Part shown: piece after piece, positions 1 through 64,000 of the stretch
Position numbering within the stretch: position 1 is the first letter of the stretch
Layout of the letters: each line of letters begins with the position of its first letter
From: Methanospirillum sp.
Lineage (GTDB): Archaea > Halobacteriota > Methanomicrobia > Methanomicrobiales > Methanospirillaceae
Direction: 5' to 3'
Assembly (NCBI GenBank): GCA_012728895.1
Contig: JAAYEG010000065.1
Coordinates: 7,538 to 71,537 of the forward strand
DNA length: 64,000 nucleotides
Translations under genes and position numbers: made by a program
The notes under the pieces: generated by a model
What the model saw: only the letters and a program-made list of their open reading frames with translations
Databases searched by the model: none
Told to the model about the DNA's origin: nothing

Positions 1-118
1 CCTCGATCCAGACCTCGACCTTCCAGCGGTGGCCGTGGAGGTTGTGGCACCGGCCCTCGTAGTGGAGCAGGCGGTGCGAGGCGTCGAACTCGACCTCCTT
101 GTAGATCCGGACGGTCAT
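1..118 (-). CDS. queD: 6-carboxytetrahydropterin synthase / PTPS-family protein, N-terminal fragment (gene runs off left edge)
   Basis: Own minus-strand translation from ATG at 118..116: MTVRIYKEVEFDASHRLLHYEGRCHNLHGHRWKVEVWIE. This fits the QueD/PTPS N-terminal F-x-A-x-H...C...HGH zinc-site pattern. Confidence 0.7.
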   Translation of the reverse strand, partial: MTVRIYKEVEFDASHRLLHYEGRCHNLHGHRWKVEVWIE

Positions 119-284
119 CACCCCAACCATGGTCGACAGAGAAATATATTATTACCCGGCAGGGGCCAATGATACACCCACGCGGGAACCGGGCGTACGA
201 ATTGATATATTCGCTCCCGTCGCAGTACTGATCTCAGGATCGGTGGCAGCCGTTCTCGATCTCCATACACACTGAGGCCATCCC

Positions 285-713
285 ATGGGACAGGGCAAAT
301 TCGCAGCCAGAAAACTCAAGCGGGACTCGAACCGGTTCCGCTGGAGCGACGTGAACTACGCACGCCGCCTCCTCGGACTCGACATCAAGAGCGACCCGCT
401 CGAGGGCGCGCCCCAGGCGCGCGGCATCGTGCTCGAGAAGGTGGGCGTCGAGGCCAAGCAGCCGAACTCGGCCATCCGCAAGTGCGTCCGGGTGCAGCTG
501 ATCAAGAACGGACGCCAGGTCACCGCGTTCGCCGCGGGCGACGGCGCGATCAACTTCATCGACGAGCACGACGAGGTCGTCGTCGAGGGGATCGGGGGCC
601 GGCTCGGCCGTTCGATGGGCGACATCCCCGGCGTCCGGTTCGTCGTGACGCAGGTCAACAACGTCTCGCTCCACGAGATGGTGATCGGCCGAAAAGAGAA
701 GCCGAGGCGCTGA
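285..713 (+). CDS. rps12: 30S ribosomal protein S12 (uS12)
   Basis: 142-aa ORF containing [19 protein letters not shown] and [10 protein letters not shown], characteristic of uS12. It is the first gene of an S12-S7-EF2 cluster. Confidence 0.95.
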
Positions 714-715
714 TC

Positions 716-1327
716 ATGGAGACCGTGGAAGCAGCAAACCCCGGCGAGGAAGAGACCCGGCCCGGCACGCCGCAGCTCCTCTTCAACCTCTACGATGTCG
801 GCGAGGTCGAGATCGAGGACATGGCACTCGATCGCTACGTGAACCTCCATTCGATGATCGTGCCGCACTCCTGCGGCAAGCTCACCGGCGGCGACTTCCA
901 GAAGAGCCAGATGCTGATCGTCGAGCGGCTGATCAACCGGCTGATGCAGACCGAGCACAACACGGGCAAGAAGCAGCTGGCCATCCGGATCGTCAAGGAC
1001 GCGTTCGCGATCATCGCGCAGAAGACCGACAAGAACCCCGTCCAGGTGCTGGTCGAGGCCGTCGCGAACGCGGGCCCCCGCGAGGAGACCGTCCGGCTCA
1101 AGTACGGCGGGATCAACGTCCCCAAGTCCGTCGACACCGCGCCCCAGCGGCGGGTCGACTCGGCGCTCAAGTTCATCACCGAGGGCACCCAGAAGAACTC
1201 CCGGGGCAAGAAGTCGGTCGCCGCGGCGCTCGCCGACGAGCTGATCGCGGCGTCGAAGGGCGACATGAGGGCCTACTCGGTCGCGAAGAAGGAAGAGCGC
1301 GAGCGGATTGCGAAGTCCGCCCGCTAG
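716..1327 (+). CDS. rps7: 30S ribosomal protein S7 (uS7)
   Basis: In-frame ATG at 716, 2 nt after the rps12 stop (METVEAAN...). Contains [15 protein letters not shown] and [22 protein letters not shown]. The 482 start in the ORF track is an Arg-rich extension overlapping rps12. Confidence 0.9.
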
Positions 1328-1355
1328 ATACCGATACCCCTTTTCCGGAACCACT

Positions 1356-3548
1356 ATGGCACGCGGTAAGAAGATGGTGGACCGTGTCACGGAGCTCATG
1401 GACAAGCCTGAGCAGATCCGTAACATCGGGATCGTTGCGCATATCGACCACGGCAAGACCACGCTCTCGGACAACCTGCTCGCCGGCGCGGGCATGATCT
1501 CGGAGGAGCTGGCGGGCCGGCAGCTCTTCATGGACTCCGACGAGGAGGAGCAGGCCCGCGGGATCACGATCGACGCCTCGAACGTCTCGATGGTCCACGA
1601 GTACGAGGGGCGGGAGTACCTGATCAACATGATCGACACCCCCGGCCACGTCGACTTCGGCGGGGACGTCACCCGCGCCATGCGCGCGGTGGACGGCGCC
1701 GTGGTGGTCGTGGACGCGGTCGAGGGGACGATGCCCCAGACCGAGACGGTGCTCCGGCAGGCCCTCAAGGAGGGGGTCGTGCCCGTTCTCTTCGTCAACA
1801 AGGTCGACCGGCTGATCAACGAGCTCAAGGTGGACGAGCAGGAGATGCAGATCCGGCTCGGGCGCGTGATCGACAAGGTCAACAAGCTGATCAGGGGCAT
1901 GAACGAGGAGGCCTACAAGGCGGGCTGGCGGCTCGACGCGGCCCAGGGCACGGTCGCCTTCGGCTCGGCGCTCTACAACTGGGCCGTCTCGGCCCCGTTC
2001 ATGAAGACCTCGGGGGTCTCGTTCAAGGAGGTCTACGAGAAGTGCCGCGCGGGCGAGATGAAGGAGCTCGCGAAACGCTCGCCGCTCTCGTCGGTCCTGC
2101 TCGACATGGTCGTGCGCCACCTCCCGGACCCGTTCGACGCGCAGAAGCGCCGGATCGGCGTGATCTGGCACGGCGACCGGGAGTCGCCCGAGGGGAAGGC
2201 CATGTACGCCTGCGACCCGAACGGCCCGATCTCGATGATGGTGACGGACATCTCGTTCGACCCGCACGCGGGCGAGGTGGCGACGGGCCGGCTCTTCTCG
2301 GGCACGATCCGCCGCGGCGCCGAGCTCTACGTGATGGGCGCGGCCCAGCGGGCGAACCGGATCCAGCAGGCGGGTATCTTCATGGGCCCCACGCGGATCG
2401 AGGTCGAGTCCCTGCCGGCCGGGAACATCGCCGCGGTGACGGGGCTCAAGGACGCGATCGTCGGGTCGACGGTGACTTCCTTACGCGAGATGACCCCGTT
2501 CGAGTCCCTGAAGCACTACTCCGAGCCGGTCATGACGGTGGCCGTCGAGGCCAAGAACATGAAGGACCTGCCGAAGCTCGTCGAGGTGCTGCGGCAGGTG
2601 GCGAAAGAGGACCCGACCCTCGCGGTCACGATCAACGAGGAGACCGGCGAGCACCTGATCGCCGGGATGGGCGAGCTCCACCTCGAGATCATCACGGGCC
2701 GGATCAAGCGCGACAAGGGGGTCGAGATCGTGACCTCGCCCCCGATCGTGGTCTACCGCGAGACGCCGGCCGGGAAGGCCACGGCGGTCGAGGGGAAGTC
2801 GCCGAACCGGCACAACCGGTTCTATATCGACATCGAGCCCCTGGACGACGAGATCGTCCGGATGATCCGGGAGGGCGAGGTCTCGATGAACCAGCCCGCG
2901 CTCGAGCGGCGCGACATCCTGGTCGCGGCAGGGATGGACAAGGACGAGGCCAAGTCGGTGAAAGACATCTACGGCACGAACATGTTCATCGACATGACCA
3001 AGGGGATCCAGTACCTGAACGAGACGATGGAGCTGATCCTCGAGGGCGTGCACGAGGCGCTCGCCGGCGGGCCGCTCGCCGACGAGAAGGTCCAGAACAC
3101 GAAGATGCGGCTCGTGGACGTCAAGCTCCACGAGGACGCGATCCACCGCGGGCCGGCGCAGGTGATCCCGGCCTCGCGCTCGGCGGTCAAGGCGGGGCTG
3201 CTGATCGCGGACGACTCGCTCCTCGAGCCGATGCAGAAGATCTCGATCACGGTCCCGACCGACCAGATGGGCGCGGCGACGTCGCAGGTCCAGGGCCGGC
3301 GCGGGCAGGTCTTCGACATCACCTCCGAGGGCGACACGGTCACGGTCGTGGGCAAGGCCCCCGTCGCCGAGCTCTTCGGGTTCGCCGGCGACATCCGCTC
3401 GGCTACCGAGGGGCGCGCGATGTGGTCGACCGAGTTCGCCGGGTTCGAGATCGTGCCGTCGTCGATGATCAAGGACGTCGTGATGGCCATCCGGAAGCGG
3501 AAGGGGCTCAAGGAGCAGCTCCCGCGGCCCGAGGACTACCTCGCCTGA
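1356..3548 (+). CDS. fusA: translation elongation factor 2 (aEF-2)
   Basis: [11 protein letters not shown]... start; GTPase motifs [17 protein letters not shown] and NKVDR; [11 protein letters not shown] (diphthamide-His loop region); 730 aa. Confidence 0.95.
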
Positions 3549-3550
3549 TC

Positions 3551-3556
3551 TTTTTT
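3551..3556 (+). terminator. oligo-T tract directly after EF-2 stop
   Basis: TGA at 3546..3548 is followed by tcTTTTTTcc. Archaeal terminators are typically oligo-T. Confidence 0.5.
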
Positions 3557-3907
3557 CCGGACTGTCCTGCGAAACTGTCCCGGAACCCGGGCTCGAGCGG
3601 TTCTGCTGTCCCGGGTTCCCCGGTGTCCTTTTTTCCCTGCATGGCGAACGCGGGGACGCGACAGACCTCCGCGCCCGGGGACGGACCCCGGGACCGGAGT
3701 TCGGGACGGCCCTGCGGCGTACGCCGGGGGGGGCACCGATCCCCGGTCGGGGGACGGGGAGCCGGCAGTAATCCCCCGTCATGCGCGGTGACAAGGACCG
3801 GCGCGGTTGGCGTGAAACCGAAAAAAACGGTGCCGGGGAACTCCCGGCGGATCGGTACGACGAACGACCCGGCTCCGGTTCCGGGGGTGACGTGCGAACG
3901 TCCCGGT

Positions 3908-4369
3908 TCAGGACCCCTCGATCAGTTCCTCGACGATCCCGCGCCCGGCCGGGTCGTCGGCGAAGGCGGTCTCGACCGCGGCCCGGGCGCTCTCGTCCCC
4001 GATCTTCGAGAGCGCGGCAGCGGCCATCCAGCGGCAGCACTCGTTCTCCCCGTTCAGGTTCGCGAGCAGCGAATCGAGCGCGCGGTCGTCGCCGATGTGC
4101 TCGAGTGCCCAGATCGCCGGGACCCGGACCTGGTAGTCGTCGTGCTTGGCCGCGACCACGAGCACGTCGACGGCCGGCGCGCCGATCCGCTCGAGGGCGA
4201 CGGCGGCCCGCCACCGGGTCTCGCGCTCCGACGATGCGAGCAGGGTCGCGACCGGGCTCACCGCGTCGTCGCCGTACACCGCGACCGACTGGGCGGCCTC
4301 GAGCATCTGGTAGGTCGTTCCCTGGACGAGGCTCTCGACGAGCTCGCTGACGGACTGCTGTTTCTCCAT
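3908..4369 (-). CDS. HEAT-repeat (PBS-lyase HEAT-like) protein, paralog A
   Basis: MEKQQSVSELVESL... start preceded by GGAGAGGAGAG. Repeated units RWRAAVALERIG / VRVPAIWALEHIG / CRWMAAAALSKIG. Close paralog of 20515..20976. Confidence 0.85.
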   Translation of the reverse strand: MEKQQSVSELVESLVQGTTYQMLEAAQSVAVYGDDAVSPVATLLASSERETRWRAAVALERIGAPAVDVLVVAAKHDDYQVRVPAIWALEHIGDDRALDSLLANLNGENECCRWMAAAALSKIGDESARAAVETAFADDPAGRGIVEELIEGS

Positions 4370-4417
4370 CTCTCCTCTCCTTTTGCCGATTCTTTCGACA
4401 CAACGACCTCTCTTCCG

Positions 4418-4446
4418 GGATGTAATGGATTTTTGCCAGACGACGT
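4418..4446 (-). promoter_or_regulatory. conserved promoter-like motif upstream of HEAT paralog A
   Basis: Minus-strand GACGTCGTCTGGCAAAAATCCATTACATCC is nearly identical to 20426..20456 upstream of paralog B. It contains an A-rich BRE-like run plus an ATTA(C/T)AT TATA-like core. Confidence 0.5.
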
Positions 4447-4473
4447 TGCACGGCATCGATGCCGGGCGATACG

Positions 4474-4481
4474 AAAAAAAA
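4474..4481 (-). terminator. T8 tract (minus strand) 14 nt after Yip1-like gene stop
   Basis: A8 on the plus strand at 4474..4481. The stop of 4495..5091 lies at 4495..4497. Confidence 0.5.
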
Positions 4482-4494
4482 CGGGACGACGGGG

Positions 4495-5091
4495 TCAGCC
4501 CAGGAGGCCCAGCAGGTCGGCGAGGCCGGACGCGACGGCAAGGCCGAAGAGCCCGAGGACCCACGCCACCGTCAGGTAGAGCACGAGGGCGACCACGGCC
4601 ACGGCCACGGCCTTCCCGGCATCCACCGCGTAGAGCTTCTGGACGCCGATGACGGTCAGGGCGACCGCCCAGAGCTGGGAGAGAAGCCAGCCGACGACCG
4701 GGATCCAGCCGAACAGCAGGTACGGGGTCTGGGCGTAGACGGCCACCCGGAACGCGTCGGCGAACTCGCCCCGCCCCCCGAGGGAGTTCGCCCCGATCTG
4801 GAGCACGATCGCCCAGATCACCAGGGTGAAGAGCCCCCAGGCGCAGGTGAAGGCCAGGGCCCAGACGAACGACATCAGGCCGTCCTCCGGCCCGGTGCTG
4901 ATCCCGAGGGCGCTTCCATCCATCACGGAGAACCCCAGGGAGACCATCACCCCGGCGAGGATCGACATCACGGCGAGCAGCAGCAGGTAGTAGACCGCAG
5001 CGTCGGCCACCGGCTCGTGCCGGACGGCGTGGAACGTTTCAGCGGGGCGCACGAGGAAGCCGGCGATCTTGGCGGCGAACGATGGTGCCAT
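4495..5091 (-). CDS. Yip1-domain integral membrane protein, paralog A
   Basis: 198 aa. N-terminal cytosolic segment IAGFLVRPAETFHAVRHEP followed by about 5 hydrophobic helices. Paralog of 6567..7214. Confidence 0.8.
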   Translation of the reverse strand: MAPSFAAKIAGFLVRPAETFHAVRHEPVADAAVYYLLLLAVMSILAGVMVSLGFSVMDGSALGISTGPEDGLMSFVWALAFTCAWGLFTLVIWAIVLQIGANSLGGRGEFADAFRVAVYAQTPYLLFGWIPVVGWLLSQLWAVALTVIGVQKLYAVDAGKAVAVAVVALVLYLTVAWVLGLFGLAVASGLADLLGLLG

Positions 5092-5333
5092 GCAGTAGCA
5101 TGCACGAACCCCGATAGAAAGGTTCCGATTCGCTGTTCCAACGGCGATACGGACGGTAAAAGAGTCTCGTGGTCACGGACGGGGTCCACGGTCGCCGGGG
5201 GAGAGCGCCACGGAAGAGGCAGGGGGTTCGCGATGGGGCGTCCCGGGACGATGGGCGCTGGCGCGGGCGAGATCAACGGGCCCGCCCGGGTGCGAGCCCG
5301 CGCTGCCGCCCGAAGGAGCGTCTTTCCGTGACC

Positions 5334-6470
5334 CTACTCGACCACCAGGGTCCCCATCCGGTGCGGGCTCGGGACCCCGCAGGCGATCACGTAGCGCCCG
5401 GGAGCGGCGGGTGCGGTGAAGGTGTATTCCACGACGGCCGGCCCCTTCACGGGGGCGCCCTCGAAGATCGGGTCGTCCCAGTCCTCGTCGGCGAAGATGG
5501 AGACGCTGTGCGTCGTCCAATCACGGTTGTCGAAGACGAGCGTCACCCGGGCGCCTGCCGGGACGGTGAGCGTGGACGGGGAGAACCCCGATTCGGGGTT
5601 GGATGAGTCCGCGACGAGCTCGACGGTGACCGCGGGTGGCGGTGTCGCGGTCGCCGTGGGAGACGGTGTCGCGGTCGCCGTGGGGGACGGTGTCGGCGCG
5701 GCGGTATCGCCGCCGATGAGCCCCGCCAGGATCGCGCGGTTCGCGGCGGCGTCCGCCCCGAACGCCTCCGAGGAGAGGAGGGCGGCGAAGAGGTCCATCG
5801 CCGTCCCGGCCTCCCGGACGACCGCGTCCCGGTCGCCGGCCGTGACCGCGCCGTAGGCGAGCGCGGAGTGCTGCCACCCCCTGGCGCAGGTCGCGAACTC
5901 GTCCATGTAGGCCCCCTTCGCCTCCAGGATCGGCACGATCAGGGCCGTGTAATCCGTGCCGTCGCCGAACGCGGTCCCTGAGTAGGAGGCCGCGAGGAGC
6001 GTCGACCTCGCGCGTTCGAAGAGTGTGCTCGACGACTCGAAGACCCCGGCCGCCTCGCCGAACCGGGCAGCGGCCGCCGCGTAGTCTCCTTCGTCCATCA
6101 GGACGCGGCCCTCGGCGTAGGTGTCCGCCCCCGCGTACATCGCGAGCGCGGCGTCGGCGAGGTCGACGTACGCGGCTGAGATCGACCGGATCAGCGCCAG
6201 GTTCGCCGCGTTTTCCGGGTCGTCCACCGCAGCGGCGGCCTCGAGGCAGGCGGCGTACGCCCCCCGCGCCCCGGCCAGGTTCTGCCGGATCTCCCCGACC
6301 TCGCTCGCGCTCCAGGCCCGCGCCCAGGAGTCGCCGGCGGCCGCGTAGAGCGTCCGGACGTCGTCGTAGGTCGGGCCGGCGGGCGCCGCGGCGCACGGGG
6401 CGGTCGAGAGGGCGAGGGCGATCGCGATCGCGAGGGCGAGCGTCGCCGGGAAAAGGTTGCGGCCTGACAT
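5334..6470 (-). CDS. secreted two-domain protein: Ala-rich helical N-domain, Pro/Thr linker, C-terminal cupredoxin-like domain
   Basis: Start chosen at MSGRNLFPATLALAIAIALALSTAPCAAA (signal peptide). Linker is PTPSPTATATPSPTATATPPP. C-terminus is TLTVPAGARVTLVFDNRDWTTHSV...GRYVIACGVPSPHRMGTLVVE, a His...Cys...His...Met pattern. Confidence 0.7.
   Translation of the reverse strand: MSGRNLFPATLALAIAIALALSTAPCAAAPAGPTYDDVRTLYAAAGDSWARAWSASEVGEIRQNLAGARGAYAACLEAAAAVDDPENAANLALIRSISAAYVDLADAALAMYAGADTYAEGRVLMDEGDYAAAAARFGEAAGVFESSSTLFERARSTLLAASYSGTAFGDGTDYTALIVPILEAKGAYMDEFATCARGWQHSALAYGAVTAGDRDAVVREAGTAMDLFAALLSSEAFGADAAANRAILAGLIGGDTAAPTPSPTATATPSPTATATPPPAVTVELVADSSNPESGFSPSTLTVPAGARVTLVFDNRDWTTHSVSIFADEDWDDPIFEGAPVKGPAVVEYTFTAPAAPGRYVIACGVPSPHRMGTLVVE
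5641..5699. repeat. 24-nt tandem repeat (2.4 copies) encoding the Pro/Thr/Ala linker
   Basis: ggtgtcgcggtcgccgtggg(a/g)gac is repeated at 5641..5664 and 5665..5688, with a partial third copy. Confidence 0.85.
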
Positions 6471-6566
6471 GGCATGGGGATCGCCCGCTGAGGATATAAG
6501 CTTTGACCATGGGGGATTCACGGTCCCCCCGGCCCGGACGGTCGGCGATGCAGAGAGAAGAGGGGG

Positions 6567-7214
6567 TCAGGTGGAGACGACGGTCACCACCGGGAGCGGC
6601 CCTCCCGAGCTCGAGAAGATTCCGAAGAGGGCGAAGAGCGCCACCCCGATCACGACGGCCAGGATCACCAGGATGAGCAGGATGATCCCGATCGCGATCA
6701 CGACGGCGATGATGGCCCGCCCGGTGTCGAGCTCGTGGAGTTCGCGCACCCCCAGGACGAGCAGCACCACGGACCAGATAAAGAAGACCAGGCCCAGGAT
6801 CCAGCCGATCACGGGGATGATCACGAGCCAGCCGAGGAGCATGGACGGGGTCAGGGAGTAGACCGACGACTTGAGCGAGTCGGCGAAGTCCCCGCGGCCC
6901 CCCGCGAACCGGGCGCCGACGTGCAGGAAGACCGAGAGGACGATCAGCACGACGATGCCGCCGATAAACGCGGCGACCAGGCTGCCGACGAAGTCCAGCG
7001 CCCCGGTGGTCGCGCCGATGCCGAAGGTGGACTCCACCGACTCGACGGCACTGAACCCGAGGACCGAGAGGACGGCGGTGATGAGCGCGTTGATCACCAG
7101 CAGGACCAGGAAGTAGATCCCGGCGTCGACCACCGTCTCGTCCCTGGCATCGCGGAACGTCCCGACGGGCCGTAGGATGAAGCCGACGAGCTTCTCTGTC
7201 AGCGGGATAGCCAT
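6567..7214 (-). CDS. Yip1-domain integral membrane protein, paralog B
   Basis: MAIPLTEKLVGFILRPVGTFRDARDE aligns with the paralog A N-terminus. The ATG at 7214 lies ~27 nt downstream of a TTATAT box, which suggests a leaderless transcript. The ORF-track start at 7235 is less likely. Confidence 0.8.
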   Translation of the reverse strand: MAIPLTEKLVGFILRPVGTFRDARDETVVDAGIYFLVLLVINALITAVLSVLGFSAVESVESTFGIGATTGALDFVGSLVAAFIGGIVVLIVLSVFLHVGARFAGGRGDFADSLKSSVYSLTPSMLLGWLVIIPVIGWILGLVFFIWSVVLLVLGVRELHELDTGRAIIAVVIAIGIILLILVILAVVIGVALFALFGIFSSSGGPLPVVTVVST

Positions 7215-7238
7215 ATCCTGAGCATGGGAATCCATCAG

Positions 7239-7244
7239 ATATAA
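7239..7244 (-). promoter_or_regulatory. TATA-like box for leaderless Yip1 paralog B
   Basis: Minus-strand TTATAT is centred ~27 nt upstream of ATG 7214. Confidence 0.4.
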
Positions 7245-7304
7245 GGCCGCGCCCCGCCGGATCCTGCCGAATCCTTGATAAACCCCCGCCGCGATCGGTT
7301 ATCC

Positions 7305-7790
7305 ATGGAGAAGCGTTCAGTCCAGTCGGGAGTCCCCGGCATTCTCAGGCCGTTCAGGGAGTATCTTACGGGGCTCGGGCTCGTCGAGGGCGACCAGGTG
7401 GTCTACATCGGCGTGCCCGGGACCTGCACGCCGTTCGTCGAGCTGCTCGCGTTCGCCACCCGGTCCCTCCCGGTGACCCAGATCTTCGTGCCCGGCGTGG
7501 ACGAGTCCGGGGCCCGCCGGCTCGAGCCGGTCCCGAAGGTCGGCATGCAGCCCGCCGGCCCGGCCGATACCCTGCATCCCCGCGTCATCGTCGTGATGGG
7601 CGGGCTCGCGATGGACAACAGCGGCGTCGAGGTGGAGCAGGTACTCGCGTTCCTGGACCGGTACCCGACGGCGCAGCTCGCCGGGGTCTGCTTCCAGAAG
7701 ATGTTCGAGAAGGCGGGCTGGTGCGAGCGGGTGCCGTTCGAGTTCATGATCGATGCGGCCATCGACCCGGTCGAGGTCTGGAGCGACTGA
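7305..7790 (+). CDS. conserved hypothetical protein (possibly an archaeal DUF2124-type protein)
   Basis: ATG at 7305 (MEKRSVQSG...). Coding-like high GC3. No diagnostic motif recognised; the family guess is from memory only. Confidence 0.55.
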   Translation: MEKRSVQSGVPGILRPFREYLTGLGLVEGDQVVYIGVPGTCTPFVELLAFATRSLPVTQIFVPGVDESGARRLEPVPKVGMQPAGPADTLHPRVIVVMGGLAMDNSGVEVEQVLAFLDRYPTAQLAGVCFQKMFEKAGWCERVPFEFMIDAAIDPVEVWSD

Positions 7791-7865
7791 GAGGGGGTCC
7801 GGCGCCGGGGCACCCGCAGCACAAAGCCAATTAGCCCGCGGGCCCCACTGATCTCGGGTTTTTTG

Positions 7866-9158
7866 ATGCGGACGCCGATAGCAAAGGTCACCCCCGGGCT
7901 CGAGCACGCGAAGGTCGTCGGGTTCGTCCACGAGATCCGGGACCTCGGGGGGCTCACGTTCGTCCTCCTGCGCGACCGGACCGGGATCCTGCAGGTCACG
8001 GTCCCGAAGAAGAGGGTCCCCCCCGGCGTCGCCGAGGCCGTCCGCTCGGTCTCGCGTGAGTCGGTGGTCGTGGTCTCCGGGAAGATCGCGGCGACGGAGA
8101 AGGCGCCCGGCGGGCGCGAGCTCGTCCCGAGCTCGTTCGAGGTCGTCTCGCGGGCCGAGTCGCCGCTCCCGCTCGACGTCGCCGAGAAGGTGCCGGCCGA
8201 GATCGATACCCGCCTGGACGTCCGGTTCCTCGACGCCCGGCGCCCGCGGATCGCGGCCATCTTCGAGGTCCGGTCCGCCGTCCTCCACGAGGTCGCGCGG
8301 TTCCTGCACCGGCACGAATTCGTCCAGATCACGACCCCGAAGATCGTCGCCGCCGCGACCGAGGGCGGGACCGAGCTCTTCCCGATCGCCTACTTCGAGA
8401 AGGAGGCCTTCCTGAACCAGTCGCCCCAGCTCTACAAGCAGATGATGATGGGGGCCGGTTTCGAGAAGGTCTTCGAGATCGGGCCGATCTTCCGGGCCGA
8501 GGAGCACAACACCACGCGCCACCTCAACGAGGCGACCTCGATCGACGTCGAGGCCTCGTTCGCCGACCAGGAGGACGTGATGCACCTCCTCGAGGACCTC
8601 GTCTCCTCGTGCTACGGGCACGTCGCGGCCACCTGCGCCGACGCCCTCGGACGGGGAGGGTTCGAGCCCCTCGACGTCCCGCGGACCCCCTTCCCGCGCC
8701 TCCCCTACACCGAGGCGATCGAGATCGCGGCCGACGGGATCGAGGAGCCGATCGGGTTCGGCGACGACCTCTCCCCGGCGGCCGAGAGGGCGATCGGCGA
8801 AGAGATGGGCGGGCACTACTTCGTCGTGGACTGGCCGACCGCGATCCGGCCGTACTACGCGATGCCGTACGACGACGACCCGTCCCTGTGCCGGGCGTTC
8901 GACCTGATGCACCCCCGGATGGAGCTCTCGTCGGGGGCCCAGCGGGTCCACGACCACGAGATGCTCGAGCGGCAGCTCGTTGCCAAGGGGCTCGACCCGG
9001 CCTCGTTCGAGTTCTACCTCCGGCCGTTCCGGTACGGGATGCCGCCGCACGCGGGCTGGGGCCTGGGGGTCGAGCGGTTCGTGATGACGATGCTCGGGCT
9101 CTCCAACGTCCGGGAGGCCGTCCTCTTCCCGAGGGACCGGCACCGCCTCGTGCCATGA
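7866..9158 (+). CDS. aspS: aspartyl-tRNA synthetase, archaeal type
   Basis: OB-fold N-terminus ([24 protein letters not shown]). Class II motifs [14 protein letters not shown] and [16 protein letters not shown]-terminal [10 protein letters not shown]. Confidence 0.9.
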
Positions 9159-10051
9159 GCCTGCCGCCGGTCCTCCTGCCGACGACCGTGGTCGGGTCCT
9201 ACCCGCCGGTCGAGGGGCGGGGACTCTGGTCCCGCCTGGACCCCCACCGGGCCGCCCGCGAGACCGCGGTCTCCGACCAGCTCCGGGCCGGGGTCGAGAT
9301 CGTCTCGGACGGCCAGGTCAGGGCGGACATGATCTCGGCCTTCGCCGGGCACCTCCCGGGGGTCCGCGACGGGAGGGTGATCGGCCGGATCGAGCCCCCG
9401 GCACGGCCGATCACGGTCGAGGACACCCGGTACGCGCTCTCCGTGGCCCCGTTCGTGAAGGGGATCCTGACCGGGCCCACCACCCTCGCGCACGCGCTCC
9501 ACCTGGACACGCGCGTCTACCGCGACCGGCAGGACCTGGCCCTCGACCTGGCGGCGGTCCTCGCCCGGGAGGCCCGGGCGCTCGTCGGGGAGGGGGTCTG
9601 CATGCTCCAGGTCGACGAGCCGATCCTCTCGACCGGCGCCGCCGACCCTGCCGCGGCCGGGGAGGCGATCGGGCGGATCGCCTCCGGGCTCTCGGTCCCG
9701 GTCGCGCTCCACGCCTGCGGCCCGGTCGGGGAGATGATCGACGACCTGCTCCGGTACCCCGTCCAGGTCCTGGACCTGGAGTTCGCCGGGCACCCGGGGA
9801 ACCTGGAGGTCGTGGCCGCGCGGGAGCTCGGCGACAAGCGTATCGGGCTCGGCGCGGTCGTCTCCTCCTCGGACGAGGTCGAGACGGTCGGGACCATCCG
9901 CGCCCGGGTCGAGCGCGGGGTCGCGGCCTTCGGGCCCGGGCGGCTCCTGGTCGACCCCGACTGCGGGCTCCGGATGCGGTCGCGCGAGGCCGCCTTCGCC
10001 AAGCTCTCGCGGATGGTCGAGGCCGTCCGCGAGGTCCGGGCGGAGCTCTGA
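9155..10051 (+). CDS. metE: cobalamin-independent methionine synthase homolog (short archaeal MetE type)
   Basis: ATG overlaps the aspS stop (ATGA). Contains [23 protein letters not shown] and VDPDCGLRMRS (Zn-ligand-like His/Cys). 298 aa, the size of the archaeal single-domain MetE homologs. Confidence 0.8.
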   Translation: MSLPPVLLPTTVVGSYPPVEGRGLWSRLDPHRAARETAVSDQLRAGVEIVSDGQVRADMISAFAGHLPGVRDGRVIGRIEPPARPITVEDTRYALSVAPFVKGILTGPTTLAHALHLDTRVYRDRQDLALDLAAVLAREARALVGEGVCMLQVDEPILSTGAADPAAAGEAIGRIASGLSVPVALHACGPVGEMIDDLLRYPVQVLDLEFAGHPGNLEVVAARELGDKRIGLGAVVSSSDEVETVGTIRARVERGVAAFGPGRLLVDPDCGLRMRSREAAFAKLSRMVEAVREVRAEL

Positions 10052-10075
10052 GGAGGGGCCGGCCGGACCCGTGGC

Positions 10076-10486
10076 ATGACCCGCGACCCGGACGCCCCCC
10101 TGCACCTGGCGGTCCACGCCGTGATCCCCGACCGGCGGGGCCGCCTCCTGCTTCTCCGCCGGTCGGAAGGGAGCCCGTACAACCCCGGCCGGTGGGAGTT
10201 CCCCGGCGGGAGGATCGAGCGGGGCGAGGGGGTCCGGGACGCGCTGGTCCGCGAGGTGGGCGAGGAGACCGGGCTCGCTGTCGGGCCGGGCCGGCTCCTC
10301 GGCGCCGGAAACGAGGAGCGGCACGAGGGGCGGGTGGTGCACCTGGTCATGGCCGTCGTCGCCAGCGACGGGGAGGTGGCGCTCTCGGAAGAGCACGACG
10401 CCTTCCGGTGGGTGACCCCGAAGGGGCTTTGCGAGCTCCCGCTCACGGACTGGATGCAGGCGTGGTACGCGGGACAGGCGGGGTGA
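10076..10486 (+). CDS. NUDIX hydrolase
   Basis: Nudix box GGRIERGEGVRDALVREVGEETGL (GX5EX7REUXEEXGU). Confidence 0.9.
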   Translation: MTRDPDAPLHLAVHAVIPDRRGRLLLLRRSEGSPYNPGRWEFPGGRIERGEGVRDALVREVGEETGLAVGPGRLLGAGNEERHEGRVVHLVMAVVASDGEVALSEEHDAFRWVTPKGLCELPLTDWMQAWYAGQAG

Positions 10487-10505
10487 CGGAGGAGGGCCGC
10501 GGCGC

Positions 10506-10952
10506 TCAATTCTCCTCTTCTTTGCCCTCGGCGCGGGGGCGGTTGAAGAGCTGCCAGTACGAGCCGATCTCCCGGACCGTCTCGGCGAACCGGTCGAACT
10601 CGACCGGCTTGACGATGTAGCTGTTCGCCCCGAGGCCGTAACTCATCGCGACGTCACGCTCCTCGGCCGACGACGAGAAGACCACCACCGGTGTCTCCCT
10701 GAGCTCCGGGTCCTCCTTGATCCGGCGGAGCACCTCGAGCCCCCCGACCTTCGGCAGCTTCAGGTCGAGCAGGATGACGCGCGGCCGCATCCCCTCCTCG
10801 AAGAGGGTGTCGAGCGCCTCCTGGCCGTCCCAGACGACCCGGACCCGGTCGTGGATGTTCGACCATTCGAAGACGTGAAGGATCAGCTCCACGTCGTGCG
10901 GGCTGTCTTCAACCAGCAGAATGTCCTTCTCCGCGTGCATCTCCATCTCCAT
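10506..10952 (-). CDS. single-domain response regulator (CheY-like receiver)
   Basis: ILLVEDSPHD, VILLDLKLPKVGG (phospho-acceptor Asp) and SYIVKP. No output domain. The start may be the internal ATG at 10940. Confidence 0.9.
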   Translation of the reverse strand: MEMEMHAEKDILLVEDSPHDVELILHVFEWSNIHDRVRVVWDGQEALDTLFEEGMRPRVILLDLKLPKVGGLEVLRRIKEDPELRETPVVVFSSSAEERDVAMSYGLGANSYIVKPVEFDRFAETVREIGSYWQLFNRPRAEGKEEEN

Positions 10953-13629
10953 TCTCTTCTCCGAGCGTGAAGTAAAAGGTTGTTCCCCGGTCCTCCTCGG
11001 ACTCCACCCAGATCCGCCCCCCGTGCCGCTCGACGATCCGCTTCACGATGGCGAGCCCGACCCCGGTGCCCTCGTACTCGCGCGCGTCGTGGAGCCGGTG
11101 GAAGACCTTGAAGAGGGTCCCGGCGTACTTCTGGTCGAACCCGACCCCGTTGTCCCTGACGAAGAAGATCTGCTCGCCGTCCCTCTCGACGGACCCGATA
11201 TCGATCTCGGCGACCTCGCGGGCCCGCGTGAACTTGAGCGCGTTCCCGATCAGGTTCGAGTAGATCTGCTTGACCAGGGCCGGGTCGCCGCGGCAGGAGG
11301 CCAGGCCGGCGGTCGTGATCCGGACGTCCCGGCCCTGCCGCTCCCCGCCGAGCTCCCCGAGCACCTCGTTCACGAGGTCCGAGAGGTCGACCTCCCGCAG
11401 GTTCATCGACTGCCGGCCCATCCGCGAGAAGTTGAGCAGGTCGTCGATCAGCCGGGCCATCCGCCGCGCGTTCTCGCTGATCTGCTCGAGGTACCGCCGG
11501 GCCGTGTCGGAGAGTTCGGGCCGGTGCTCGTTGAGCAGGATGTAGGTGTAGCCGTCGATCGCCCGCAGGGGGGCACGCAGGTCGTGCGAGACCGTGTAGG
11601 TGAACGACTCGAGTTCCCGGTTCGTGGCGGCGAGATCCTCGGTCCGCTGGCGGACCCGTTCCTCGAGATTCTCGGTGAGCCGGCGGTTCTCGCCCTCGGC
11701 CTCTTTGAGGCGCGTGATGTCGTTGCCGATGCAGAGGATCCCGAGCGGGGTGCCGTCGTCGTCGTGGATCGCCCGGTTGGTCCAGGAGACGAAGACCCGC
11801 GACCCGTCCTTGCGCATGTTCTCGTTCTGGTTGATCGTGTACTCGCTGGGGTCCCGGCAGATCCCGTGCACGATGTCGCCGACCGGGTTCCCCTCCTCAT
11901 CGGTCTCCGGCACGATCGTCCCGATAGCGTCGCGCCCCAGCAGCTCCCCCGGTTCGTACCCGAAGAACTGCTCGGCGTACTCGTTCACGTACCAGATGCC
12001 GCCGTCCGGGCCGAGCCGGAGGATGATCGAGTTCGCGTCCTCGACCAGCTGCCGGTACTTCTCCTCGCTCTCCCTGAGCGCGATCTCGTTGAGTTTCCGG
12101 TCGGTCACGTCCTGGCCGACCGCGTAGTACGCGCGTACGTGCCCGTCGACCGGGTCGCGCACGGGCATGGTCCGGTAGTTGAACCACCGGGTCTCTCCGC
12201 CGCCCGCGAGGACCCGGAACTCGCTCTGGTGCGGCTCGTTCGCCTCGATCCGCCGGAGGTGCTCCTCGAAGAGCCCCCGGTCGTCGGGATGGACGAGCGC
12301 GCTCCATTCCTCCGGCGTGCGGGACGGCCCGGACATCTCCCCGGTGACCGGGCCGGGATTCCCGGACTCCCAGACCCGCCTCCAGCTGCCGTCCGGCTGC
12401 CGCTCCATGCTGTAGGCGTAGTCGGAGACCAGGTCGAGGGTGCGGCGGTAGCGGTCCTCGCTCTCGGAGAGGCTGACCTGGTGCTGCCGGAGCTGCTCGA
12501 TCGTCCCCTTGAGTTGCCCGACCATCGAGGCGATCGAGGTCCCGAGCACCGAGAACTCCCGGGTCTGGCTCGGCGCGACCGGGTGGTCCAGGTCTCCCTG
12601 CGCGATCGCGTCGACGTCCCCGACCAGACCCCGGATCGGGCTGGTCAGCCGGTTCGTGACGAAGTTCGCCGTCAGGAGCCCGAGCAGGAGGGCCAGGAGC
12701 GCCGCCATCCCGTGGTAGAAGACGAGACCGGTGAGCGCCTCCTGGATCGGGCGGGGGTTGAACGTCAGCTCGAGGACCATCGAGAGGTCCGAGGCGTAGT
12801 CCTCGTCGAAGAGGTCCACGTAGCGGTAGACGGTCTTTCTCCCCGTCCCGGGCTCGAGCATGGAGAACGAGGACTTCGAGGCGACCACCCGGTCGATCCG
12901 CTCCAGGAACTCGTCGTCTGGCTTGAAGCTCTTGTTGCCGACCTGCTTCCCGTAGACTGTGAAGACCCGGATATCCTCGACGTAGGGGTTCAGCGCCTTG
13001 ACGTCCTCGATCGTCGCGGTGTACTGGAGCTCCTGCCGCTGCTTGCGGAACCTCTCGCCGATCAGCCCGAGCTCTAAGACGTACCGCCGGTCCGGGGTCG
13101 GCATGTACGCGTACTTGCGGAGGATGGACGAGTCCGCCTCGCGGACCACGCGATCGGGGAAGAAACCGCCCTCGGCCCGGATCATCGCCAGGTAGTCGTC
13201 CAGCCCCCACTCGGCGCCGAAGTCGAGGTCCTGGTCCGGGGGGTAGGTCGTGAACTCGACCATGTTCGACTCGTTGATCACGTAGAGGTCCATCGTGTCG
13301 CCGAAGACCTCGTGCTTGAGCCGCTCGAGGTCCAGAGCCGCCGGATCGCGCCCGACCCGCTCGTACTCCGCGACGAACTGCTCGAGCCCGTCCTGCATCT
13401 GGACGTTCAGGGTGTCGTCGAAGAGCTTGAGCCCCTTGTCGACCAGCTCGATCGCGTTGACCAGGTCGGTCTCGGTCTGGTCCTGGATCAGCGCCTGGTG
13501 GTCCCGGAGGTTCCGCTCCGCGATCGCGTAGTCCACGACCGTGATACCGACCAGGACCAGGACGATCAGGGCGACGATCGAGACGAGCAGTATCTGCGAG
13601 AAGGGACGGGGACGCAGGGAGAGCGGCAT
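10909..13629 (-). CDS. membrane sensor histidine kinase (extracytoplasmic sensor, HAMP, 2 PAS, HisKA, HATPase_c)
   Basis: Two TM helices flank a ~270-aa domain. H-box is FTYTVSHDLRAPL. N/G boxes are NLIGNALKF, DNGVGF and GTGVGLAIVKR. The 3' end overlaps the response regulator start. Confidence 0.9.
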   Translation of the reverse strand: MPLSLRPRPFSQILLVSIVALIVLVLVGITVVDYAIAERNLRDHQALIQDQTETDLVNAIELVDKGLKLFDDTLNVQMQDGLEQFVAEYERVGRDPAALDLERLKHEVFGDTMDLYVINESNMVEFTTYPPDQDLDFGAEWGLDDYLAMIRAEGGFFPDRVVREADSSILRKYAYMPTPDRRYVLELGLIGERFRKQRQELQYTATIEDVKALNPYVEDIRVFTVYGKQVGNKSFKPDDEFLERIDRVVASKSSFSMLEPGTGRKTVYRYVDLFDEDYASDLSMVLELTFNPRPIQEALTGLVFYHGMAALLALLLGLLTANFVTNRLTSPIRGLVGDVDAIAQGDLDHPVAPSQTREFSVLGTSIASMVGQLKGTIEQLRQHQVSLSESEDRYRRTLDLVSDYAYSMERQPDGSWRRVWESGNPGPVTGEMSGPSRTPEEWSALVHPDDRGLFEEHLRRIEANEPHQSEFRVLAGGGETRWFNYRTMPVRDPVDGHVRAYYAVGQDVTDRKLNEIALRESEEKYRQLVEDANSIILRLGPDGGIWYVNEYAEQFFGYEPGELLGRDAIGTIVPETDEEGNPVGDIVHGICRDPSEYTINQNENMRKDGSRVFVSWTNRAIHDDDGTPLGILCIGNDITRLKEAEGENRRLTENLEERVRQRTEDLAATNRELESFTYTVSHDLRAPLRAIDGYTYILLNEHRPELSDTARRYLEQISENARRMARLIDDLLNFSRMGRQSMNLREVDLSDLVNEVLGELGGERQGRDVRITTAGLASCRGDPALVKQIYSNLIGNALKFTRAREVAEIDIGSVERDGEQIFFVRDNGVGFDQKYAGTLFKVFHRLHDAREYEGTGVGLAIVKRIVERHGGRIWVESEEDRGTTFYFTLGEENGDGDARGEGHSAG

Positions 13630-13728
13630 GTCACCCCCAGTTCGGCTGGGAACGCATGCAACTCTATCCGGTGGGCCAAAAAAACTTCCGATCGGCCCCG
13701 GCGAGGCGCTGGAGCGGATCCGCGTCAG

Positions 13729-13736
13729 TTATTTAT
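13729..13736 (+). promoter_or_regulatory. TATA box for leaderless HTH-PAS gene
   Basis: TTATTTAT lies 24 nt upstream of ATG 13760. Confidence 0.5.
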
Positions 13737-13759
13737 GCCTGGCCGCGATGCTATCTCTT

Positions 13760-15562
13760 ATGGGTCTCGAAGAGGATCGCGCGATCGCCCGCAAGATCAG
13801 GACGCTCCTCAAGGCGCACCCGAAGGGGCTGATCATCACCGAGATCGCCCAGCGGCTCGGGATCAACCGGAACTCGGCCGCGAAGTACCTCGAGATCCTG
13901 CTCTTCACGGGGCAGGTCGAGATCCGGCAGGTCGGGATGGCCAAGGTCTACACCCCGTCCGCGCGGGTCTCGCTCTCGGGCCTGCTCCGGTTCGCGCGCG
14001 AGCAGATCGTGGTCGTGGACGACGAGGGGCGGATCATCCAGGCGAACGACAGGCTGCTCGACGTCTGGCAGATCCCGCGCGAATCGCTGATCGGGGAGCG
14101 GTTCGACCGGGTCGAGGTGGCGCCGCTCCGCGGGCTCACGCTCCCGTCGCTGCCCGGCGGCGGAGAGGCCGAGCGGCGGGACATCACCTTCGAGCACGGG
14201 GGGAGAACGGTCCACTGCCGGGTCTCGATGATCCCGACCGTCTTCGAGGACGGAGGGAGCGGCTGCACGGTGCTGATCGAGGACACGACGGCCGAACGGG
14301 AGTACGAACGGCAGCTCGCGGAGAGCGAGGCCCGGTACCGCGCCGTGGTCGAGGACCAGACCGAGATGATCGCGCGGTTCACCCCCGACAACAGGGTCAC
14401 GTTCGCGAACGAGGCCTGCCGCCGGTTTTTCGGGCTCGACGGAGACGACCCGCTCGGTCGCCCCATCCCCGGTTCCCTCTTCGATCCCGGCGACCTGGCC
14501 AGGGTCCAGGAGACCATCGCCCGCCTCTCCCCGGATGCGCCGATCGCGCACCACACCTACCCCGTCACCCTGCCGGGCGGGGAGCGGCGGTGGCTCGACT
14601 GGACGACCCGGGGGCTCTTCGACGCCGACGGGAGACTCGCCGAGGTCCAGGCGGTCGGGCGTGACGTGACCGGGGAGCACGAGCGGCAGCGGCAGCTTCA
14701 GGTCATGGCCGCGGCGATAGCGGGCTCGATCGACGGGATCGCGATCGTCGACATCGACCAGCGGTTCGAGTACGTGAACCGCGCCTTCGCGGCGATGTTC
14801 GGGTACGACGCCCCGGCAGACCTGGTCGGGAGCGGGTTCCGGGACCTGGTCCGCCGCGGGCTCTCCGAAGATACGACGGTCGACGAGATCTGGACCGGGC
14901 TCCTCCGCGACCGGCAGTGGTTTGGCGAGGTGCGCTGGCGGCGGCGCGACGACCGCCCTTTCACTGCCCAGGTCTCGGCCTCCGTGGCCGCCGACGGCTC
15001 GGGGCAGCACCTCGCCGCCCTCTTCTCGGTCATCGATATCACCGAGCGGCGGCAGACCGAGGAGGCGCTCAGGATGAGCCGCGAGAAGCTCCAGGAAGCG
15101 GTCGAGTTCATGCCCGACGCGACCTTCGTCGTGAACCGCGAGCGCCGGGTGGTCGCGTGGAACCGGGCGATGGAAGCCCTGAGCGGGGTGAGCCGCGAGG
15201 AGGTGATGGGGACGCACGACTACGGGCGCGGGTTCACCCGGTTCGGCGGGGTGTTCCCGGTCCTGGTCGACCTCCTGGGCCTCTCGTCCCAGGAGCTCGC
15301 CCGTACCTACCCCGGGGTGCGCCGTTTCGGCGACACCCTCTACTACGAGACCGCCGTCCCGTCGCTCAGGGGCGGGCGGGGCGGCTACCTCTGGGGGAAG
15401 GCGTCCCCCCTCGCGGAGCGGGGCGGGAGCGATATCGGGGCGATCCAGACCCTCCGCGACATCACCGACTGGAAGCGGGCCGAGGAGGCCTACCGGACGG
15501 CCGCCGAGCACAAGCGGGCGGCGGAGACCCCGGATGAAGAGCACGGGAGCCCGGCGTCCTGA
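13760..15562 (+). CDS. winged-helix HTH plus multi-PAS domain protein (no kinase or other output domain)
   Basis: MGLEEDRAIARKIRTLLKAHPKGLIITEIAQRLGINRNSAAKYLEILLFTGQVEIRQVGMAKVY, then several PAS-like segments. Paralog of 32774..34117. Alternative ATG at 13748; the ORF-track start at 13541 is unlikely. Confidence 0.8.
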   Translation: MGLEEDRAIARKIRTLLKAHPKGLIITEIAQRLGINRNSAAKYLEILLFTGQVEIRQVGMAKVYTPSARVSLSGLLRFAREQIVVVDDEGRIIQANDRLLDVWQIPRESLIGERFDRVEVAPLRGLTLPSLPGGGEAERRDITFEHGGRTVHCRVSMIPTVFEDGGSGCTVLIEDTTAEREYERQLAESEARYRAVVEDQTEMIARFTPDNRVTFANEACRRFFGLDGDDPLGRPIPGSLFDPGDLARVQETIARLSPDAPIAHHTYPVTLPGGERRWLDWTTRGLFDADGRLAEVQAVGRDVTGEHERQRQLQVMAAAIAGSIDGIAIVDIDQRFEYVNRAFAAMFGYDAPADLVGSGFRDLVRRGLSEDTTVDEIWTGLLRDRQWFGEVRWRRRDDRPFTAQVSASVAADGSGQHLAALFSVIDITERRQTEEALRMSREKLQEAVEFMPDATFVVNRERRVVAWNRAMEALSGVSREEVMGTHDYGRGFTRFGGVFPVLVDLLGLSSQELARTYPGVRRFGDTLYYETAVPSLRGGRGGYLWGKASPLAERGGSDIGAIQTLRDITDWKRAEEAYRTAAEHKRAAETPDEEHGSPAS

Positions 15563-15652
15563 CGCCCCCCCCCGGCCCGCCGCACGTTCAAATATCATGA
15601 TCGCCCTATCGTTGTAAACGCGTTCACCTGCGACCATCGAGGTGCCAGACCA

Positions 15653-16114
15653 GTGTTCAACCGGATTGTAGCGGCCGTCGACGCATCCGAGACCGCCGAG
15701 GAGGTCCTCGAGGTGGCGATCGCGATCTCCAAGAAGTTCGACGGGGAGGTCCACGTCGTCCACGCCGTCCACGGGGGGGTCCTCGCGGGCTTCCTCCGGG
15801 ACGAGGACGAGGACGAGGGGGGCGTCATGGGCCCCGACGGACCGATCGAGGAAGAGGACGAGGACGACCCGGAGTCGGTGGCCCGGCGGATGCGCCAGCA
15901 CGCGGAGATGCACGGGTCCGGGATCACGCTCCACCTCCCCGAGGGCTCGCCGGGCGAGGAGATCGTCCGGGTGGCCTCGGAGGTGCACGCGGACCTGGTG
16001 GTGCTCGGGGTCCGCGGCAAGAGCCTGGTCCGCCGCCTGCTCGTCGGCTCGGTCTCGGGCTACGTGATCGAGAACAGCCCTGTCTCGACCCTGGTCGTCA
16101 AGCCCGGGCCATGA
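15653..16114 (+). CDS. universal stress protein (UspA family)
   Basis: GTG start after GAGGTG. Contains RIVAAVDASETAEEVLEVA and VVLGVRGKSLVRRLLVGSVSGYVIENSPVSTLVV. Confidence 0.85.
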   Translation: MFNRIVAAVDASETAEEVLEVAIAISKKFDGEVHVVHAVHGGVLAGFLRDEDEDEGGVMGPDGPIEEEDEDDPESVARRMRQHAEMHGSGITLHLPEGSPGEEIVRVASEVHADLVVLGVRGKSLVRRLLVGSVSGYVIENSPVSTLVVKPGP

Positions 16115-16904
16115 GCCGGTCGCGCGAGAAGACCGCGGCCCCGAATCGGACCAGGAGGACGTCCACCCCGTAGATGGCCAGCCCGATGAGGAAGAGGACG
16201 GGGAGCGAGAGCATCAGCAGCCCCGAGCCCTGCCCCACCATCAGGGCCACGATCACGAGCGAGAGCAGGCCGCTCACCTGGTTCGCCTCCAGGACAGTCT
16301 CGACCCGGGTCGAGACCAGGACCGAGGCCGAGACCCCGAGGAGCGCGACGGCCGGCCCGACCCAGGCCGCGAGCGCGAGCGCCGGGACGGTCGGGAACCA
16401 GGCGCCGCCGACGATCGGGGCCGAGACCAGGTTCACCATCACCGCGTAGAGCGCGAAGTTCAGGAAGGCCGCGGCGACGGCCGGCACGAACCCCGCGAGC
16501 ACCTTGCCCGCGTAGAGTTCCAGGTCGGTCGCGGGCAAGAAGAGGAGCCCCTCGAGCGTGCCCCGCTCCTTCTCGCCCACGAACGACTCGGCCCCGACGA
16601 TCGAGGATACCATCAGGGGGATGATCAGGAAGAGTGGCGCGAGGAAGTAGCCGAGCATCAGCACGACCATGCGGGAGCCGATCGGGAGGTCCTGCTGGCC
16701 CGGCGGCAGCAGTCTCGTGAGCTGCTCGAACGGGCCGAGATCCCCGCCCGACGGCCCGGCCGCGAACGGGAGGAGTCCGATCAGGAGCGGCATCCCGACC
16801 GAGAAGAAGACCGAGAGACCCAGGATCGACCAGGTCGCCATCCGGTTCTTCCTGACCTCGAGCAGATCCTTCGCCGCCACCGCCCGGACCGCGCGCCAGT
16901 TCAC
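16098..16904 (-). CDS. ABC-2 type transporter permease
   Basis: GTG start overlaps the ATPase stop (GTGA). VNWRAVRAVAAKDLLEVRKNRMATW, then about 6 hydrophobic helices. The 639-aa track ORF is a read-through artefact upstream of this start. Confidence 0.8.
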   Translation of the reverse strand: MNWRAVRAVAAKDLLEVRKNRMATWSILGLSVFFSVGMPLLIGLLPFAAGPSGGDLGPFEQLTRLLPPGQQDLPIGSRMVVLMLGYFLAPLFLIIPLMVSSIVGAESFVGEKERGTLEGLLFLPATDLELYAGKVLAGFVPAVAAAFLNFALYAVMVNLVSAPIVGGAWFPTVPALALAAWVGPAVALLGVSASVLVSTRVETVLEANQVSGLLSLVIVALMVGQGSGLLMLSLPVLFLIGLAIYGVDVLLVRFGAAVFSRDRLMARA

Positions 16905-17833
16905 GCCGCCGCCTCCTGGAGCGCGAAGTAGACGTCCTCGAGCGTGTGCTCCCGCCGGCCGGCGGCGACCACCCGCCCGCCGGCCCCGACGGCGGCCCCG
17001 ACCGCCGCCGCGAGCGCTTCGTCGTCGGGGGCCGCGAGGAGGAGGTGACGCTCCCCGCGCTCCTCCACCGTCACGCCGGGAACGGCCCCGACCTCGCCGG
17101 CCACCGCGTCGGAGACCGGGTCCAGGAACGAGAGGGCGACCGGGGAGTCGGCGAGCAGCCGCTCCGAGAGCTCGCGGACGGTGCCGAGCGCGACGAGCCG
17201 GCCTTTCGCGAGCACGCCGACCCGGTCGCAGAGCGCCTCGGCCTCGACCAGGCGGTGGGTGCAGAGCACGACCGTCCTGCCCTCCTCCCGGAGGCCGCCG
17301 ACCATCTCGTGGACCTGCCGCGAGGCGGCCGGGTCGAGCCCGGCGGTCGGCTCGTCGAGAAAGAGGAGCTCGGGGTCGTGGACGAGGGCGCGGGCCAGGG
17401 CGAGCCGCTGCTTCATCCCCTTGGAGAACCCCCCGACCGGCTCGTCGGCGCGGTCCGCGAGCGAGAACCGGGCGAGGAGGTCGTTCACGCGGCAGGCGAC
17501 CTCGGGGAGGGGCACGCCGAAGACCTCGGCGGCGAACCCCAGGTTCTGCCGGGCCGTGAGCCGCCCGTAGACCGCCGGGGTCTCGGTCAGGACCCCGCAC
17601 CGGCGCCGGACCCCGGGGCCGTCGGTCCACGGGTCGAGCCCGAGGACCCGGGCCGAGCCGGCGCCGGGGAGGAGGACGCCCGCGAGGAGCCGGATCAGGG
17701 TGGTCTTGCCCGCGCCGTTCGGTCCCAGGAGGCCGAAGACCTCGCCGGCCGGGACCTCGAACGAGACCCCGTCCACGGCCCGCACCGTGCCGAAGGAGCG
17801 GGAGAGGCCGTCGGCCGCGATCGCCGTCGCCAT
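16901..17833 (-). CDS. ABC transporter ATP-binding protein
   Basis: MATAIAADGLSRSFG start. Walker A GPNGAGKTT, signature FSKGMKQRL, Walker B LLFLDEPTAGLD. Confidence 0.9.
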   Translation of the reverse strand: MATAIAADGLSRSFGTVRAVDGVSFEVPAGEVFGLLGPNGAGKTTLIRLLAGVLLPGAGSARVLGLDPWTDGPGVRRRCGVLTETPAVYGRLTARQNLGFAAEVFGVPLPEVACRVNDLLARFSLADRADEPVGGFSKGMKQRLALARALVHDPELLFLDEPTAGLDPAASRQVHEMVGGLREEGRTVVLCTHRLVEAEALCDRVGVLAKGRLVALGTVRELSERLLADSPVALSFLDPVSDAVAGEVGAVPGVTVEERGERHLLLAAPDDEALAAAVGAAVGAGGRVVAAGRREHTLEDVYFALQEAAA

Positions 17834-18118
17834 GCCGGATGGTGGGCGCGCGGGAGGGAAAAATGCGATGACTGGTGGGGGGTGGTGCCGGGACAGAACC
17901 TGCCGGCGCCCCGCACCCTCGGGGACCCGGCGAGACCGGGTGGCTGCCGATGCCGGCATTCGGTGGACCGGGGGACCGTGTCGCTGCGCATCGCCGGGGC
18001 GAGAGGCTCGCCGTCACCGCCGCACGCCATCGCCGGTCCCGGGCGGCCCCGCGGGTCTCGCCGGTATGCCCGGGCCGGGGAGCCCTCCACGGTCCTGCCG
18101 CGTCCTGGCCCGCGGCTG

Positions 18119-18568
18119 ATGGCGTTCCTCGACGATGCCTCCCGGTTCACCACCCGCAGGGGACTCTGCCCGTCGTCGACGACCGAGGCGGCCATCACGA
18201 CCCTCGAGACCGGGTTCGCGCGATACGGTGTCCCGAACGAGATCCTGACGGATCACGGCTCCCGGTTCGTCCCGGACCAGCAGGCCGAGACCACGCATCA
18301 TGCCTTCGGACGGTTCCTGGAACACCATGCCATTCGGCAGACCGTCGCCAGACGGAACCATCCGCAGACGAACGGGAGGATCGAACGCTTTTTCAGGGAG
18401 ATCGACCGGTTGATCGCGGCAGGCTTTTCCATGGACGATGTCGTCGACCGGCAGAACAGAATCAAACCACATGCCGGTCTGGACTATAAGGTGCCCGAAA
18501 CGGTCTTCCTTGAACGATTGCCACCGGAACGGATCTTCGGGTACGCACAGGGGTGGTTGTGTGAGTGA
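18119..18568 (+). mobile_element. truncated DDE transposase/integrase (rve core) remnant
   Basis: FLDDASRF...ILTDHGSRF...NHPQTNGRIERFF (second Asp and Glu of DDE). It lacks the HTH N-terminus and the first catalytic Asp region. No inverted repeats were identified. Confidence 0.75.
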
Positions 18569-18641
18569 AATGAATTCGAGACTCTACACGACCTGTTCAG
18601 ACCCGGAAGGTTTTTAGCCCGTGTGACAGAGAACCGGGGCC

Positions 18642-19961
18642 ATGGACCACACGAACACGCGGGTCGTTTTCCTGCTCTTTATCGCGGCGGTGCTCCTGCT
18701 GCTGGCACCCGCCGTCGGGGGTTCCCCGCCCCTCGCCTGGCAGAACGAGACCGTGGATTCCACGTGGTACGCCGGGAAGTACACGTCCCTGGCGCTGGAC
18801 GGCGACGGCAGACCCCGGATCAGCTACTGGGACGAGACGAACGGGGACCTGAAATTCGCGTGGCTCAACAGCGCCGGATGGCACACCGAGACGGTGGATT
18901 CGGAAGGATACGTCGGACTGTGGACATCCCTGGCGCTGGACGAGGTCGATGCCCCCCGCATCAGCTATTACGATGGTATGAATCACGACCTGAAGTACGC
19001 GTGGCGCGACAGCACGGACTGGTACACCGAGACCGTGGATGCGGCAGGAAATGTCGGCGAATACACCTCCATGGCGCTCGACGGTCACAACAAACCCCAC
19101 ATCGGTTACCGCGATGAGTGGAACGGGGATCTCAGGTACGCATGGCACAACGGCTCCGGCTGGGAGATCGAGACGGTGGATGGGGGATCCGCCGGACTCT
19201 ATTCATCCCTGGCTCTGGACAGCGCCGGCAACCCTCACTTCAGCTACCTGGGCGGTTACGGAGATTACGACCTGAAGTACGCGTGGCGCGACGGCACGGG
19301 CTGGCAGATCGAGACGGTCGAATCCGAGGGGGACTTCCGGGAGACCTCGCTTGCTCTGGACGTTTGCGGTTCACCCCGGATCAGTTACTGTTTCAACAAA
19401 CCCGGCGATTATCTGAACCACGACCTGAAGTACGCGTGGCGCGACGGCACGGGCTGGCACACGGAGACGGCGGATCCGGCGGGCAATGCAGGGATGTGGT
19501 CATCCCTCGCGCTTGACCGCGCCGGCGACCCCTGGATCAGCTACCTCGACCTGACACACCAGGAACTGAAACTCGCATGGCACAACAGCACCGGCTGGTA
19601 TAACCAGACGGTGGATTCGGAGTGTTTCGTCGGGGAGTGGACGTCCCTTTCGCTGGACAGTAACGACAGGCCCCGCATCAGTTATTGCAACGTGACCGGA
19701 TACAACCTGAAATACGCGTGGGCCGACAGAGCCCCGGCGGTGACGGCAATCCCCGGCGGCGCGGGCGTCCCCACCGACACCGACGGCGACGGGCTCTACG
19801 ACGACGTGAACGGTAATGACCGCGCCGACTTCGCGGACGTGGTGCTGTACTTCGTCGGGTTGACCTGGATCGCGGAGAACCAGCCGCTCGCCGGGTTCGA
19901 CTTCAACAACAACGGGCGGGTCGACTTCGCGGACGTCGTCTGGCTCTTCAACGACCTCTGA
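18642..19961 (+). CDS. secreted protein with seven ~45-aa repeats (predicted beta-propeller) and a C-terminal dockerin-like module
   Basis: Signal peptide VVFLLFIAAVLLLLAPAVGG. Seven units fit W-x-x-ETVDS-x-G-x-VG-x-YTSLALD-x-x-G-x-PRISYYD...DLKYAW. The tail is DTDGDGLYDDVNGNDRADFADVV...DFNNNGRVDFADVVWLF. Confidence 0.85.
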   Translation: MDHTNTRVVFLLFIAAVLLLLAPAVGGSPPLAWQNETVDSTWYAGKYTSLALDGDGRPRISYWDETNGDLKFAWLNSAGWHTETVDSEGYVGLWTSLALDEVDAPRISYYDGMNHDLKYAWRDSTDWYTETVDAAGNVGEYTSMALDGHNKPHIGYRDEWNGDLRYAWHNGSGWEIETVDGGSAGLYSSLALDSAGNPHFSYLGGYGDYDLKYAWRDGTGWQIETVESEGDFRETSLALDVCGSPRISYCFNKPGDYLNHDLKYAWRDGTGWHTETADPAGNAGMWSSLALDRAGDPWISYLDLTHQELKLAWHNSTGWYNQTVDSECFVGEWTSLSLDSNDRPRISYCNVTGYNLKYAWADRAPAVTAIPGGAGVPTDTDGDGLYDDVNGNDRADFADVVLYFVGLTWIAENQPLAGFDFNNNGRVDFADVVWLFNDL

Positions 19962-19966
19962 CCTTC

Positions 19967-19971
19967 TTTTT
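19967..19971 (+). terminator. T-rich tract after repeat-protein stop
   Basis: TGA at 19959..19961 is followed by ccttcTTTTTcc. Confidence 0.35.
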
Positions 19972-20425
19972 CCACCCCCTGGTCGCGGGACGGACCCCGT
20001 TCCGGAGCGGACCGAGCCGTGCGGGCGCCTGGCGGTTCGACGACGGCGCACGGTCGCGGAAGATCCGGGTTTCACGCGGTCCTGCCAGGATCGGGACGCA
20101 CCTGCCGTGCCGGGTGAAGACCCTGGTCCGGACCGGCCCCCGGACCCGTCTCGATAACGGCCCGTCCCGGCGAGGGAGGACCGGGAGTGCCCCGCGACCG
20201 CCCCCGTTTTTTTGGCGCCGGCAACCGGGTCTGCTCTTCCGCCTCCACCCGTTCGCTGCGCCGGGCTCACGGTCCGGGAGCCCCGGGCGCGCCACCGCAT
20301 GGACCCGCCCCCCCTCTTCTTTCGGCATGGGACCCGCGCGGTTCACGGGACCGCCCCCCCGTCCGCCGTGCCCGGGCCCCGCCCGCCGGGCCGGCGACGG
20401 GTACTGCCGGTCATTATTGCCCGGC

Positions 20426-20456
20426 GACGTCGGCTGGCAAAAATCCATTATATTCC
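20426..20456 (+). promoter_or_regulatory. conserved promoter-like motif upstream of HEAT paralog B
   Basis: GACGTCGGCTGGCAAAAATCCATTATATTCC is near-identical to the minus strand of 4418..4446. Confidence 0.5.
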
Positions 20457-20514
20457 CCGCGAGAGGTGGGATCGCCGAGAGACTCGGTCAGGCAGGAACA
20501 GGAGGAGGAGAGAG

Positions 20515-20976
20515 ATGGAGAAGAAACAGGCAGTGAACGACCTCGTGACCAGGCTCGTGGAGGGGACCACCTACCAGATGCTCGAGGCCGCCCAGGCGGC
20601 CGGGGAACACGGCGGGGACGCGGTCGGTCCGATCGCGGCGCTGATCTCCTCGGCCGACCGGGAGACCCGGTGGCGGGCCGCCGTCGCCCTCGAGCGGATC
20701 GGCGCGCCGGCGGTCGAGGCGCTGGTCTCGGCCGCCGCGAGCGAGGACTACCTGGTCCGCGTGCCGGCGATCTGGGCGCTCGAGCATATCGGGGACCCGC
20801 GCGGCATGGACGTCCTCTACACGAACCTGGAGGGCGAGAACGAGACCTGCCGCTGGATGGCCGCCGCCGCCCTCAGCCGGATCGGCGGGGACCAGGGGAG
20901 GACGGCCGTCGACCGGGCGTTCGCAGACGACCCGACGGGCCGCGGCATCGTCGAGGAGCTGATCGAGGGGTCCTGA
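20515..20976 (+). CDS. HEAT-repeat (PBS-lyase HEAT-like) protein, paralog B
   Basis: MEKKQAVNDLVTRLVEGTTYQMLEAAQ...GRGIVEELIEGS. Same length (153 aa) as 3908..4369 and collinear with it. Confidence 0.85.
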   Translation: MEKKQAVNDLVTRLVEGTTYQMLEAAQAAGEHGGDAVGPIAALISSADRETRWRAAVALERIGAPAVEALVSAAASEDYLVRVPAIWALEHIGDPRGMDVLYTNLEGENETCRWMAAAALSRIGGDQGRTAVDRAFADDPTGRGIVEELIEGS

Positions 20977-21275
20977 GACAGGGGGGGGCAGCGTCCCCCG
21001 GCCCGTCCCGGGGATCCCCCGGGCGCGGCTCACCGCCGGGCCGGACGTCCCGCCCCGCACCTCTTTTTGAGAGCCGGCTTTTGGGGGATCGCACGCGGCG
21101 GCCCCCGTCCCCGGCCGGTACGTCGGGCCCGGGTGGAGGCGGTGGGCGGCGTGCCGCAGAGTGCGGTTCGCGTCCCGGGGAACGCGCCGGTCACCCCGCC
21201 GGGCGGTAGCCACGGGGGTACCCGGCGCGCCCGGTCCCCGGAAGGTATATCGAGGATGAGGTCGTCTCCCCGACC

Positions 21276-21692
21276 ATGACGGCGACACCGGCCGGCCCGG
21301 TCGCGGGGAGCGGGGAGGTGTCCCGGGGGTCTTCCACGGCGCTGTTGGGGCCGATCACCCCGGTCCAGCTCGCGGCCCTCTTCGTCTTCCTGCTCCTCTC
21401 GGTGGTCGACGTCGTCCTCTCGACCTACCTGATCTTCGGCGCGGGGGGCTACGTCGAGAGAAATCCCCTGCTCGCCTGGGCGAGCGGGAGTACCCTCTCC
21501 TTCATCCCGGCGGCGATGGGCGTCAAGGCGATCGGGGCCGGGTGGCTCGCCCTGCTGGTCTCTTTCGCGAACCGCTTCTCCACGCTCGCCGGCCACGCGG
21601 TGCTCGCCGCGGCGATCGGCACGACCGCCATCGTCCTGCTCGTCATCGCCGCGGGGGCAGTCACGACCCTGCTCGCCGCCGTCGGCATCTGA
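21276..21692 (+). CDS. small polytopic membrane protein (E-R-N-P motif; possibly DUF5658-type)
   Basis: About 4 hydrophobic helices with YVERNPLLAW between helices. A GTATAT box lies ~27 nt upstream of the ATG, which suggests a leaderless transcript. Confidence 0.65.
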   Translation: MTATPAGPVAGSGEVSRGSSTALLGPITPVQLAALFVFLLLSVVDVVLSTYLIFGAGGYVERNPLLAWASGSTLSFIPAAMGVKAIGAGWLALLVSFANRFSTLAGHAVLAAAIGTTAIVLLVIAAGAVTTLLAAVGI

Positions 21693-21739
21693 GGCTCCCG
21701 GTCGGGGCTTCCCCGGCCGGATCCCGGGGAAGGGGGGGG

Positions 21740-23046
21740 TCACAGGTTGTTGAAGAGCCAGGCCACGTCGGCGAAGTCGACCCGCCCGTTCCCGTTGCAG
21801 TCGAAGAGGACGACCGGCTCGTTCGCGGCGATCCATGCCATCTGGTTGAAGTAGAGCACGACGTCCGAGAAGTCGGCGCGGGTGTTGCCGTTCACGTCGT
21901 CGTAGAGCCCGTCGGCGTCCGTGTCCGTCGGCACGCCGATGCCGCCTGGGACCATCGTCACCGGATTCAGGTCGGCCCACGCGTACTTCAGGTCGTAATT
22001 CGAGAAATCGTAGTAACTGATCCGGGGGTTGCCAGCCCCGTCCAGCACCAGCGACGTGTACACTCCCTGTTCTCCGCCCCCGTCCACGGTCTCGGTGTGC
22101 CAGCCCGTGCCGTCGCGCCAGGCGTACTTCAGGAGCTTGTTGCCCACGACCGTATAGTCCTGGTAACTGATTCGCGGAGAGCCCGTCCCGTCCAGCGCCA
22201 GGGACGGGTGCCTTCCGACAGTTCCTTCCGAGTCCACCGTCTCGGTGTGCCAGACCGTGCCCTCGCGCCAGGCGTACTTGAGGTCCTGGTTCGTCTGGTC
22301 GAAGTAGGCGATCCGGGGGTTGCCGGCTGCGTCGAGCGCGAGTGACGAGTACGACCCGACCCATCCCTCCGAGTCCACCGTCTCGATATTCCAGGGACGA
22401 TAGGGAAAGCCTTCGTGCCAAGCGTACTTGAGATCGCCGCTCGTCCCGTCGTAATAGCTGATACCGGGAACCCCCGTGGAATCGAACCCGAGGGACGAAT
22501 CGTCCCACCCGTACCCTGCCGGGGCCACCGTCTCGATCACCCAGCTGGAGCCGATGCGGGACGCGTACTTCAGGCGGGTATTGGTCGAGTCGTAGTAGCT
22601 GATGCGGGGGAACCGGGACGCCAGCAGCGCCAGGGAGGTGTACATGCCGACCACTCCGTTCGAATCAACCGTCTCGCTGCACCAGCCGGCGCCATCGTGC
22701 CAGGCGTACTTCAACGTGGAGAACGTCCAGTTCATGTAGCTGATATGGGGGTTCCCGGCGCTGTCCAGCGCCAGGGAGGTGAACCCCCCGACCTCTCCAT
22801 CTGAATCGACCGTCCCGGTATGCCAGCCGTCAGCGTCGCGCCAGGCGTACTTCAGGTCGTAATTCGAGAGATCGAGGTAGCTGATCCACGGGGTGGCGTT
22901 CCCGTCGAGCGCCAGGGAAGAGTGGCGCCCGACATCCCCCCCGAGTCCACGGTCTCGATCTGCCATGCCAGGGCAGACGCGGTTCCGGGGACGGGCACCA
23001 GCAGCAGGGACGCGAGAACGAGCCGCCCCACGATCGCCCGGTTCAT
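21740..23046 (-). pseudogene. paralogous 7-repeat/dockerin-like secreted protein, reading frame broken at a C7 (G7 on coding strand) tract
   Basis: The signal peptide and first repeat start (MNRAIVGRLVLASLLLVPVPGTASALAWQIETVDSGG) are in one frame (track ORF 22852..23154). The rest (DVGRHSSLALDGNATPWISY...WLFNNL) is in the 21740..23416 frame. The junction is the homopolymer 22936..22942. The span is 3n+2 nt, so one extra G would restore a single ORF. Confidence 0.8.
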
Positions 23047-23675
23047 GAGCGCATGTCTGCCCATCATCCGTGAAAAAGGTGAGCATGCGAGAGCGTGGCA
23101 AGAGGCCCCCGTCACAGTGCCATGCCGACCGGGAGGCGACCACCACCCCGGCATGGATCGGCGCCGACGGGGACGGCAACCCCGGGATCGTGACCCTGTC
23201 GCTTCCGCGTGGACTCCGGAGGCAGCCCGTTTCCCCGATGGCGGGGCCGGAAAGAGGGGTCCCGCCTTCCTGATATCCCTGCATCGCGTTCTCGCCAGAC
23301 CCCCGCCTCTCTCGATCTGGGTTCCTTCGACGCGGACCTATCCGTCGTGGTTCGGGATACCGGCAACCGGCTGGTGTTTTCCGAGAAGTGCTGCGCAAAC
23401 CCCGTGACTGGTGCATCGACCCGGATCGTCGAAGGCAACGGCGTCGTCGTCTCCCCCGGCGATATCCCGGGGCGGCGACGGAGCACGGGATCGCCGGACG
23501 GTAGCTGGGGAGTTGCTCCGGCAGTCGAACAACCGGAAAGGGTTTTTAGTATCGGTACGAAAGGACGGTCCAGTCGATCCGCTGTACTATCAGCACCGCG
23601 AATCCCTGCGTGATCGCATTTTCCGTGCTCTCCCCCTGGCTGATCCGACAGAGACGAACCGAATGGTGATGACAG

Positions 23676-24908
23676 ATGTTCGTCAGGACCATTACCACCA
23701 TCTCCGAGCTCGACAACCTCGTGAGCCTGACACCTGGAGAACGCAGAGGGATGGAAGAGGTATGCGAGACCTTCCCGTTCCGTGTCAACGACTACTACCT
23801 GTCCCTCATCGACTGGACGGACGATCGGGACCCCCTGCGCAGGATCGTCATTCCCGACCCGAGGGAACTGGAAGGAGGGGGCTCGCTCGATCCCTCGTCC
23901 GAACGAAAGTTCACGAAAATACCCGGGCTCCAGCACAAGTACCGGCAGACCGGGCTCCTGCTCCTCTCCGACGTGTGCGGCGGGATCTGCCGGTTCTGCT
24001 TTCGTAAGCGACTGTTCGTCAACCGGGAACGGGAGACCGTGGTGGACGTCTCGGAAGGAATCGACTATATCCGCGCCCACCCCGAGATCACCAACGTTCT
24101 TTTGACAGGCGGAGACCCTTTCTCCCTGGATACCCGCAGGCTGGAGACGGTCCTGAAGGAACTTTTCGAGATCGAGCACGTCGGCATCGTCCGGATCGGG
24201 ACCAAGATGCTGGCCTACAACCCCTACCGGTTCCTCGACGACCCCTCGCTCCCGGAGGCCCTCTCGCGCTTCAGAACGCCCGGGAAGCGGATCTACGTCA
24301 TGGCCCACTACGACCACCCGGGAGAGATAACGGGGCCGTCGGTGCAGGCGGTGGACCTCCTGCAGCAGTCCGGGGCAGTGGTCGTCGACCAGACCCCGGT
24401 CCTCAATGAAGTGAACAGCGATCCCGGCGTCTTCACCGGGCTGTTCCGAACACTGTCGTTTGCCGGCATCGCCCCGTACTACGTGTTCCAGTGCCGTCCC
24501 TCGCTCGGCAACCGGTCCTTCCAGACCCCGGTCGAGCATTCGTTCAGGATCGTCCAACAGGCGTGGGCGAGGTGTTCCGGCCTGGCCAAACGCGCCCGGT
24601 TCGTCATGTCCCATGCCACCGGCAAGATCGAGGTGATCGGTAAGACGGCGACCCACGTCTTCATGCGCTACCACCAGGCGGCAGATCCTGCCGATGTCGG
24701 CAGGACGCTGGTCTACCGGTCAAGTCCCCTGGCGAGATGGTTCGATGAGTATCTGCACCAGCCGGATCATGCCGGGGACCTGTGCTCCCCGGGGGCCCGG
24801 AACATGCGGCAGCCCAATTCACCGGTTTTTTCGAGGTTTTGTCGAAAAGCCGGACCGTGCCGGCCGGATCTATCGGGTGGTCCGGGGCAGGCGACATGCC
24901 GGCGCTGA
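23676..24908 (+). CDS. KamA-family radical SAM protein (lysine 2,3-aminomutase-like)
   Basis: CGGICRFCFRKR (CxxxCxxC). N-terminal FRVNDYYLSLIDWTDDRDPLRRIVIP. NVLLTGGDPFSL. GGTGAT lies upstream of the ATG. Confidence 0.85.
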   Translation: MFVRTITTISELDNLVSLTPGERRGMEEVCETFPFRVNDYYLSLIDWTDDRDPLRRIVIPDPRELEGGGSLDPSSERKFTKIPGLQHKYRQTGLLLLSDVCGGICRFCFRKRLFVNRERETVVDVSEGIDYIRAHPEITNVLLTGGDPFSLDTRRLETVLKELFEIEHVGIVRIGTKMLAYNPYRFLDDPSLPEALSRFRTPGKRIYVMAHYDHPGEITGPSVQAVDLLQQSGAVVVDQTPVLNEVNSDPGVFTGLFRTLSFAGIAPYYVFQCRPSLGNRSFQTPVEHSFRIVQQAWARCSGLAKRARFVMSHATGKIEVIGKTATHVFMRYHQAADPADVGRTLVYRSSPLARWFDEYLHQPDHAGDLCSPGARNMRQPNSPVFSRFCRKAGPCRPDLSGGPGQATCRR

Positions 24909-26124
24909 CCCGGAGCGGGAGCGTGTCACGGGGGCTGCCCGGTCAAAACGGGTGGCCGTCAAGGCGGACCGGGGCGGGGACCCCGTGCTGGAACCCCGGG
25001 GGCCGGGAGCCGGGAATCGTCGCGAGATGGCATTCCTGCATCCGGGGGGTGCAGATCGCAGGATAACCACGGATACCGTGGACAACAGGGATTGGGCGTA
25101 TCTGGACCGTCCGGGAGGGGGGGGGCAGTCTCTGTGCTGACAGCACCGGCCCGTTGATCCATCCCGGGAGAGGATGTCCGGGGCTCGTTCGCCGGCGGGG
25201 TCGGGATCTCGTCCGGCCGGATGAACACCGGAATCCGTAACCGTCCAGGATACATTCTGAGCCGTTACCGGGAGCCGATCCCCCGGATCGAGCAGGATGC
25301 CGGAAAGATGATGGGGGCGGTTTCGTGAATCTTTCCGGTCCGGGACGAGAGAGGCGACCCCGGCGAGATCCCGGCGATCCCGAGCCCGGCGCGCTGTTAA
25401 GCCGTGACCCGACGGCTGGAGAACAGAGCGTCCTCTCCCTGGATGCGGCAGAATATGCACCCAGCGGCCTCGGGGTTCGGACCGCGCCCGCGAGAGCGGG
25501 GGGGTCGTCCACGTAACCCGGGACCGCCCGGTGGACCGGGTGAACGAGACGGACGAAGCCTTCTCGTTCGCGTCCTGCGAGCGGCCTGAACCCGGGAACA
25601 GGCCGTCCCCGAATGCGTGCGCCTCGCCGGACGCACACGTTCTCGCCCGGATCGGGGGCGTGGATCCGGGCATGCCGCGGATCGCGGTGGACGCGGCTTC
25701 TATCGGGTTCCTGACCGAGAGGGGGCCGACCATCGACGCTTCGATGTTCTCGTAGACGGAGCGTCCGGCGCGGGACCCCCGGGCGATCCCGGCAGGAGGC
25801 TTCACCCGGTACGCACGACGTCTTCCGTACGGTGCCCGGGGGCGGAACCGGGCCCGGAACCCGGAGGGTGCGATACGTGGAACCCGGAACGGGGATGAGA
25901 ACGCCAGCCGATCCAGAGAGGCGTGATACCGGGGGGGGCACGACCGCGGTTCGACTGACCGAACGATCGGTCCCGTCCCGGCGGGCACGGTCACGCCGCT
26001 CGTTGCCAGGATACCGCTTCGCGTTCCCCGGCAACGCGATCTCGTTCCTGTCCGGCCACGCCGACCGCCCGAGATCGCCAGCGGGGATAGGACCCAGAAT
26101 CCCGGGCATCGCACCCGGGGCGGA

Positions 26125-27717
26125 TCAGGAGGTGGCCCGGTCGACGGGAGAAGAATCGCGGAGGTACCAGCCGACCAGACGGTTGAAGGCGCCTTCCCCG
26201 AGCCTGGAGGCGAGGGCGGCTGCCCGGTACTTCGGGTTGCGGGGCTGGAGTTTCGCTCCCCGGCAGAGGTAGTCGCGGCCCTTCTCGAACTCGCCGGCCC
26301 GTACGTACTGGAGCCCGAGCCGGACGCAGTGCTCGGCAAGGACCTCCGGGTGGCCGGCAAAATCGTCGTGGTGGAGATCGAGGATCTGCTCCGTTGCCCG
26401 GAGAATGCAGTGGCTGTTGTCGGAGATCCCGCCCTCGGAGAACCGGCAGTCGAGCAGCGGCTCGGCGATGAACCGGAACTGGTAGTCTCTCGAGATCCGG
26501 AGAAAGAGCTCCCACTCCTGTTTTCCGGGGAGCCCCTCGAGCCAGGGGCCGGAGGTCTCGAAACAGTCTCGGCGGACGACCGCGGTCGGCGTGGCCACGA
26601 AGTTGTTGCGGAGCAGCTCCTCGTGGATCCAGCCGTCGTGGCGTCGCACCCAGGGCAGGGGGACGTAGACCCGTTTCCCCGGCGGGGCGAGGTCCTGCCA
26701 GTACCCCGAGTAGACGACGCCAACCTCCCTGCCGGCGGCGGCGAACGCTGCCATGCTCTTCTCGAGCTTCTCGGGGTACCAGTCGTCGTCCGAGTCCTGG
26801 AAGGCGATGTACCCGGCCCGGGCCTCGCGGATGCCGACGTTCCGGGCGTGGTTCGCGCCACGGTTCGGGGCGTACCGGACGTACCGGACCCTCGGGTCGG
26901 TGACCGAGGCCATCACGGACGGGGTCTCGTCGGTCGAGCCGTCGTCGACCACGATCAGCTCGAAGTCGGTCCAGGTCTGGAAGAGGACGCTCTCGATCGC
27001 CCGGGGCAGGATCGCGGCACGGTTGTAGGTCGGCAGCACGACGCTGACCGCCGGCGCTCCCGTCCCCGGCGGGGCCGGGCCGGGCGTCCCGGCACCGGGA
27101 GCCGGGAGAGCGGATCGTGCGCCGGAGGCCGGCAGGTCGTCAGGGCCCTCGCCCGGCGTGGTGGCCCCTGCCGGGCTCACCGGGCTCGCCGGGCGCGCTG
27201 GCGACCCCGCGATCTCGATCCTGGGCTCCAGAAACGAGCGGTTGACGACCGACTTCGGGTGGATCGTGATGTCATCGGCGATCGTGATCCGGCCATACAT
27301 GACCGTGCCCTGCCCGATCGAGACGTTCTCCCCGATGATCGGGGCCTCGGCGTCCTCCCCGGCCCGGGTCCCGATGTTGACGCAGGTGTCGAGCCGGCAG
27401 TTCGCGCCGACCCGGGCGGCGGAGTTCACCACGATCGTGCCGCGGTGCGGGAGCAAGAGGCCCGGTCCGAAGACGTTCGGCGGGATGGTGAACCCCAGCC
27501 GGAGAGAGGCCCGGTGAAGCCGGATGAAGAGCAGGCTCCGGGCCGGGCGGTGGTACCAGGCCCGTCTGCAGTTCTCGTGGTACTCGACGGCCCGGAGCAG
27601 CCTCAGGAACCGCCGGGCCCCTTCGCCACGCGGATCCGACCTCCCCGTCGACGCATCCAGGGCGGCCCGGTCGGCCTCGAGGTAGAGCAGGTAGTCGTCC
27701 CTGGAGCGGATCGTCAT
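26125..27717 (-). CDS. fusion protein: hexapeptide-repeat acetyltransferase domain + family-2 glycosyltransferase domain + helical tail
   Basis: MTIRSRDDYLLYLEADRAAL...GANCRLDTCVNIGTRAGE...IGENVSIGQGTVMYGRITIADD (LbH acetyltransferase). A Pro/Ala/Gly linker follows. Then VSVVLPTYNRAAILPRAIESVLFQTWTDFELIVVDDGSTDET...FQDSDD (GT2). Confidence 0.8.
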   Translation of the reverse strand: MTIRSRDDYLLYLEADRAALDASTGRSDPRGEGARRFLRLLRAVEYHENCRRAWYHRPARSLLFIRLHRASLRLGFTIPPNVFGPGLLLPHRGTIVVNSAARVGANCRLDTCVNIGTRAGEDAEAPIIGENVSIGQGTVMYGRITIADDITIHPKSVVNRSFLEPRIEIAGSPARPASPVSPAGATTPGEGPDDLPASGARSALPAPGAGTPGPAPPGTGAPAVSVVLPTYNRAAILPRAIESVLFQTWTDFELIVVDDGSTDETPSVMASVTDPRVRYVRYAPNRGANHARNVGIREARAGYIAFQDSDDDWYPEKLEKSMAAFAAAGREVGVVYSGYWQDLAPPGKRVYVPLPWVRRHDGWIHEELLRNNFVATPTAVVRRDCFETSGPWLEGLPGKQEWELFLRISRDYQFRFIAEPLLDCRFSEGGISDNSHCILRATEQILDLHHDDFAGHPEVLAEHCVRLGLQYVRAGEFEKGRDYLCRGAKLQPRNPKYRAAALASRLGEGAFNRLVGWYLRDSSPVDRATS

Positions 27718-29016
27718 GCCTTCCCCTCCCGGAGAATGGGGGCGGGGCATCCCCCCGCCCGGCGGCCGGCATGTCGACCGCAGGCCCCGCGCCGCAGCCC
27801 GCGCCCCTCCCCGGGAAGGCTGAGAACGAAGGACTGCCGCCCACGACATACCTGCTCTCTCGACACGCGCTGAAGGGTCATCCTGCTCCGTCTCAATGTC
27901 TTTGCCGGGTGCGGGATGTCGCTCCCCTCCGCTCCCCCCCCGGCGCCGGGGGAAGCCAGCTCGATTCCCGGGGTGCCGCGCGTTCCCTGGTGCAGCCGCG
28001 GCGCCGGGAACGTCCGTCCCGGGATGTCCGGCTGGACCGGAGCGGCTCCTGTCGCGCCTCTCGCGGACCGCGGCCGGTTCTCGGTGCAGGCGCACAGAGT
28101 TCCATCACCTCGAGCCGTGACAGCGAAACCGGGAGGAAGGGGGGCATCACCATCTTTCCAGGTGCGGACAGCGGGGGTCCGATAATCAGTACAGGGCCCG
28201 CAGAGCGGATATATACTCCTGACGGACACGCCCGGGACGCACCCCTGCCTTGGCCAAACGGGGTCCCGCCCGGCCCTGCGCCGGGTCCCGGGGGGTGCAG
28301 GACCTGCACGTGGCGGACAGGCGGACCCGGAGGACCACGACGGGTCCATGCACCTGCTGCAGCCACAGCAGACCGGGCCCGTTCCGCGGGGACCGGGCCA
28401 TGGATGCGGACCACGCCGGGTTCGCCGGCGACCTCCGGTACTCGCTCGACGACGGAGTCCGCCCCGTGACGTACGGGCGGCGGCCACGGGCGGAACGAGA
28501 CGTCGTGCCGGGCGTGCTTCAAGAGCGGGGACTATCCCCATTCCTGCGCCGCTGGCCGGAGCGCGGGGTTCCCGGCCAGCCGGCGGAGCGGGCCGCCGTC
28601 CCTCGCGGCGGCGACGGGAGGTCTCACGGTCCCCCTCCCGGGCGCAGCGCACCTCCCCCCGGTCCGCGGGGCCTCGTCTCAGGTCCCCGCTCCGGGCTGG
28701 GTGGTGCGCGTCCTCCCCGGCGGGCCGCGGGGGGTGGAGACGGGCAGGGAGCACGCGCCCGGGCGGAGGTGCCCCTCCACGCTCGTTCTCCCGGAGGAGG
28801 GGTTGGGCGTCGACCCGGACCAGGGGTACGGGCGACCGGGGACCGTTCCGCCCCCGGGTGTCAGCGCTCCCCCGGGTCGACGCCGGCAGCAGCGGGCGCC
28901 CGCGCACCCGCGAGATCGTGCTCGCGAGGCTGCCCGTGCCGCGGCGCGTGCAGGGCCTCTCGGACGACGGTCCCGCGCCCTGGCCCGTAAACCGGGCCGG
29001 CGAAAAAGAGGGGAGA

Positions 29017-31269
29017 TCAGGGTGACACGGGGGCCGGGGAGCCGACCGAGCGGCGGTGCTCGAGCCGGGCCTGGATCCGGTCCATCACCACGAGGGCCGC
29101 GGGCATCACCACGATCGCGCCCGTCAGGCTGAAGAGGACCGCGAAGACGGTCGTGACCCCGAAGTTCGAGATCAGGGGGAAGTTCGAGGCGAAGAGGGCC
29201 GAGAAACCGGCCGCCGTCGCGAGCCCCGAGACCAGGATCGCGCGGCCGATCCGCTGGACCGAGTGCTCGATCGCGACGAAGACGTCCCCGTACTTCTCTT
29301 TCTCCTCGAGAAACCGCTCGAGCACCAGGATCGTGTACTCGGCCGCAACCCCGATCGTCATCGAGCCGAGGACCGCGGTCAGCGGGGTGTACTCCATGCC
29401 GAGCACGGTCATGGCGACGGCGTTCCAGCCGACCACCGCGACGATCGGGATCAGCGGCGCGGCCGCGTGGACCTTCCGGTAGACCAGGAGCAGGACGGCC
29501 AGGACCCCGACGAACCCGAGCACGGTCATCCGGTCCTTGTTGTTTGCGATGTCGCCGATCAGGTTCGTGAAGAGCGCGAACGACCCGCTGGGCTCGGCCT
29601 GGATGCCAACCGGCGGGGAGACGTACGCGAGGTCGGCCTCGAGCTGCCTCTTGAGGGCCGCCTGGACCGGCATGTCCATCGTGGTGGAGCCGAACGAGAT
29701 CTGCGCCGTGCCGTGGCCCGAGAGGTACGGCTCCTTCGCCGACGCCGGCATGGCGTCGAGCACGGCGCGGAGCTCGCTCTCCGTCGATGGCAGGGTCCCG
29801 CCGTGGTACTGGACCACCAGGTCGGCGATGCTGGTCGCGCCGGTCAGCCGGTCGGCGTGGTGCGTGAGCGCGTAGTCCTCGAACTCGAGCATCCACCGGA
29901 GCGTGTCCAGGCTGTCGACCCCGTCGCCCCTGACCAGGATCGGGACCGGCGTGGTCGAGCCCATGCTCCGGCTCACCTTCTCCATCTGCACCAGGGCCGG
30001 CATGTCCTGCGGAACGAACGTGTTCTCGTCGGTGGAGATCGGGATCGACGGGTCGAGCGCGACCCCGAGGAGGGCCACGAGCCCGACCACGGCGAGGAGG
30101 GGGAGGGGGTTCTTCGCGATCCTCACCGAGAGGGTGGCGAGCAGGCGGTCGGGCCCGGTCGCCTGGCGGACCTCGGTGTGGACGCCCTTCGGCCTGTACC
30201 CGGTCAGCCGGGCGATGAGGGGGATACCGACGAGCGAGACCGCGTAGCAGGCCACGATCCCGGTGATCGCGACGAACGCGAAGCCCCCGATCATCGGGAT
30301 GGGCGAGATGAAGAGCGGCGCGAAGCCCATGGTGGTCGCGACCATCGCCCAGAAGACGGCCGGCCCGGTGTTCTCCATCGTCTCTCGGACCGCCACGGGG
30401 AGCGGGCCCTTCCGCGCCTCCTCCTCGAGCCGGGCGTGGAACTGGATCGCGTAGTCGACGCCGAGCCCGATCAGGATCGGGAACGCCCCGATGGCGGCCA
30501 TGGTGATCTTGACCCCCGCGAGCCCCAGGACCCCGAAGGTGATGACCAGGCCGATGCCGACCATCAGGACGGGCAGGAAGCGGTGGCTGACGTACCCGAA
30601 GAGGAGGCCCACCGCGCCCACCAATAGCAGCATCGCGACCCCGACGAGCGTGCCCGTCGAGGTCCCCATCTCGGTCCCCATCTGCTGGGCGAACGCGCTG
30701 CTCCCGGTCACCGAGACGGTGGTCCCGGGCGGGACGTCCGAACTCGAGACGAGCGACTGGATGTTGTCGAGCGCCGCGGTGCTCTGGTCGAGGGAGAGGC
30801 CCTGGTCGAGCGCGACCTGGACCAGCGTGAAGGTGTTGGACGGGACGTACCGTTCGAGCAGGCTCGCGGGGACCTGCGCCTTGACCGCGATCACCTCCGC
30901 GGCGGAGGTCGGGACTCTCCCGCCGTTCGCCTGCTTGACCAGATCGGCGATCGAGGCGACCGACGCGACGTGCTGCTGCCTGCGCAGGTCCGACTCGAGC
31001 GAGTCCAGGAACTGGAGCTGCTCGACGCCGGTCGAGTCGTCGGACTCGACGAGGATGATGACGGCATCGGAGGACCCGAATGTCGTCGTATAGGTGTTGT
31101 AGCTCTGGCCGAAGGGGGTGGACCCGTCCAGGTAGCCGTCCGTCCCGGTCTCCATCGTGATCAGGGTCGTCCCGTAGAGCGAGGCGACGAGCACGACCAG
31201 GAGAAGGCCGGCCACGACCTTCGGGTAGCCGTTGATCAGCCCGGCAAGCAGCGTGAATGGGGATCGCAT
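29017..31269 (-). CDS. RND-superfamily (MMPL / COG1033-type) exporter
   Basis: 750 aa with two blocks of about 6 TM helices separated by large loops. The N-terminus MRSPFTLLAGLINGYPKVVAGLLLVVLV is typical of predicted exporters of this family. Confidence 0.8.
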   Translation of the reverse strand: MRSPFTLLAGLINGYPKVVAGLLLVVLVASLYGTTLITMETGTDGYLDGSTPFGQSYNTYTTTFGSSDAVIILVESDDSTGVEQLQFLDSLESDLRRQQHVASVASIADLVKQANGGRVPTSAAEVIAVKAQVPASLLERYVPSNTFTLVQVALDQGLSLDQSTAALDNIQSLVSSSDVPPGTTVSVTGSSAFAQQMGTEMGTSTGTLVGVAMLLLVGAVGLLFGYVSHRFLPVLMVGIGLVITFGVLGLAGVKITMAAIGAFPILIGLGVDYAIQFHARLEEEARKGPLPVAVRETMENTGPAVFWAMVATTMGFAPLFISPIPMIGGFAFVAITGIVACYAVSLVGIPLIARLTGYRPKGVHTEVRQATGPDRLLATLSVRIAKNPLPLLAVVGLVALLGVALDPSIPISTDENTFVPQDMPALVQMEKVSRSMGSTTPVPILVRGDGVDSLDTLRWMLEFEDYALTHHADRLTGATSIADLVVQYHGGTLPSTESELRAVLDAMPASAKEPYLSGHGTAQISFGSTTMDMPVQAALKRQLEADLAYVSPPVGIQAEPSGSFALFTNLIGDIANNKDRMTVLGFVGVLAVLLLVYRKVHAAAPLIPIVAVVGWNAVAMTVLGMEYTPLTAVLGSMTIGVAAEYTILVLERFLEEKEKYGDVFVAIEHSVQRIGRAILVSGLATAAGFSALFASNFPLISNFGVTTVFAVLFSLTGAIVVMPAALVVMDRIQARLEHRRSVGSPAPVSP

Positions 31270-31326
31270 GAGACCTCCTGAGAGAGAACGGGCGGCCGGC
31301 CGCGAGGGGCCGGCCGATCGAGCCGT

Positions 31327-32628
31327 CTAGGCCGAACCCTTCCGGCGGCGATACACGACATACCCGCCCCCGATCAGCAGGGCCGCGATCAGCGCGAGCA
31401 CGAGCGGGGACCCGAGGAGGCTGCCCCCGGGGGTGACCGTGACGGAGACCTTCATGGTGTCGGAGATCTGGGAGTTGTCGAGCGCGTCGCGGTACCGGAC
31501 CTCGGAGTCGAGGCCGTACTCCTTCGCCGTCGCGCCCGCGTCGACCGAGACCTCGAACCGGGCTGCCTTCTCCTCGCCGGGCTCCATGTCGCCGAGGAAC
31601 GCGGTGTCGTCCGAGGAGGTGAACGGGTCCACGGCCGAGAGCCGCGCCTGGGCCGCCGCGACGGGCGCGGCGCCGGTGTTCCGGTAGACGACCTCGAGCA
31701 CCGCCTTCTCGCCGGCCGCGACCGATGCCGGGGCCGAGACCACGGCGAAGCCGATCTTGCCGCCGACGGGGACACCGATGGTCACGGGCCGGCCCGTCCG
31801 GTTGATCCCGTCGGTATCGTCGTAGCTGACCATGATATCGAGGGGATAGGACTGGGCCCCGGCCTCGCTCGAGACGGCGACCCGGTACCGCAGGTGCACG
31901 GTCTGGCCCGGCGCGAACGCGCCGACGAACACAGAGCTGTCGACCGGGGTGACCGGGGACTGGCCGTTCCGCGCGACGCGGACGATGGCGTTGGTCGCGG
32001 GCTCGGCCCCGGCGTTCTTCACCGTGAGGTTCAGGTAACCCTCGGTCCCGACGTTGAGCGACTCGGTCGTGACGTTCACGACCTCGAGCACGGCCTCGGG
32101 CTTCACGGTCAGGGCCAGGGGGATAGTCTCGCGGACCTCGCGGTACTGGTAGTTGATCGAGTCGCCGCCGATCTGCTCGGCCGAGGCGAGGTGGGTGTAG
32201 GTGAGGGCCAGCGGCAGTGTGTACGTGCCCGCGGGCGTGCCCGACGGGATGCGGACCATGAAGGTCGCCGGCGCCGCGGCGCCGCCGGGGATGTCGCCGA
32301 CCATCTGCGGGTCGGACTCGACCGCGATACCGCTCGCGCCGCCCAGGCCGACGGTCAGGGACTTGGCCGTGTTCGGGAGGTCCGTCCGCTCGACGATGGT
32401 CGTGCCGACCATCTTCGAGTCGATCAGGCCCGAGTTCTGGACGACGACGTTCAGGGGTACCGTCTGGCCGGCGGGGACCTCGTTCGACCCCGCGATCGAG
32501 GCCGAGAGGACCGGGCCGCCCGACGTGTACTTCGCCCCGGCCGCAACCGGGGAAACGATGACGGCAGCGATGAGAAGCGCGGCAACCGCGCACCCGACCG
32601 CTGCCCGGAGAGATACACTCGTCTGCAT
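31327..32628 (-). CDS. COG1361-type cell-surface (S-layer-domain-like) protein with C-terminal TM anchor
   Basis: Signal peptide, then repeated beta-rich CARDB-like segments (LNVVVQNSG, LNLTVKNAGAEPATN, LEVVYRNTGAAP). C-terminal LVLALIAALLIGGGYVVYRRRKG. Confidence 0.7.
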   Translation of the reverse strand: MQTSVSLRAAVGCAVAALLIAAVIVSPVAAGAKYTSGGPVLSASIAGSNEVPAGQTVPLNVVVQNSGLIDSKMVGTTIVERTDLPNTAKSLTVGLGGASGIAVESDPQMVGDIPGGAAAPATFMVRIPSGTPAGTYTLPLALTYTHLASAEQIGGDSINYQYREVRETIPLALTVKPEAVLEVVNVTTESLNVGTEGYLNLTVKNAGAEPATNAIVRVARNGQSPVTPVDSSVFVGAFAPGQTVHLRYRVAVSSEAGAQSYPLDIMVSYDDTDGINRTGRPVTIGVPVGGKIGFAVVSAPASVAAGEKAVLEVVYRNTGAAPVAAAQARLSAVDPFTSSDDTAFLGDMEPGEEKAARFEVSVDAGATAKEYGLDSEVRYRDALDNSQISDTMKVSVTVTPGGSLLGSPLVLALIAALLIGGGYVVYRRRKGSA

Positions 32629-32743
32629 GAGAACTGGCTCCGACGCGATTTACCCATACCCGAATGAGGTCTGGTCATTTAAAAGGTTCGTCAATGTGTA
32701 ACATATAGATGACGCAGACAATGGCAACACATGACATCAGCGG

Positions 32744-32750
32744 TTAAATA
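32744..32750 (+). promoter_or_regulatory. TATA box for leaderless HTH-PAS paralog
   Basis: TTAAATA is centred ~27 nt upstream of ATG 32774. Confidence 0.45.
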
Positions 32751-32773
32751 GGGAGTGGGACAATGGGTACACG

Positions 32774-34117
32774 ATGACCCGCCTCGATGCCGAGCTCGCG
32801 CGCATCCGGGAGATCCTCCGCGACCAGCTGCAGGGCATGTCCGTGACGGAGATCGCCGCGGCGCTCGGGAGGAACAAGCACTCGGTGGGGCGGTACCTCG
32901 ACGTGCTCCGTGCGTCCGGACAGGTCGAGATGCGGACCTTCGGGATGGCAAAGGTCTTCACCCTGGCGAAGAGGCTCCCGGTCGCGTCCATGCTCTCGAT
33001 CGCGGACGAGCCGATCCTGGTCCTCGACGAGGAGCGGCGCGTCAACGAGGCGAACGACGCCGCCCTCGCCCTCCTCGGGCTGCCGCGGGAGCGCGTAATC
33101 GGGCAGCGGCTCGACTACCTCCCGGCCCCCGATCCCCTGGTCCACGACCTTGTCCGGGAGATCGCCCTGGCGGCGGCGGGCCAGGCGACCAGCACCGAGA
33201 TCCACCTCGAGGGCGAAGACGAGCGCTGGTACTGGTGCCGGGCGATCCCGATGGTCTTCGAACTGGGCGAGCGCGGAGTCGTCCTGGTGCTCGCCGACGT
33301 CACCGAGCAGCGCCGGGCGGCCGAGGCGCTCGCGGCGTCCGAGGCCCTCTTCCGCGGGCTCGCCGAGAACGTGCAGGACGGCGTCCTGATCTACCGCGGC
33401 GAGACCCTCGTCTTCGCGAACAGCCGGGCGACCGAGTTCCTGGGGAGCGACCCGGGCGAGGGCGACCTGGCCCGGCTGGTGGCGGAGGTCGACCGGGAAC
33501 GGGCCGCGGCCCTGATCGCGGCGCATGTCGCCGACCCGCTCCGTCCCCGGGAGTTCCGGTGCTGGGTGCGGCGGGACGGTGCGGAGCGCTACCTGTACGC
33601 GCGCCTCTCGGCGGTCGAGGACGACGGCGAGGTGACGCGCTACCTGGTCCTGACCGACATTTCCGAGGAACACCGGGCCGAGATGGCGCTCCGAAAGCAG
33701 GCCGTCTTCGTGCAGCACTTCCTCGACGAGTTTCCGCACCCCTTCTACACCCTCGACGCCGCCGGCGTCTTCGTCGAGTGCAACGACGCCTTCGCCGCCA
33801 TGGTCGGGCGAGGGCGGGAGGACGTGGTCGGCGCGACCGTGGACGAGGTGGTCCCCGGGGAGGACCGCGAGGCCTTCGTCGTGGCCGACGCCGGGGTGCT
33901 CGAGCGGCCCGGCGAGCGGGTCTACTGCACGACCCTCACGGTCGCGGGAGAGGGGCGGACGCGGTTTCTCGTCCGGAAGTCGAGCCTCCGGATCGGGGAC
34001 GAGGGACGCCCGGTCGTGGTCGGCGTGCTGATCGGCCACCCGGATGCCGGCTCGAACCCCCGGTCGGCAGTCATCCCCGGGGACCCGGCCGCAGACGACG
34101 TGCGGGACACGCAGTAA
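32774..34117 (+). CDS. winged-helix HTH plus PAS domain protein (paralog of 13760..15562)
   Basis: MTRLDAELARIREILRDQLQGMSVTEIAAALGRNKHSVGRYLDVLRASGQVEMRTFGMAKVF, followed by PAS-like repeats. No catalytic output domain. Confidence 0.8.
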   Translation: MTRLDAELARIREILRDQLQGMSVTEIAAALGRNKHSVGRYLDVLRASGQVEMRTFGMAKVFTLAKRLPVASMLSIADEPILVLDEERRVNEANDAALALLGLPRERVIGQRLDYLPAPDPLVHDLVREIALAAAGQATSTEIHLEGEDERWYWCRAIPMVFELGERGVVLVLADVTEQRRAAEALAASEALFRGLAENVQDGVLIYRGETLVFANSRATEFLGSDPGEGDLARLVAEVDRERAAALIAAHVADPLRPREFRCWVRRDGAERYLYARLSAVEDDGEVTRYLVLTDISEEHRAEMALRKQAVFVQHFLDEFPHPFYTLDAAGVFVECNDAFAAMVGRGREDVVGATVDEVVPGEDREAFVVADAGVLERPGERVYCTTLTVAGEGRTRFLVRKSSLRIGDEGRPVVVGVLIGHPDAGSNPRSAVIPGDPAADDVRDTQ

Positions 34118-34271
34118 ACCCCGGGAGAGGACCGCGTTGCACCGGGGGCGCGGCTGCCCCGGGCGGAGGCGGGGGGGCGGCTCCGAACTCGAAGGCGGAC
34201 GTGCGGGGTGCGACGGCCCCCGGCGCGGCGGGCGGCTCCCGGGAGAGGAAGCCGTGGAATAATAAAATAGC

Positions 34272-34281
34272 AATATTTATT
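34272..34281 (+). promoter_or_regulatory. AT-rich TATA-like element upstream of the ADC/SDR cluster
   Basis: AATATTTATT lies ~35-45 nt upstream of ATG 34316. GAGGA sits at 34305..34309. Confidence 0.4.
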
Positions 34282-34315
34282 CCGGTTCTCACTACATCTT
34301 CACCGAGGAACACCG

Positions 34316-35134
34316 ATGTTCAGGTTCGACGAGACCAGGACCTACCGGATGCCGCCCTTCTTCGGCGGAACCGCCCCGGCGGCTCCGGACTTCGCGGTCC
34401 GGAACCGCGACGCGACCGCCATGGCGTTCACCTGCACCACGGACGAAGAGATGCTCGCGCAGCACGTCCCCGAGTGCTTCGAGATCCTGCGGCCCGAGGT
34501 GGTCTACACCTTCGGCCAGCTCCGGGAGATCGACTGGCTCGCCGGGGGGCGGTACAACGTCGTCACGGCCGACGTGCCGGTCCGGTTCAACGGGACGCGT
34601 GACCGGCTCGAGGGGAACCTGAACCTGGTCACCTGGGAGAACCTGGCCACCCCGATCATCGGGGGGCGGGAAGAGAACGGCGTCCCGAAGATCTACGCCG
34701 AGATCCAGGACCTGCACGCGGGGGCAGCGGGCTACCTCGGCGCGCCCGACTACTTCACCAACGCGAGCTACGACGGCAACACCTTCGTCAGGATGGAGAT
34801 GCGGGACCCGGTCCCCGTGGAGGGGGAGCGGCTCGCGGCCCTGAAGGCCGCGATGGCCACCGTCAACCTCCTCTGCTGGCGCTACATCCCGAACGTCAGC
34901 GGCCCCGGGGCGGCGCTGAGCCAGCCGATCCTGTACCCCCAGGGGGCCGAGGTGCACAGCGCCTGGACGGGGACGGGCTCGGTCGAGTGGATCCGGCTCG
35001 CGCCCTGGCAGAACCCGATGCAGCACCACATCGTCAACGCCCTCGCGGACCTCCCGATCCTGGCGATGGCCCCCGTGATGCTGGTGCAGAGCACCGCCGT
35101 GCTGAAGCCGAGCCAGGGGCGGGTGCTGGAGTAG
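34316..35134 (+). CDS. acetoacetate decarboxylase (ADC) family protein 1
   Basis: DVPVRFNGTRDRLEGNLNLVTWENLATPIIGGREENGVPK aligns with the clostridial Adc region PVSFNG...EPAIAVGRELSAYPKK (Schiff-base Lys). C-terminal AWTGTGSVEW resembles AWTGPTRLQL. Confidence 0.8.
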   Translation: MFRFDETRTYRMPPFFGGTAPAAPDFAVRNRDATAMAFTCTTDEEMLAQHVPECFEILRPEVVYTFGQLREIDWLAGGRYNVVTADVPVRFNGTRDRLEGNLNLVTWENLATPIIGGREENGVPKIYAEIQDLHAGAAGYLGAPDYFTNASYDGNTFVRMEMRDPVPVEGERLAALKAAMATVNLLCWRYIPNVSGPGAALSQPILYPQGAEVHSAWTGTGSVEWIRLAPWQNPMQHHIVNALADLPILAMAPVMLVQSTAVLKPSQGRVLE

Positions 35135-35186
35135 GCCTGCCCGGGACGCGGGCGGGAAACACGATCCACCACCGGAGGACTATCAC

Positions 35187-36023
35187 ATGAACAACCAGGG
35201 CTACTACACGGACAGGATCTGCATCGTAACGGGCGCGAACTCCGGCATCGGGTACGCGCTCAGCGAGGAACTGCTGAAGCGGGGCGCGACCGTCTACCTG
35301 CTCGGGCGGGACCCGGCGAAGGTCGCGGCCGCCGCCGGCAAACTCTCGTCGCACGGGGACCGGGTGCGGACCCTCGTCGCGGACGTGACGGACTGGGAAC
35401 AGGTGCGGACGGCGATCGAGGGCGCGGCAGCGGAGGCCGGAAGGCTGGACATGCTCTTCAACAACGCCGGCATCGGCGGCACCCTGCAGTTCGAGAAGGC
35501 GACCCTCGAGGACTGGAAGAAGATCATCGAGACCAACGTCTGGAGCGTGGTCTACGGCGTGCACGCGGCCTTCCCGATCATGCTCCGGCAGGGCTCGGGC
35601 CACATCGTGAACACCAGCTCGGCGGCCGGCATCGTCCCCCCGCCGTTCCAGGCGCTCTACTCGCTCACCAAGTTCGGCGTCACCGGCATGACCGAGTGCC
35701 TGCGGTACGAGTTCGCGGAGAAGGGGCTCTTCTTCTCGACGATCTGTCCGACCAACATCGCGACGCCCATCTTCCAGAGGTCGGCCGACGGCCCGGTGAA
35801 CGAGAAAGCGCCGATCCCCGACGACGCCTATCCCGTGGACCGGGCGGCCGTCGAGATCCTGGACGCGGTCGCCGAGCGGAAGGGGGTCATCGTCGTGCCC
35901 GAGGAGCCGGGCACGGCTGTCTGGCGGGGATGGGCCGCGGGAGACCCCGAGACGGAGGCGTATCTCATGCAGATGGCGCACGACCGCCGGGTCGCGTACG
36001 AGACGAAGGGGTCGTACTTCTGA
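35187..36023 (+). CDS. short-chain dehydrogenase/reductase (SDR), type a, copy 1
   Basis: TGANSGIGYA, NNAG and SSAAG...YSLTK (Ser-Tyr-Lys). Confidence 0.9.
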   Translation: MNNQGYYTDRICIVTGANSGIGYALSEELLKRGATVYLLGRDPAKVAAAAGKLSSHGDRVRTLVADVTDWEQVRTAIEGAAAEAGRLDMLFNNAGIGGTLQFEKATLEDWKKIIETNVWSVVYGVHAAFPIMLRQGSGHIVNTSSAAGIVPPPFQALYSLTKFGVTGMTECLRYEFAEKGLFFSTICPTNIATPIFQRSADGPVNEKAPIPDDAYPVDRAAVEILDAVAERKGVIVVPEEPGTAVWRGWAAGDPETEAYLMQMAHDRRVAYETKGSYF

Positions 36024-36042
36024 GGGCGGCGCTGGGGGGACC

Positions 36043-36897
36043 ATGGAGACCGGCGACTACTACCAAAAAAAGGTCTGCATCGTCACGGGCGCGAACTCCG
36101 GCATTGGGTACGCGCTCTCGGAGGAGCTGCTGAAGCGCGGCGCGACCGTCTACCTGCTCGGGCGCAACGCGGCGAAGGTCGCGGAGGCGGCCGGAAAGCT
36201 CGCGGCGCACGGGGACCGGGTGCGCACCCTGGTCGCGGACGTGACGGACGGGGCGCAGATGCGGGCGGCCGTCGAGGGCGCGGCAGCGGAGGCCGGCCGG
36301 CTCGACCTGCTCTTCAACAACGCCGGCGTCGGCCTGACCGTCCCGTTCGAGCGGATCGGCCTTGACGAGATGCGGGCGGTCATCGACGCCAACCTCTGGA
36401 GCGTGCTCTACGGGACGCACGCCGCCGTGCCGATCATGCTCCGGCAGGGCTCGGGCCAGATCGTCAGCACCTCGTCGATCGGCGGGCTCATCCCGGTGCC
36501 GTTCCAGTCACTGTACAACACGACCAAGTTCGCCGTCACCGGGCTCTCCGAGTCGTTGCGGTACGAGTACGCGGCGCGGGGGATCTCGTTCTCGGCCGTC
36601 TGCCCGTTCTTCATCGCGTCGGCCATCTTCAGCAAGGGCCTCGACGGCAGCACGGGCGACCAGGGGATCCCCGCCGGCGCCTACCCCGCGGACCGTGCCG
36701 CGGCCTTCATCCTCGACCGCGTCGCCGAACGGCAGGGGATCATCGTCGTGCCCGAGGAGCCGTTCCTCGGGCTCTGGCGGGAGTACGCGAACGGCGATCC
36801 GGGCATGGAGGCGTTCATGCTGGAGACCGCGAGGATGCGTGGGCAGCAGGTGGAACGGGGCGAGACGCCGACGGCGGTGCCGCCGCTCCCCCCATGA
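36043..36897 (+). CDS. short-chain dehydrogenase/reductase (SDR), type b, copy 1
   Basis: TGANSGIGYA, NNAG and SSIGG...YNTTK. Confidence 0.9.
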   Translation: METGDYYQKKVCIVTGANSGIGYALSEELLKRGATVYLLGRNAAKVAEAAGKLAAHGDRVRTLVADVTDGAQMRAAVEGAAAEAGRLDLLFNNAGVGLTVPFERIGLDEMRAVIDANLWSVLYGTHAAVPIMLRQGSGQIVSTSSIGGLIPVPFQSLYNTTKFAVTGLSESLRYEYAARGISFSAVCPFFIASAIFSKGLDGSTGDQGIPAGAYPADRAAAFILDRVAERQGIIVVPEEPFLGLWREYANGDPGMEAFMLETARMRGQQVERGETPTAVPPLPP

Positions 36898-36934
36898 CGC
36901 CGGGAGGCGGACGACAGGAGTGGAGGTGATCCGT

Positions 36935-37729
36935 ATGTTCGAGATCGATGATTCCCTCGACTACACCATGCCGGCGCACTTCGGCGGCACGGAGCTGGTG
37001 CCCGGGCACGTGGCCACGCAGCGCGTGACCGCCCTGGTGATCGCGTACGAGACCGACCGGGCGCTCCTCGAGGCGTTCGTCCCCCGTGAGTTCACGCTCC
37101 GCGCCCCGGAGGTGCAGGTGATGTTCGCCACGTTCGCCGGGGTCAACTGGCTGGCCGGCGCGCGGTACAACCTGGTCAACGTCTCGGCGCCCGTCCGGTT
37201 CGACGGGAGCAGGGACCACCTGGACGGCGATTACACGCTCGTCACCTGGGAGAACAGCACCGAGCCGATCCTGCGGGGACGGGAGCAGTCCGGGGTCCCC
37301 AAGGTCTACGCGGAGATCCAGGACCTGCGCGAGGTCGGGCCGTATTACTCCACGAACGCGAGCTTCGCGGGAAACACCTTCCTCTCCCTGGAGTTCGAGT
37401 CCGCGGGCCCGCTGGCGGGAAGCGAGCTCGGGGAGGTGCGGGCCGGGATGGCGACCCTGAACACCATCGGCTGGCGGTACATCCCCCGGATCAACGGCCC
37501 GGGAGCGGACCTCTCGCAGTTCGTGCTCTTCCCGCAGGGGCTGGACCTCGAGCGGGCCGAGGCGGGGGCGGGGAGCCTGCGCTGGACCGCGCTCTCCTGG
37601 ATGCAGCACCCGACGCAGCACCGGATCATCGAGGGCCTGGCCTCTCTGCCGGTGGAGCGGGTGACGCGGGCGGTGCTGGGGGAGGGGACCGGCGTGCTCG
37701 ACCGCCTTGGTTCGCGCCTGCTCGAGTGA
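36935..37729 (+). CDS. acetoacetate decarboxylase (ADC) family protein 2
   Basis: ATG after GGAGGTGAT. SAPVRFDGSRDHLDGDYTLVTWENSTEPILRGREQSGVPK. Collinear with 34316..35134. Confidence 0.8.
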   Translation: MFEIDDSLDYTMPAHFGGTELVPGHVATQRVTALVIAYETDRALLEAFVPREFTLRAPEVQVMFATFAGVNWLAGARYNLVNVSAPVRFDGSRDHLDGDYTLVTWENSTEPILRGREQSGVPKVYAEIQDLREVGPYYSTNASFAGNTFLSLEFESAGPLAGSELGEVRAGMATLNTIGWRYIPRINGPGADLSQFVLFPQGLDLERAEAGAGSLRWTALSWMQHPTQHRIIEGLASLPVERVTRAVLGEGTGVLDRLGSRLLE

Positions 37730-37778
37730 CCCGGCGCCGAAAACCACGAGAATGAACCAGAACTCAAAGGAGAATACA

Positions 37779-38615
37779 ATGACCAACCAGGACTACTACA
37801 AGGAGAAGATCTGCATTGTCACGGGCGCGAACTCGGGGATCGGGTACGCGCTCAGCGAGGAACTGCTGAAGCGCGGCGCGACCGTCTACCTGCTCGGACG
37901 CGACCCGGGAAAGGTCGCGGCCGCCGCCAAAAAACTCTCGTCGCACGGGGACCGGGTGCGCACGCTCGTCGCGGACGTGACGGACGGGGCGCAGGTGCAG
38001 CGGGCCATCGAGGGCGCGGCGGCGGAAGCCGGCCGGCTGGACATGCTCTTCAACAACGCCGGCATCGGCGGGACCATGCAGTTCGAGAAGGCCACGCTCG
38101 ACGACTGGAAAAAGTTGATCGATACGAACATCTGGAGCGTCATCTACGGCGTCCACGCGGCCCTCCCGATCATGCTCCGGCAGGGCTCGGGCCATGTCGT
38201 GAACACCAGCTCGGCCGCGGGCATCTTCCCTCCGCCGTTCCAGGCGCTGTACTCACTATCCAAGTTCGGCGTCACCGGCATGACCGAGTGCCTCCGGTAC
38301 GAGTTCGCTGAGAAGGGGCTGGCCTTCTCGACGGTCTGTCCCTCCAACATCGCGACGCCGATCTTCCAGAAGTCTCCCGATGGCACGGTCCACGACCAGC
38401 TGCCGATACCCGACGACGCCTATCCCGCGGACAGGACGGCCGTCGAGATCCTGGACGCGGCCGCGGAGCGGAAAGGGGTCATCGTCGTGCCCGAGCAGCC
38501 GGGTACCGATATCTGGCGGGGATGGGCGGCGGGGGACCCCGGGACGGAGGCGTTCCTGATGCAGATGGCGCACGACCGGCGCGTCGCGTACGAGACGAAG
38601 GGGTCGTACTTCTGA
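37779..38615 (+). CDS. short-chain dehydrogenase/reductase (SDR), type a, copy 2
   Basis: MTNQDYYKEKICIVTGANSGIGYA after AAGGAG. YSLSK. Most residues identical to 35187..36023. Confidence 0.9.
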   Translation: MTNQDYYKEKICIVTGANSGIGYALSEELLKRGATVYLLGRDPGKVAAAAKKLSSHGDRVRTLVADVTDGAQVQRAIEGAAAEAGRLDMLFNNAGIGGTMQFEKATLDDWKKLIDTNIWSVIYGVHAALPIMLRQGSGHVVNTSSAAGIFPPPFQALYSLSKFGVTGMTECLRYEFAEKGLAFSTVCPSNIATPIFQKSPDGTVHDQLPIPDDAYPADRTAVEILDAAAERKGVIVVPEQPGTDIWRGWAAGDPGTEAFLMQMAHDRRVAYETKGSYF

Positions 38616-38640
38616 GCGCGGCCCGCGGAAGGGGACGACG

Positions 38641-39474
38641 ATGGACGCGAGCGACTACTACCGGGAGAAGATCTGCATCGTCACGGGCGCGAACTCCGGC
38701 ATCGGGTTCGCGCTCTCGGAGGAACTGCTCAAGCGCGGCGCGACCGTCTATATGCTCGGGCGCGACCCCGCGAAGGTCGCCGGCGCCGCCGGAAAACTCT
38801 CGTCGCACGGAAGCCGGGTGCGGACCCTCGTCGCGGACGTGACGGAGCAACAGCAGGTGCAGGCGGCGGTCGAGGGGGCGGCGGCGGAGGCCGGCCGGCT
38901 CGACATGCTCTTCAACAACGCGGGGATCTTCCGGCCCCAGCTCTACGAGACGGCCACGCTCGGGGACTGGCAGACCATGATCGAGACCAACCTCTGGAGC
39001 GTGATCTACGGCGTCCACGCCGCCCTGCCGATCATGCTCCGGCAGGGCTCGGGCCACGTCGTGAACACCGCGTCGGTGGCCGGCCTGGACCCGTTCCCGA
39101 TGCAGGAGATCTACAACACCACGAAGTACGCGGTCGTCGGGCTCTCCGAGAGCCTGCGGTACGGGTTCGCGGAGAAGGGGATCGCCTTCTCCGTGATCTG
39201 CCCCGGCGACATCGCGACCCCGATCTACTCCAAGGTGACCGACCGCGAGGGCCGCGGGACAGAGACCCCCGCCCACGCGTACCCCGCCGATGCCGCGGCC
39301 ACGTACTCCCTCGACCGGGTGGCGGAGCGGAAGGGGATCGTCGTCGTGCCCGAACAGCCGTACACCGACCTCTGGAGGGGGTACGTGGTGGGAGATCCGG
39401 GCGTGGAGGCCATGCTCGTCCGGATGGCGCACGACCGCAGGGTGCTGCTCGAGACAAGGGGGACGTATATCTGA
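38641..39474 (+). CDS. short-chain dehydrogenase/reductase (SDR), type b, copy 2
   Basis: TGANSGIGFA, NNAG and YNTTK. Confidence 0.9.
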   Translation: MDASDYYREKICIVTGANSGIGFALSEELLKRGATVYMLGRDPAKVAGAAGKLSSHGSRVRTLVADVTEQQQVQAAVEGAAAEAGRLDMLFNNAGIFRPQLYETATLGDWQTMIETNLWSVIYGVHAALPIMLRQGSGHVVNTASVAGLDPFPMQEIYNTTKYAVVGLSESLRYGFAEKGIAFSVICPGDIATPIYSKVTDREGRGTETPAHAYPADAAATYSLDRVAERKGIVVVPEQPYTDLWRGYVVGDPGVEAMLVRMAHDRRVLLETRGTYI

Positions 39475-39523
39475 GACCTCCGTCGTCTTCTCGAAGGGTG
39501 TCATCGGCGGGGGAGAGGTAACC

Positions 39524-40834
39524 ATGAACGACGATACGACGCACCGGGACCCTGGCGGTCCGCACACACTCCAGTCCTACGCACAGCACAGGGCCGAGGT
39601 CGACCTCTCGATCGAGGTCGTGCTCCTGCTCGTCGGCGGAGTCTTCTTCCTGATCTTCGGCCTCCTCCTCTTTCCGATCGGGACGGGAGCGCTCCCCTAC
39701 AGCGAGGGCGCCATGTACGGGCTCTTCGTGGTGCTCGTCTCGATGCAGATCATCACCATGGGCAAGACCCCGTTCGGCGACCTGCTCCGGTCCTGGATCG
39801 TGGTAATCGCCGGGATCGTCACGGCCATCGTCGGGACGCTCGCCATCTTCTACCCCGGGGAGACGACCGGGCTGATCCGCGTGCTGGCCGGCGCGATCGT
39901 CCTTGTCACGGGGGCGCTCGGGCTCGTCCAGCTCGTCACCGCAGAGGATCGTGCACGGACCTGGCTGCGCGTCCCGGGGGTGCTGCGGCACCTGGCCGTC
40001 GCCTGCGCCGCCGTGTACGCCCTCGAGGTGGTCCTCGGGGTCATCACGCTCGTTCCTGGGGTCGTGCCCGTGGGGCTCACGGCGGGGATCTGCGTCGCCT
40101 TCGGCGCCGCCCTCGTGTACCTCGCCTGGGCGATCCACTCGGTCACGGCCCGGTACGCCCCCGAACCGGCGGAGGAGAAGGCGGCGGCGACGGGGGAGAG
40201 CCGGAGGGAGCGCCGCCCCCGCGGCCTCTTCGGAGAGGCCGGGCTCTCGGTCGGCGACTCGTTCAACGTCTTCCAGGGCGTCCTCCTGCTCCTCCTCGGG
40301 TGCCTGGTCCTCTTCATGATCCTGGGCGCGATACCGGCCTTCAACGCCGACGGCCAGCTCGGCCTGCTGCTGGTCCTGACCTCGCTCCAGATGCTCGCCC
40401 TCGGGCAGGTGGTGGGGAGCACGGTGACGCGCTCCTGGCCGCTCGTCGCCGCCGGGCTCGCCTTCGCCGCGATGGGGATCGTCTCGTGCATCGTCCCGGG
40501 GGTCCTCTCCTCGGTGATCTCGCCGCTCCTCGGGGTCCAGAACATCATCACCGGGGTGGTGCTCCTGGGCACCCAGGTGATCGGGCCGACCCTCTTCGGC
40601 ATCCGTCACCCCCCGGCCGAACCGGTGGCGATCCCCCCGCTCGTCAAACGACTCCTGCTCGTCCTCGCGGCGACCGGGATCGTGGCGATCCTGTTCGGCC
40701 TGAACATGCTCGCGCCGTTCCTCCTGCCTGGCCTGCTGGGGGTGGTGGCCTTCGCACTCTTCCTCCCGATCCTGATCGTGGTCATGGGGCTTCTGACCCT
40801 GGTAACGGTGCAGATCACCCGGAAACTGGGGTGA
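39524..40834 (+). CDS. polytopic membrane protein with internal duplication (two ~200-aa hydrophobic halves joined by a charged linker)
   Basis: The two halves share a pattern: ...GALPYSEGAMYGLFVVLVSMQIITMGKT... versus ...AFNADGQLGLLLVLTSLQMLALGQV.... The linker is EPAEEKAAATGESRRERRPRG. A DUF308/HdeD-like guess is from memory only. Confidence 0.7.
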   Translation: MNDDTTHRDPGGPHTLQSYAQHRAEVDLSIEVVLLLVGGVFFLIFGLLLFPIGTGALPYSEGAMYGLFVVLVSMQIITMGKTPFGDLLRSWIVVIAGIVTAIVGTLAIFYPGETTGLIRVLAGAIVLVTGALGLVQLVTAEDRARTWLRVPGVLRHLAVACAAVYALEVVLGVITLVPGVVPVGLTAGICVAFGAALVYLAWAIHSVTARYAPEPAEEKAAATGESRRERRPRGLFGEAGLSVGDSFNVFQGVLLLLLGCLVLFMILGAIPAFNADGQLGLLLVLTSLQMLALGQVVGSTVTRSWPLVAAGLAFAAMGIVSCIVPGVLSSVISPLLGVQNIITGVVLLGTQVIGPTLFGIRHPPAEPVAIPPLVKRLLLVLAATGIVAILFGLNMLAPFLLPGLLGVVAFALFLPILIVVMGLLTLVTVQITRKLG

Positions 40835-40926
40835 CGGGGCAGCGGGGCGGTTCTCCCCCCCCTCGCAGTCCCGGGCTGGAAAACCGGTGGCCACAGGCCT
40901 CCGTAAACCAACAGAATTACCAGTTG

Positions 40927-40932
40927 TTTTTT
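40927..40932 (+). terminator. T6 tract downstream of the ADC/SDR/membrane gene string
   Basis: cagttgTTTTTTcat lies ~90 nt after the stop at 40834, at the start of an AT-rich spacer. Confidence 0.4.
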
Positions 40933-40968
40933 CATTTGATATTATTTCTTTTTGACATTTTAGAAAGT

Positions 40969-40992
40969 TAATAAAGTTGACAACGTTTATTA
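40969..40992. promoter_or_regulatory. 7-bp inverted repeat TAATAAA-N10-TTTATTA in the AT-rich mod promoter region
   Basis: Read directly from the sequence. The right arm doubles as a TATA-like element ~70 nt upstream of modA. Confidence 0.35.
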
Positions 40993-41059
40993 CTCATATG
41001 AGCCAAAATATCGACGCGGCCAGGATCCTCGATCCTGGCATATCCAGTCTGGAGAAATC

Positions 41060-41827
41060 ATGGAAACCAACTACCGCCGTATCGCGGCGATGGGTGCATG
41101 TCTCATCGCCGGTCTCCTGTTACTCTCAGCGGGGTGCGTCAGCCAGGATGCCCCGCTGAACCTCTATGTGGCCGCGGGCCTGAAGAAGCCGATGGACGTG
41201 GTAATCGCGAACTACAGCGCGTCCTCCGGGTCCGACATCACTCCGAACTACGGCCCCTCCGGTGGACTCTATGCCCAGATCAACCAGAGTCAGCCCTGTG
41301 ACCTCTATTACTCGGCCGACTACAGCCTGATCGAGAAACTCGAGGCGGAGGGCAGGGTGAGCGAGGCCAGGAAGCTCATGAAGGAGTTCGTCGTACTGGC
41401 CGTGTCCAAGACCGGGCGGGAGAAAGGAATCAGGAACGCCTCCGACCTGACAGCGCCCGGCACCGTCGTGGCAGTCGCCGATCAGAGCGCCCCCGTCGGC
41501 GTGTACTCCGAAAACGTGCTCCGGAACCTGGGGCTCCTGGATCAGCTCAACAGCATGGGCAACATCAGGACGCGTCCCGGCACCGTGAACCAGGTGGCCC
41601 TGATGGTCCAGAGCGATGAGGTGGACGCCGGCTTCACCTACAGCAGCACCGCCAACCTCTACGACCTGGATGTCGCAGAGAAGTACGGCTACGATCTGTC
41701 CGAGGAGATCGTCTTCGGCGCCGCGGTGATCAGGGGAGGGAACGAGGAGAAGGCGAAGGACTTCATGAATTTCGTCGATCAGAACATCGAGGAGTTCACA
41801 AAATACGGCTGGGAGATCTATGCGTAA
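41060..41827 (+). CDS. modA: molybdate (or tungstate) ABC transporter substrate-binding lipoprotein
   Basis: Lipobox LLLLSAGC. LYVAAGLKKPMD...PNYGPSGGLYAQI...DLYYSAD matches the ModA pattern AAxSL...SSGxLxxQI...DVFxSA. Confidence 0.8.
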   Translation: METNYRRIAAMGACLIAGLLLLSAGCVSQDAPLNLYVAAGLKKPMDVVIANYSASSGSDITPNYGPSGGLYAQINQSQPCDLYYSADYSLIEKLEAEGRVSEARKLMKEFVVLAVSKTGREKGIRNASDLTAPGTVVAVADQSAPVGVYSENVLRNLGLLDQLNSMGNIRTRPGTVNQVALMVQSDEVDAGFTYSSTANLYDLDVAEKYGYDLSEEIVFGAAVIRGGNEEKAKDFMNFVDQNIEEFTKYGWEIYA

Positions 41828-42608
41828 GGTGAGCATCTGGGAAGTACTCTTCGTCCCCCTCTTTTTCCTCCTGATCTTCTACCCGATTCTCGCCATCCTC
41901 GGCAACGTCACCCTCGATGGGATGGCAAAGACCTTCGGGGACCCGGTGTTCTGGGACGCCGTCAAGAATACCCTCGGAACGGCCTTCTGTGCGGCGCTTC
42001 TCGGCGTGCTGATGGCCCTCGGGTTCGCGTATTTCTACATCTTCCACCCCGGGACCGTCATCTACAGGATCGCCGATTTCATGAACGACCTCCCGATCGC
42101 CCTCCCCCACACCGTCGCGGGGCTCGCCCTTCTCCTGGCATTCGGCAGGAACATGTTCGGGTTCGCCGGGCCGACCGGGCTCGCGTTCACCCTTGTCGCT
42201 GTGATCCTGGCCATGTTCTTCGTCTCCTACCCCCTGGCAGCCCGGACCATCGCCTCGTCCGCGGAGGAGATCGACAGGGAGCTGATCAACGTCGCCAGGA
42301 GCCTCGGCGATTCGCCGCCCCGGGCCTACCGGCGGATCGTCATCCCGCTCCTGGGCGAGGCGATCTTCTCAGCGTTCGTGCTGGGATTCTCCCGCTCGCT
42401 CTCGGAGTTCGCCGCGGTCATCATGTTCGGCGGGAACGTGCCCGGGATGACCATGGTGCTCGCCAGTTACGTCTTCACCAAGGTGGAGGAGGGAGAGGTG
42501 AGCATGGCCGTCACGGCCAGTGCGTTCTGTATCCTCCTGTCACTGCTGCTCGTGCTCTTCCTGCGCCTGGAGGTGAAATTCCGTGCTCGAAGCAAGAGAA
42601 CTGCATAA
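41820..42608 (+). CDS. modB: molybdate ABC transporter permease
   Basis: Overlaps the modA end by 8 nt. About 5-6 TM helices. EAA-loop-like ARSLGDSPPRAYRRIVIPL. Confidence 0.8.
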   Translation: MRKVSIWEVLFVPLFFLLIFYPILAILGNVTLDGMAKTFGDPVFWDAVKNTLGTAFCAALLGVLMALGFAYFYIFHPGTVIYRIADFMNDLPIALPHTVAGLALLLAFGRNMFGFAGPTGLAFTLVAVILAMFFVSYPLAARTIASSAEEIDRELINVARSLGDSPPRAYRRIVIPLLGEAIFSAFVLGFSRSLSEFAAVIMFGGNVPGMTMVLASYVFTKVEEGEVSMAVTASAFCILLSLLLVLFLRLEVKFRARSKRTA

Positions 42609-43269
42609 GTCATTCGACGATCGCCACGTCCTCAAGGGGGTCACGTTCGGCGTCGGACCCGGGGAGATCAGGGTCCTGATCGGGCTGAACGGGTGTGGCA
42701 AGACCACGCTCCAGCGGATCATCACCGGGATCCTCGAGCCCGACTCGGGCTCGATCAGGATCGGGGGAGAGGAGATCACCGCCCTCCCCCCCGAGGAGCG
42801 GCAGCTGGGCTACGTTCCGCAGAACACCGGCCTGTTCCCTCACCTCTCCGTCCGTGAGAACATACTCTATTCTCTGAAGAACGGACGGGGCTCGGTGGAG
42901 TCCTTCCACGGGATGGTGGAGCTCCTGGGCCTCGAGACGTACCTCGACCTGAAGCCGAAACAGCTCTCGGGCGGGTACAGGAGCCGCGTCTCCCTGGCAC
43001 GCGCCCTCGCGTCCTCGCCGAGGGCGATGCTCCTCGATGAGCCCATAACGGAGGTTGACCGGGCAAAGAAGGAGTTCGTCCTCCCCCTCTTCCGAGAGAC
43101 CCTCCTGGGGTTGAAGATCCCCGTCCTCTACATCACCCACGACCCCTGGGAGGCCGGGGAGATCGGCACCTCCTTCTCGATCATGAAGGGCGGGGTGATG
43201 AGCCCGATCTCCTCCCCCGAAGAGGCCTTTGCCGTGATCCGGCAGGAGGCCAGGGACTCCGGGGAGTAG
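42583..43269 (+). CDS. modC: ABC transporter ATP-binding protein of the mod operon (short form, no TOBE domain)
   Basis: GTG start overlaps the modB end. Walker A GLNGCGKTT, signature LSGGYRSR, Walker B MLLDEP. Confidence 0.8.
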   Translation: MLEARELHKSFDDRHVLKGVTFGVGPGEIRVLIGLNGCGKTTLQRIITGILEPDSGSIRIGGEEITALPPEERQLGYVPQNTGLFPHLSVRENILYSLKNGRGSVESFHGMVELLGLETYLDLKPKQLSGGYRSRVSLARALASSPRAMLLDEPITEVDRAKKEFVLPLFRETLLGLKIPVLYITHDPWEAGEIGTSFSIMKGGVMSPISSPEEAFAVIRQEARDSGE

Positions 43270-43290
43270 GCCTCTCCCCCCTTCTCTTTC
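43261..43290 (+). terminator. hairpin GGGGAG-N7-CTCCCC spanning the modC stop, followed by a C/T-rich tract
   Basis: Read directly: ggggagtaggcctctcccc then cttctctttc. Confidence 0.4.
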
Positions 43291-44073
43291 TACCGCCAGG
43301 ACGGCGTTTATTCCGCCCCGGGCCCGACCCGGCCGGGTGACCAGTAGGGGAGAGAACGGTATCGTGCGGCCCGCCGGCGCCGCCCCGGGCATTCGGATTC
43401 CTCCTGGACGGGGGGCGTGAGGGTGGCCGAAGGCCCAGGGCCGGACGACTGCAGGCCGCTTCTGCCTTCAGGGGGGAACGGCGGGGACGGAGCCCCGCCG
43501 GCAGGCGTTCCCGTTCGGCCTCGGGATGGCCGCCTCCAGGGGAGCGACCTGCGACTGGCATCGCCCTGCCAGGGCCCGACTCTCCGCGCCGCGTCCTCGC
43601 AGCCATCGCGGCCGCGATGCGGCCGCCGGGCATGGAGAAGATGGCGGGCCCGGGTTGCACTCCATCGCATCCATCATGGCCCCGTCCGGGAAGGCCCCGG
43701 GCCTGGATCCTTTCGGCCATCGCGCCTTCGGCGATCCCCCCGGCGCGCAGGATCGCCTCTGAGACAGTGGGGATGTGCCGTGCATTGGTGGATCGCTGAT
43801 CCCGCTGTGCCAATCCGCCTGGCCTTGCCACGGGGCGAGAGGGATTGGGTCACCGCTCAGCCGCCCTGGACGTGATGACCGCACGGACAAAGCCGTGCGA
43901 TAGCAGGCGAGAGACCGGACGATGCGTCCGGGCGGGTTTCGCCGATCCCGTTGGCCCTTTCACCACCTCCGAGATGCGGGGGGCATTCCTCGATGCCGCA
44001 CGCACGGCTGACGGATCGGGAGTACCGGCGATCAGGGGCCGGGCAGCTCGTCCCACCAGTCCGTCGCATCGGC

Positions 44074-44826
44074 TCAGTCGTTGAACCTCCGGTACAGCAG
44101 GTTCGCCGCGAACTGGAAGACGAGGATGAAGACGAGGAGGAGGCCGACGTCGACCGCCGGCCCGAAGTGGGCTTCGCCCGTGAAGCCTGCCCGGATCAGG
44201 TCGCTGCCGTAGGTCAGCGGCGAGAGGAGCGCGATGAACTGGCCGGCGGACGGGAGCTGGGAGAGCGGGATGAAGACGCCGGAGATGAAGATCAGCGGGA
44301 GCCGCACCAGGTTCAGCATGGACATGATGTCGCCCGGGCTCTCGGTCGGGTACGCGGCGAAGAGCGTACCCATGGTCGAAAAGCAGAAGGCCGTGAGGAC
44401 GACCCCGGCCACGAGGAAGGCGGGCCCGACGATCCCCGCCCGGAAGACGGCGAGGCCGGCGGCCAGCGGCACGAGGGCGATCCCGATGCTGTAGAGGAAC
44501 CCGCTCAGGCTCTCGCCCAGGACCACCGCGTGGAGCGAGATCGGGGCCGAGAGGAGGCGGTCGAAGGTGTTCATGCGCCGCTCGATCGGGATGGAGACCG
44601 GCTCGATCGAGGAGGCCGAGAAGAGGATGGTGATCGCCACGAGGCCGGGGACCAGGACCGTCGGCTCGGCCGGCCGGCCGACGGCGAACGCGAGGAACAT
44701 GAAGAGCGGAAAGAGCATGCCCGAGACGATGATGCCCGGCTTGAGGTACCAGATCAGGATGTCCTTCTTCGCGATCGCCCAGGCCGCGGCGAGCTCGGTC
44801 GAGACCTGCCCGAACCACCCCTCCAC
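44074..44826 (-). CDS. ABC-2 type transporter permease
   Basis: 250 aa with 6 hydrophobic helices. The start lies 1 nt after the upstream ATPase stop. Confidence 0.85.
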   Translation of the reverse strand: MEGWFGQVSTELAAAWAIAKKDILIWYLKPGIIVSGMLFPLFMFLAFAVGRPAEPTVLVPGLVAITILFSASSIEPVSIPIERRMNTFDRLLSAPISLHAVVLGESLSGFLYSIGIALVPLAAGLAVFRAGIVGPAFLVAGVVLTAFCFSTMGTLFAAYPTESPGDIMSMLNLVRLPLIFISGVFIPLSQLPSAGQFIALLSPLTYGSDLIRAGFTGEAHFGPAVDVGLLLVFILVFQFAANLLYRRFND

Positions 44827-44827
44827 C

Positions 44828-45784
44828 TCAGTCAGCGGTCGTCACCCCCTTCGTCCGGACGTCGAGCCCGGTCAGGCGGATGAAGACGTCCTCGAGGCTC
44901 GGGCCGCGGGTGTTCACGCTGATGACCCGGACTCCGGCGCGGGGCGCGAAGGCCATGACCTCCTCCAGCACCCCGGGCGGATCCTCGGTGATGAGCCGGA
45001 ACTTGTCGCCCTCCTTGCGCACCTCGCGGACGCGGGAGAGCGCCGCCAGGTCGTCCGCGGCCACCCGCCCGCCCGGGTGGAAGGCGACCTCGACCGACTG
45101 GACGGACTGGATCGTCTCCTTGAGCCGCTCGGGGGAGTCGATGGCCGCGATCCGGCCGTGGTCGATGATGGCCACCCGGTCGCAGGTCAGGTTCGCCTCC
45201 TCGATGTTGTGGGTCGTGAGGAAGACCGTGACCCCGTCCTCGTTCAGCCCCCGGATCACGTCCCGGATGATCAGGTTGCTCTGGACGTCCAGGCCCGAGG
45301 TCGGCTCGTCGAGGAAGAGGAGGCGGGGGGAGTTGACCAGGCCCATGGCGAGCGTGAGCCGCCGCTTCATCCCCTTCGAGAAGCCCCTGGTCCTGTCGTG
45401 TTGCCGGTCGGCGAGGTCGAAGACCTCGAGGAGCTCGGCGCCGCGCTTCTCGCGCTCGCGCCGGCCGACGCGGTAGAGCTCGGCCGCGAACATCAGGTTC
45501 CGCCAGGCCGAGAGGTCCGTGTAGATGTTCGAGGTCTCGTGCACGATCCCCATCTGCCGCCGGGCCGCGACCGTCTCGCGTACGATATCGTGGCCGAAGA
45601 TGCGGGCCGTCCCCGATGTCGGCGCCGTGATCCCGGTCAGGATACGGATCGTCGTCGTCTTGCCGGCGCCGTTCGGGCCGAGGAAGCCGAAGGTCTCGCC
45701 CTCGCCGACCGTGAAGGAGACGTCAGAGAGGGCCCGGAGGTCGCCAAAACGCTTCGAGATCCCGAGGGTTTCGATCGCATGCAT
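44828..45784 (-). CDS. ABC transporter ATP-binding protein (DrrA/daunorubicin-resistance-like)
   Basis: Walker A GPNGAGKTT, signature FSKGMKRRL, Walker B LLFLDEPTSGLD. A C-terminal accessory domain is present. Confidence 0.9.
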   Translation of the reverse strand: MHAIETLGISKRFGDLRALSDVSFTVGEGETFGFLGPNGAGKTTTIRILTGITAPTSGTARIFGHDIVRETVAARRQMGIVHETSNIYTDLSAWRNLMFAAELYRVGRREREKRGAELLEVFDLADRQHDRTRGFSKGMKRRLTLAMGLVNSPRLLFLDEPTSGLDVQSNLIIRDVIRGLNEDGVTVFLTTHNIEEANLTCDRVAIIDHGRIAAIDSPERLKETIQSVQSVEVAFHPGGRVAADDLAALSRVREVRKEGDKFRLITEDPPGVLEEVMAFAPRAGVRVISVNTRGPSLEDVFIRLTGLDVRTKGVTTAD

Positions 45785-46313
45785 GACAGGGCCAATCTCA
45801 CTCTTTCACGAGCACCTGCTAAGGGAAATAACATTCGACGGCGACATTGGCCGTGGTCTCCCTGCTGCGGGAAGCCTTCGTGACCGGAACCGTGGCAGCC
45901 GAACCGGATCGCGTGGGTCCAGGAGTCCGCGACGACGGCGCCGGGACGGGCGCCGGACCGCGCCTCGAGTACGGCCTTCGGCCGCACGGGGAGCCGTCCG
46001 GGTCCCTCGGAAGCGGCGTGACGTGGCCCGGCGGGGCGTCCGGGGCGTCCGCGCCGGCGTGTTCGGGAGAAGCGTCCCGTTCGCGAGGCAGAGCAGGAAG
46101 CCGTCGATCCCGCCCACGACCCGGTCCGACGCCTCGATGACCGCGTCCCCGTCCACGGATGCGCTCGCGTCGGTCCGGGCGACCGGGTCAAGGAGCGCGC
46201 CGGCGGGGTCGCCGGCGGGGACGAGGACCGGCGTCCCGAGGGGGAAGAGCGCCGAGGACGAGGTCGCGGATGGCTCCCCGGCCGGCGGACTGCGGAATTT
46301 GCTCTCCTGTCCG

Positions 46314-48083
46314 TCATCTCCCCTGCATCCTCTCGATGGCCCGTTCCAGCCCTGCAATCTCTCGCTCCCGCAGGACCGAGAGGTCGCGGCTCGCCTCCTC
46401 GTGCCGCCCCCGCTCCGCCACGGCCGCCGCGATCGCGCCGTGCGTCGCCAGGACCGCGTCGGCGAGCCCCCCGTCGAGCTCCGACGCGAAGGCCCGGAAG
46501 GCCGCGTCCAGATCCTGGATCATCGACCAGCGCAGGTTCTCGACGTTCGCCCGGACGAGGTTGCCGGCCTGCCGCCCGAGCCGTTCCCGGGCCCGCCGCT
46601 CGCGCAGCCGGCGCGGGAGGGCCCGCTCCATCACCTCGGCCGGGATCGGGACCAGCGGCGCCATCGAGAAGTCTCGCCGGACCCACCAGGCCCGCGACCC
46701 CTGCTCGAGCCGGTGCCCGGTCCCGGGCACGTGGTACGGCACGTCGAAGAGCTCGGCCGCGGCCGCCCGCACGGATCCGATCAGCCGCGCCGCGTTCTCG
46801 TGGTGGACCCGCAGGCGCCGGCCGAGCTCCTCGTCCAGCATCCCGGCCGTCGCCTCGATCTCCAGGGGAAACTCCTCGGCGACGGCCTCGGCCATGGCTT
46901 CGACCGCCGCCGCCTCGCTGCCGCTCTCCGCGAGTGCCGCGTCCGCGACCTCGACCAGGCGGGCCCCGTACCGCTCCCGGAGCGCGGCCGCGTGCGTCTC
47001 CACGAGCTCGGCCATCCGCTTCTGCTCCCCCGCGAGCATGTCCTTCGCGTACCGCCGCTGCTGCTCGGCCTCGGCCAGGGCCGCGTCGAACCGGGCGCTC
47101 TTCTCCTCCAGCTCCTCGCCCGGCATCGCGAGCGCCCAGAGCGAGAGCCGGAGCGCGAGCAGGACTTCGTCCGCGACCTCGCCCGCACGCTGCCGGACCG
47201 AGGCCTCGAGGACCTGCTGCTTCTCCTCCGCGAGGAAGGCGAGGAGGCGGTCGGCGATCCCGGCGCAGCCGCTCGCCCGCCACTCCGCCTCGTCGCCGCG
47301 CTCCCGGGCCGCGAGCCCGCGGCGGGCCGAGACCGGGTAGATGGGCACGTCCGAGGGAAGGTCCGCCTGCTCGGCGAGCACCCGCCGCAAAAAGCCCGTG
47401 GCGGCCGCGGCCTCGTCGTCGGAGAGGTAGTCGACCTTGTTCAGCACGAAGAAGAGGCGCGGGACACGGCCCTGCACCTTTTGGAGGAACTCGACCTCGA
47501 CCGCGGTGATTGGCGGGTCGGCCGAGAACAGGAAGAGGGCCGCGTCGCACTCTGCGAGATACGCCATCGTGGTCGCGGTATTGTGCGCGTACGTCGAGCC
47601 GATCCCGGGCGTGTCGATCAGCACCACGCCGTGCGCCAGCGCGGGTGACGGGTGGAGCACCTCGACCCCGGCCACGCCGAGCCGGTTTCCCGGGTTCGCC
47701 TCCTCCGTGACGTACCGGGCGAGGACGGCCGCGAGGGCCGCCGCGTCGGGGACGGCCGGCACCTCGTCGGTCCTGCCATCAGAGAAGTCGACCCGGACCT
47801 GCCGCATCGACCCCGCGCGGATCCGGGTCGGGATGGCCGTGAGCGGCACGACCGAGCTCGGGAGCACGGCCTCGCCGAGCAGGGCGTTCAGGAGCGTGGA
47901 CTTTCCGCGCTTGAACTGGCCGAGCACGGCCAGGTGAAACGATCCCGCGTCGAGCCGGAGGTCGAGCGCGTCGAGCCGGTCGGCCGCGGGTTCGAACTCC
48001 GGGCCGCAGGAACGGACGAGGGCGGCGAGACCAGCCAGGTCGGCCGCGAGCGAAGGGGGGTCTCTCGATGGTATCGGGTCCAC
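46314..48083 (-). CDS. dynamin-family (bacterial dynamin-like) large GTPase
   Basis: G1 GQFKRGKST, G3 LIDTPGIGS, G4 FVLNKVDYL, then a ~350-aa Ala/Glu/Arg-rich helical stalk. Start set at GTG 48083 after GAGGAGA. The alternative ATG at 48209 adds 42 aa. Confidence 0.8.
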   Translation of the reverse strand: MDPIPSRDPPSLAADLAGLAALVRSCGPEFEPAADRLDALDLRLDAGSFHLAVLGQFKRGKSTLLNALLGEAVLPSSVVPLTAIPTRIRAGSMRQVRVDFSDGRTDEVPAVPDAAALAAVLARYVTEEANPGNRLGVAGVEVLHPSPALAHGVVLIDTPGIGSTYAHNTATTMAYLAECDAALFLFSADPPITAVEVEFLQKVQGRVPRLFFVLNKVDYLSDDEAAAATGFLRRVLAEQADLPSDVPIYPVSARRGLAARERGDEAEWRASGCAGIADRLLAFLAEEKQQVLEASVRQRAGEVADEVLLALRLSLWALAMPGEELEEKSARFDAALAEAEQQRRYAKDMLAGEQKRMAELVETHAAALRERYGARLVEVADAALAESGSEAAAVEAMAEAVAEEFPLEIEATAGMLDEELGRRLRVHHENAARLIGSVRAAAAELFDVPYHVPGTGHRLEQGSRAWWVRRDFSMAPLVPIPAEVMERALPRRLRERRARERLGRQAGNLVRANVENLRWSMIQDLDAAFRAFASELDGGLADAVLATHGAIAAAVAERGRHEEASRDLSVLREREIAGLERAIERMQGR

Positions 48084-49100
48084 AGGTGTCTCCTCGGAAG
48101 GGGTAGGAGTTATCAGCGGGACCCGCGGTTGACGGTGAACTCCATCACCGATCGTACTCAGGCGTGCGGCAACGTCAATCTTCGCGCCGGAGCCGGTCGG
48201 AACCATCCCGGGACCCTCTGCGCAGGGCCCTGTGCGGCCAGCCTGGAGGGGGGGGGGCGATCCGCGAGATCGCGAAGGCCCGGTCCCTCGATTGTTTCGA
48301 GCTCCCCGAGCAGGGAGAGCCCGGCGAGGACGTGGCCGGCCAGGAAGACTCTCGCAAACGAGCCGCCCGTTCCCCGGAGAAACCGGGTGAGTGCGACCCT
48401 TGCGCGGTCGGCCGCGACAGGCCCCCGCCGCCATCGGGCGACGAGGGCGTGCCGGGTATCGGCCGCGTCGGCTCGGGGAGCCGCCAGAAGCGGTTCCCGC
48501 CCACGCCGCAGCCGTTGCGGCGGCACACCGGGGGACCGCCGGCTGTCCGGGGAGAAGGGGCAGCGTGCGTGCCCCGGCAGGAGTCACCCGCCTCGCGGGG
48601 GTCCCGGGGCGGACCCCATCGCCTCCGGTGACCGATGGCGCGGTACCGGGACAAGGCTGTCCCCCTGCTGGAACGCCCTCCTCGCCTGGTGATGATGAAC
48701 GTGCAATCGGCGCCGAGGGGGCCGTGGTCACCATGAGGTCGACCCGTCACGGGCACGCTCCGCCGGAAGAGATCGCGACAGGCCTTGAGGGCGTCCCTGT
48801 CCTGATCCCGGCCCCCGGCATGACGATCGAAAACCCTGGCCCGGGGGATGCCGGCGCATGAACGAGGGGTGACGGCATCGATGAGAGGAAGAAGATCCCT
48901 GCTACCGCCTGGAGCAGGTGAACCGTCCCCTCGCGCCCTCATCGCGAGTCGGTCACTCGAGGGGCTCCGCCTCGCGACAGGCGGTACCAGCGACGCGATA
49001 CGGAGGAGCGCCGATGCGCGCCCTGCCGATCCTCACGTCGATGGGATCCGGCCCACGGATGGAGAAACCTACAAGCGTACTGACGTTGTGGGGATCTACG

Positions 49101-49955
49101 ATGATCTATTTTACCGAAAACGAGATCGACCGATTGATTGAAGACGACGTTCCGGCAGGGGACTTGACAACAACACTGCTGGAACTGTCTGGGAAGAAGG
49201 GTTCGATCTCATTGACCGCCAGAAACGATATGATCGCGTGCTGTACCGAGGAAGCAGCACGGCTTTATAAAAAAGCGGGACTCGAGATCCGGTATGCGGT
49301 CGCTTCGGGAACCAGGTTGCAGACAGGCGAAAAATTGCTCGAAGCGGAGGGCGATGCAAGTGCCATCCATCTGATCTGGCGTACAGGGGATGCCATGATC
49401 GAATACGCATCGGGCATTGCAGGGCGCACGAGGCAACTGGTCGATGCCGCCCGGGCGGAAAACCCCCTGGTTTCGGTCGCCGGAACCCGGAAACACCCCC
49501 CGTTTGTAAAAAAGATAGCGTTAAAAGCGCTTGTGGCGGGTGGCGGGGTGCCGCACCGTACCGGGCTATCCGACACCGTGCTCGTTTTCCGAGAACATCT
49601 TCTTTTCACGGGAGGCTACGAGGGGTTGGCCGGCGTGGTGCGTTGCATCAAAAATAAGCAGCACGAACGGAAAATTGTCGTTGAAGCCCATACCGGAGAG
49701 GAAGCCCTGATGATAGCCAGCTCCGGAGCTGACGCCGTCCAACTGGACAAGATGGCCCAGGAACCTTTTGTCGAATGCGCCAGGCAGTGCCGTGCCATCA
49801 ATCCCGATATCACCATGATAGCAGCGGGGGGCATCAACGGAACCAATGCGGCAGCCTATGCCAGAGCCGGGGCCGATGTGCTGGTTACTTCGTGGATGTA
49901 TTATGCTCCGCCAGCCGATGTCAGGGCGGAGATCGTTCCAATACCCCTTTCCTGA
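49101..49955 (+). CDS. modD: ModD protein (quinolinate phosphoribosyltransferase-fold, molybdenum-transport associated)
   Basis: MIYFTENEIDRLIEDDVPAGDLTT...AGTRKHPPFVKK...VPHRTGLSD...AAGGIN. Markedly lower GC3 than its neighbours. Confidence 0.75.
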   Translation: MIYFTENEIDRLIEDDVPAGDLTTTLLELSGKKGSISLTARNDMIACCTEEAARLYKKAGLEIRYAVASGTRLQTGEKLLEAEGDASAIHLIWRTGDAMIEYASGIAGRTRQLVDAARAENPLVSVAGTRKHPPFVKKIALKALVAGGGVPHRTGLSDTVLVFREHLLFTGGYEGLAGVVRCIKNKQHERKIVVEAHTGEEALMIASSGADAVQLDKMAQEPFVECARQCRAINPDITMIAAGGINGTNAAAYARAGADVLVTSWMYYAPPADVRAEIVPIPLS

Positions 49956-50308
49956 ACGGGGCACAATTTTCACGACCTGTGATGATGCGGTGCGGCAGGC
50001 CTTCCCGCTGCCGCACCCCCTTCCCAGGACCCGCGCATCGATCTCTCTCGAGCGGATCATCGTTCTGTGCCAGGGGCATCCCGTGTGTTTGGTCCAATGG
50101 ATATGCCTCTTTCGGGGTTCCTCGTCGGTGCGGCACACCATCAACCGTGCACCGGTTTCACCCGGTCGACGTTCCGACCCCCGTGTGCGGTGACGAGCGA
50201 GGCCGTGCCTCGCCGGAAGAACGTCCCGGCCGGCGTACCGGGCTCCGTTGCCCCATCGCCTCCTCGATCCGGAGGAGGTGGTGGTACCGCTCGACCCGCC
50301 CGCCGCGG

Positions 50309-51538
50309 TCACCGTCCCGGGCCGTCGACCCAGCGCGAGAGCCGGCCGGCCTCCCGCACCGCCTCGGCGAGCGGGAGGCGGATCCCGGAGCGGCGGGCGT
50401 TCCGGTAGAACCGCCAGCGGTCCCGGAGCCCCAGGGCCCCTCCGCCGCCGGCGGCCAGCAGGCGGTCGAGGGTCTCCCGCTCCCCTCTCATCCACCCGAA
50501 CCTCGCGAGGACGGCCCGGGTGTAGCCCTCCGGGTCCCCCAGGCGATCGGCGAGGAGCCGGGCGCACTCCAGGGAGGGTAGGATTCCCTCGCCGGTGAAG
50601 GGCCCGACGGTCCCGATCGACTCCCCGGCGCCCACGACCAGGCGGGGGCCGCCGTCCCCGGGGGGCCGCCTGGAGAAGAACGGGGTCGCGTAATACGGGG
50701 ACGAGACGCGGACCGCCCCCCCGCAGGCGCAGCACCGGGCGAGACGCGGGCCGCCGCCGGCCCATCCCCGGAGCGAGCGCTCCAGCAGGGTTTCCAGGTC
50801 GGCCGGCCCTATCGCGCCCACCCCGACGTGATAGTCCGTCCCGCCCAGGGGGAAGGCCCAGGTGTACCCGAACCCGGGAACGGCGCTCCCCCGGACGGCG
50901 GGCCCGGGGAGGCGGTCCCCTGGCCCCTCCGCCCTGACGCGGCACTGGAGGGTCCGCATCACGAGGTCCGACCGGCAGGGGGGGAGGAGGGCCCGGGCGA
51001 TCCCCGTCGCATCGACGACCAGGTCGAACTCCCCCGCCTCGGGGGGAGCGAGGAACCGGCGGTGGACCCGGACCGTCCGGACGAGGTCGCGGACGAGGCG
51101 CGGCTTCTCGATCGTGAGAAGCGGGGTCCGGGCCCGCAGCCCCTCGATCACCAGGGTCTCCATCGGCGCGAGGGCGTAGTCGTCGAGCGCGAGGCCGACC
51201 GCGTCGAGGTACGGGCCGAGGCGGCGGGAGACACCCCACCCGCACGGCCGGAGGCCGCACCGCGTGGCATGCGCCATCGGGTCGTAGAGGTCGGGGTCGA
51301 TCCCCCGTGCCGAGAGGAGGGCCGCGAGGTAGGCGCCGGCGGGCCCGGCGCCGGCGATGGCGATGTTCAGGGCCCCACCTCCCGGGGGGTTCTCCGTGAC
51401 CGGCCGAGATCTTCCATCGGTGCGACGTCCTGTTGCCCTGGTCCGAGAAAAAGAGGTCGGTCCGAACCGGCGTCCGGGACGGGGGGACCCTCCCCGATCG
51501 CGGCACGGCGCCGGCCCGTGGACGGGTCGAGGTCTCAA
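50309..51538 (-). CDS. FAD-dependent oxidoreductase, geranylgeranyl-reductase-like
   Basis: NIAIAGAGPAGAYLA (GxGxxG), DLVVDATG and VVGAGESIGTVGPFTGEGI. The first ~55 codons of the ATG-51538 ORF are Arg/Pro/Gly noise, so the true start is uncertain (see finding at 51384). Confidence 0.75.
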   Translation of the reverse strand: MRPRPVHGPAPCRDRGGSPRPGRRFGPTSFSRTRATGRRTDGRSRPVTENPPGGGALNIAIAGAGPAGAYLAALLSARGIDPDLYDPMAHATRCGLRPCGWGVSRRLGPYLDAVGLALDDYALAPMETLVIEGLRARTPLLTIEKPRLVRDLVRTVRVHRRFLAPPEAGEFDLVVDATGIARALLPPCRSDLVMRTLQCRVRAEGPGDRLPGPAVRGSAVPGFGYTWAFPLGGTDYHVGVGAIGPADLETLLERSLRGWAGGGPRLARCCACGGAVRVSSPYYATPFFSRRPPGDGGPRLVVGAGESIGTVGPFTGEGILPSLECARLLADRLGDPEGYTRAVLARFGWMRGERETLDRLLAAGGGGALGLRDRWRFYRNARRSGIRLPLAEAVREAGRLSRWVDGPGR

Positions 51539-51823
51539 CGCGGCCCCCCGCCGTCCGGCAGGACGCGCGAGACCCGGCCCGGTTCTCGATGGCGAGACGG
51601 GGCCGGTCCCGGCAGGAACCGTGTCACTGCCCGGCCGGCCACGTTAACAGCGTTAACACGGGTGCGGAAGGCTGCCCGGAGGTCCTCCACCGGGGGCTTC
51701 AGGTCCGTCCAGGGACAGGCGGGGGGCCCGGTATCCCGGCCCGCTGACAGGGAGGAGCATCCGCTCCACGGATCGGCGCCCACCACCCCGGGGGCCGCCA
51801 GGAGCGCAGCCCCCGCCGGCGGC

Positions 51824-52117
51824 TCAGCTGAGTTTCCGGTAGAGCCCGATCTCGAGAGGACCGTCGAAGAGCGGTCCCGCCTTCTCCACGAAGCCCTGGA
51901 AATGCGGCGTCGCGTTGTGGAGGTCGATCGCAGCCTGGTCCTTCCAGACCTCGATGAACGTGAACCTCGCCGGGTCGGAGAGGTCCGCGAAAAAGTCGTA
52001 CGAGATGTTTCCCGCTTCGTCCCGGGACGCCCGGACCAGGTCCAGGGCGAGCCGCTCGAGGTCCGCGGCCCTCTCCGGGAGGGCGCGGCCCCCCGCCACG
52101 ATGGTGATCATTGCCAA
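51824..52117 (-). CDS. antibiotic-biosynthesis-monooxygenase (ABM) domain protein
   Basis: 97 aa: ...RASRDEAGNISYDFFADLSDPARFTFIEVWKDQAAIDLHNATPHFQGF, the typical ABM/YgiN-like pattern. Confidence 0.8.
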   Translation of the reverse strand: MAMITIVAGGRALPERAADLERLALDLVRASRDEAGNISYDFFADLSDPARFTFIEVWKDQAAIDLHNATPHFQGFVEKAGPLFDGPLEIGLYRKLS

Positions 52118-52550
52118 TTACTCCAGTGCCGATCGGCACTATCGAAGGTCTTCCGGCGAACCGATAAACCTGCGCACGGGAGGCGGCGGGCGACAGGTCG
52201 TCCCGGCGCGCGAGCACGGCTCCCGCCGCGACAGGGACGGCCGGAGGCCGGCGCGGGCGGGATCGCCGGGGCACGGGAGGGTGCAGACAGAGAACCGGAG
52301 TCCGTCTCGTGTCACCGGCAACGGCCGGGCCCCGGTCTTCCATCGCCTGCATGCCCCGCGTGCGCCGGGAGTGCCGGCCCGCCCCCCGGCGCGCCGTCGT
52401 CCCGCCCGGCCGTTCGTGGTCCGGGCGACGACCGGGGCCGGTCAGCGCACTATTCCCGCGTTCGTCGCTCCATCCGTGCGCCGACCCATGCATTCATAAC
52501 AATGCAGGAGTAACGTGCAACCGGTGCCGGCTGCGGCACGGGTATCTATC

Positions 52551-52832
52551 ATGGCAGACGAACAGAAAGGCGGACTGGGCGGGATGCTCGGCGGTATCGG
52601 GAAGGCGATCGGAGGGATCGGCGATTCGGCCAAGGAACAGATGGCGATCACCATGGTCAAACAGGCGCTCTCCGAGATGACCTACCCGGTGACCAAGGCG
52701 GACCTGGCGGCCGAGGCCCAGAAGCGGGGCGCCCCGACCCAGATCATGGACGTGCTCGCGAAGATGGCGGACCGGCAGTACGCGTCGGTCGACGACGTGG
52801 CCGACGAGGCGATGAAGGCCTGGAAGGGCTGA
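52551..52832 (+). CDS. DUF2795-type small protein
   Basis: MADEQKGGLGG...MTYPVTKADLAAEAQKRGAPTQIMDVLAKMADRQYASVDDV matches the remembered DUF2795 pattern (YPxxKxDL...GA...L..LP...Y.S..dV). Confidence 0.7.
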   Translation: MADEQKGGLGGMLGGIGKAIGGIGDSAKEQMAITMVKQALSEMTYPVTKADLAAEAQKRGAPTQIMDVLAKMADRQYASVDDVADEAMKAWKG

Positions 52833-53510
52833 GCGAGTACCGTCTCTTTTTCCCGGCGGAACCCTGCCGGGCTCTGCCGGGCGGACGGAGGCAGTGAGAT
52901 GGGGCCTGAGAATCCGGATCCCGTTCCTCCCGCATTCGGTCGTGTCTTCCCGAACGATCGGGGGCCGTCCCGGTGCATCGTGCTGCCCGGGGGGGTGGGC
53001 GAGGTGCATCGCGGTGGCGCGGCGCGGCAATGAACACCGGCGGGGAGTCCGGTCCCGCTCTCGCGGCGGCGGCCCCGCCGATCCTTTAACCCGCACCCGC
53101 CCCTGCTGCCGGCTCCCCTTCCCCGTCTCGTCGCCGGCACCGGGCTGCCGAGTGAAGTCGCCTCCCGGTGCTGCAGACCAGGGGCGCAGGCCCGCCGAAC
53201 CGGGCCCCCCGGTCCTCTGGCGGCTCTCCGTGCTCCAGGCCCTGCCTGGCGTTCCCGGGACCATCCCCGTGGCATCCACACGCTCGCGCCGGGCTCCCTC
53301 CCGGGCCTGGTGATCGCAGGGGTTCCTTCCGTGAACGGCATGCTCGTCTTCGCCCTGGCCCCCGTCCTGCACGCGCTCTCGCGGTTGTCGGGCCGGGCGG
53401 AGTGACCGCGCGTACACTCTGTTCCCACCGGGCAGAGGCATGACCGCCGGAGAACGGCGCGATCGGTGGAGAGGCGGCGATCCGGTGGCGGGAACCCGGC
53501 GGTCCCCTTC

Positions 53511-55913
53511 CTACCAGACCTCCCGGCCGCCACCGAAGTGCGCCGTGAAGACCTTCTCCGGGTCCCCCGTCTCCTCGACGTTGGGGATGGCCCTCCCGTC
53601 CAGGGACCCGTAGCCCTCCGGCAGGTAGAGCGTGAAGTCCAGGGGGGCCGCTCCCTTCGAGACGGCCTCGAGGTAGTTCGCGATCGCGCAGGGGTCCGAG
53701 ATGGAGGCGTCCCGGCTCCCCGTGTAGCCGCCGCCGTTGGTGGTCTTGTCGGCGTACTGGAAGGCGTCCGCATAGAGGGACGGGGCGGAGAACTCCGCCA
53801 GCGACTGCCCGCCGTAGATGACCGACATGAATAAGTACCAGGAGGTGAACTCCCAGCTCGGCCACATCCCCTGGCCCCACCGCATACCGGGGACGAAGGG
53901 ATCGTCGAAGACGGCCTCGTTCCTGGAGAGCTGGAACGCCGTTCCGGCGAGGGTGACCAGGTGGTACTCCCGGCTGAAGTCGTGTCCGCCGGCGTTCCAT
54001 TCGCGGCGGGTCGGCTTGATGAAGAGCCGGGCTGTCTGGTAGAAGTGCCCCGAGAGCGGCCCGTGCTCCTCGCGCATCTGCATCTCCAGGGCGCGTGCCA
54101 GGATGTAGAACGCGATCGTCCAGTACCCCTTCGTGCCGTTCTCGTCGTAGTCGATCATCCCGTCGCCGTTCCCGTCGAAACCCTCCATGAACGCCGCGAG
54201 GAGCGAGGAGCCGGTCAGCCTGTCGTGCGCCTCCGCGTAGCTCAGGAGGGTCCGCTGCATGTCCCAGAGCATGCAGGAGAGGTTGTGATACATCGTCCCG
54301 GTCATCAGTTCGAGGAACCGGTCGTCCTCGACCCTGCCGAGGTGGCCGTCGAGCGAGGCGAGCGGCGATTCCGTGACGGTGTCCCAGCCCGCAACCCGGT
54401 ACTGCTGCCGCCCCATGCCCCGCCGTTCGGCGTACCGGTAGAGGTTGTACCGGAAGAGCGGCGAGTCGAGCCCCTCGTCCGTGACGATCTGCGTGCCCTC
54501 CACCCGCGCCACCGGGACGTGGCGGACGAACTCCGTGCTCCAGCCGTTCTCCTCCCGGAGCCGGATCCCCTCGGCCATCGGAACGGTCTTGAAGCAGTAC
54601 CGGGCCGAGAAGAGGTCGAGGGCGACCGGGTCGAGGGAGGACCAGAGGTAGCCCTCGGGGCACCGGACCGCGATCCCCTCCGGGTTGTGGTTGAGGTTGA
54701 TCATGTCGATCGAGTCCGAGACGTGGACCATGAAGACCTGCTGGGCCTGGGTCGCGCGGATGACGTCCGCCTGCGTCCCGGGCATCCCGTCGTTCTTCAC
54801 CGCCCGGTACGTCCCGTCCTCGTTCCGCTGCGGCTCGTCGGTCTCCTCGTCGATCTCGACCACCCAGGGCATGTGCGGCAGCCGCGCCTTGTAGGTCGGC
54901 AACGTCGACGAGGGGAGGGCGTACTTCCAGCTCTGCCCCCCGTGCCCCCCTCCGGCCGGGCACTGCACCGGGTAGAGGCCGATCCCCAGGTTCTTGATCG
55001 CGTTCGTTAAAAGGTCCTGCGCGTGGATCTTCAGCTTCGGGACGTTGACCAGGACGCAGCCCGGGTAGTCCGCGAGGTCCGAGGGGTTGGCCGGGTCCCC
55101 GCCGACGATCACCTTGTGCAGGGTGACCTCCCGGAAGTTCGCCCCGCCGGGGACGGGGACGGTCCTCCCGCGCGAGGCGTCGTCCCCCACTCGGTTCAGG
55201 TCGTAGACCATGAGCCGGCCGGTCGCCCTCCCCGGCGGGAGGTAGGTGCCGTCCACGCTCTCCCCGTACCCGCTCATGGGGTCGTCGTCGTGGTCGGACG
55301 GGTGACGGTCGGCGAGGTACCGGCGGACGAAGTAGAACCCCCAGCCCCCGTAGAAGTCGCCGCTCCGCCCCTCGAAGACCGCCTCGGCGGTGATCCGCCG
55401 GCCCGTGTCCCGGCTCCAGAGGAACTCCCAGACGTTGACCGATGTGGATGCCTCCCCGAGCGCCATCTGGTGGTACGTGATGCCGAGCCGATCGTGGAAC
55501 CACCGCATCAGCGCGGCGATCACCGTCCAGTCCGTGCAGATGGGGGCGCCGAGGTCCTCGCCGTGGGTGACGGAGTGGATCGCCGTGGGGCCGACCAGGT
55601 TCGGCTTGAAGACCAGCCGTTTGCCGTCCCGCACCTCCGACCGGACCCGCTCGGCGAACCCGGTCTCGCGGTCGAGGGCCGAGAGGGCCAGGTCGACATG
55701 CGCATGGATGTAGTCGACCCGCTGCACGATCTCCGCCCATGCGGCCTCGTCGCCGTCGTCGATCGCCCTCTGCAGCAGCCCGGGGATCCCCGCGTACGCG
55801 CGGGCCGGCTCCATCCTGGCCCCGCAGACGGCCGAACCGTCGTGGTCGAGCCTCCGTCTTCCCACCGGCGATTCCACCGTCGTGTCCCTCGCACTCGCGT
55901 CGTCTGCGGTCAC
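53511..55913 (-). CDS. large (~800 aa) uncharacterised protein: N-terminal DUF362-like region, long unknown middle, canonical EF-hand loop
   Basis: GKRLVFKPNLVGP (DUF362-like KPNlv strand). FDGNGDGMIDYDENG is an EF-hand loop DxNxDGxIxxxE. Strong GC3 coding signal throughout. Start set at GTG 55913 after GGAGG; alternatives are ATG 55814 and ATG 55952. Confidence 0.7.
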   Translation of the reverse strand: MTADDASARDTTVESPVGRRRLDHDGSAVCGARMEPARAYAGIPGLLQRAIDDGDEAAWAEIVQRVDYIHAHVDLALSALDRETGFAERVRSEVRDGKRLVFKPNLVGPTAIHSVTHGEDLGAPICTDWTVIAALMRWFHDRLGITYHQMALGEASTSVNVWEFLWSRDTGRRITAEAVFEGRSGDFYGGWGFYFVRRYLADRHPSDHDDDPMSGYGESVDGTYLPPGRATGRLMVYDLNRVGDDASRGRTVPVPGGANFREVTLHKVIVGGDPANPSDLADYPGCVLVNVPKLKIHAQDLLTNAIKNLGIGLYPVQCPAGGGHGGQSWKYALPSSTLPTYKARLPHMPWVVEIDEETDEPQRNEDGTYRAVKNDGMPGTQADVIRATQAQQVFMVHVSDSIDMINLNHNPEGIAVRCPEGYLWSSLDPVALDLFSARYCFKTVPMAEGIRLREENGWSTEFVRHVPVARVEGTQIVTDEGLDSPLFRYNLYRYAERRGMGRQQYRVAGWDTVTESPLASLDGHLGRVEDDRFLELMTGTMYHNLSCMLWDMQRTLLSYAEAHDRLTGSSLLAAFMEGFDGNGDGMIDYDENGTKGYWTIAFYILARALEMQMREEHGPLSGHFYQTARLFIKPTRREWNAGGHDFSREYHLVTLAGTAFQLSRNEAVFDDPFVPGMRWGQGMWPSWEFTSWYLFMSVIYGGQSLAEFSAPSLYADAFQYADKTTNGGGYTGSRDASISDPCAIANYLEAVSKGAAPLDFTLYLPEGYGSLDGRAIPNVEETGDPEKVFTAHFGGGREVW

Positions 55914-57255
55914 GATGCCTCCGTTGTTGCGTGATTGGCCGACATCCAGCATAAAGCATGACGATCGCCGTCGTGGGACGGGCCGGGAACGAAGGGTGTG
56001 TACGACCCGGTCCGGGACGAGAACACCGCGAAGGCAGGATCCTGTCCGGGCCAGGACCCGGATAGGGGACTTCCGGGGTGCCGGTATTCTTCGACGGAGA
56101 GGTCCCCCGGGGCCGGACGCGGGGCCGTTCATGCACGGCTCCACCCCGCTCACGGCCACGTGCGCCGCCGGCAGGGAGGGGGCTGGTTGACGAGCTTCCC
56201 GGGAGGGTTCGAGGTTCTCGCGCCGGCGCTGGGCGTCTCCTTCACCTCGCTGCGCGGGATCGACCGGATGGCCGGCGGGTCCAGGAACCCGGTGCAGGTC
56301 CAGCTCCCGGCGAGGCTCGCGGGAGGGCGTGACCGGCTCGACGGGCGCCCATCCCCGGCGGGCTGAAGGGTTCCGGGATCCAGACGCTCCTCGCCGATGC
56401 CCAGGACCCCGCGTCCGGCCCCCCGCACCACTCCACCGACGCGAGCCACGACGGGTCGGCGTACCCGGGGATGGGCGCCCGGAACCCGGTGGAGTCGCCG
56501 GAGCGGGATCCACGGCCGTTCGGGGAGGCACCGGGGGCCGACCTCAGCCAGTGCGTCCTCCACCCGGAGGACATCCGGGCCGGGCGGGCCCGGAGCGGCG
56601 AGGGAGATACCCGGTGGACGGAACTCACCAGGGAGGAGAGCCCGGTGCAGCGAGCAGATCATCGAGGCGCTCGCAGACCCGCCCGTTCGCGGGATGCGGC
56701 CGGCCTCGATGGCGATGGGGATCAGGGGCTGAAACCGGGCCGGGGGTGGCTCCCCGAACAGCGGGGCCCGCCGCCGGGACCATCGAGACGACGCAGGCTG
56801 TCCCCTAGGCCGTTATCCGATGCCCCCTCGCCATGCGTTCGAACGGATGCGATCCGCCTTCTCGGAAGTGCCGGACCGGATCCGGGCGCGTGGCTCCGGG
56901 CCGGTCCGCGCAGCCGGCCACGAGGACGGTCCGGGGCAGGATGGAGGCCGGGGCGGCCCCCGTGCCGAGAGAGGCAGGTGTGCATCGCGGGGATAGCATG
57001 AACACCCCGGTGACGGAGGGCGGAGCGGGGGGTCGCAGGTGGAGAGCGGATCGGCCCGGCGGAGGTACTGCTCCTCCCGGCCGCGGCAGGCCCCGTAGAG
57101 GTTCACGACGCCCCGGCAGGGGTGCGCGGCCTTCGTGAAGGTGGTTCCGGGTCACCGCAGGGGGAGGACTGCATCGATGATCGCTCCTCCTGCTCCTCCC
57201 GCCCGATCCCCCGCGTGTTCAAAAGACTGAGAAATCTTCGGTGACCCGGGGGGCA

Positions 57256-58128
57256 TCAGTCACAGACGGAAAACGAGGGGGAGGACGCGGAACCCCGTCG
57301 TTCTGGTTTCGTTGCGCTGAGCTGGATGCTCGCGATGAACTCCCCGAGGCCGGCCACCAGCCCGGGCGGCAGGTTCATATCGGTCATGATTGCCCTCGCC
57401 GTCGGGTCGTTTGTCATGCAGTCGAGCGTCATCGGGCTCTCGCCGAGGATCCGCACCTCGTGGAACCCGGCGTCCCTCACCAGGTCGAGGTAGTCCTGCC
57501 GGCCGATCGCCCCCGAGAGGCACCCGACGTACGCCCCCACCGACTGCCTGACCCCGTCGGGGAGCGGCCGGAGCAGGACCGTGTCCGAGATCATCAGCCG
57601 CCCGCCGGGTTTGAGGACGCGAAAGGCCTCGCGGAAGACCCGGGCCTTGTCCGGCGCAAGGTTGATGACGCAGTTCGAGACGATCACGTCGACGGACCCG
57701 TCGGCCACCGGCAGGTGCTCGATCTCGCCGAGCCGGAACTCGACGTTGGCGTACCCCCCGGCCCTCGCGTTCTCGCGGGCCCTCGAGAGCATCTCGGCCG
57801 TCATGTCCACGCCGATCACGCGCCCATCGGGTCCGACGCGGCCGGCGGCGAGGAAGCAGTCGAAGCCGGCGCCGGAGCCCAGGTCGAGCACGGTCTCGCC
57901 GGGCTGCAGGGAGGCGAGCGCGATCGGGTTGCCGCAACCGAGCCCGAGGTTGGCCCCGGCTGGGACGGCCTGCAGGTCCTCGTCCGCATAGCCGAGCCGC
58001 CGGCTGATCTCGTCTTGGACGGGGGCGCTCTCGCATCCGCAGCCGGACGGGCCGCAGCAGGAGCCCCCGCTCCGGGCGATCTCTCCGTAGCTCTTCCGCA
58101 CCATCCTTTTCAGCTCGTCGTCGGTCAT
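57256..58128 (-). CDS. arsM: arsenite S-adenosylmethionine methyltransferase
   Basis: [13 protein letters not shown]...GCGCE Cys-rich N-terminus. [14 protein letters not shown] motif. [16 protein letters not shown]. Confidence 0.85.
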
Positions 58129-58415
58129 GTCGACACCTCGTCGAGCAGGGCATCCTTCACCAGCGGTCCCACCACGCTCTTCACCGGGTCGTCGAGCCGG
58201 TCGGCCCTGACCAGCATCAGGCAGCAGGTCTCGCCGCCCGTCTCCCAGCCGATCACCGCGAGCTTGCTGCCGGGGCTGATCCCCGCCCGCACCCGAAGGT
58301 CCTTCGGGAGGAGAAGCTGCCCGCGCTCGTCGATCGTCACGATCGCCTCGAGCGAGCAGCGGCCGGCCGGACCGGGAGCTGAACAGCAGGGTTCGTCCGT
58401 TCTGACCATGTCCAT
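58125..58415 (-). CDS. AbrB/SpoVT-type small DNA-binding-domain protein with two vicinal Cys pairs
   Basis: [27 protein letters not shown] (looped-hinge-helix pattern). CC occurs at residues 10-11 and 64-65. The stop overlaps the arsM start (ATGA). Confidence 0.75.
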
Positions 58416-58445
58416 TCAACTGTACTATAGGCAGGGCTGGATGAT

Positions 58446-58479
58446 GAATTTTCTTGCAATGCGCAATTCTCTGAAAATT
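58446..58479. promoter_or_regulatory. dyad symmetry AATTTTC-N19-GAAAATT in the divergent promoter between the AbrB-like gene and the C_GCAxxG gene
   Basis: Read directly from the most AT-rich part of the 58416..58582 spacer. Confidence 0.3.
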
Positions 58480-58582
58480 ACGATCCCGATCCACCGTGAC
58501 CGCGCCATGGGCGATACCGGGGGATATCCCGATCGGGGTGTCGGTGACCGGTATAAAACCGGTGAGGCCGAACGAGAGAGGC

Positions 58583-59038
58583 ATGAGTACGGACCGTCCC
58601 GAGAGAGCCGTCGCCTGCCTCGATGCCGGGTTCTCGTGCGCCCAGGCGATCTGCCAGGTCTGCGGCCCGGAGTTCGGCCTCTCACGCGATACGGCCAGCC
58701 GGATCGCGGCGGGACTGGGCGCGGGAATGGCCAGGACCGACGATATCTGCGGCGCCGTCTCGGGCGCGGTGCTGGTCCTCGGGCTCGCGTACGGAGGCAA
58801 CCTCGAGGACGCCGTACCCGCGCGGGAACGGACCTACGCCGCTGTTCAGAAGTTCATCGCGGCCTTCACGGCGGCGCAGGGTTCCGTCTCGTGCACCGGG
58901 CTGCTCGGGTATAATCTCGGCGACCTGGACGAGTTCGCAGCGGCACGGCAGGCCGGCATCGTCAGGCGAGTCTGTCCGGCCATGGTCCGGGCCGCCTCGG
59001 AGCTCCTCGAGGAGATGCCGGGCCAGCCCGGGGAATGA
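58583..59038 (+). CDS. C_GCAxxG_C_C family redox protein
   Basis: [17 protein letters not shown]...[24 protein letters not shown]...SCTGLLG...VCPAMV. Confidence 0.75.
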
Positions 59039-59525
59039 AAGGATCCCCGCTGGCCCTCGTGTCCGCCACATCCGGGGTGGACACCGCACTCCGGATACCG
59101 ACCCGTCGGGCCTTGTGGCTCACGGTGTCACGAGAGGAACCGCCGGCGAGGGTGCAGGCGATTCACTCCCCGGTGCTACTCTCACCCGGGAGCTCGCCTG
59201 GAATCCGGAACGACCGCGCCTGGACGCTTGCCTGCCCGATCACGGCCTCGAGCGTGACCTGGCGCGAGAGGTCGCCGATAGCGCGCAGAGCTGGAACTGC
59301 ACCGATGACGCGTGCCGTGGTCCCCGATGACTGGCGAGCCGCGGAGCGGGAGCCCGACGGCATCACACTGGCCCGCGCTGGATCCGTGCCGGCCGGTACG
59401 GTTCCGGCCTGACCGGATTCCGCGCCGGATACGGGCAACCCGGTCCCGGTTCGACGGCCTTCGCCGATATATTTTTCATCGGCAGACCGCCATTCGCTGA
59501 TCAGCGCACCGATGTGAGGGCGGGC

Positions 59526-60723
59526 ATGGAACCGGATGCCATCGGAGGATATGTACACCCGGGGTTCGAGGAGGTCCGGGACGCCTTCGTCGAGAACTTC
59601 GAGCGCCGCAACGAGCTCGGCGCCGCCTGCTGCGTGTACCACCGCGGGGAGCGGGTGGTCGACCTCTGGGGCGGCGTCCGGGACAGGGCGACGGGCGAGC
59701 CGTGGGAGGAGGACACCATGGTCCTGGTGTACTCCTCGACGAAGGGCATGGCCGGCCTCGCCATGGCGCTGGCCCACTCGCAGGGCCTGTTCGACTACGA
59801 CGAGCGGGTCGGCGCATACTGGCCGGAGTTCGGCCAGCGGGGCAAGGAGCGGATCACGGTCCGGCAGCTCCTCGCGCACCAGGCCGGGCTGCACGTGCTC
59901 GACGAGAGGCCGACCCGGGAGCTCGTCGCGGACCCCGACCGGCTCGCGGCCGTGCTCGCGCGGCAGCGGCCGGCGTGGGAGCCGGGGACGCGCCAGGCCT
60001 ACCACGGCATCACCATCGGGTTCTACGAGAGCGAGCTCCTCCGCCGGGTGGACCCGGAGCACCGGACCATCGGGCAGTTCTTCCAGCAGGAGATCGCCGG
60101 CCCCCTGGGCCTCGACTTCTACATCCGGCTGCCCGGGGAGATCCCGGACTCCAGGCTGGCGAGGCTCGAGCGGTTCGGCATGGCGGAGATCTTCTCCGCC
60201 GCGGTGCCGCTCCCGTTCATGCTCACCGTGATGAACCCGCGCTCGAGCTTCCGCCGGTGCCTGCTGGGGTCCGAGCTGCCCGAGGAGGACCGGGAGCAGG
60301 TCTACGCCCGGAACCTGGAGGTGCCGGCCGGCGGCGGCGTCGGCACGGCCCGGGCCATGGCGAAGGCCTACGGCGTCTTCGCGAACGGGGGGGCCGGGCT
60401 CGGGGTGCGCGAGGAGACGCTCCGCGAGCTCATGGCCCCCGCCGTCCCGCCGGTCCGCGGGTTCCGGGACGAGTGCCTGAAGGCGGAGGTCCCGTTCTCG
60501 CTCGGGTTCTCGAAGCCTCACCCCGGGAACCCCTACGCGCATCCCGGCGCCTTCGGCATGCCCGGGACCGGGGGGGTCCTTCGGGTTCGCAGATCCCGGG
60601 GCCCGGATCGGCTATGCATACGTCATGAACCGGATGGGGGCGCACCTGGAGGACCCGCGGGACAGGGTGCTCCGCACGGCCCTCTGGCGCTCTCTCGGCG
60701 ATCCGGACCCGTACCCTGCGTGA
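59526..60723 (+). pseudogene. serine hydrolase of the beta-lactamase/esterase (class C-like) family, frame broken at a G7 tract
   Basis: SSTKG (SxxK). After GAFGMPGTGG the expected C-terminus SFGFADPGARIGYAYVMNRMGAHLEDPRDRVLRTALWRSLGDPDPYPA* continues in the +1 frame to TGA 60721..60723. The junction is 60570..60576. The span is 3n+1 nt. Confidence 0.8.
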
Positions 60724-60805
60724 GCCGGCGCGCCCGGGCCACGGAACAGGGAGGTATTTTTTTCCCGGGGGAGGGCGAGAGGTGCACAGGCACGGGGGCC
60801 TCTTC

Positions 60806-61330
60806 ATGAACGTCGTGGTGGTGTATGCGAGCAGGTACGGGTCGACGAAAGGGATCGCGGAGTCCATCGCCGCGAGGCTGCGGGAGCGCGGGCTCGAGGC
60901 GGAGGCGCGGAGCGTCGATTCGAACCCCGACCCCGGGGCGTACGACGCGGTCGTGCTCGGCAGCGCGGTCTACCTGGGCCGGTGGATGAAGGAGGCCGCG
61001 GAGTTCGCGGAGCGGAACCGGGCGGCCCTGGCATCGAGGCCGGCCTGGCTCTTCTCCAGCGGCCCGCTCACCCTCAAGGACGGGGTCACGGTGGACGACC
61101 CCGACGTGGTTCCCACCGACATCGCCTCGCTCAGGGACGCCATTCATCCACGCGACCACCGGGTCTTCTTCGGGGCCCTGGACCCGGGGAAGCTCGGCTT
61201 TGCCCAGCGGGCGATGCGCATGCTCCCGGCCGCCCGGGCCGTCCTGCCCGAGGGCGACTTCCGGGACTGGGACGCGATCGGGGCCTGGGCGGACGGGATC
61301 GCGGCGGCGGTAAAAGATCGGACATCGTAA
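60806..61330 (+). CDS. flavodoxin-domain protein (HemG/flavodoxin_5-like)
   Basis: MNVVVVYASRYGSTKGIAESIA...YDAVVLGSAVYLGRW. Confidence 0.8.
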   Translation: MNVVVVYASRYGSTKGIAESIAARLRERGLEAEARSVDSNPDPGAYDAVVLGSAVYLGRWMKEAAEFAERNRAALASRPAWLFSSGPLTLKDGVTVDDPDVVPTDIASLRDAIHPRDHRVFFGALDPGKLGFAQRAMRMLPAARAVLPEGDFRDWDAIGAWADGIAAAVKDRTS

Positions 61331-61583
61331 AGTCCGCGACGACCCTGCGGGCGGAGGGGACCGGCACGCCCCTCCGCGCGGCCTGATACGGGGCTGCTCC
61401 GTTCTCCTGGAGCCAGTTGTCGAAGATCTGGCGGCCCCCCGTCGATGACTCTCGAACGACCTGAAAGGGACTTGGGCCGCTCGCGTTTTGTCCCGATCAG
61501 GCACAGGCGTTACTATACGGGCCGGGTGGGTTGCGCTGGGCGCGGCGTCGGCCGCCGGCCTCGCCCTCCCGCACCGCGGGCGC

Positions 61584-61660
61584 ACGCCCATGGAACTGAG
61601 GCATCCCGTCATCGTCGCAGGGGAGGGGCCGCGCATGGCGCGGCGGGGGGGGGGGGCGGC
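61584..61660. repeat. copy A of a degenerate direct repeat flanking the SdpI-like gene (contains hairpin CCGCGC-ATG-GCGCGG and a G12 tract)
   Basis: The core gtcatcgtcgcaggggaggggccgcgcatggcgcggcgg matches copy B at 35 of 39 positions. Confidence 0.7.
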
Positions 61661-61843
61661 GGCGCTGGCAGTCATCGCCCGGAAAAATGCCCCTGCCGAC
61701 CCGGGATCGCGGTACCGGCGCGGGGCGGGTGCCCTGTTCCCTTCGGCCGTGAGGCCTCCGGGCACACCGCGGGGACCGCGACGACCGCCCGGGATTGCCG
61801 GCGGTGAAAGGATAATGCGCCGGCGCGTCCCCATACTTATCTA

Positions 61844-62488
61844 ATGACGCCCGTCCGCTACGGCATCCTCCTCCTCGTCGTCCTGACGCTGGCGGTCACG
61901 GTAATCGCGTACCCGGCGCTCCCGGACCGGATCCCCTCCCACTGGAACGCCGCGGGCGAGGTGGACGGCTACCTCCCGACGCCCTGGGGCGTGCTGATCG
62001 TCCCGCTGCTGATGATCCCCTTCGCCGCCCTGCTCTTCCTGCTGCCGAGGATCGACCCGCTCAAAGCGAATTACCGGAAGTTCCGGCCGTACTACGACGG
62101 GTTCATCCTGGTCTTCGTCGGGTACCTCTTCGTCATCCAGCTGCAGATCCTCCTCTGGGGGCTGGGTTACCCGGTCAGCCCCAACCTCCTCTACCCCGTC
62201 CTCTTCGGCGGGCTGTTCATCTATATCGGGTTCATGCTCGAGCACGCCGAGCAGACCTGGTTCGTGGGGATCCGCACGCCCTGGACGCTCTCGAGCGAAC
62301 GGGTCTGGAAGAAGACCCACGCCCGCGGCGGCACCCTCTTCAAGGTCGCCGGCATCGTCTCGATGGCCGGCGCGCTCTTCGGGCCGTACGCGCTCTGGTT
62401 CATCCTGGTGCCGGCGCTCGCCGTCTCGGCCTACCTGGTGGTCTACTCGTACCTCGAGTTCCGGAGGGAGGAGGGAGTGCCGGGGTGA
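61844..62488 (+). CDS. SdpI/YhfL-family membrane protein (DUF1648 + SdpI immunity-like)
   Basis: LPDRIPSHWNAAGEVDGY and GIRTPWTLSSERVWKKTH. About 6 TM helices. Confidence 0.8.
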   Translation: MTPVRYGILLLVVLTLAVTVIAYPALPDRIPSHWNAAGEVDGYLPTPWGVLIVPLLMIPFAALLFLLPRIDPLKANYRKFRPYYDGFILVFVGYLFVIQLQILLWGLGYPVSPNLLYPVLFGGLFIYIGFMLEHAEQTWFVGIRTPWTLSSERVWKKTHARGGTLFKVAGIVSMAGALFGPYALWFILVPALAVSAYLVVYSYLEFRREEGVPG

Positions 62489-62536
62489 TGGCCGGCGCGG
62501 CATCGCCCGGCGGCGTTGCTCATCAACACGGGGGGT

Positions 62537-62610
62537 ACGTCCATCGAGCAGGGACATCTCGTCACCGTCGCAGGGGAAGTGCCGCGCAGGGCGCGGCGGA
62601 GGGGGCGGCG
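62537..62610. repeat. copy B of the direct repeat (hairpin CCGCGC-AGG-GCGCGG)
   Basis: The core is gtcaccgtcgcaggggaagtgccgcgcagggcgcggcgg. See copy A. Confidence 0.7.
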
Positions 62611-62857
62611 CGAGCCCCTCACCGGGCCGGCGAGCAGCGATAGCGGGAGCGGGCCGGCATTTCCGCGGCAACAGACGCCGCCCGCTACCGGGGGGGCAGC
62701 GCCGGCAAAGAGCGCGTACCCTTGGAGCACTGGTCGAGCCCGTTCACGGAGCTGTCGCCGTGGAATGCCAGCTCGGTTCGTTATTCGCACAGCACGGCAG
62801 GGGTGAAAACGACAGCGCTATATCCATTCCCATGGCATCACGATCCAGCGATCTAGA

Positions 62858-64000
62858 ATGGCAACATACCTAGCGACAGTGACGCTTGAGTCGCACTCCG
62901 ATAAGAGCCCCGATAAGAACGAAGAACGCCTCGACTGCGCCCTCGCCATCGCCGACCGGGTGGCCTCGACCGTCCCCGGCGACTGCGTCCTCCTCTTCCC
63001 CGGTGGCTGGTTCCACACCGGCGGCAGTCGGGCGGACAGCATCATCCCGTCCGTCACTGCCCGGGTGATGGAACAGCTCGCGACATACCCGAACGACCTG
63101 GTCCTCGCGTTCGGCGTCGACGGCCTGATGACGCCCAAGGGATTCGACCGTGACCAGCTGGGGCTCGCCGTCGGGCGGCAAGGCTTGCTCGCCCTCGGCC
63201 GGAAATTCTACCTCTCCAAGGAAGATAAGAAGGGTGACGTCCTCAAGACCGAGGACCATCTCGCCCGCGAACAGGGATACGACCGGGTATTCATCTTCAA
63301 CGGCCGCCGGTTCTTCATCGCCGTCTGCTACGATGCCAGGGGAATTATCGCGCTACGGCTCGAGAACCCCGAGCCCGGGAAGATCGATGTTGTCCTCAAC
63401 ATGGTCCACTTCTTTTACCAACCTCTGACCCGTGAGGAGAGGGAGGATCCCAATGTTGAAGGACGACCCTCGGGAGTCATATACAACGTCCGGAACCTCG
63501 TCGCAGGTGCGTCCAAGCAATGGGAATGCCCGGCCTTCGCCACGGCCACGTTCGTGAACCGGGGTATTACGGAGAAATACCGGACGGGGATGTACTGGCG
63601 GATGGGCGGTGAATCGGTCACGAGGTGCGGGATCGATGACAACAGCCTTCGGCCCCTCGACATGCTCGGCTTCCGCCAACCCTGCCCCGAAGGCACTGCC
63701 GAGGTCCGCGTCTATGACCTCGACCGGGTCTTGGCCGAGCCTGAGGCGTGCCGGTACGGGCCCGGGGAAAGCGTGCCACGGGCCGCCTGCGCACGGCGGG
63801 CGGGGATGAAGCCGGTACTGCCAGTCCGTTACCCCGGTGCCTTCAACAAGGTGAGGGATAAGGTGGAGGAGAACGGCGCGGGCGAGGTCTTCGACACGCT
63901 CGTCGATGGGCTGGCGCCGATCTTCGGCGATGACCGTCACGAGCAGGACACCCAGGTGACGTTCTTCGGCCCGAACCGCGTCGGGTACGATAACGTGGAG
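62858..64000 (+). CDS. uncharacterised protein, 5' part (open to window end); weak carbon-nitrogen-hydrolase-like pattern
   Basis: Own translation from ATG 62858: MATYLATVTLESHSDKSPDKNEERLD...CVLLFPGGWF...GRKFYLSKED...RRFFIAVCYDARG...; there is no stop through 64000. GC3 is lower than in core genes. It is absent from the ORF track because it is open-ended. Confidence 0.65.
   Translation, partial: MATYLATVTLESHSDKSPDKNEERLDCALAIADRVASTVPGDCVLLFPGGWFHTGGSRADSIIPSVTARVMEQLATYPNDLVLAFGVDGLMTPKGFDRDQLGLAVGRQGLLALGRKFYLSKEDKKGDVLKTEDHLAREQGYDRVFIFNGRRFFIAVCYDARGIIALRLENPEPGKIDVVLNMVHFFYQPLTREEREDPNVEGRPSGVIYNVRNLVAGASKQWECPAFATATFVNRGITEKYRTGMYWRMGGESVTRCGIDDNSLRPLDMLGFRQPCPEGTAEVRVYDLDRVLAEPEACRYGPGESVPRAACARRAGMKPVLPVRYPGAFNKVRDKVEENGAGEVFDTLVDGLAPIFGDDRHEQDTQVTFFGPNRVGYDNVE

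Follow-up and report, generated by a model that had tools for sequence, protein, structure and literature searches.

Does the long reading frame that ends at position 53,511 of this 64,000-nt stretch of Methanospirillum DNA (hereafter the window) encode a working protein and, if so, what kind of protein might it be? An initial annotation, made from the sequence alone, described an orphan multidomain product of about 800 residues, possibly a Ca-binding enzyme or scaffold of unassigned function, that combines a DUF362-like N-terminal region with an EF-hand loop.

The gene and the architecture of its product

The gene is real and intact. Its coding signature, already remarked upon in the initial annotation, is borne out by a single long minus-strand ORF ending at 53511 with a third-position GC content of 0.90, and the sequence of the gene and its flanks is identical in two independent assemblies. 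The extent of the frame had been given correctly at its stop end, but the start needs revision: translation from an ATG at 55952 would yield 813 residues, whereas the most likely start is a GTG at 55913, 39 nt inside that ATG, where the N-termini of homologues align. A Shine-Dalgarno-like GGAGG, read from the sequence, lies 4 nt upstream of this GTG (55918..55922, minus strand), and comparable GGAGG or GGAG motifs precede the partner genes in the window that are described below. The coding sequence (53511..55913, minus strand, TGA stop included) specifies 800 amino acids in which, as previously suggested, a transmembrane or signal segment is absent (maximum Kyte-Doolittle 19-residue mean 1.06).

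Pfam DUF362 (PF04015) matches the protein above its gathering threshold (E 7.5e-7, 29.8 bits versus 24). The matched segment, aa 287-437 (54603..55055, minus strand), corresponds to model positions 101-199 and contains NVPKLKIH, KNLGIG and SLDxVALD along with some 50 inserted residues. The KPNLV strand noticed earlier, which opens the series of signature motifs of the core, lies at aa 103-107 of the translation (55593..55607, minus strand). Note that it is invariant, with K103, P104 and N105 at least 97% conserved across 80 family members, but falls outside the statistical match, the HMMER alignment covering model positions 101-199 only. The DUF362 assignment of the initial annotation is thus upheld by Pfam, but not its confinement to the N-terminus: judging from these motifs, the core would span roughly aa 99-445, with large insertions.

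How does the protein compare with ordinary DUF362 proteins (PF04015, clan CL0471, "DUF362-like superfamily")? Apart from matching the same Pfam model above cut-off, the giant family conserves the KPN strand and the K-x-H, KN-x-G and SxDxVAxD motifs throughout, and its domain likewise tolerates internal insertions; ordinary members can nest Fe-S motifs inside the domain (PMC7955657). In contrast to these, the giant protein has no Fe-S motif (none of its eight cysteines forms a ferredoxin-type Cys motif) and, at 800 residues versus a 200-position domain model, is indeed of the exceptional size first claimed for it. It is also multidomain, as proposed: an AlphaFold model (pLDDT 83) resolves several domains in five structural regions, so that the DUF362 core is joined by an extra N-terminal region, a beta-sandwich, an EF-loop helical domain and a C-terminal domain. 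A further difference, to which we return, is that the close giant subfamily has an obligate neighbour of the acetoacetate decarboxylase (ADC) fold. In a Foldseek comparison with solved structures, no resembling fold was found for the full model (best E 0.3) or for a model of the core (best E 0.04, pLDDT 65), and sequence searches of the PDB gave no significant match. Since no solved structure resembles the model, the active site cannot be assigned by analogy.

Outside the core lies the EF-hand-type loop. Its 12 residues DGNGDGMIDYDE (aa 580-591; 54141..54176, minus strand), located in the helical C-terminal domain, satisfy the canonical D-x-[DNS]-x-[DNS]-G-x-[ILV]-[DSTN]-x-x-E, as do those of 71 of the 80 family members, and the pattern DxNxDGx[ILV][DSTN]xxE appears in a fraction of only 5e-5 of shuffles of the window protein. 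As in calmodulin or troponin C, ligand positions 1, 3, 5, 9 and 12 are occupied (by D, N, D, D and E), Gly is found at 6 and Ile at 8, and helices flank the loop (571-579 and 597-614 in the model, in which the loop exceeds the canonical length and has a pLDDT of 70-77). Variation among the 80 members is typical of EF-hands (N/D at position 3, D/T/S at position 9, E at position 12), and weak PDB profile matches to troponin C and other Ca-binding proteins fall exactly here. Unlike in classical EF-hands, the loop is single and unpaired, no second one being found in the window protein, and is set in a large, enzyme-like helical domain. Both Pfam models stay below their gathering thresholds (EF-hand_1, 12.2 bits versus 25.4; EF-hand_5, 10.9 versus 25.9). 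The full PROSITE pattern PS00018, which we take to demand a hydrophobic residue at position 13, fails on an Asn there; 32 of the 80 relatives match it in full and 75 when position 13 is disregarded. On balance, the family-wide loop is probably a Ca2+ site, in keeping with the initial suggestion of Ca binding.

A conserved family of strict anaerobes

The description as an orphan does not survive. At E<=1e-3, 962 clusters are related to the window protein; almost all of the best 120 are of full length, about 800 aa, and share 55-86% identity with it. Over a wider identity range of 40-86%, full-length relatives extend through Methanomicrobiales, Methanosarcina, Methanobacterium, Asgard archaea and Bathyarchaeia and, beyond the archaea, to sulfate reducers, syntrophs, Dehalococcoidia and acetogenic clostridia. 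NCBI labels members "DUF362 domain-containing protein". At the same time the family is compact, and it has diverged so far from ordinary DUF362 proteins that its profile recovers only 373 representatives in 1.84 billion. No characterised full-length homologue emerged from Pfam, NCBIfam, PDB sequences, Foldseek or the literature, and the libraries searched give no function for any giant-family member or for DUF362 overall. The frame is unbroken in 80 of 83 related loci, the remaining three being partial copies on short contigs. We conclude that the window protein belongs to a compact and very strongly conserved family of uncharacterised proteins, each some 800 residues long, that methanogens share with other strict anaerobes.

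Paralogues of 795-1087 aa bear RRxFLK Tat motifs (Pfam TAT_signal 25.4 bits), score 39-56 bits against Pfam DUF362 and retain a recognisable EF-type loop. These exported paralogues occur without the ADC and SDR partners described below.

Among the 80 members, 124 positions are at least 97% conserved and a further 77 are conserved at 90-97%. These ~200 near-invariant positions, which hold from Asgard archaea to clostridia, are mostly polar or glycine, many of them charged or polar. Conservation of this kind bears on whether the protein is an enzyme at all. Imagine it were a Ca2+-binding scaffold or sensor without catalytic activity, serving to organise an ADC-fold enzyme and SDRs. The conserved EF-type loop would fit, fold searches permit no catalytic assignment, and membrane proteins among the neighbours could indicate assembly. 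However, DUF362 motifs and ~200 near-invariant positions maintained over such distances would be unusual for a scaffold, the EF loop is single and unpaired, and the exported paralogues lack the very partners to be organised. We regard a scaffold as highly improbable. Because some 200 positions, the DUF362 motifs among them and most of them polar or glycine, hardly vary from one domain of life to another, the giant protein is more likely to be an enzyme.

Partner genes, decayed and intact

To characterise gene context we took a region of about 20 kb at each of 80 family genes, drawn from methanogens, Asgard archaea, Bathyarchaeia, Thermodesulfobacteriota, Dehalococcoidia and Clostridium, and clustered the ORFs of these regions all against all. 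Recurrent neighbours across these loci are limited to ADC-family proteins, SDRs, membrane proteins, regulators, a hydrolase, an OYE-type reductase and an acyl-CoA synthetase. Among close relatives (at least 50% identity, at least 3 kb of flanks), 22 of 24 loci have an ADC-family gene no more than 5 kb from the giant gene, and 15 of 24 have an SDR at such a distance; SDR dehydrogenases often accompany the ADC-fold neighbour, as do small membrane proteins. In Firmicutes the smallest unit consists of the giant DUF362 gene and the ADC gene, 19-50 nt apart, and the SDR is absent. Pairwise identities of the giant protein and of its ADC neighbour are strongly correlated (Mantel test, r = 0.84; none of 2000 permutations reaches r). 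The partnership may be specific to one subfamily: for relatives below 50% identity, an ADC gene is found within 5 kb in none of 16 loci with adequate flanks, and the neighbours are instead an alpha/beta-hydrolase, an OYE-type reductase and an acyl-CoA synthetase. Adjoining regulators, which speak for inducible expression, include LysR-type candidates (from N-terminal sequence only), sensor kinases (cluster c11; PocR/PAS kinase) and a sigma54-PAS activator.

What, then, has become of these partners in the window? The flanks are ORF-poor, as first noted, with gene-free stretches at 52833-53510 and 55914-57255, but they are not empty: both hold gene relics. Upstream and divergent from the DUF362 gene, tblastn and blastx reveal an ADC-fold pseudogene (56100..56746, plus strand) that fills about half of the 1.3-kb flank and matches ADC partners of other loci with E down to 3e-26. 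It is split over two reading frames near 56348-56351, broken by stops, and reads GLKGSGIQT in place of the catalytic motif GRExxGxPK. On the other side, convergent on the giant gene, weaker evidence points to the C-terminal relic of a DUF308-like membrane protein (53191..53425, plus strand; blastx E 1e-4 to 1e-9 versus cluster c10 proteins of loci L007, L011 and L023), and nucleotide homology to L007 continues for about 330 nt beyond the giant gene's stop codon.

Intact partners (two ADC-like genes, four SDRs and one membrane protein) are nonetheless present in the window, at 34.3-40.8 kb and 13-19 kb away from the DUF362 gene, all on the plus strand. A first ADC-fold copy (34316..35134; Pfam ADC 6.8e-30), which shares 54-71% identity with the ADC proteins encoded beside related DUF362 genes, is followed by two classical SDR genes (35187-36023 and 36043-36897; Pfam adh_short 2e-53 and 5e-52), a pair with up to 86% identity to the SDR beside the L007 orthologue. 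A second intact ADC-fold copy (36935..37729; Pfam ADC 2.3e-35) and two further SDR genes (37779-38615 and 38641-39474) complete what is a tandem duplication of an ADC-SDR-SDR unit (34316..39474). Next comes a DUF308-like polytopic membrane protein of neighbour cluster c10 (39524..40834; Pfam DUF308 6.3e-6), 42-56% identical to c10 neighbours of DUF362 genes in eight loci. Upstream of the cluster, a PAS-domain protein (32774..34117, plus strand; Pfam PAS families 2e-26) with a weak HTH match (HTH_IclR 19.3 bits, below cut-off) is, by virtue of its position, a candidate regulator.

Such remains raise the question of whether the giant gene, stranded in the decaying remnant of an ancestral cluster, is itself a relic nearing loss, with no role left. 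Besides the two decayed neighbours and the long non-coding flanks, this scenario can draw on a dN/dS of 0.28 versus the closest, 86%-identical orthologue (in L007) and on two substitutions: the family-conserved EF-loop Glu (E581) is Gly in the window protein, and aa 429, a nearly invariant Cys in the 29 closest relatives, is Pro both here and in the closest relative, P0002. Several observations argue against it. The frame is unbroken over 2.4 kb and preceded by a good Shine-Dalgarno site, the independent assemblies agree, and intact partner paralogues exist elsewhere in the window. The window copy matches 197 of the 201 positions conserved at 90% or more, its four deviations comparing favourably with a family median of five. 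A gene on its way out is, we think, quite unlikely. A more relaxed use of the gene in this lineage is conceivable because the intact partners are at least 13 kb away, the adjacent copy is dead and a dN/dS of 0.28 is not very low.

Candidate chemistry of the module

Gene context is the most informative line of evidence. The ADC-fold partner falls in the acetoacetate decarboxylase-like superfamily, as a close relative of the Methanoculleus marisnigri protein PDB 3CMB (E 1.4e-98 with copy 2, 1.4e-123 with the partner family profile), for which the searched literature yielded no biochemical function. In alignment, Lys123 of copy 2 coincides with K115 in 3BH2 (C. acetobutylicum ADC) and with K116 in 3BGT (C. 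violaceum ADC), and this Schiff-base lysine is kept, within GRExxGxPK, in 34 of 36 partners. In contrast to true ADCs, partners carry a nearly invariant Leu (YNL versus YTE) at the position of Glu76 and are variable in the region of Arg29, where the alignment is uncertain; we take Glu76 and Arg29 to be active-site residues of the C. acetobutylicum enzyme. Copy 1 scores 43.6 bits against NCBIfam NF002614 (true ADC; cut-off 150) and copy 2 is unmatched at E<=1e-10. On the strength of the Leu and the NCBIfam score, we rejected the partner as a true acetoacetate decarboxylase.

This rejection weighs on one specific pathway, in which the SDRs would act as 3-hydroxybutyrate dehydrogenases, the ADC-like protein would make acetone from acetoacetate, and the giant DUF362 protein would provide 3-hydroxybutyrate or acetoacetate, drawing perhaps on an ester, an oligomer or a CoA derivative. 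Secondary alcohol/ketone interconversion is known in Methanomicrobiales, Methanobacterium, C. ragsdalei and C. carboxidivorans, which favours such a pathway, as do the SDRs' best PDB matches, D-3-hydroxybutyrate dehydrogenases (E 3.6e-33), and the partner's place in Pfam ADC together with the deposition of 3CMB as an acetoacetate decarboxylase. However, the partner's active site and score deviate as described, the SDRs reach the cut-off of no curated NCBIfam model, the two for 3-hydroxybutyrate dehydrogenase included, and Firmicute modules do without an SDR. A ketone-body or acetone pathway is accordingly a doubtful candidate, with a slim chance of being right.

Our best overall reading, in which we place about even confidence, is that the giant protein is an enzyme of an inducible, ADC/SDR-linked module acting on small carbonyl compounds. 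It would be a cytoplasmic enzyme of 800 residues whose DUF362 alpha/beta core (KPN, NVPKxKxH, KNxGxG, D..N..H, SxDxVAxD) is enlarged by insertions and followed by a beta-sandwich and a helical C-terminal domain, the EF-type Ca2+ loop of the latter serving as a structural metal site. As the hallmark of a module that is horizontally mobile and probably substrate-inducible, it would work alongside an ADC-fold partner whose lysine engages a ketone or 2-oxo-acid as a Schiff base and alongside classical NAD(P)-dependent SDRs. Given a Schiff-base partner and SDRs, the module most likely converts a small keto or hydroxy compound or acid. Because close paralogues carry Tat export signals, the reaction of the giant protein itself can probably proceed without a soluble cosubstrate such as ATP, NAD(P)H or CoA. 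Drawing on this context, we suggest a step of lyase, hydrolase or isomerase type, or one that employs a tightly bound metal or cofactor. In this genome, the ancestral neighbours have decayed, and the intact partners lie 13-19 kb away in the duplicated ADC-SDR-SDR cluster.

A tightly bound cofactor brings to mind LarA, the lactate racemase. Could the DUF362 core bind a nickel-pincer nucleotide or related tight redox cofactor through its conserved Lys and His and shuttle a hydride, racemising, epimerising or internally oxidising a hydroxy-acid whose keto form then passes to the ADC-fold partner? Pfam places DUF362 in the same clan, CL0471, as the LarA N-domain, DUF2088 (PMC11770544; PMC7955657), both are alpha/beta with conserved Lys and His, and K103, K295, H297, K307 and H409 are invariant in the giant core. 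Export by Tat would be consistent with a pre-assembled cofactor, and further scaffolds of nickel-pincer enzymes continue to come to light (PMC13524815). Yet no sequence or Foldseek similarity to LarA is detectable: Lar_N/DUF2088 is unmatched in Pfam even at E<=1, phmmer and hmmsearch against the PDB return no LarA chain at E<=10, and LarA is not among the best 50 Foldseek matches of either the full (pLDDT 83) or the core model (pLDDT 65), which leaves clan membership in the literature as what links the two folds. All-against-all clustering finds no LarB/C/E-like family among recurrent neighbours in the 80 loci, and the window genes scanned with Pfam include no recognised match to LarB, LarC or LarE. 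The section consulted in an AKR-based nickel-pincer study makes no mention of DUF362. We consider LarA-like hydride shuttling very unlikely.

Returning to an ADC/SDR-linked enzyme of small carbonyl compounds, a bolder version, itself rather unlikely, is that the giant proteins constitute a new enzyme class with a fold not yet in the PDB. With a tightly bound metal or organometallic cofactor, and jointly with a lysine-Schiff-base partner, they would transform a small carbonyl compound, in a chemically demanding reaction that needs no cosubstrate, in anaerobes of Wood-Ljungdahl type, by which we mean methanogens, acetogens, sulfate reducers and Asgard archaea. The reaction might, for instance, cleave or form a C-C bond or shift a hydride internally on a ketone or keto-acid. 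If true, this would be the first function for the whole DUF362 superfamily.

Gene call and protein architecture

GC content is ~69% across the window, and between 53 and 56 kb numerous long spurious ORFs overlap on both strands. The minus-strand ORF ending at 53511 is the sole one there with the codon-position pattern of a real gene (GC1/2/3 = 0.67/0.52/0.90). We rejected the long ORFs in other frames or on the opposite strand as by-products of the 69% GC; they include the longest of all (53086-56136, minus strand, 1016 aa) and two that lie antisense to the giant DUF362 gene (55023-55934 and 53961-55010, plus strand). Note that antisense ORFs even group into "conserved" cross-locus clusters (clusters 1, 3 and 5), a conservation that arises because they mirror the real gene.

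The initial annotation rightly picked out this ORF, its coding pattern, a KPNLV motif (aa 103-107 of the translation), an EF-hand loop and the lack of a transmembrane segment; its start codon and the extent it gave to the DUF362-like region need revision. Its ATG at 55952 would give 813 aa. A Shine-Dalgarno-like GGAGG (55918-55922, minus strand) precedes a GTG at 55913, 13 codons further downstream, and the N-termini of 28 homologues line up with this GTG; we therefore take the CDS to be 53511-55913 (minus strand, 800 aa, GTG start). The discarded ATG falls within CATGCTTTATGCTGG (55945-55958, minus strand), 35-45 nt upstream of the GTG. The TTTAT element included in this stretch could be an archaeal TATA box, a placement that would fit a short leader bearing the Shine-Dalgarno site.

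As to domain content, the Pfam DUF362 model matches aa 287-437, rather than the N-terminal region alone, on model positions 101-199 (29.8 bits against a gathering threshold of 24). No hydrophobic segment is present in the protein (maximum Kyte-Doolittle 19-residue mean, 1.06). An AlphaFold2 model of the full-length protein, with a 29-sequence alignment as input, is confident (mean pLDDT 83.4, pTM 0.85), and the secondary structure in it points to five regions: beta-hairpins and long helices at the N-terminus (aa 1-95), an alpha/beta core with the DUF362 motifs (aa ~99-445, with a low-confidence insertion at ~305-375), an all-beta domain (aa ~464-535), a helical domain with the EF-type loop (aa ~545-725) and a small C-terminal alpha/beta part (aa ~743-800). 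Modelled alone (aa 96-450), the DUF362 core fares more poorly (pLDDT 65), so that its folding is probably not independent of the rest. A Foldseek search with an AlphaFold model, proposed in the initial annotation, yielded no characterised structural relative: against 350,000 PDB chains the full-length model had no significant match (best E 0.3), its top matches being SIS-domain and esterase alpha/beta folds at a probability of at most 0.07, and the core-only model likewise found nothing significant in the PDB (best E 0.04). PDB sequence searches, whether by the protein itself or by the profile of its family, returned chance-level matches only (for example an F-box/WD protein), no NCBIfam family was hit, and PADLOC gave no defence-system match.

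The EF-type loop, DGNGDGMIDYDE (aa 580-591 of the translation), is modelled between helices 571-579 and 597-614 and carries D, N, D, G, I, D and E at positions 1, 3, 5, 6, 8, 9 and 12. The canonical pattern recurs in 71 of 80 family members, arises in only 5e-5 of shuffles of the giant protein, and varies across the family as EF-hand rules demand (N/D at position 3, D/N at 5, D/T/S at 9, nearly always E at 12). Pfam EF-hand models award the protein only 11-12 bits, and weak PDB profile alignments to troponin C and Ca-binding proteins fall exactly on the loop. Because it is single and unpaired, and because PROSITE position 13 is Asn in the window copy, we regard it as an EF-hand-type loop, not a classical EF-hand domain; we infer a putative structural Ca2+ site.

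Breadth and boundary of the family

The protein had been called an orphan, a label that does not survive a search of 5.8 billion proteins: 962 clusters match at E<=1e-3, and the best 120 of these are nearly all full-length (~800 aa) and 55-86% identical to the window protein. They include relatives from Methanosarcina horonobensis, M. barkeri, Methanobacterium, Methanoregula and Desulfobaccales, under the NCBI name "DUF362 domain-containing protein". Scanning one genome per GTDB species confirmed 126 loci and thereby mapped the phyletic distribution, as the initial annotation had advised, to anaerobic archaea and bacteria. Among the best 80 of the 126, which were retained, archaeal hosts comprise Methanomicrobiales, Methanosarcina, Methanobacterium, Bathyarchaeia and Odin-, Hod- and Promethearchaeota, and bacterial hosts comprise Desulfobaccales, Desulfomonilaceae, Syntrophaceae, Dehalococcoidia, Atribacteria and Synergistales along with the clostridia Clostridium ragsdalei, C. 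carboxidivorans and C. muellerianum. Archaeal and bacterial members remain ~55-69% identical over their full length.

When the family profile was run against 1.84 billion representatives at 50% identity, only 373 matches were obtained, mostly fragments, and none of the 150 listed is an ordinary short DUF362 protein. Judged by such searches, the family is compact with a sharp boundary. Beyond it, proteins of a second tier, 795-1087 aa in length, align to profile positions ~20-705, and several of these begin with RRxFLK-type Tat signals. The sister proteins P0134-P0157 and P0257, all from outside the window, carry such signals and keep an EF-like loop, which is still recognisable in the Tat-exported paralogues; by their sequences they are exported versions of the giant architecture, and likewise uncharacterised.

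In the literature we searched (DUF362, 3CMB, the ADC-like superfamily, Methanoculleus ADC, anaerobic acetone metabolism and nickel-pincer enzymes) the family is undescribed, no description of a DUF362-ADC pairing was found, and no function is assigned to the large DUF362 superfamily. The window gene is thus a member of an existing, database-annotated and wholly uncharacterised family, a distinctive giant variant of DUF362 marked by its EF loop, its linkage to an ADC-fold partner and its absence from the PDB.

Conserved neighbours and their relics in the window

All ORFs called in 83 loci, the window included, were clustered all-against-all. Antisense artefacts aside, the commonest neighbour is a ~268-aa protein of the Pfam ADC family (28 loci), followed by a classical SDR (20 loci), a small protein with four transmembrane segments (11 loci) and a DUF308-like membrane protein (8 loci). 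Restricting the count to relatives at least 50% identical and with at least 3 kb of flank on each side (n = 24), an ADC-family gene lies within 5 kb in 22 loci and an SDR in 15; inspection of orthologue neighbours, a further suggestion of the initial annotation, supplies the chief evidence on function. In Firmicutes the ADC-like gene follows the giant gene after 19-50 nt, the rest of the surroundings being unrelated, and the upstream ORF is a candidate LysR-type regulator, judged on its N-terminal sequence only. In one Desulfomonilaceae locus a longer operon runs from a sigma54-PAS activator, an SDR, the giant gene and a DUF308-like protein to an OYE-type FMN/FAD reductase, an SDR, the ADC-like protein and a 3-hydroxyacyl-CoA-dehydrogenase-like protein. 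Ligand-sensing regulators adjoining such modules also include a PocR/PAS kinase and a PAS protein. Pairwise identities of giant DUF362 proteins and ADC partners are strongly correlated (Mantel r = 0.84, reached by none of 2000 permutations), a correlation to which shared phylogeny contributes. Among relatives below 50% identity, none of the 16 loci with adequate flanks has an ADC gene within 5 kb; a divergent ADC-like cluster adjoins four such genes, on short contigs, and an alpha/beta-hydrolase recurs in seven loci.

How does the window fit this pattern? Its giant gene had been described as flanked by ORF-poor DNA, and intact genes are indeed missing there, yet neither flank is blank. Upstream and divergent from the giant gene, a layout matching Methanosarcina and other archaeal loci, lies a dead ADC-like gene (~56100-56746, plus strand), whose homology (E down to 3e-26) is split between two frames near 56348-56351 with stops within, and whose catalytic motif reads GLKGSGIQT in place of GRExxGxPK. 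An assembly error is an unlikely source of the frameshift, since two assemblies are identical and the catalytic motif is mutated too. Downstream, faint traces remain of the C-terminal end of a DUF308-like gene; in the closest relative an intact DUF308-like gene is convergent on the giant gene. The flanks are therefore decayed remains of the ancestral module. The window is not alone in such partner decay, as in M. horonobensis (CP009516.1) the SDR beside the giant gene is a 59-aa adh_short fragment (12946-13125).

Using partner proteins as tblastn queries, we found intact homologues 13-19 kb from the giant gene, on the plus strand: ADC-like copy 1 (34316-35134), SDRs 1 and 2 (35187-36023 and 36043-36897), ADC-like copy 2 (36935-37729), SDRs 3 and 4 (37779-38615 and 38641-39474) and a DUF308-like membrane protein (39524-40834), with a PAS protein upstream (32774-34117). 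The six genes at 34316-39474 form a tandem duplication of an ADC-SDR-SDR unit, an arrangement suggesting that the partner genes were recently amplified as the copy beside the giant gene decayed. All six start with ATG, most with a GGAGG-like Shine-Dalgarno, and SDR1 and SDR3 both end in ETKGSYF. We also rejected a further copy of the giant gene near this cluster, whether intact or a pseudogene, as tblastn of the window returned a single locus.

That the giant gene is itself decaying in the window lineage seems improbable. Across 80 diverse members, 124 positions are at least 97% conserved and 77 are 90-97% conserved; the window protein departs at four of these 201 (I66V, L101V, T374N, E581G), the family median being five. 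Relative to the 86%-identical orthologue dN/dS is 0.28, and two independent assemblies from different samples agree at 100% identity over 4.9 kb of the locus. By these measures the gene seems intact and subject to purifying selection.

Some further observations concern the surroundings. Genes for aEF-2, for a DUF2124 protein specific to archaea and for a class II (Asp/Lys/Asn-type) aminoacyl-tRNA synthetase mark the window as archaeal. Taken with its closest orthologue, they point to a Methanomicrobiales-like archaeon of high GC as the source, one that JGI metagenomes have yielded repeatedly. The contig with the 86%-identical orthologue (CAYWVY010000102.1) is 68.8% GC, like the window, and is labelled "uncultured Methanospirillum sp."; Methanospirillum genomes are ~45% GC, which makes the label doubtful. 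Upstream of the giant locus lie an ArsM/UbiE-like SAM methyltransferase with a Cys-rich N-terminus (57256-58128, minus strand), preceded by a 96-aa ORF of AbrB/SpoVT-like appearance with no Pfam match on record (58125-58415, minus strand), and a divergent C_GCAxxG_C_C protein (58496-59038, plus strand); none of the three is kept beside family genes in other genomes. Elsewhere, at 46314-48746 and 44074-45805 on the minus strand, a dynamin-family GTPase (Dynamin_N, 1.9e-28) adjoins an ABC-2 type transporter pair; to our knowledge, dynamin-like proteins are uncommon in archaea.

Predicted chemistry and significance

PDB 3CMB, a structural-genomics entry from Methanoculleus marisnigri, is closely related to the ADC-like proteins of the window (E 1.4e-98). 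In profile alignments to the true decarboxylases 3BH2 and 3BGT, the partners' invariant Lys aligns with the Schiff-base Lys115/116, Leu occupies the Glu76 position almost invariably, and the Arg29 region varies; the partners also score far under the NCBIfam ADC cut-off. We therefore predict a lysine-imine enzyme and reject a true acetoacetate decarboxylase as improbable on the Leu and the low score. The substrate is probably a ketone or 2-oxo-acid. Aldolase-dehydratases or cyclases make up other branches of the ADC-like superfamily. As for the SDRs, they are of the generic classical type, score under all curated NCBIfam cut-offs and are nearest to 3-hydroxybutyrate and acetoin/butanediol dehydrogenases. 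A literal route from 3-hydroxybutyrate via acetoacetate to acetone is nevertheless unlikely, as the partner's active site argues against it.

The giant protein is cytoplasmic, intact and conserved, derives from DUF362, and has genetic links to a Schiff-base enzyme, SDRs and membrane proteins. We propose that it may be the signature enzyme of an inducible module converting a small keto or hydroxy compound. Its own step would be cosubstrate-independent, either a lyase, hydrolase or isomerase reaction or one that uses a tightly bound metal or cofactor; we favour such a step because the Tat pathway takes close paralogues to a compartment that lacks ATP, NAD(P)H and CoA. The EF loop would hold Ca2+ in a structural role. 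We give this overall picture, of an inducible carbonyl module with its signature enzyme, cosubstrate-independent step and structural Ca2+ loop, roughly an even chance, and have far less confidence in any specific reaction. Membership of LarA and DUF362 in one Pfam clan might instead point to a LarA-like nickel-pincer enzyme, a reading to which we give little credence: Pfam and PDB searches gave no LarA sequence match, LarA is absent among the Foldseek matches listed, and there are no lar genes among the recurrent neighbours. A 2026 nickel-pincer discovery paper concerns aldo-keto reductases rather than DUF362 (PMC13524815). Least probable of all, and very much so, is a non-catalytic scaffold.

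For annotation, the analysis corrects a start codon, identifies a pseudogene and removes an "orphan" label. More broadly, this 800-residue branch ranks with the best-conserved "unknowns" common to methanogens, Asgard archaea, Bathyarchaeia and anaerobic bacteria, the latter including sulfate reducers, Dehalococcoidia and syngas-fermenting clostridia. Cultivable, genetically tractable hosts exist (Methanosarcina barkeri, Clostridium carboxidivorans); together with the lack of a detectable structural relative in the PDB and a testable partner whose relative 3CMB is solved, this makes the function directly approachable by experiment. As a target among the conserved proteins without known function in anaerobic archaea and bacteria, the family is well defined and tractable, and experiments on it could uncover a hitherto unrecognised way in which carbonyl compounds are metabolised in anoxic habitats.

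Follow-up and report, generated by a model that had tools for sequence, protein, structure and literature searches.

HgcC, a cysteine-rich AbrB-fold protein encoded ahead of arsM or hgcAB, is a candidate autoregulator with a conserved promoter repeat

Introduction

What controls arsM where no ArsR-type regulator is encoded nearby? The question is raised by a 64,000-nucleotide stretch of Methanospirillum sp. DNA (hereafter the window), in which arsM directly follows a small gene for a cysteine-rich AbrB-type protein. A preliminary description of this locus proposed the small protein as a candidate new As(III)-responsive regulator. The control of hgcAB and the reason for microbial mercury methylation are open questions, and arsenic methylation in anoxic soils, e.g. 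those of rice paddies, is poorly predicted from gene presence.

Results and discussion

The gene upstream of arsM belongs to the HgcC family

Read from its first ATG, the small ORF (Table 1) encodes 96 aa, with cysteines at positions 10, 11, 20, 64 and 65. The looped-hinge-helix segment spans residues 28-52 and, as described before, is flanked by the vicinal pairs 10-11 and 64-65. The true start is probably the second ATG, at 58409, which gives 94 aa as in P0004, because the ...GGTGATAGGAC-ATG of the relatives aligns with it in the promoter alignment. The protein matches the NCBIfam model NF040962, 'HgcAB-associated protein HgcC', with 101.3 bits (residues 20-88, model positions 2-70), the curated equivalog cut-off being 70 bits. 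By this score it is a member of a catalogued family, hence not of a new one, and this part of the original proposal has to be dropped. The genome holds a single gene of this type. The AbrB domain model TIGR01439 is also matched above its cut-off (29.0 bits, cut-off 28.3). A Pfam scan at E<=0.1 returned MazE_antitoxin alone and no ArsR-type HTH_5 domain (PF01022); no ArsD model was among the Pfam or NCBIfam matches at E<=0.1. The absence of an ArsR-type HTH gene extends to the whole contig of the window, since the genome's six PF01022 matches all sit on other contigs.

Table 1. Features of the hgcC-arsM locus, in positions of the window
Feature	Position	Strand	Basis
Relic of a 53-55-aa CxxC...CxxC...CxC small ORF	57029..57174	-	tblastn
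arsM, arsenite S-adenosylmethionine methyltransferase, 290 aa	57256..58128	-	NF008823, 355 bits (cut-off 263)
ATGA overlap: hgcC stop TGA (58127..58125), arsM ATG (58128..58126)	58125..58128	-	Read from sequence
hgcC-family gene, cysteine-rich AbrB-fold protein	58125..58415	-	NF040962 and TIGR01439 scores
Putative TATA-like box ahead of hgcC-arsM, TCATCATC (relatives: TTATCATC at the aligned position)	58440..58447	-	Position and conservation (alignment A3)
Dyad AATTTTC (58447-58453)-N19-GAAAATT (58473-58479)	58447..58479	.	Read from sequence
Operator-like pentamer array, 9-bp period: TCAGA (58474..58470), TGCGC (58465..58461), CAAGA (58456..58452)	58452..58474	-	Family motif and clade conservation
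C_GCAxxG_C_C thiol-redox-type protein, 151 aa, divergent	58583..59038	+	PF09719, 96 bits

The second gene of the unit encodes an ArsM with an N-terminal cysteine cluster and further cysteines in GCGNP, SNCVINL and GCLSGA. Its best solved relative is the arsenite methyltransferase 5evj (E 2e-36), with which the cysteines of these three motifs align. The ATGA overlap between the two genes lies where it had been reported and, on the face of the sequence, amounts to translational coupling; the closest relatives (L092-L096) have an identical 4-nt overlap. The context given for NF040962, next to hgcA-hgcB, is not that of the window, where arsM follows instead. Six-frame translation of the 95%-complete genome contained neither the HgcA cap-helix motif N[VI]WC[AGS][AGS]GK nor the HgcB motif CxECxAC. 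Four PF03599 (CdhD) matches on contigs C49 and C56 were considered as HgcA and rejected, as they are without the HgcA motif; they were taken to be acetyl-CoA decarbonylase/synthase subunits.

HgcC is followed by either of two methylation systems

We surveyed the gene context of the 80 most similar HgcC loci in species-representative genomes. The linkage to arsM that the preliminary description proposed to check is widespread: arsM lies directly 3' of hgcC in 46 of the 80 loci (45 by tblastn and one recognised at a contig end). In 30 loci hgcC is followed by hgcA-hgcB, and in one by arsM and then hgcAB, so that arsM or hgcA is the next gene in 77/80. The gap to this gene is short (median ~13 nt) and overlaps are frequent. 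The name 'HgcAB-associated' is narrower than the family, because arsM, not hgcAB, follows in the 46 loci. HgcC is also common in the window's own class, where 77 of 151 sampled genomes have an NF040962 match above the cut-off.

The arsM-linked and hgcAB-linked proteins are intermixed on the protein tree. To explain its well-supported branches, at least 6-7 changes from one context to the other are needed, and even sister proteins can differ (L032 with hgcAB, L060 with arsM). This repeated switching implies that the constant partner of HgcC is its promoter, and not an enzyme.

A repeat of TCWGA pentamers lies upstream of hgcC

Units headed by hgcC have, in both Archaea and Bacteria, two to four palindromic TCWGA pentamers, 9 bp apart, upstream of the first gene. 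Of 79 upstream regions of 120 nt, 50 contain the exact double site TCWGA-N4-TCWGA (67 sites, 7.07 per kb), whereas the remaining 738 kb of the loci contain two such sites (0.0027 per kb). This is an enrichment of ~2,600-fold; shuffled upstream regions gave a mean of 0.03 loci with a double site. Successive pentamers are spaced by 9 nt (67 times) or 18 nt (28 times). Most bacterial sites begin 26-42 nt downstream of TTGAC and cover the -10 box and the transcription start, while those of three bacterial loci lie in the -35/-10 spacer. Archaeal sites abut or flank the TATA box. Such a conserved, promoter-overlapping repeat points to HgcC as a DNA-binding autoregulator that would stand where ArsR otherwise does.

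The window's own promoter carries a degenerate form of this repeat, TCAGA-N4-TGCGC-N4-CAAGA, with one exact pentamer only. The spacer had been described as the most AT-rich local DNA and as containing a dyad, and both observations hold (44% G+C at 58400-58499, against 57-83% around it). The dyad belongs to the array: its arms coincide with the A/T stretches flanking the outer pentamers. Judging from its conservation, it is beyond chance, because it is kept in L006 (as ATTTTTC-N19-GAAAATT, at only 66-67% protein identity) and as a block across five aligned promoters. A four-unit version of the array is conserved in the window's clade, and the sequence and register of the degenerate array are kept among relatives of 66-83% protein identity. 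The TATA-like box follows the last pentamer at a distance of 4 nt and precedes the probable start codon by ~30 nt. A scan of the window's genome for a wider regulon, with exact TCWGA-N4-TCWGA and TCWGA-N13-TCWGA, gave eight sites, all of them on other contigs, in G+C-rich and apparently coding sequence, and revealed no regulon outside the local promoter.

Conserved cysteines and a predicted AbrB-fold dimer

The preliminary description placed its emphasis on the two cysteine pairs, and their conservation turned out to be unequal. In an alignment of 85 HgcC-family sequences Cys65 is invariant, and Cys64 and Cys20 are present in at least 90%; the N-terminal pair occurs in only part of the family. 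The conserved set, present in the window's HgcC, is thus the CC pair of beta4 (C64-C65) together with a cysteine before beta1 (C20), a residue that had not been stressed. The pattern is the same in arsM-linked and hgcAB-linked members. The Arg/Lys residues R31, K38 and R41 of the looped-hinge helix are invariant.

The AlphaFold model of HgcC has a core pLDDT of 83-91. A Foldseek search against the PDB gave nothing at E<=0.001 for this small domain. The top structural matches, taken from the Foldseek ranking with a second look by VIA-align, comprise AbrB, SpoVT and MazE N-domains only, with Z of 3.4-4.9 and rmsd of 2.0-2.9 Å over 47-54 residues. The homodimer prediction scored 0.47 against 0.00 for the best control. 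Among proteins of solved structure, this level is attained by 20 of the 30 that are pairs of one chain and by one of the 23 that are single chains; since solved AbrB dimers exist, this pass may only mirror the likeness to them. At least 65% of the contacts agree between runs, with a partner pLDDT of at least 58. The pairing of strand beta1 (residues 22-27) with beta3' (50-55) is that of swapped-hairpin dimers. HgcC is thus predicted to adopt a swapped-hairpin AbrB fold as an intertwined homodimer. The predicted contacts place the two CC pairs at opposite ends of the beta4-beta4' ribbon, and a metal site would therefore need the mobile N-terminal arm.

A model for HgcC and its alternatives

Given the family membership, the operon arrangement, the linkage to arsM or hgcAB, the conserved cysteines and the conserved promoter motif, all of them observed, we infer how the protein might bind the TCWGA motif, whether it represses or activates, what its effector is and what the cysteines do. 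We lean towards HgcC being an autoregulating repressor of hgcC-arsM that senses a metal(loid) through its thiols, similar to ArsR in action but built on another fold. The homodimer, with a flexible cysteine-bearing N-terminal arm, would bind the TCWGA-type pentamers of 9-bp period that adjoin the TATA box in its own promoter, and would repress the bicistronic hgcC-arsM transcript. A thiophilic metal(loid), here As(III), would be ligated by Cys64-Cys65, Cys20 and the N-terminal pair; the ligated protein would then dissociate from the DNA, allowing synthesis of ArsM and of further regulator. Some observations stand against this model. With a single exact pentamer in the window's operator, control may be weaker here, and the deletion of hgcC ahead of another arsM-like gene in the same genome shows the regulator to be dispensable in this lineage. 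Another factor might in principle recognise the conserved motif, and tight translational coupling also fits a stoichiometric enzyme partner.

This last point leads to the possibility that HgcC is mainly an ArsD-like chaperone or buffer, whose thiols hand As(III) or Hg(II) to the co-transcribed enzyme, DNA binding being secondary or absent. Vicinal cysteines with a third Cys are found in ArsD too, coupling would yield HgcC in near-stoichiometric amounts with ArsM, and the ArsM N-terminus and the HgcB C-terminus offer possible receiving cysteine pairs. Specific docking is nevertheless hard to reconcile with near-identical HgcC proteins that are swapped so often between the unrelated ArsM and HgcAB, and the invariant DNA-binding Arg/Lys and the dedicated repeat that accompanies the gene in both domains also speak against a chaperone. 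We consider this reading rather improbable and less favoured than the regulator, because HgcC switches between two unrelated enzymes while the DNA motif stays constant. The two roles are compatible: ArsD is a weak repressor as well as a chaperone. A DNA-binding HgcC might also sense thiol redox state, sulfide/polysulfide or an Fe-S cluster rather than a metal(loid). Five cysteines in 96 residues of a strict anaerobe would suit such signals, as would the thiol-redox neighbours of some loci (C_GCAxxG_C_C in the window, a CMD/AhpD-like gene in L092, DsbD_2 in L095). These neighbours are not conserved, however, and no genes other than those of the two known systems of metal(loid) methylation follow hgcC consistently, which makes another signal unlikely.

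Automatic annotation of relatives would have the protein a type II antitoxin of the PrlF/MazE kind. It has a weak match to the Pfam MazE model (PF04014, 18.1 bits, below the cut-off of 24.7), and some relatives are named 'antitoxin PrlF' in source databases. But the cysteine pattern is foreign to antitoxins, and no toxin gene follows hgcC in the window or in the 77 loci with arsM or hgcA next. We rejected this extremely improbable reading on gene context, with arsM downstream and the divergent C_GCAxxG_C_C gene upstream; the annotation of the window is corrected accordingly, the protein being neither an antitoxin nor a new family. We find it quite unlikely that the module is decaying in this genome, its operator degenerate, control lost and arsM constitutive or silent. 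In favour of decay are the single exact pentamer, the relic state of the small cysteine ORF downstream and the loss of hgcC in front of the second arsM-like gene. Yet the window's hgcC is intact with all family-invariant residues, and the preservation of the degenerate array among relatives argues for continued constraint. The proposal of a regulator gains strong support from the comparison, through the arsM linkage, the cysteines and the operator-like repeat.

Relation to known systems

Our literature search retrieved no link of the HgcC family with arsM and no account of its cysteines or its operator, and the word 'HgcC' itself gave unrelated uses only. Zhang et al. 2023 (PMC10349881) described an AbrB/PrlF/MazE-like gene upstream of archaeal hgcA and proposed it as an archaeal hgcAB regulator; they treat it as toxin-antitoxin-related and report neither cysteines nor an operator. 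The window protein shares with NF040962 HgcC the HMM family, the size, the AbrB core, the conserved CC pair and the first place in the unit. NF040962 and PMC10349881 describe the hgcAB context alone, whereas the window and over half of the closest loci have arsM instead.

Pseudodesulfovibrio mercurii ND132 has an ArsR-like regulator of hgcAB according to Gionfriddo et al. 2023 (as cited in PMC10349881). ArsR/SmtB proteins and HgcC are alike in being encoded by the first co-transcribed gene, in their targets (ars genes and hgcAB) and in the proposed logic, in which As(III) bound by thiolates releases a dimeric repressor. Their folds are unrelated, a winged helix in one case and a predicted swapped-hairpin AbrB barrel without PF01022 match in the other, and the candidate operator of HgcC, a 9-bp-period array of palindromic pentamers, is unlike that of ArsR/SmtB. 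With AbrB, SpoVT and MazE (PDB 1yfb, 2w1t, 2mru) HgcC shares the predicted fold, the dimer topology and a looped-hinge helix with Arg/Lys. Neither a conserved set of cysteines nor metal sensing is known from members of these families, and AbrB sites are loosely defined whereas the repeat at HgcC loci is sharp. ArsD resembles HgcC in its vicinal cysteines with a third Cys and in being encoded in an arsenic operon, but has a thioredoxin-like fold, serves the ArsA ATPase and gives no sequence match to HgcC.

In hundreds of species of anaerobes, arsM or hgcAB is preceded by a member of this one small family of putative regulators with its sharply defined candidate operator. If its cysteines sense As(III) or Hg(II), a new fold would be added to the known metalloregulator families, and metagenomes would gain a marker for inducible versus constitutive methylation potential. 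It is conceivable, and we put it forward tentatively, that HgcC founds an undescribed class of metalloregulators: AbrB-fold thiolate-sensing repressors with TCWGA-repeat operators, common to Archaea and Bacteria, that control ArsM as well as HgcAB, the two anaerobic metal(loid)-methylation systems known. The long-debated native role and the regulation of mercury methylation would then be tied to an arsenic/mercury stress response. With a single protein, a single DNA motif and three cysteines to examine, HgcC is open to direct test.

Neighbouring genes

The divergent C_GCAxxG_C_C gene is present as first described and has a TATAAAA box at 58552-58558. As a conserved partner of the module it was rejected, related genes being found in none of the 80 loci by tblastn and in one by phmmer. 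The NCBIfam pair DVU_1555/DVU_1556 represents the same two kinds of protein, and both window proteins match below cut-off. The relic downstream of arsM has 61-66% identity over 41 residues to the CxxC...CxxC...CxC ORF (57151..57029, tblastn); it is frameshifted, with both knuckles damaged. This small ORF is half-decayed in the same-genus locus L100 and intact after arsM in L006 and L093-L096.

Identity of the gene preceding arsM

The small gene in front of arsM encodes a member of a catalogued family. Its product matches the NCBIfam model NF040962 ('HgcAB-associated protein HgcC') with 101.3 bits for a cut-off of 70, is barely over the cut-off of the AbrB domain model TIGR01439 and matches Pfam MazE weakly. 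Hence, the novelty claimed in the preliminary description, which had presented it as a candidate new regulator, does not hold. The literature description of the HgcC gene is a single paper, in which Zhang et al. 2023 (PMC10349881) report that hgcA is immediately preceded, chiefly in Methanomicrobia, by a gene annotated AbrB/PrlF/MazE. The family and its candidacy as a regulator at hgcAB are already known. We found nothing in the searchable literature tying HgcC to arsM, nor on its cysteines or operator; this literature mentions neither arsM as the predominant partner nor the conserved cysteine triad or the operator shared across domains. Particular to the window are the absence of hgcAB, an operator that is degenerate yet conserved, and accessory parts that are decaying.

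The features read from the sequence alone are all present: the 96-aa ORF with its looped-hinge-helix and two CC pairs, the ATGA overlap joining it to arsM (both minus-strand genes within 57256..58415), the family of the divergent neighbour and the exact dyad. Within the neighbourhood, G+C content is lowest in the spacer (44% vs 57-83%), and no ArsR-type HTH gene occurs here, as the six of this genome are all on other contigs. The closest solved relative of ArsM is the ArsM 5evj, with which the cysteine motifs GCGNP, SNCVINL and GCLSGA align. Because ACAGGTGATAGGAC-ATG aligns with the second ATG of the window in a promoter alignment of five relatives, hgcC probably starts at 58409 and encodes 94 aa. 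A TATAAAA box at 58552 (+) lies about 25 nt ahead of the ATG (58583) of the C_GCAxxG_C_C gene, a position that suggests a leaderless transcript; a longer GTG-initiated ORF from 58496 is probably unused.

Features of the hgcC-arsM locus and of related elements in the same genome
Feature	Position	Strand	Description
hgcC-family small ORF	58125..58415	-	96 aa; Cys 10, 11, 20, 64, 65; looped-hinge-helix segment
arsM, arsenite methyltransferase	57256..58128	-	290 aa; NF008823, 355 bits (cut-off 263)
C_GCAxxG_C_C protein, divergent gene	58583..59038	+	family match
Dyad	58447..58479		AATTTTC-N19-GAAAATT
Operator-like array and TATA-like box		-	TCAGA-GAAT-TGCGC-ATTG-CAAGA-AAAT-TCATCATC; 1 exact and 2 degenerate pentamers, 9-bp register
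Relic of 53-55-aa small ORF	57029..57174	-	CxxC...CxxC...CxC; weak C4 zinc-ribbon matches
Second arsM-like gene (outside the window)	G000:C77:~640-1455	+	270 bits (cut-off 263); no hgcC in front

Partners of hgcC across genomes

We scanned one genome per prokaryotic species, which yielded at least 572 loci, and inspected the best 80. In 45 of these arsM is immediately downstream of hgcC (tblastn), as it is in one more (L053) at a contig end. The family is therefore linked to ars genes elsewhere, in line with the co-occurrence that the preliminary description had proposed to check. Another 30 of the best 80 have hgcA-hgcB in this position, and a single one, in Candidatus Methanoperedens (L081), has one unit hgcC-arsM-hgcA-hgcB; its HgcC reads YC, not CC, at positions 64-65. 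The gap to the next gene has a median of about 13 nt. The genes overlap in about ten arsM loci, and the 4-nt overlap is kept in 5/5 close metagenomic relatives (L092-L096). Of 151 genomes sampled from the window's own class, 77 contain an HgcC match that exceeds the cut-off.

The maximum-likelihood tree does not separate the two contexts, and its well-supported branches force at least 6-7 switches. For example, the sister loci L032 (hgcAB) and L060 (arsM) have unlike contexts, and L056 (arsM) is nested within a Deferrimicrobiaceae hgcAB group. As judged from gene order, HgcC is shared by the two known systems of anaerobic metal(loid) methylation.

A deltaproteobacterial locus (L085:5243-5887) has hgcC followed by small ORFs, a membrane PEMT/ICMT-like methyltransferase and an ArsM-like gene that is partial only, possibly a third type of methyltransferase context. 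The thiol-redox neighbours of hgcC-arsM also vary: CMD/AhpD-like (L092:867-1280), DsbD_2 (L095:4953-5677) or C_GCAxxG_C_C (L052:2705-3103). NCBIfam lists ArsM-AhpD and ArsM-DUF2284 fusion selenoproteins and the DVU_1555/DVU_1556 pair of C_GCAxxG_C_C and methyltransferase. Together, these observations may be a hint that the reductant partner of ArsM changes.

An operator-like array upstream of hgcC

The 120 nt upstream of hgcC contain two to four palindromic TCWGA pentamers with A/T-rich 4-nt spacers (typically TCTGATTTTTCTGATTTTTCAGAAAA). Exact TCWGA-N4-TCWGA occurs in 50/79 upstream regions (67 sites, 7.07 per kb), against 2 sites (0.0027 per kb) in the other 738 kb of these loci; after shuffling of the upstream regions, on average 0.03 loci contain a site. 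The step from one pentamer to the next is 9 nt in 67 cases and 18 nt in 28 cases, the 'missing' middle unit of the latter usually being CTTAA of TTAAATA. In Bacteria, the array usually begins 26-42 nt past a TTGAC -35 box and spans the -10 element and transcription start (in three loci it is within the -35/-10 spacer instead); its archaeal counterpart adjoins or flanks the TATA box.

The four-unit layout of the window is shared with L006, L092, L093 and L095 (66-83% protein identity), and their alignment has invariant columns within the pentamers, in the GAAAAT flank and the TATA-like box, and in a Shine-Dalgarno-like GGTGA. The dyad noted earlier corresponds to the A/T flanks of the outer pentamers; its L006 counterpart is ATTTTTC-N19-GAAAATT.

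Conserved cysteines, predicted structure and putative function

C65 does not vary in an alignment of 85 sequences, of which at least 90% have C64 and at least 90% have C20. The N-terminal arm usually carries two more cysteines, as CC or CxC, which short forms lack. The pattern is alike in arsM-linked and hgcAB-linked members. The importance given to both CC pairs thus stands for the second (64-65), a family hallmark, and not for the first, an accessory that is common but dispensable; a third conserved thiol, Cys20, had not been stressed.

AlphaFold predicts a core (residues 21-70, pLDDT 83-91) of helix, beta hairpin and C-terminal helix, whose top structural matches are all AbrB, SpoVT, MazE or related N-domains (Z 3.4-4.9, rmsd 2.0-2.9 Å, 47-54 residues). 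The homodimer prediction passes (score 0.47 vs 0.00 for the best control), with at least 65% contact agreement between runs and partner pLDDT of at least 58; this mark was reached by 20/30 proteins solved as one-chain pairs and by 1/23 solved as single chains. Since solved AbrB-type dimers exist, the result is a likeness to these and not independent proof. The predicted contacts (beta1 to beta3', and symmetric beta4-beta4' near residue 67) place the two CC pairs at opposite ends of the central ribbon and Cys20 at the base of the partner chain's mobile N-terminal arm. Only if this arm folded onto the barrel could a three-thiolate site form, a movement that might plausibly link the binding of a ligand to release from DNA.

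We lean towards HgcC being an AbrB-fold repressor of its own expression, with its conserved thiols as the sensor of As(III) here and of Hg(II) or As(III) at hgcAB loci. Because hgcC is the sole gene common to all promoters bearing the array, the simplest reading is that HgcC itself would bind it and, by blocking the core promoter, repress the operon to which its gene belongs. ArsR, which would be its functional analogue, is likewise found ahead of either kind of operon in bacteria. A role as metal(loid) chaperone could coexist with regulation; we consider it unlikely, because HgcC recurrently changes partner between enzymes that are unrelated, yet retains its DNA motif and the Arg/Lys residues for DNA contact. 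That the repressor responds to a non-metal thiol or redox signal seems quite improbable. An antitoxin function is contradicted by the gene context. A caveat to the repressor reading is that control may have decayed locally in the window's genome.

Paralogues and decay in the genus

The window's assembly (2.28 Mb, 68% G+C, 95% complete), whose nearest loci point to a methanogen of Methanomicrobiales type, has one HgcC gene. Neither the HgcA motif N[VI]WC[AGS][AGS]GK nor the HgcB motif CxECxAC was found in its six-frame translation, and acr3 was not found in this genome. Other genomes of the genus (G114, G137, G149) encode two types of HgcC-ArsM paralogues (L097-L100), both present in G149. The type also found in the window has 94 aa, an N-terminal CC and a degenerate operator; the second has 78 aa, no N-terminal CC and a near-perfect operator, TCAGA-N4-TCTGA-N4-TCTGA. 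The second arsM-like enzyme of the window's genome lacks the N-terminal cysteine cluster and one catalytic cysteine. The flanks of its gene match hgcC-arsM loci of 'type B' in other genomes of the genus, which suggests that hgcC was deleted there together with its operator.

A small cysteine-rich ORF following arsM is intact in L006 and L093-L096, and the copy of a same-genus locus (L100) has lost its second knuckle. The window's copy starts with MQSSPCG, changes frame near 57150 and lacks cysteines of both knuckles, which accounts for the 'protein-like relic' in the 1.3 kb of seemingly non-coding DNA that follow arsM.
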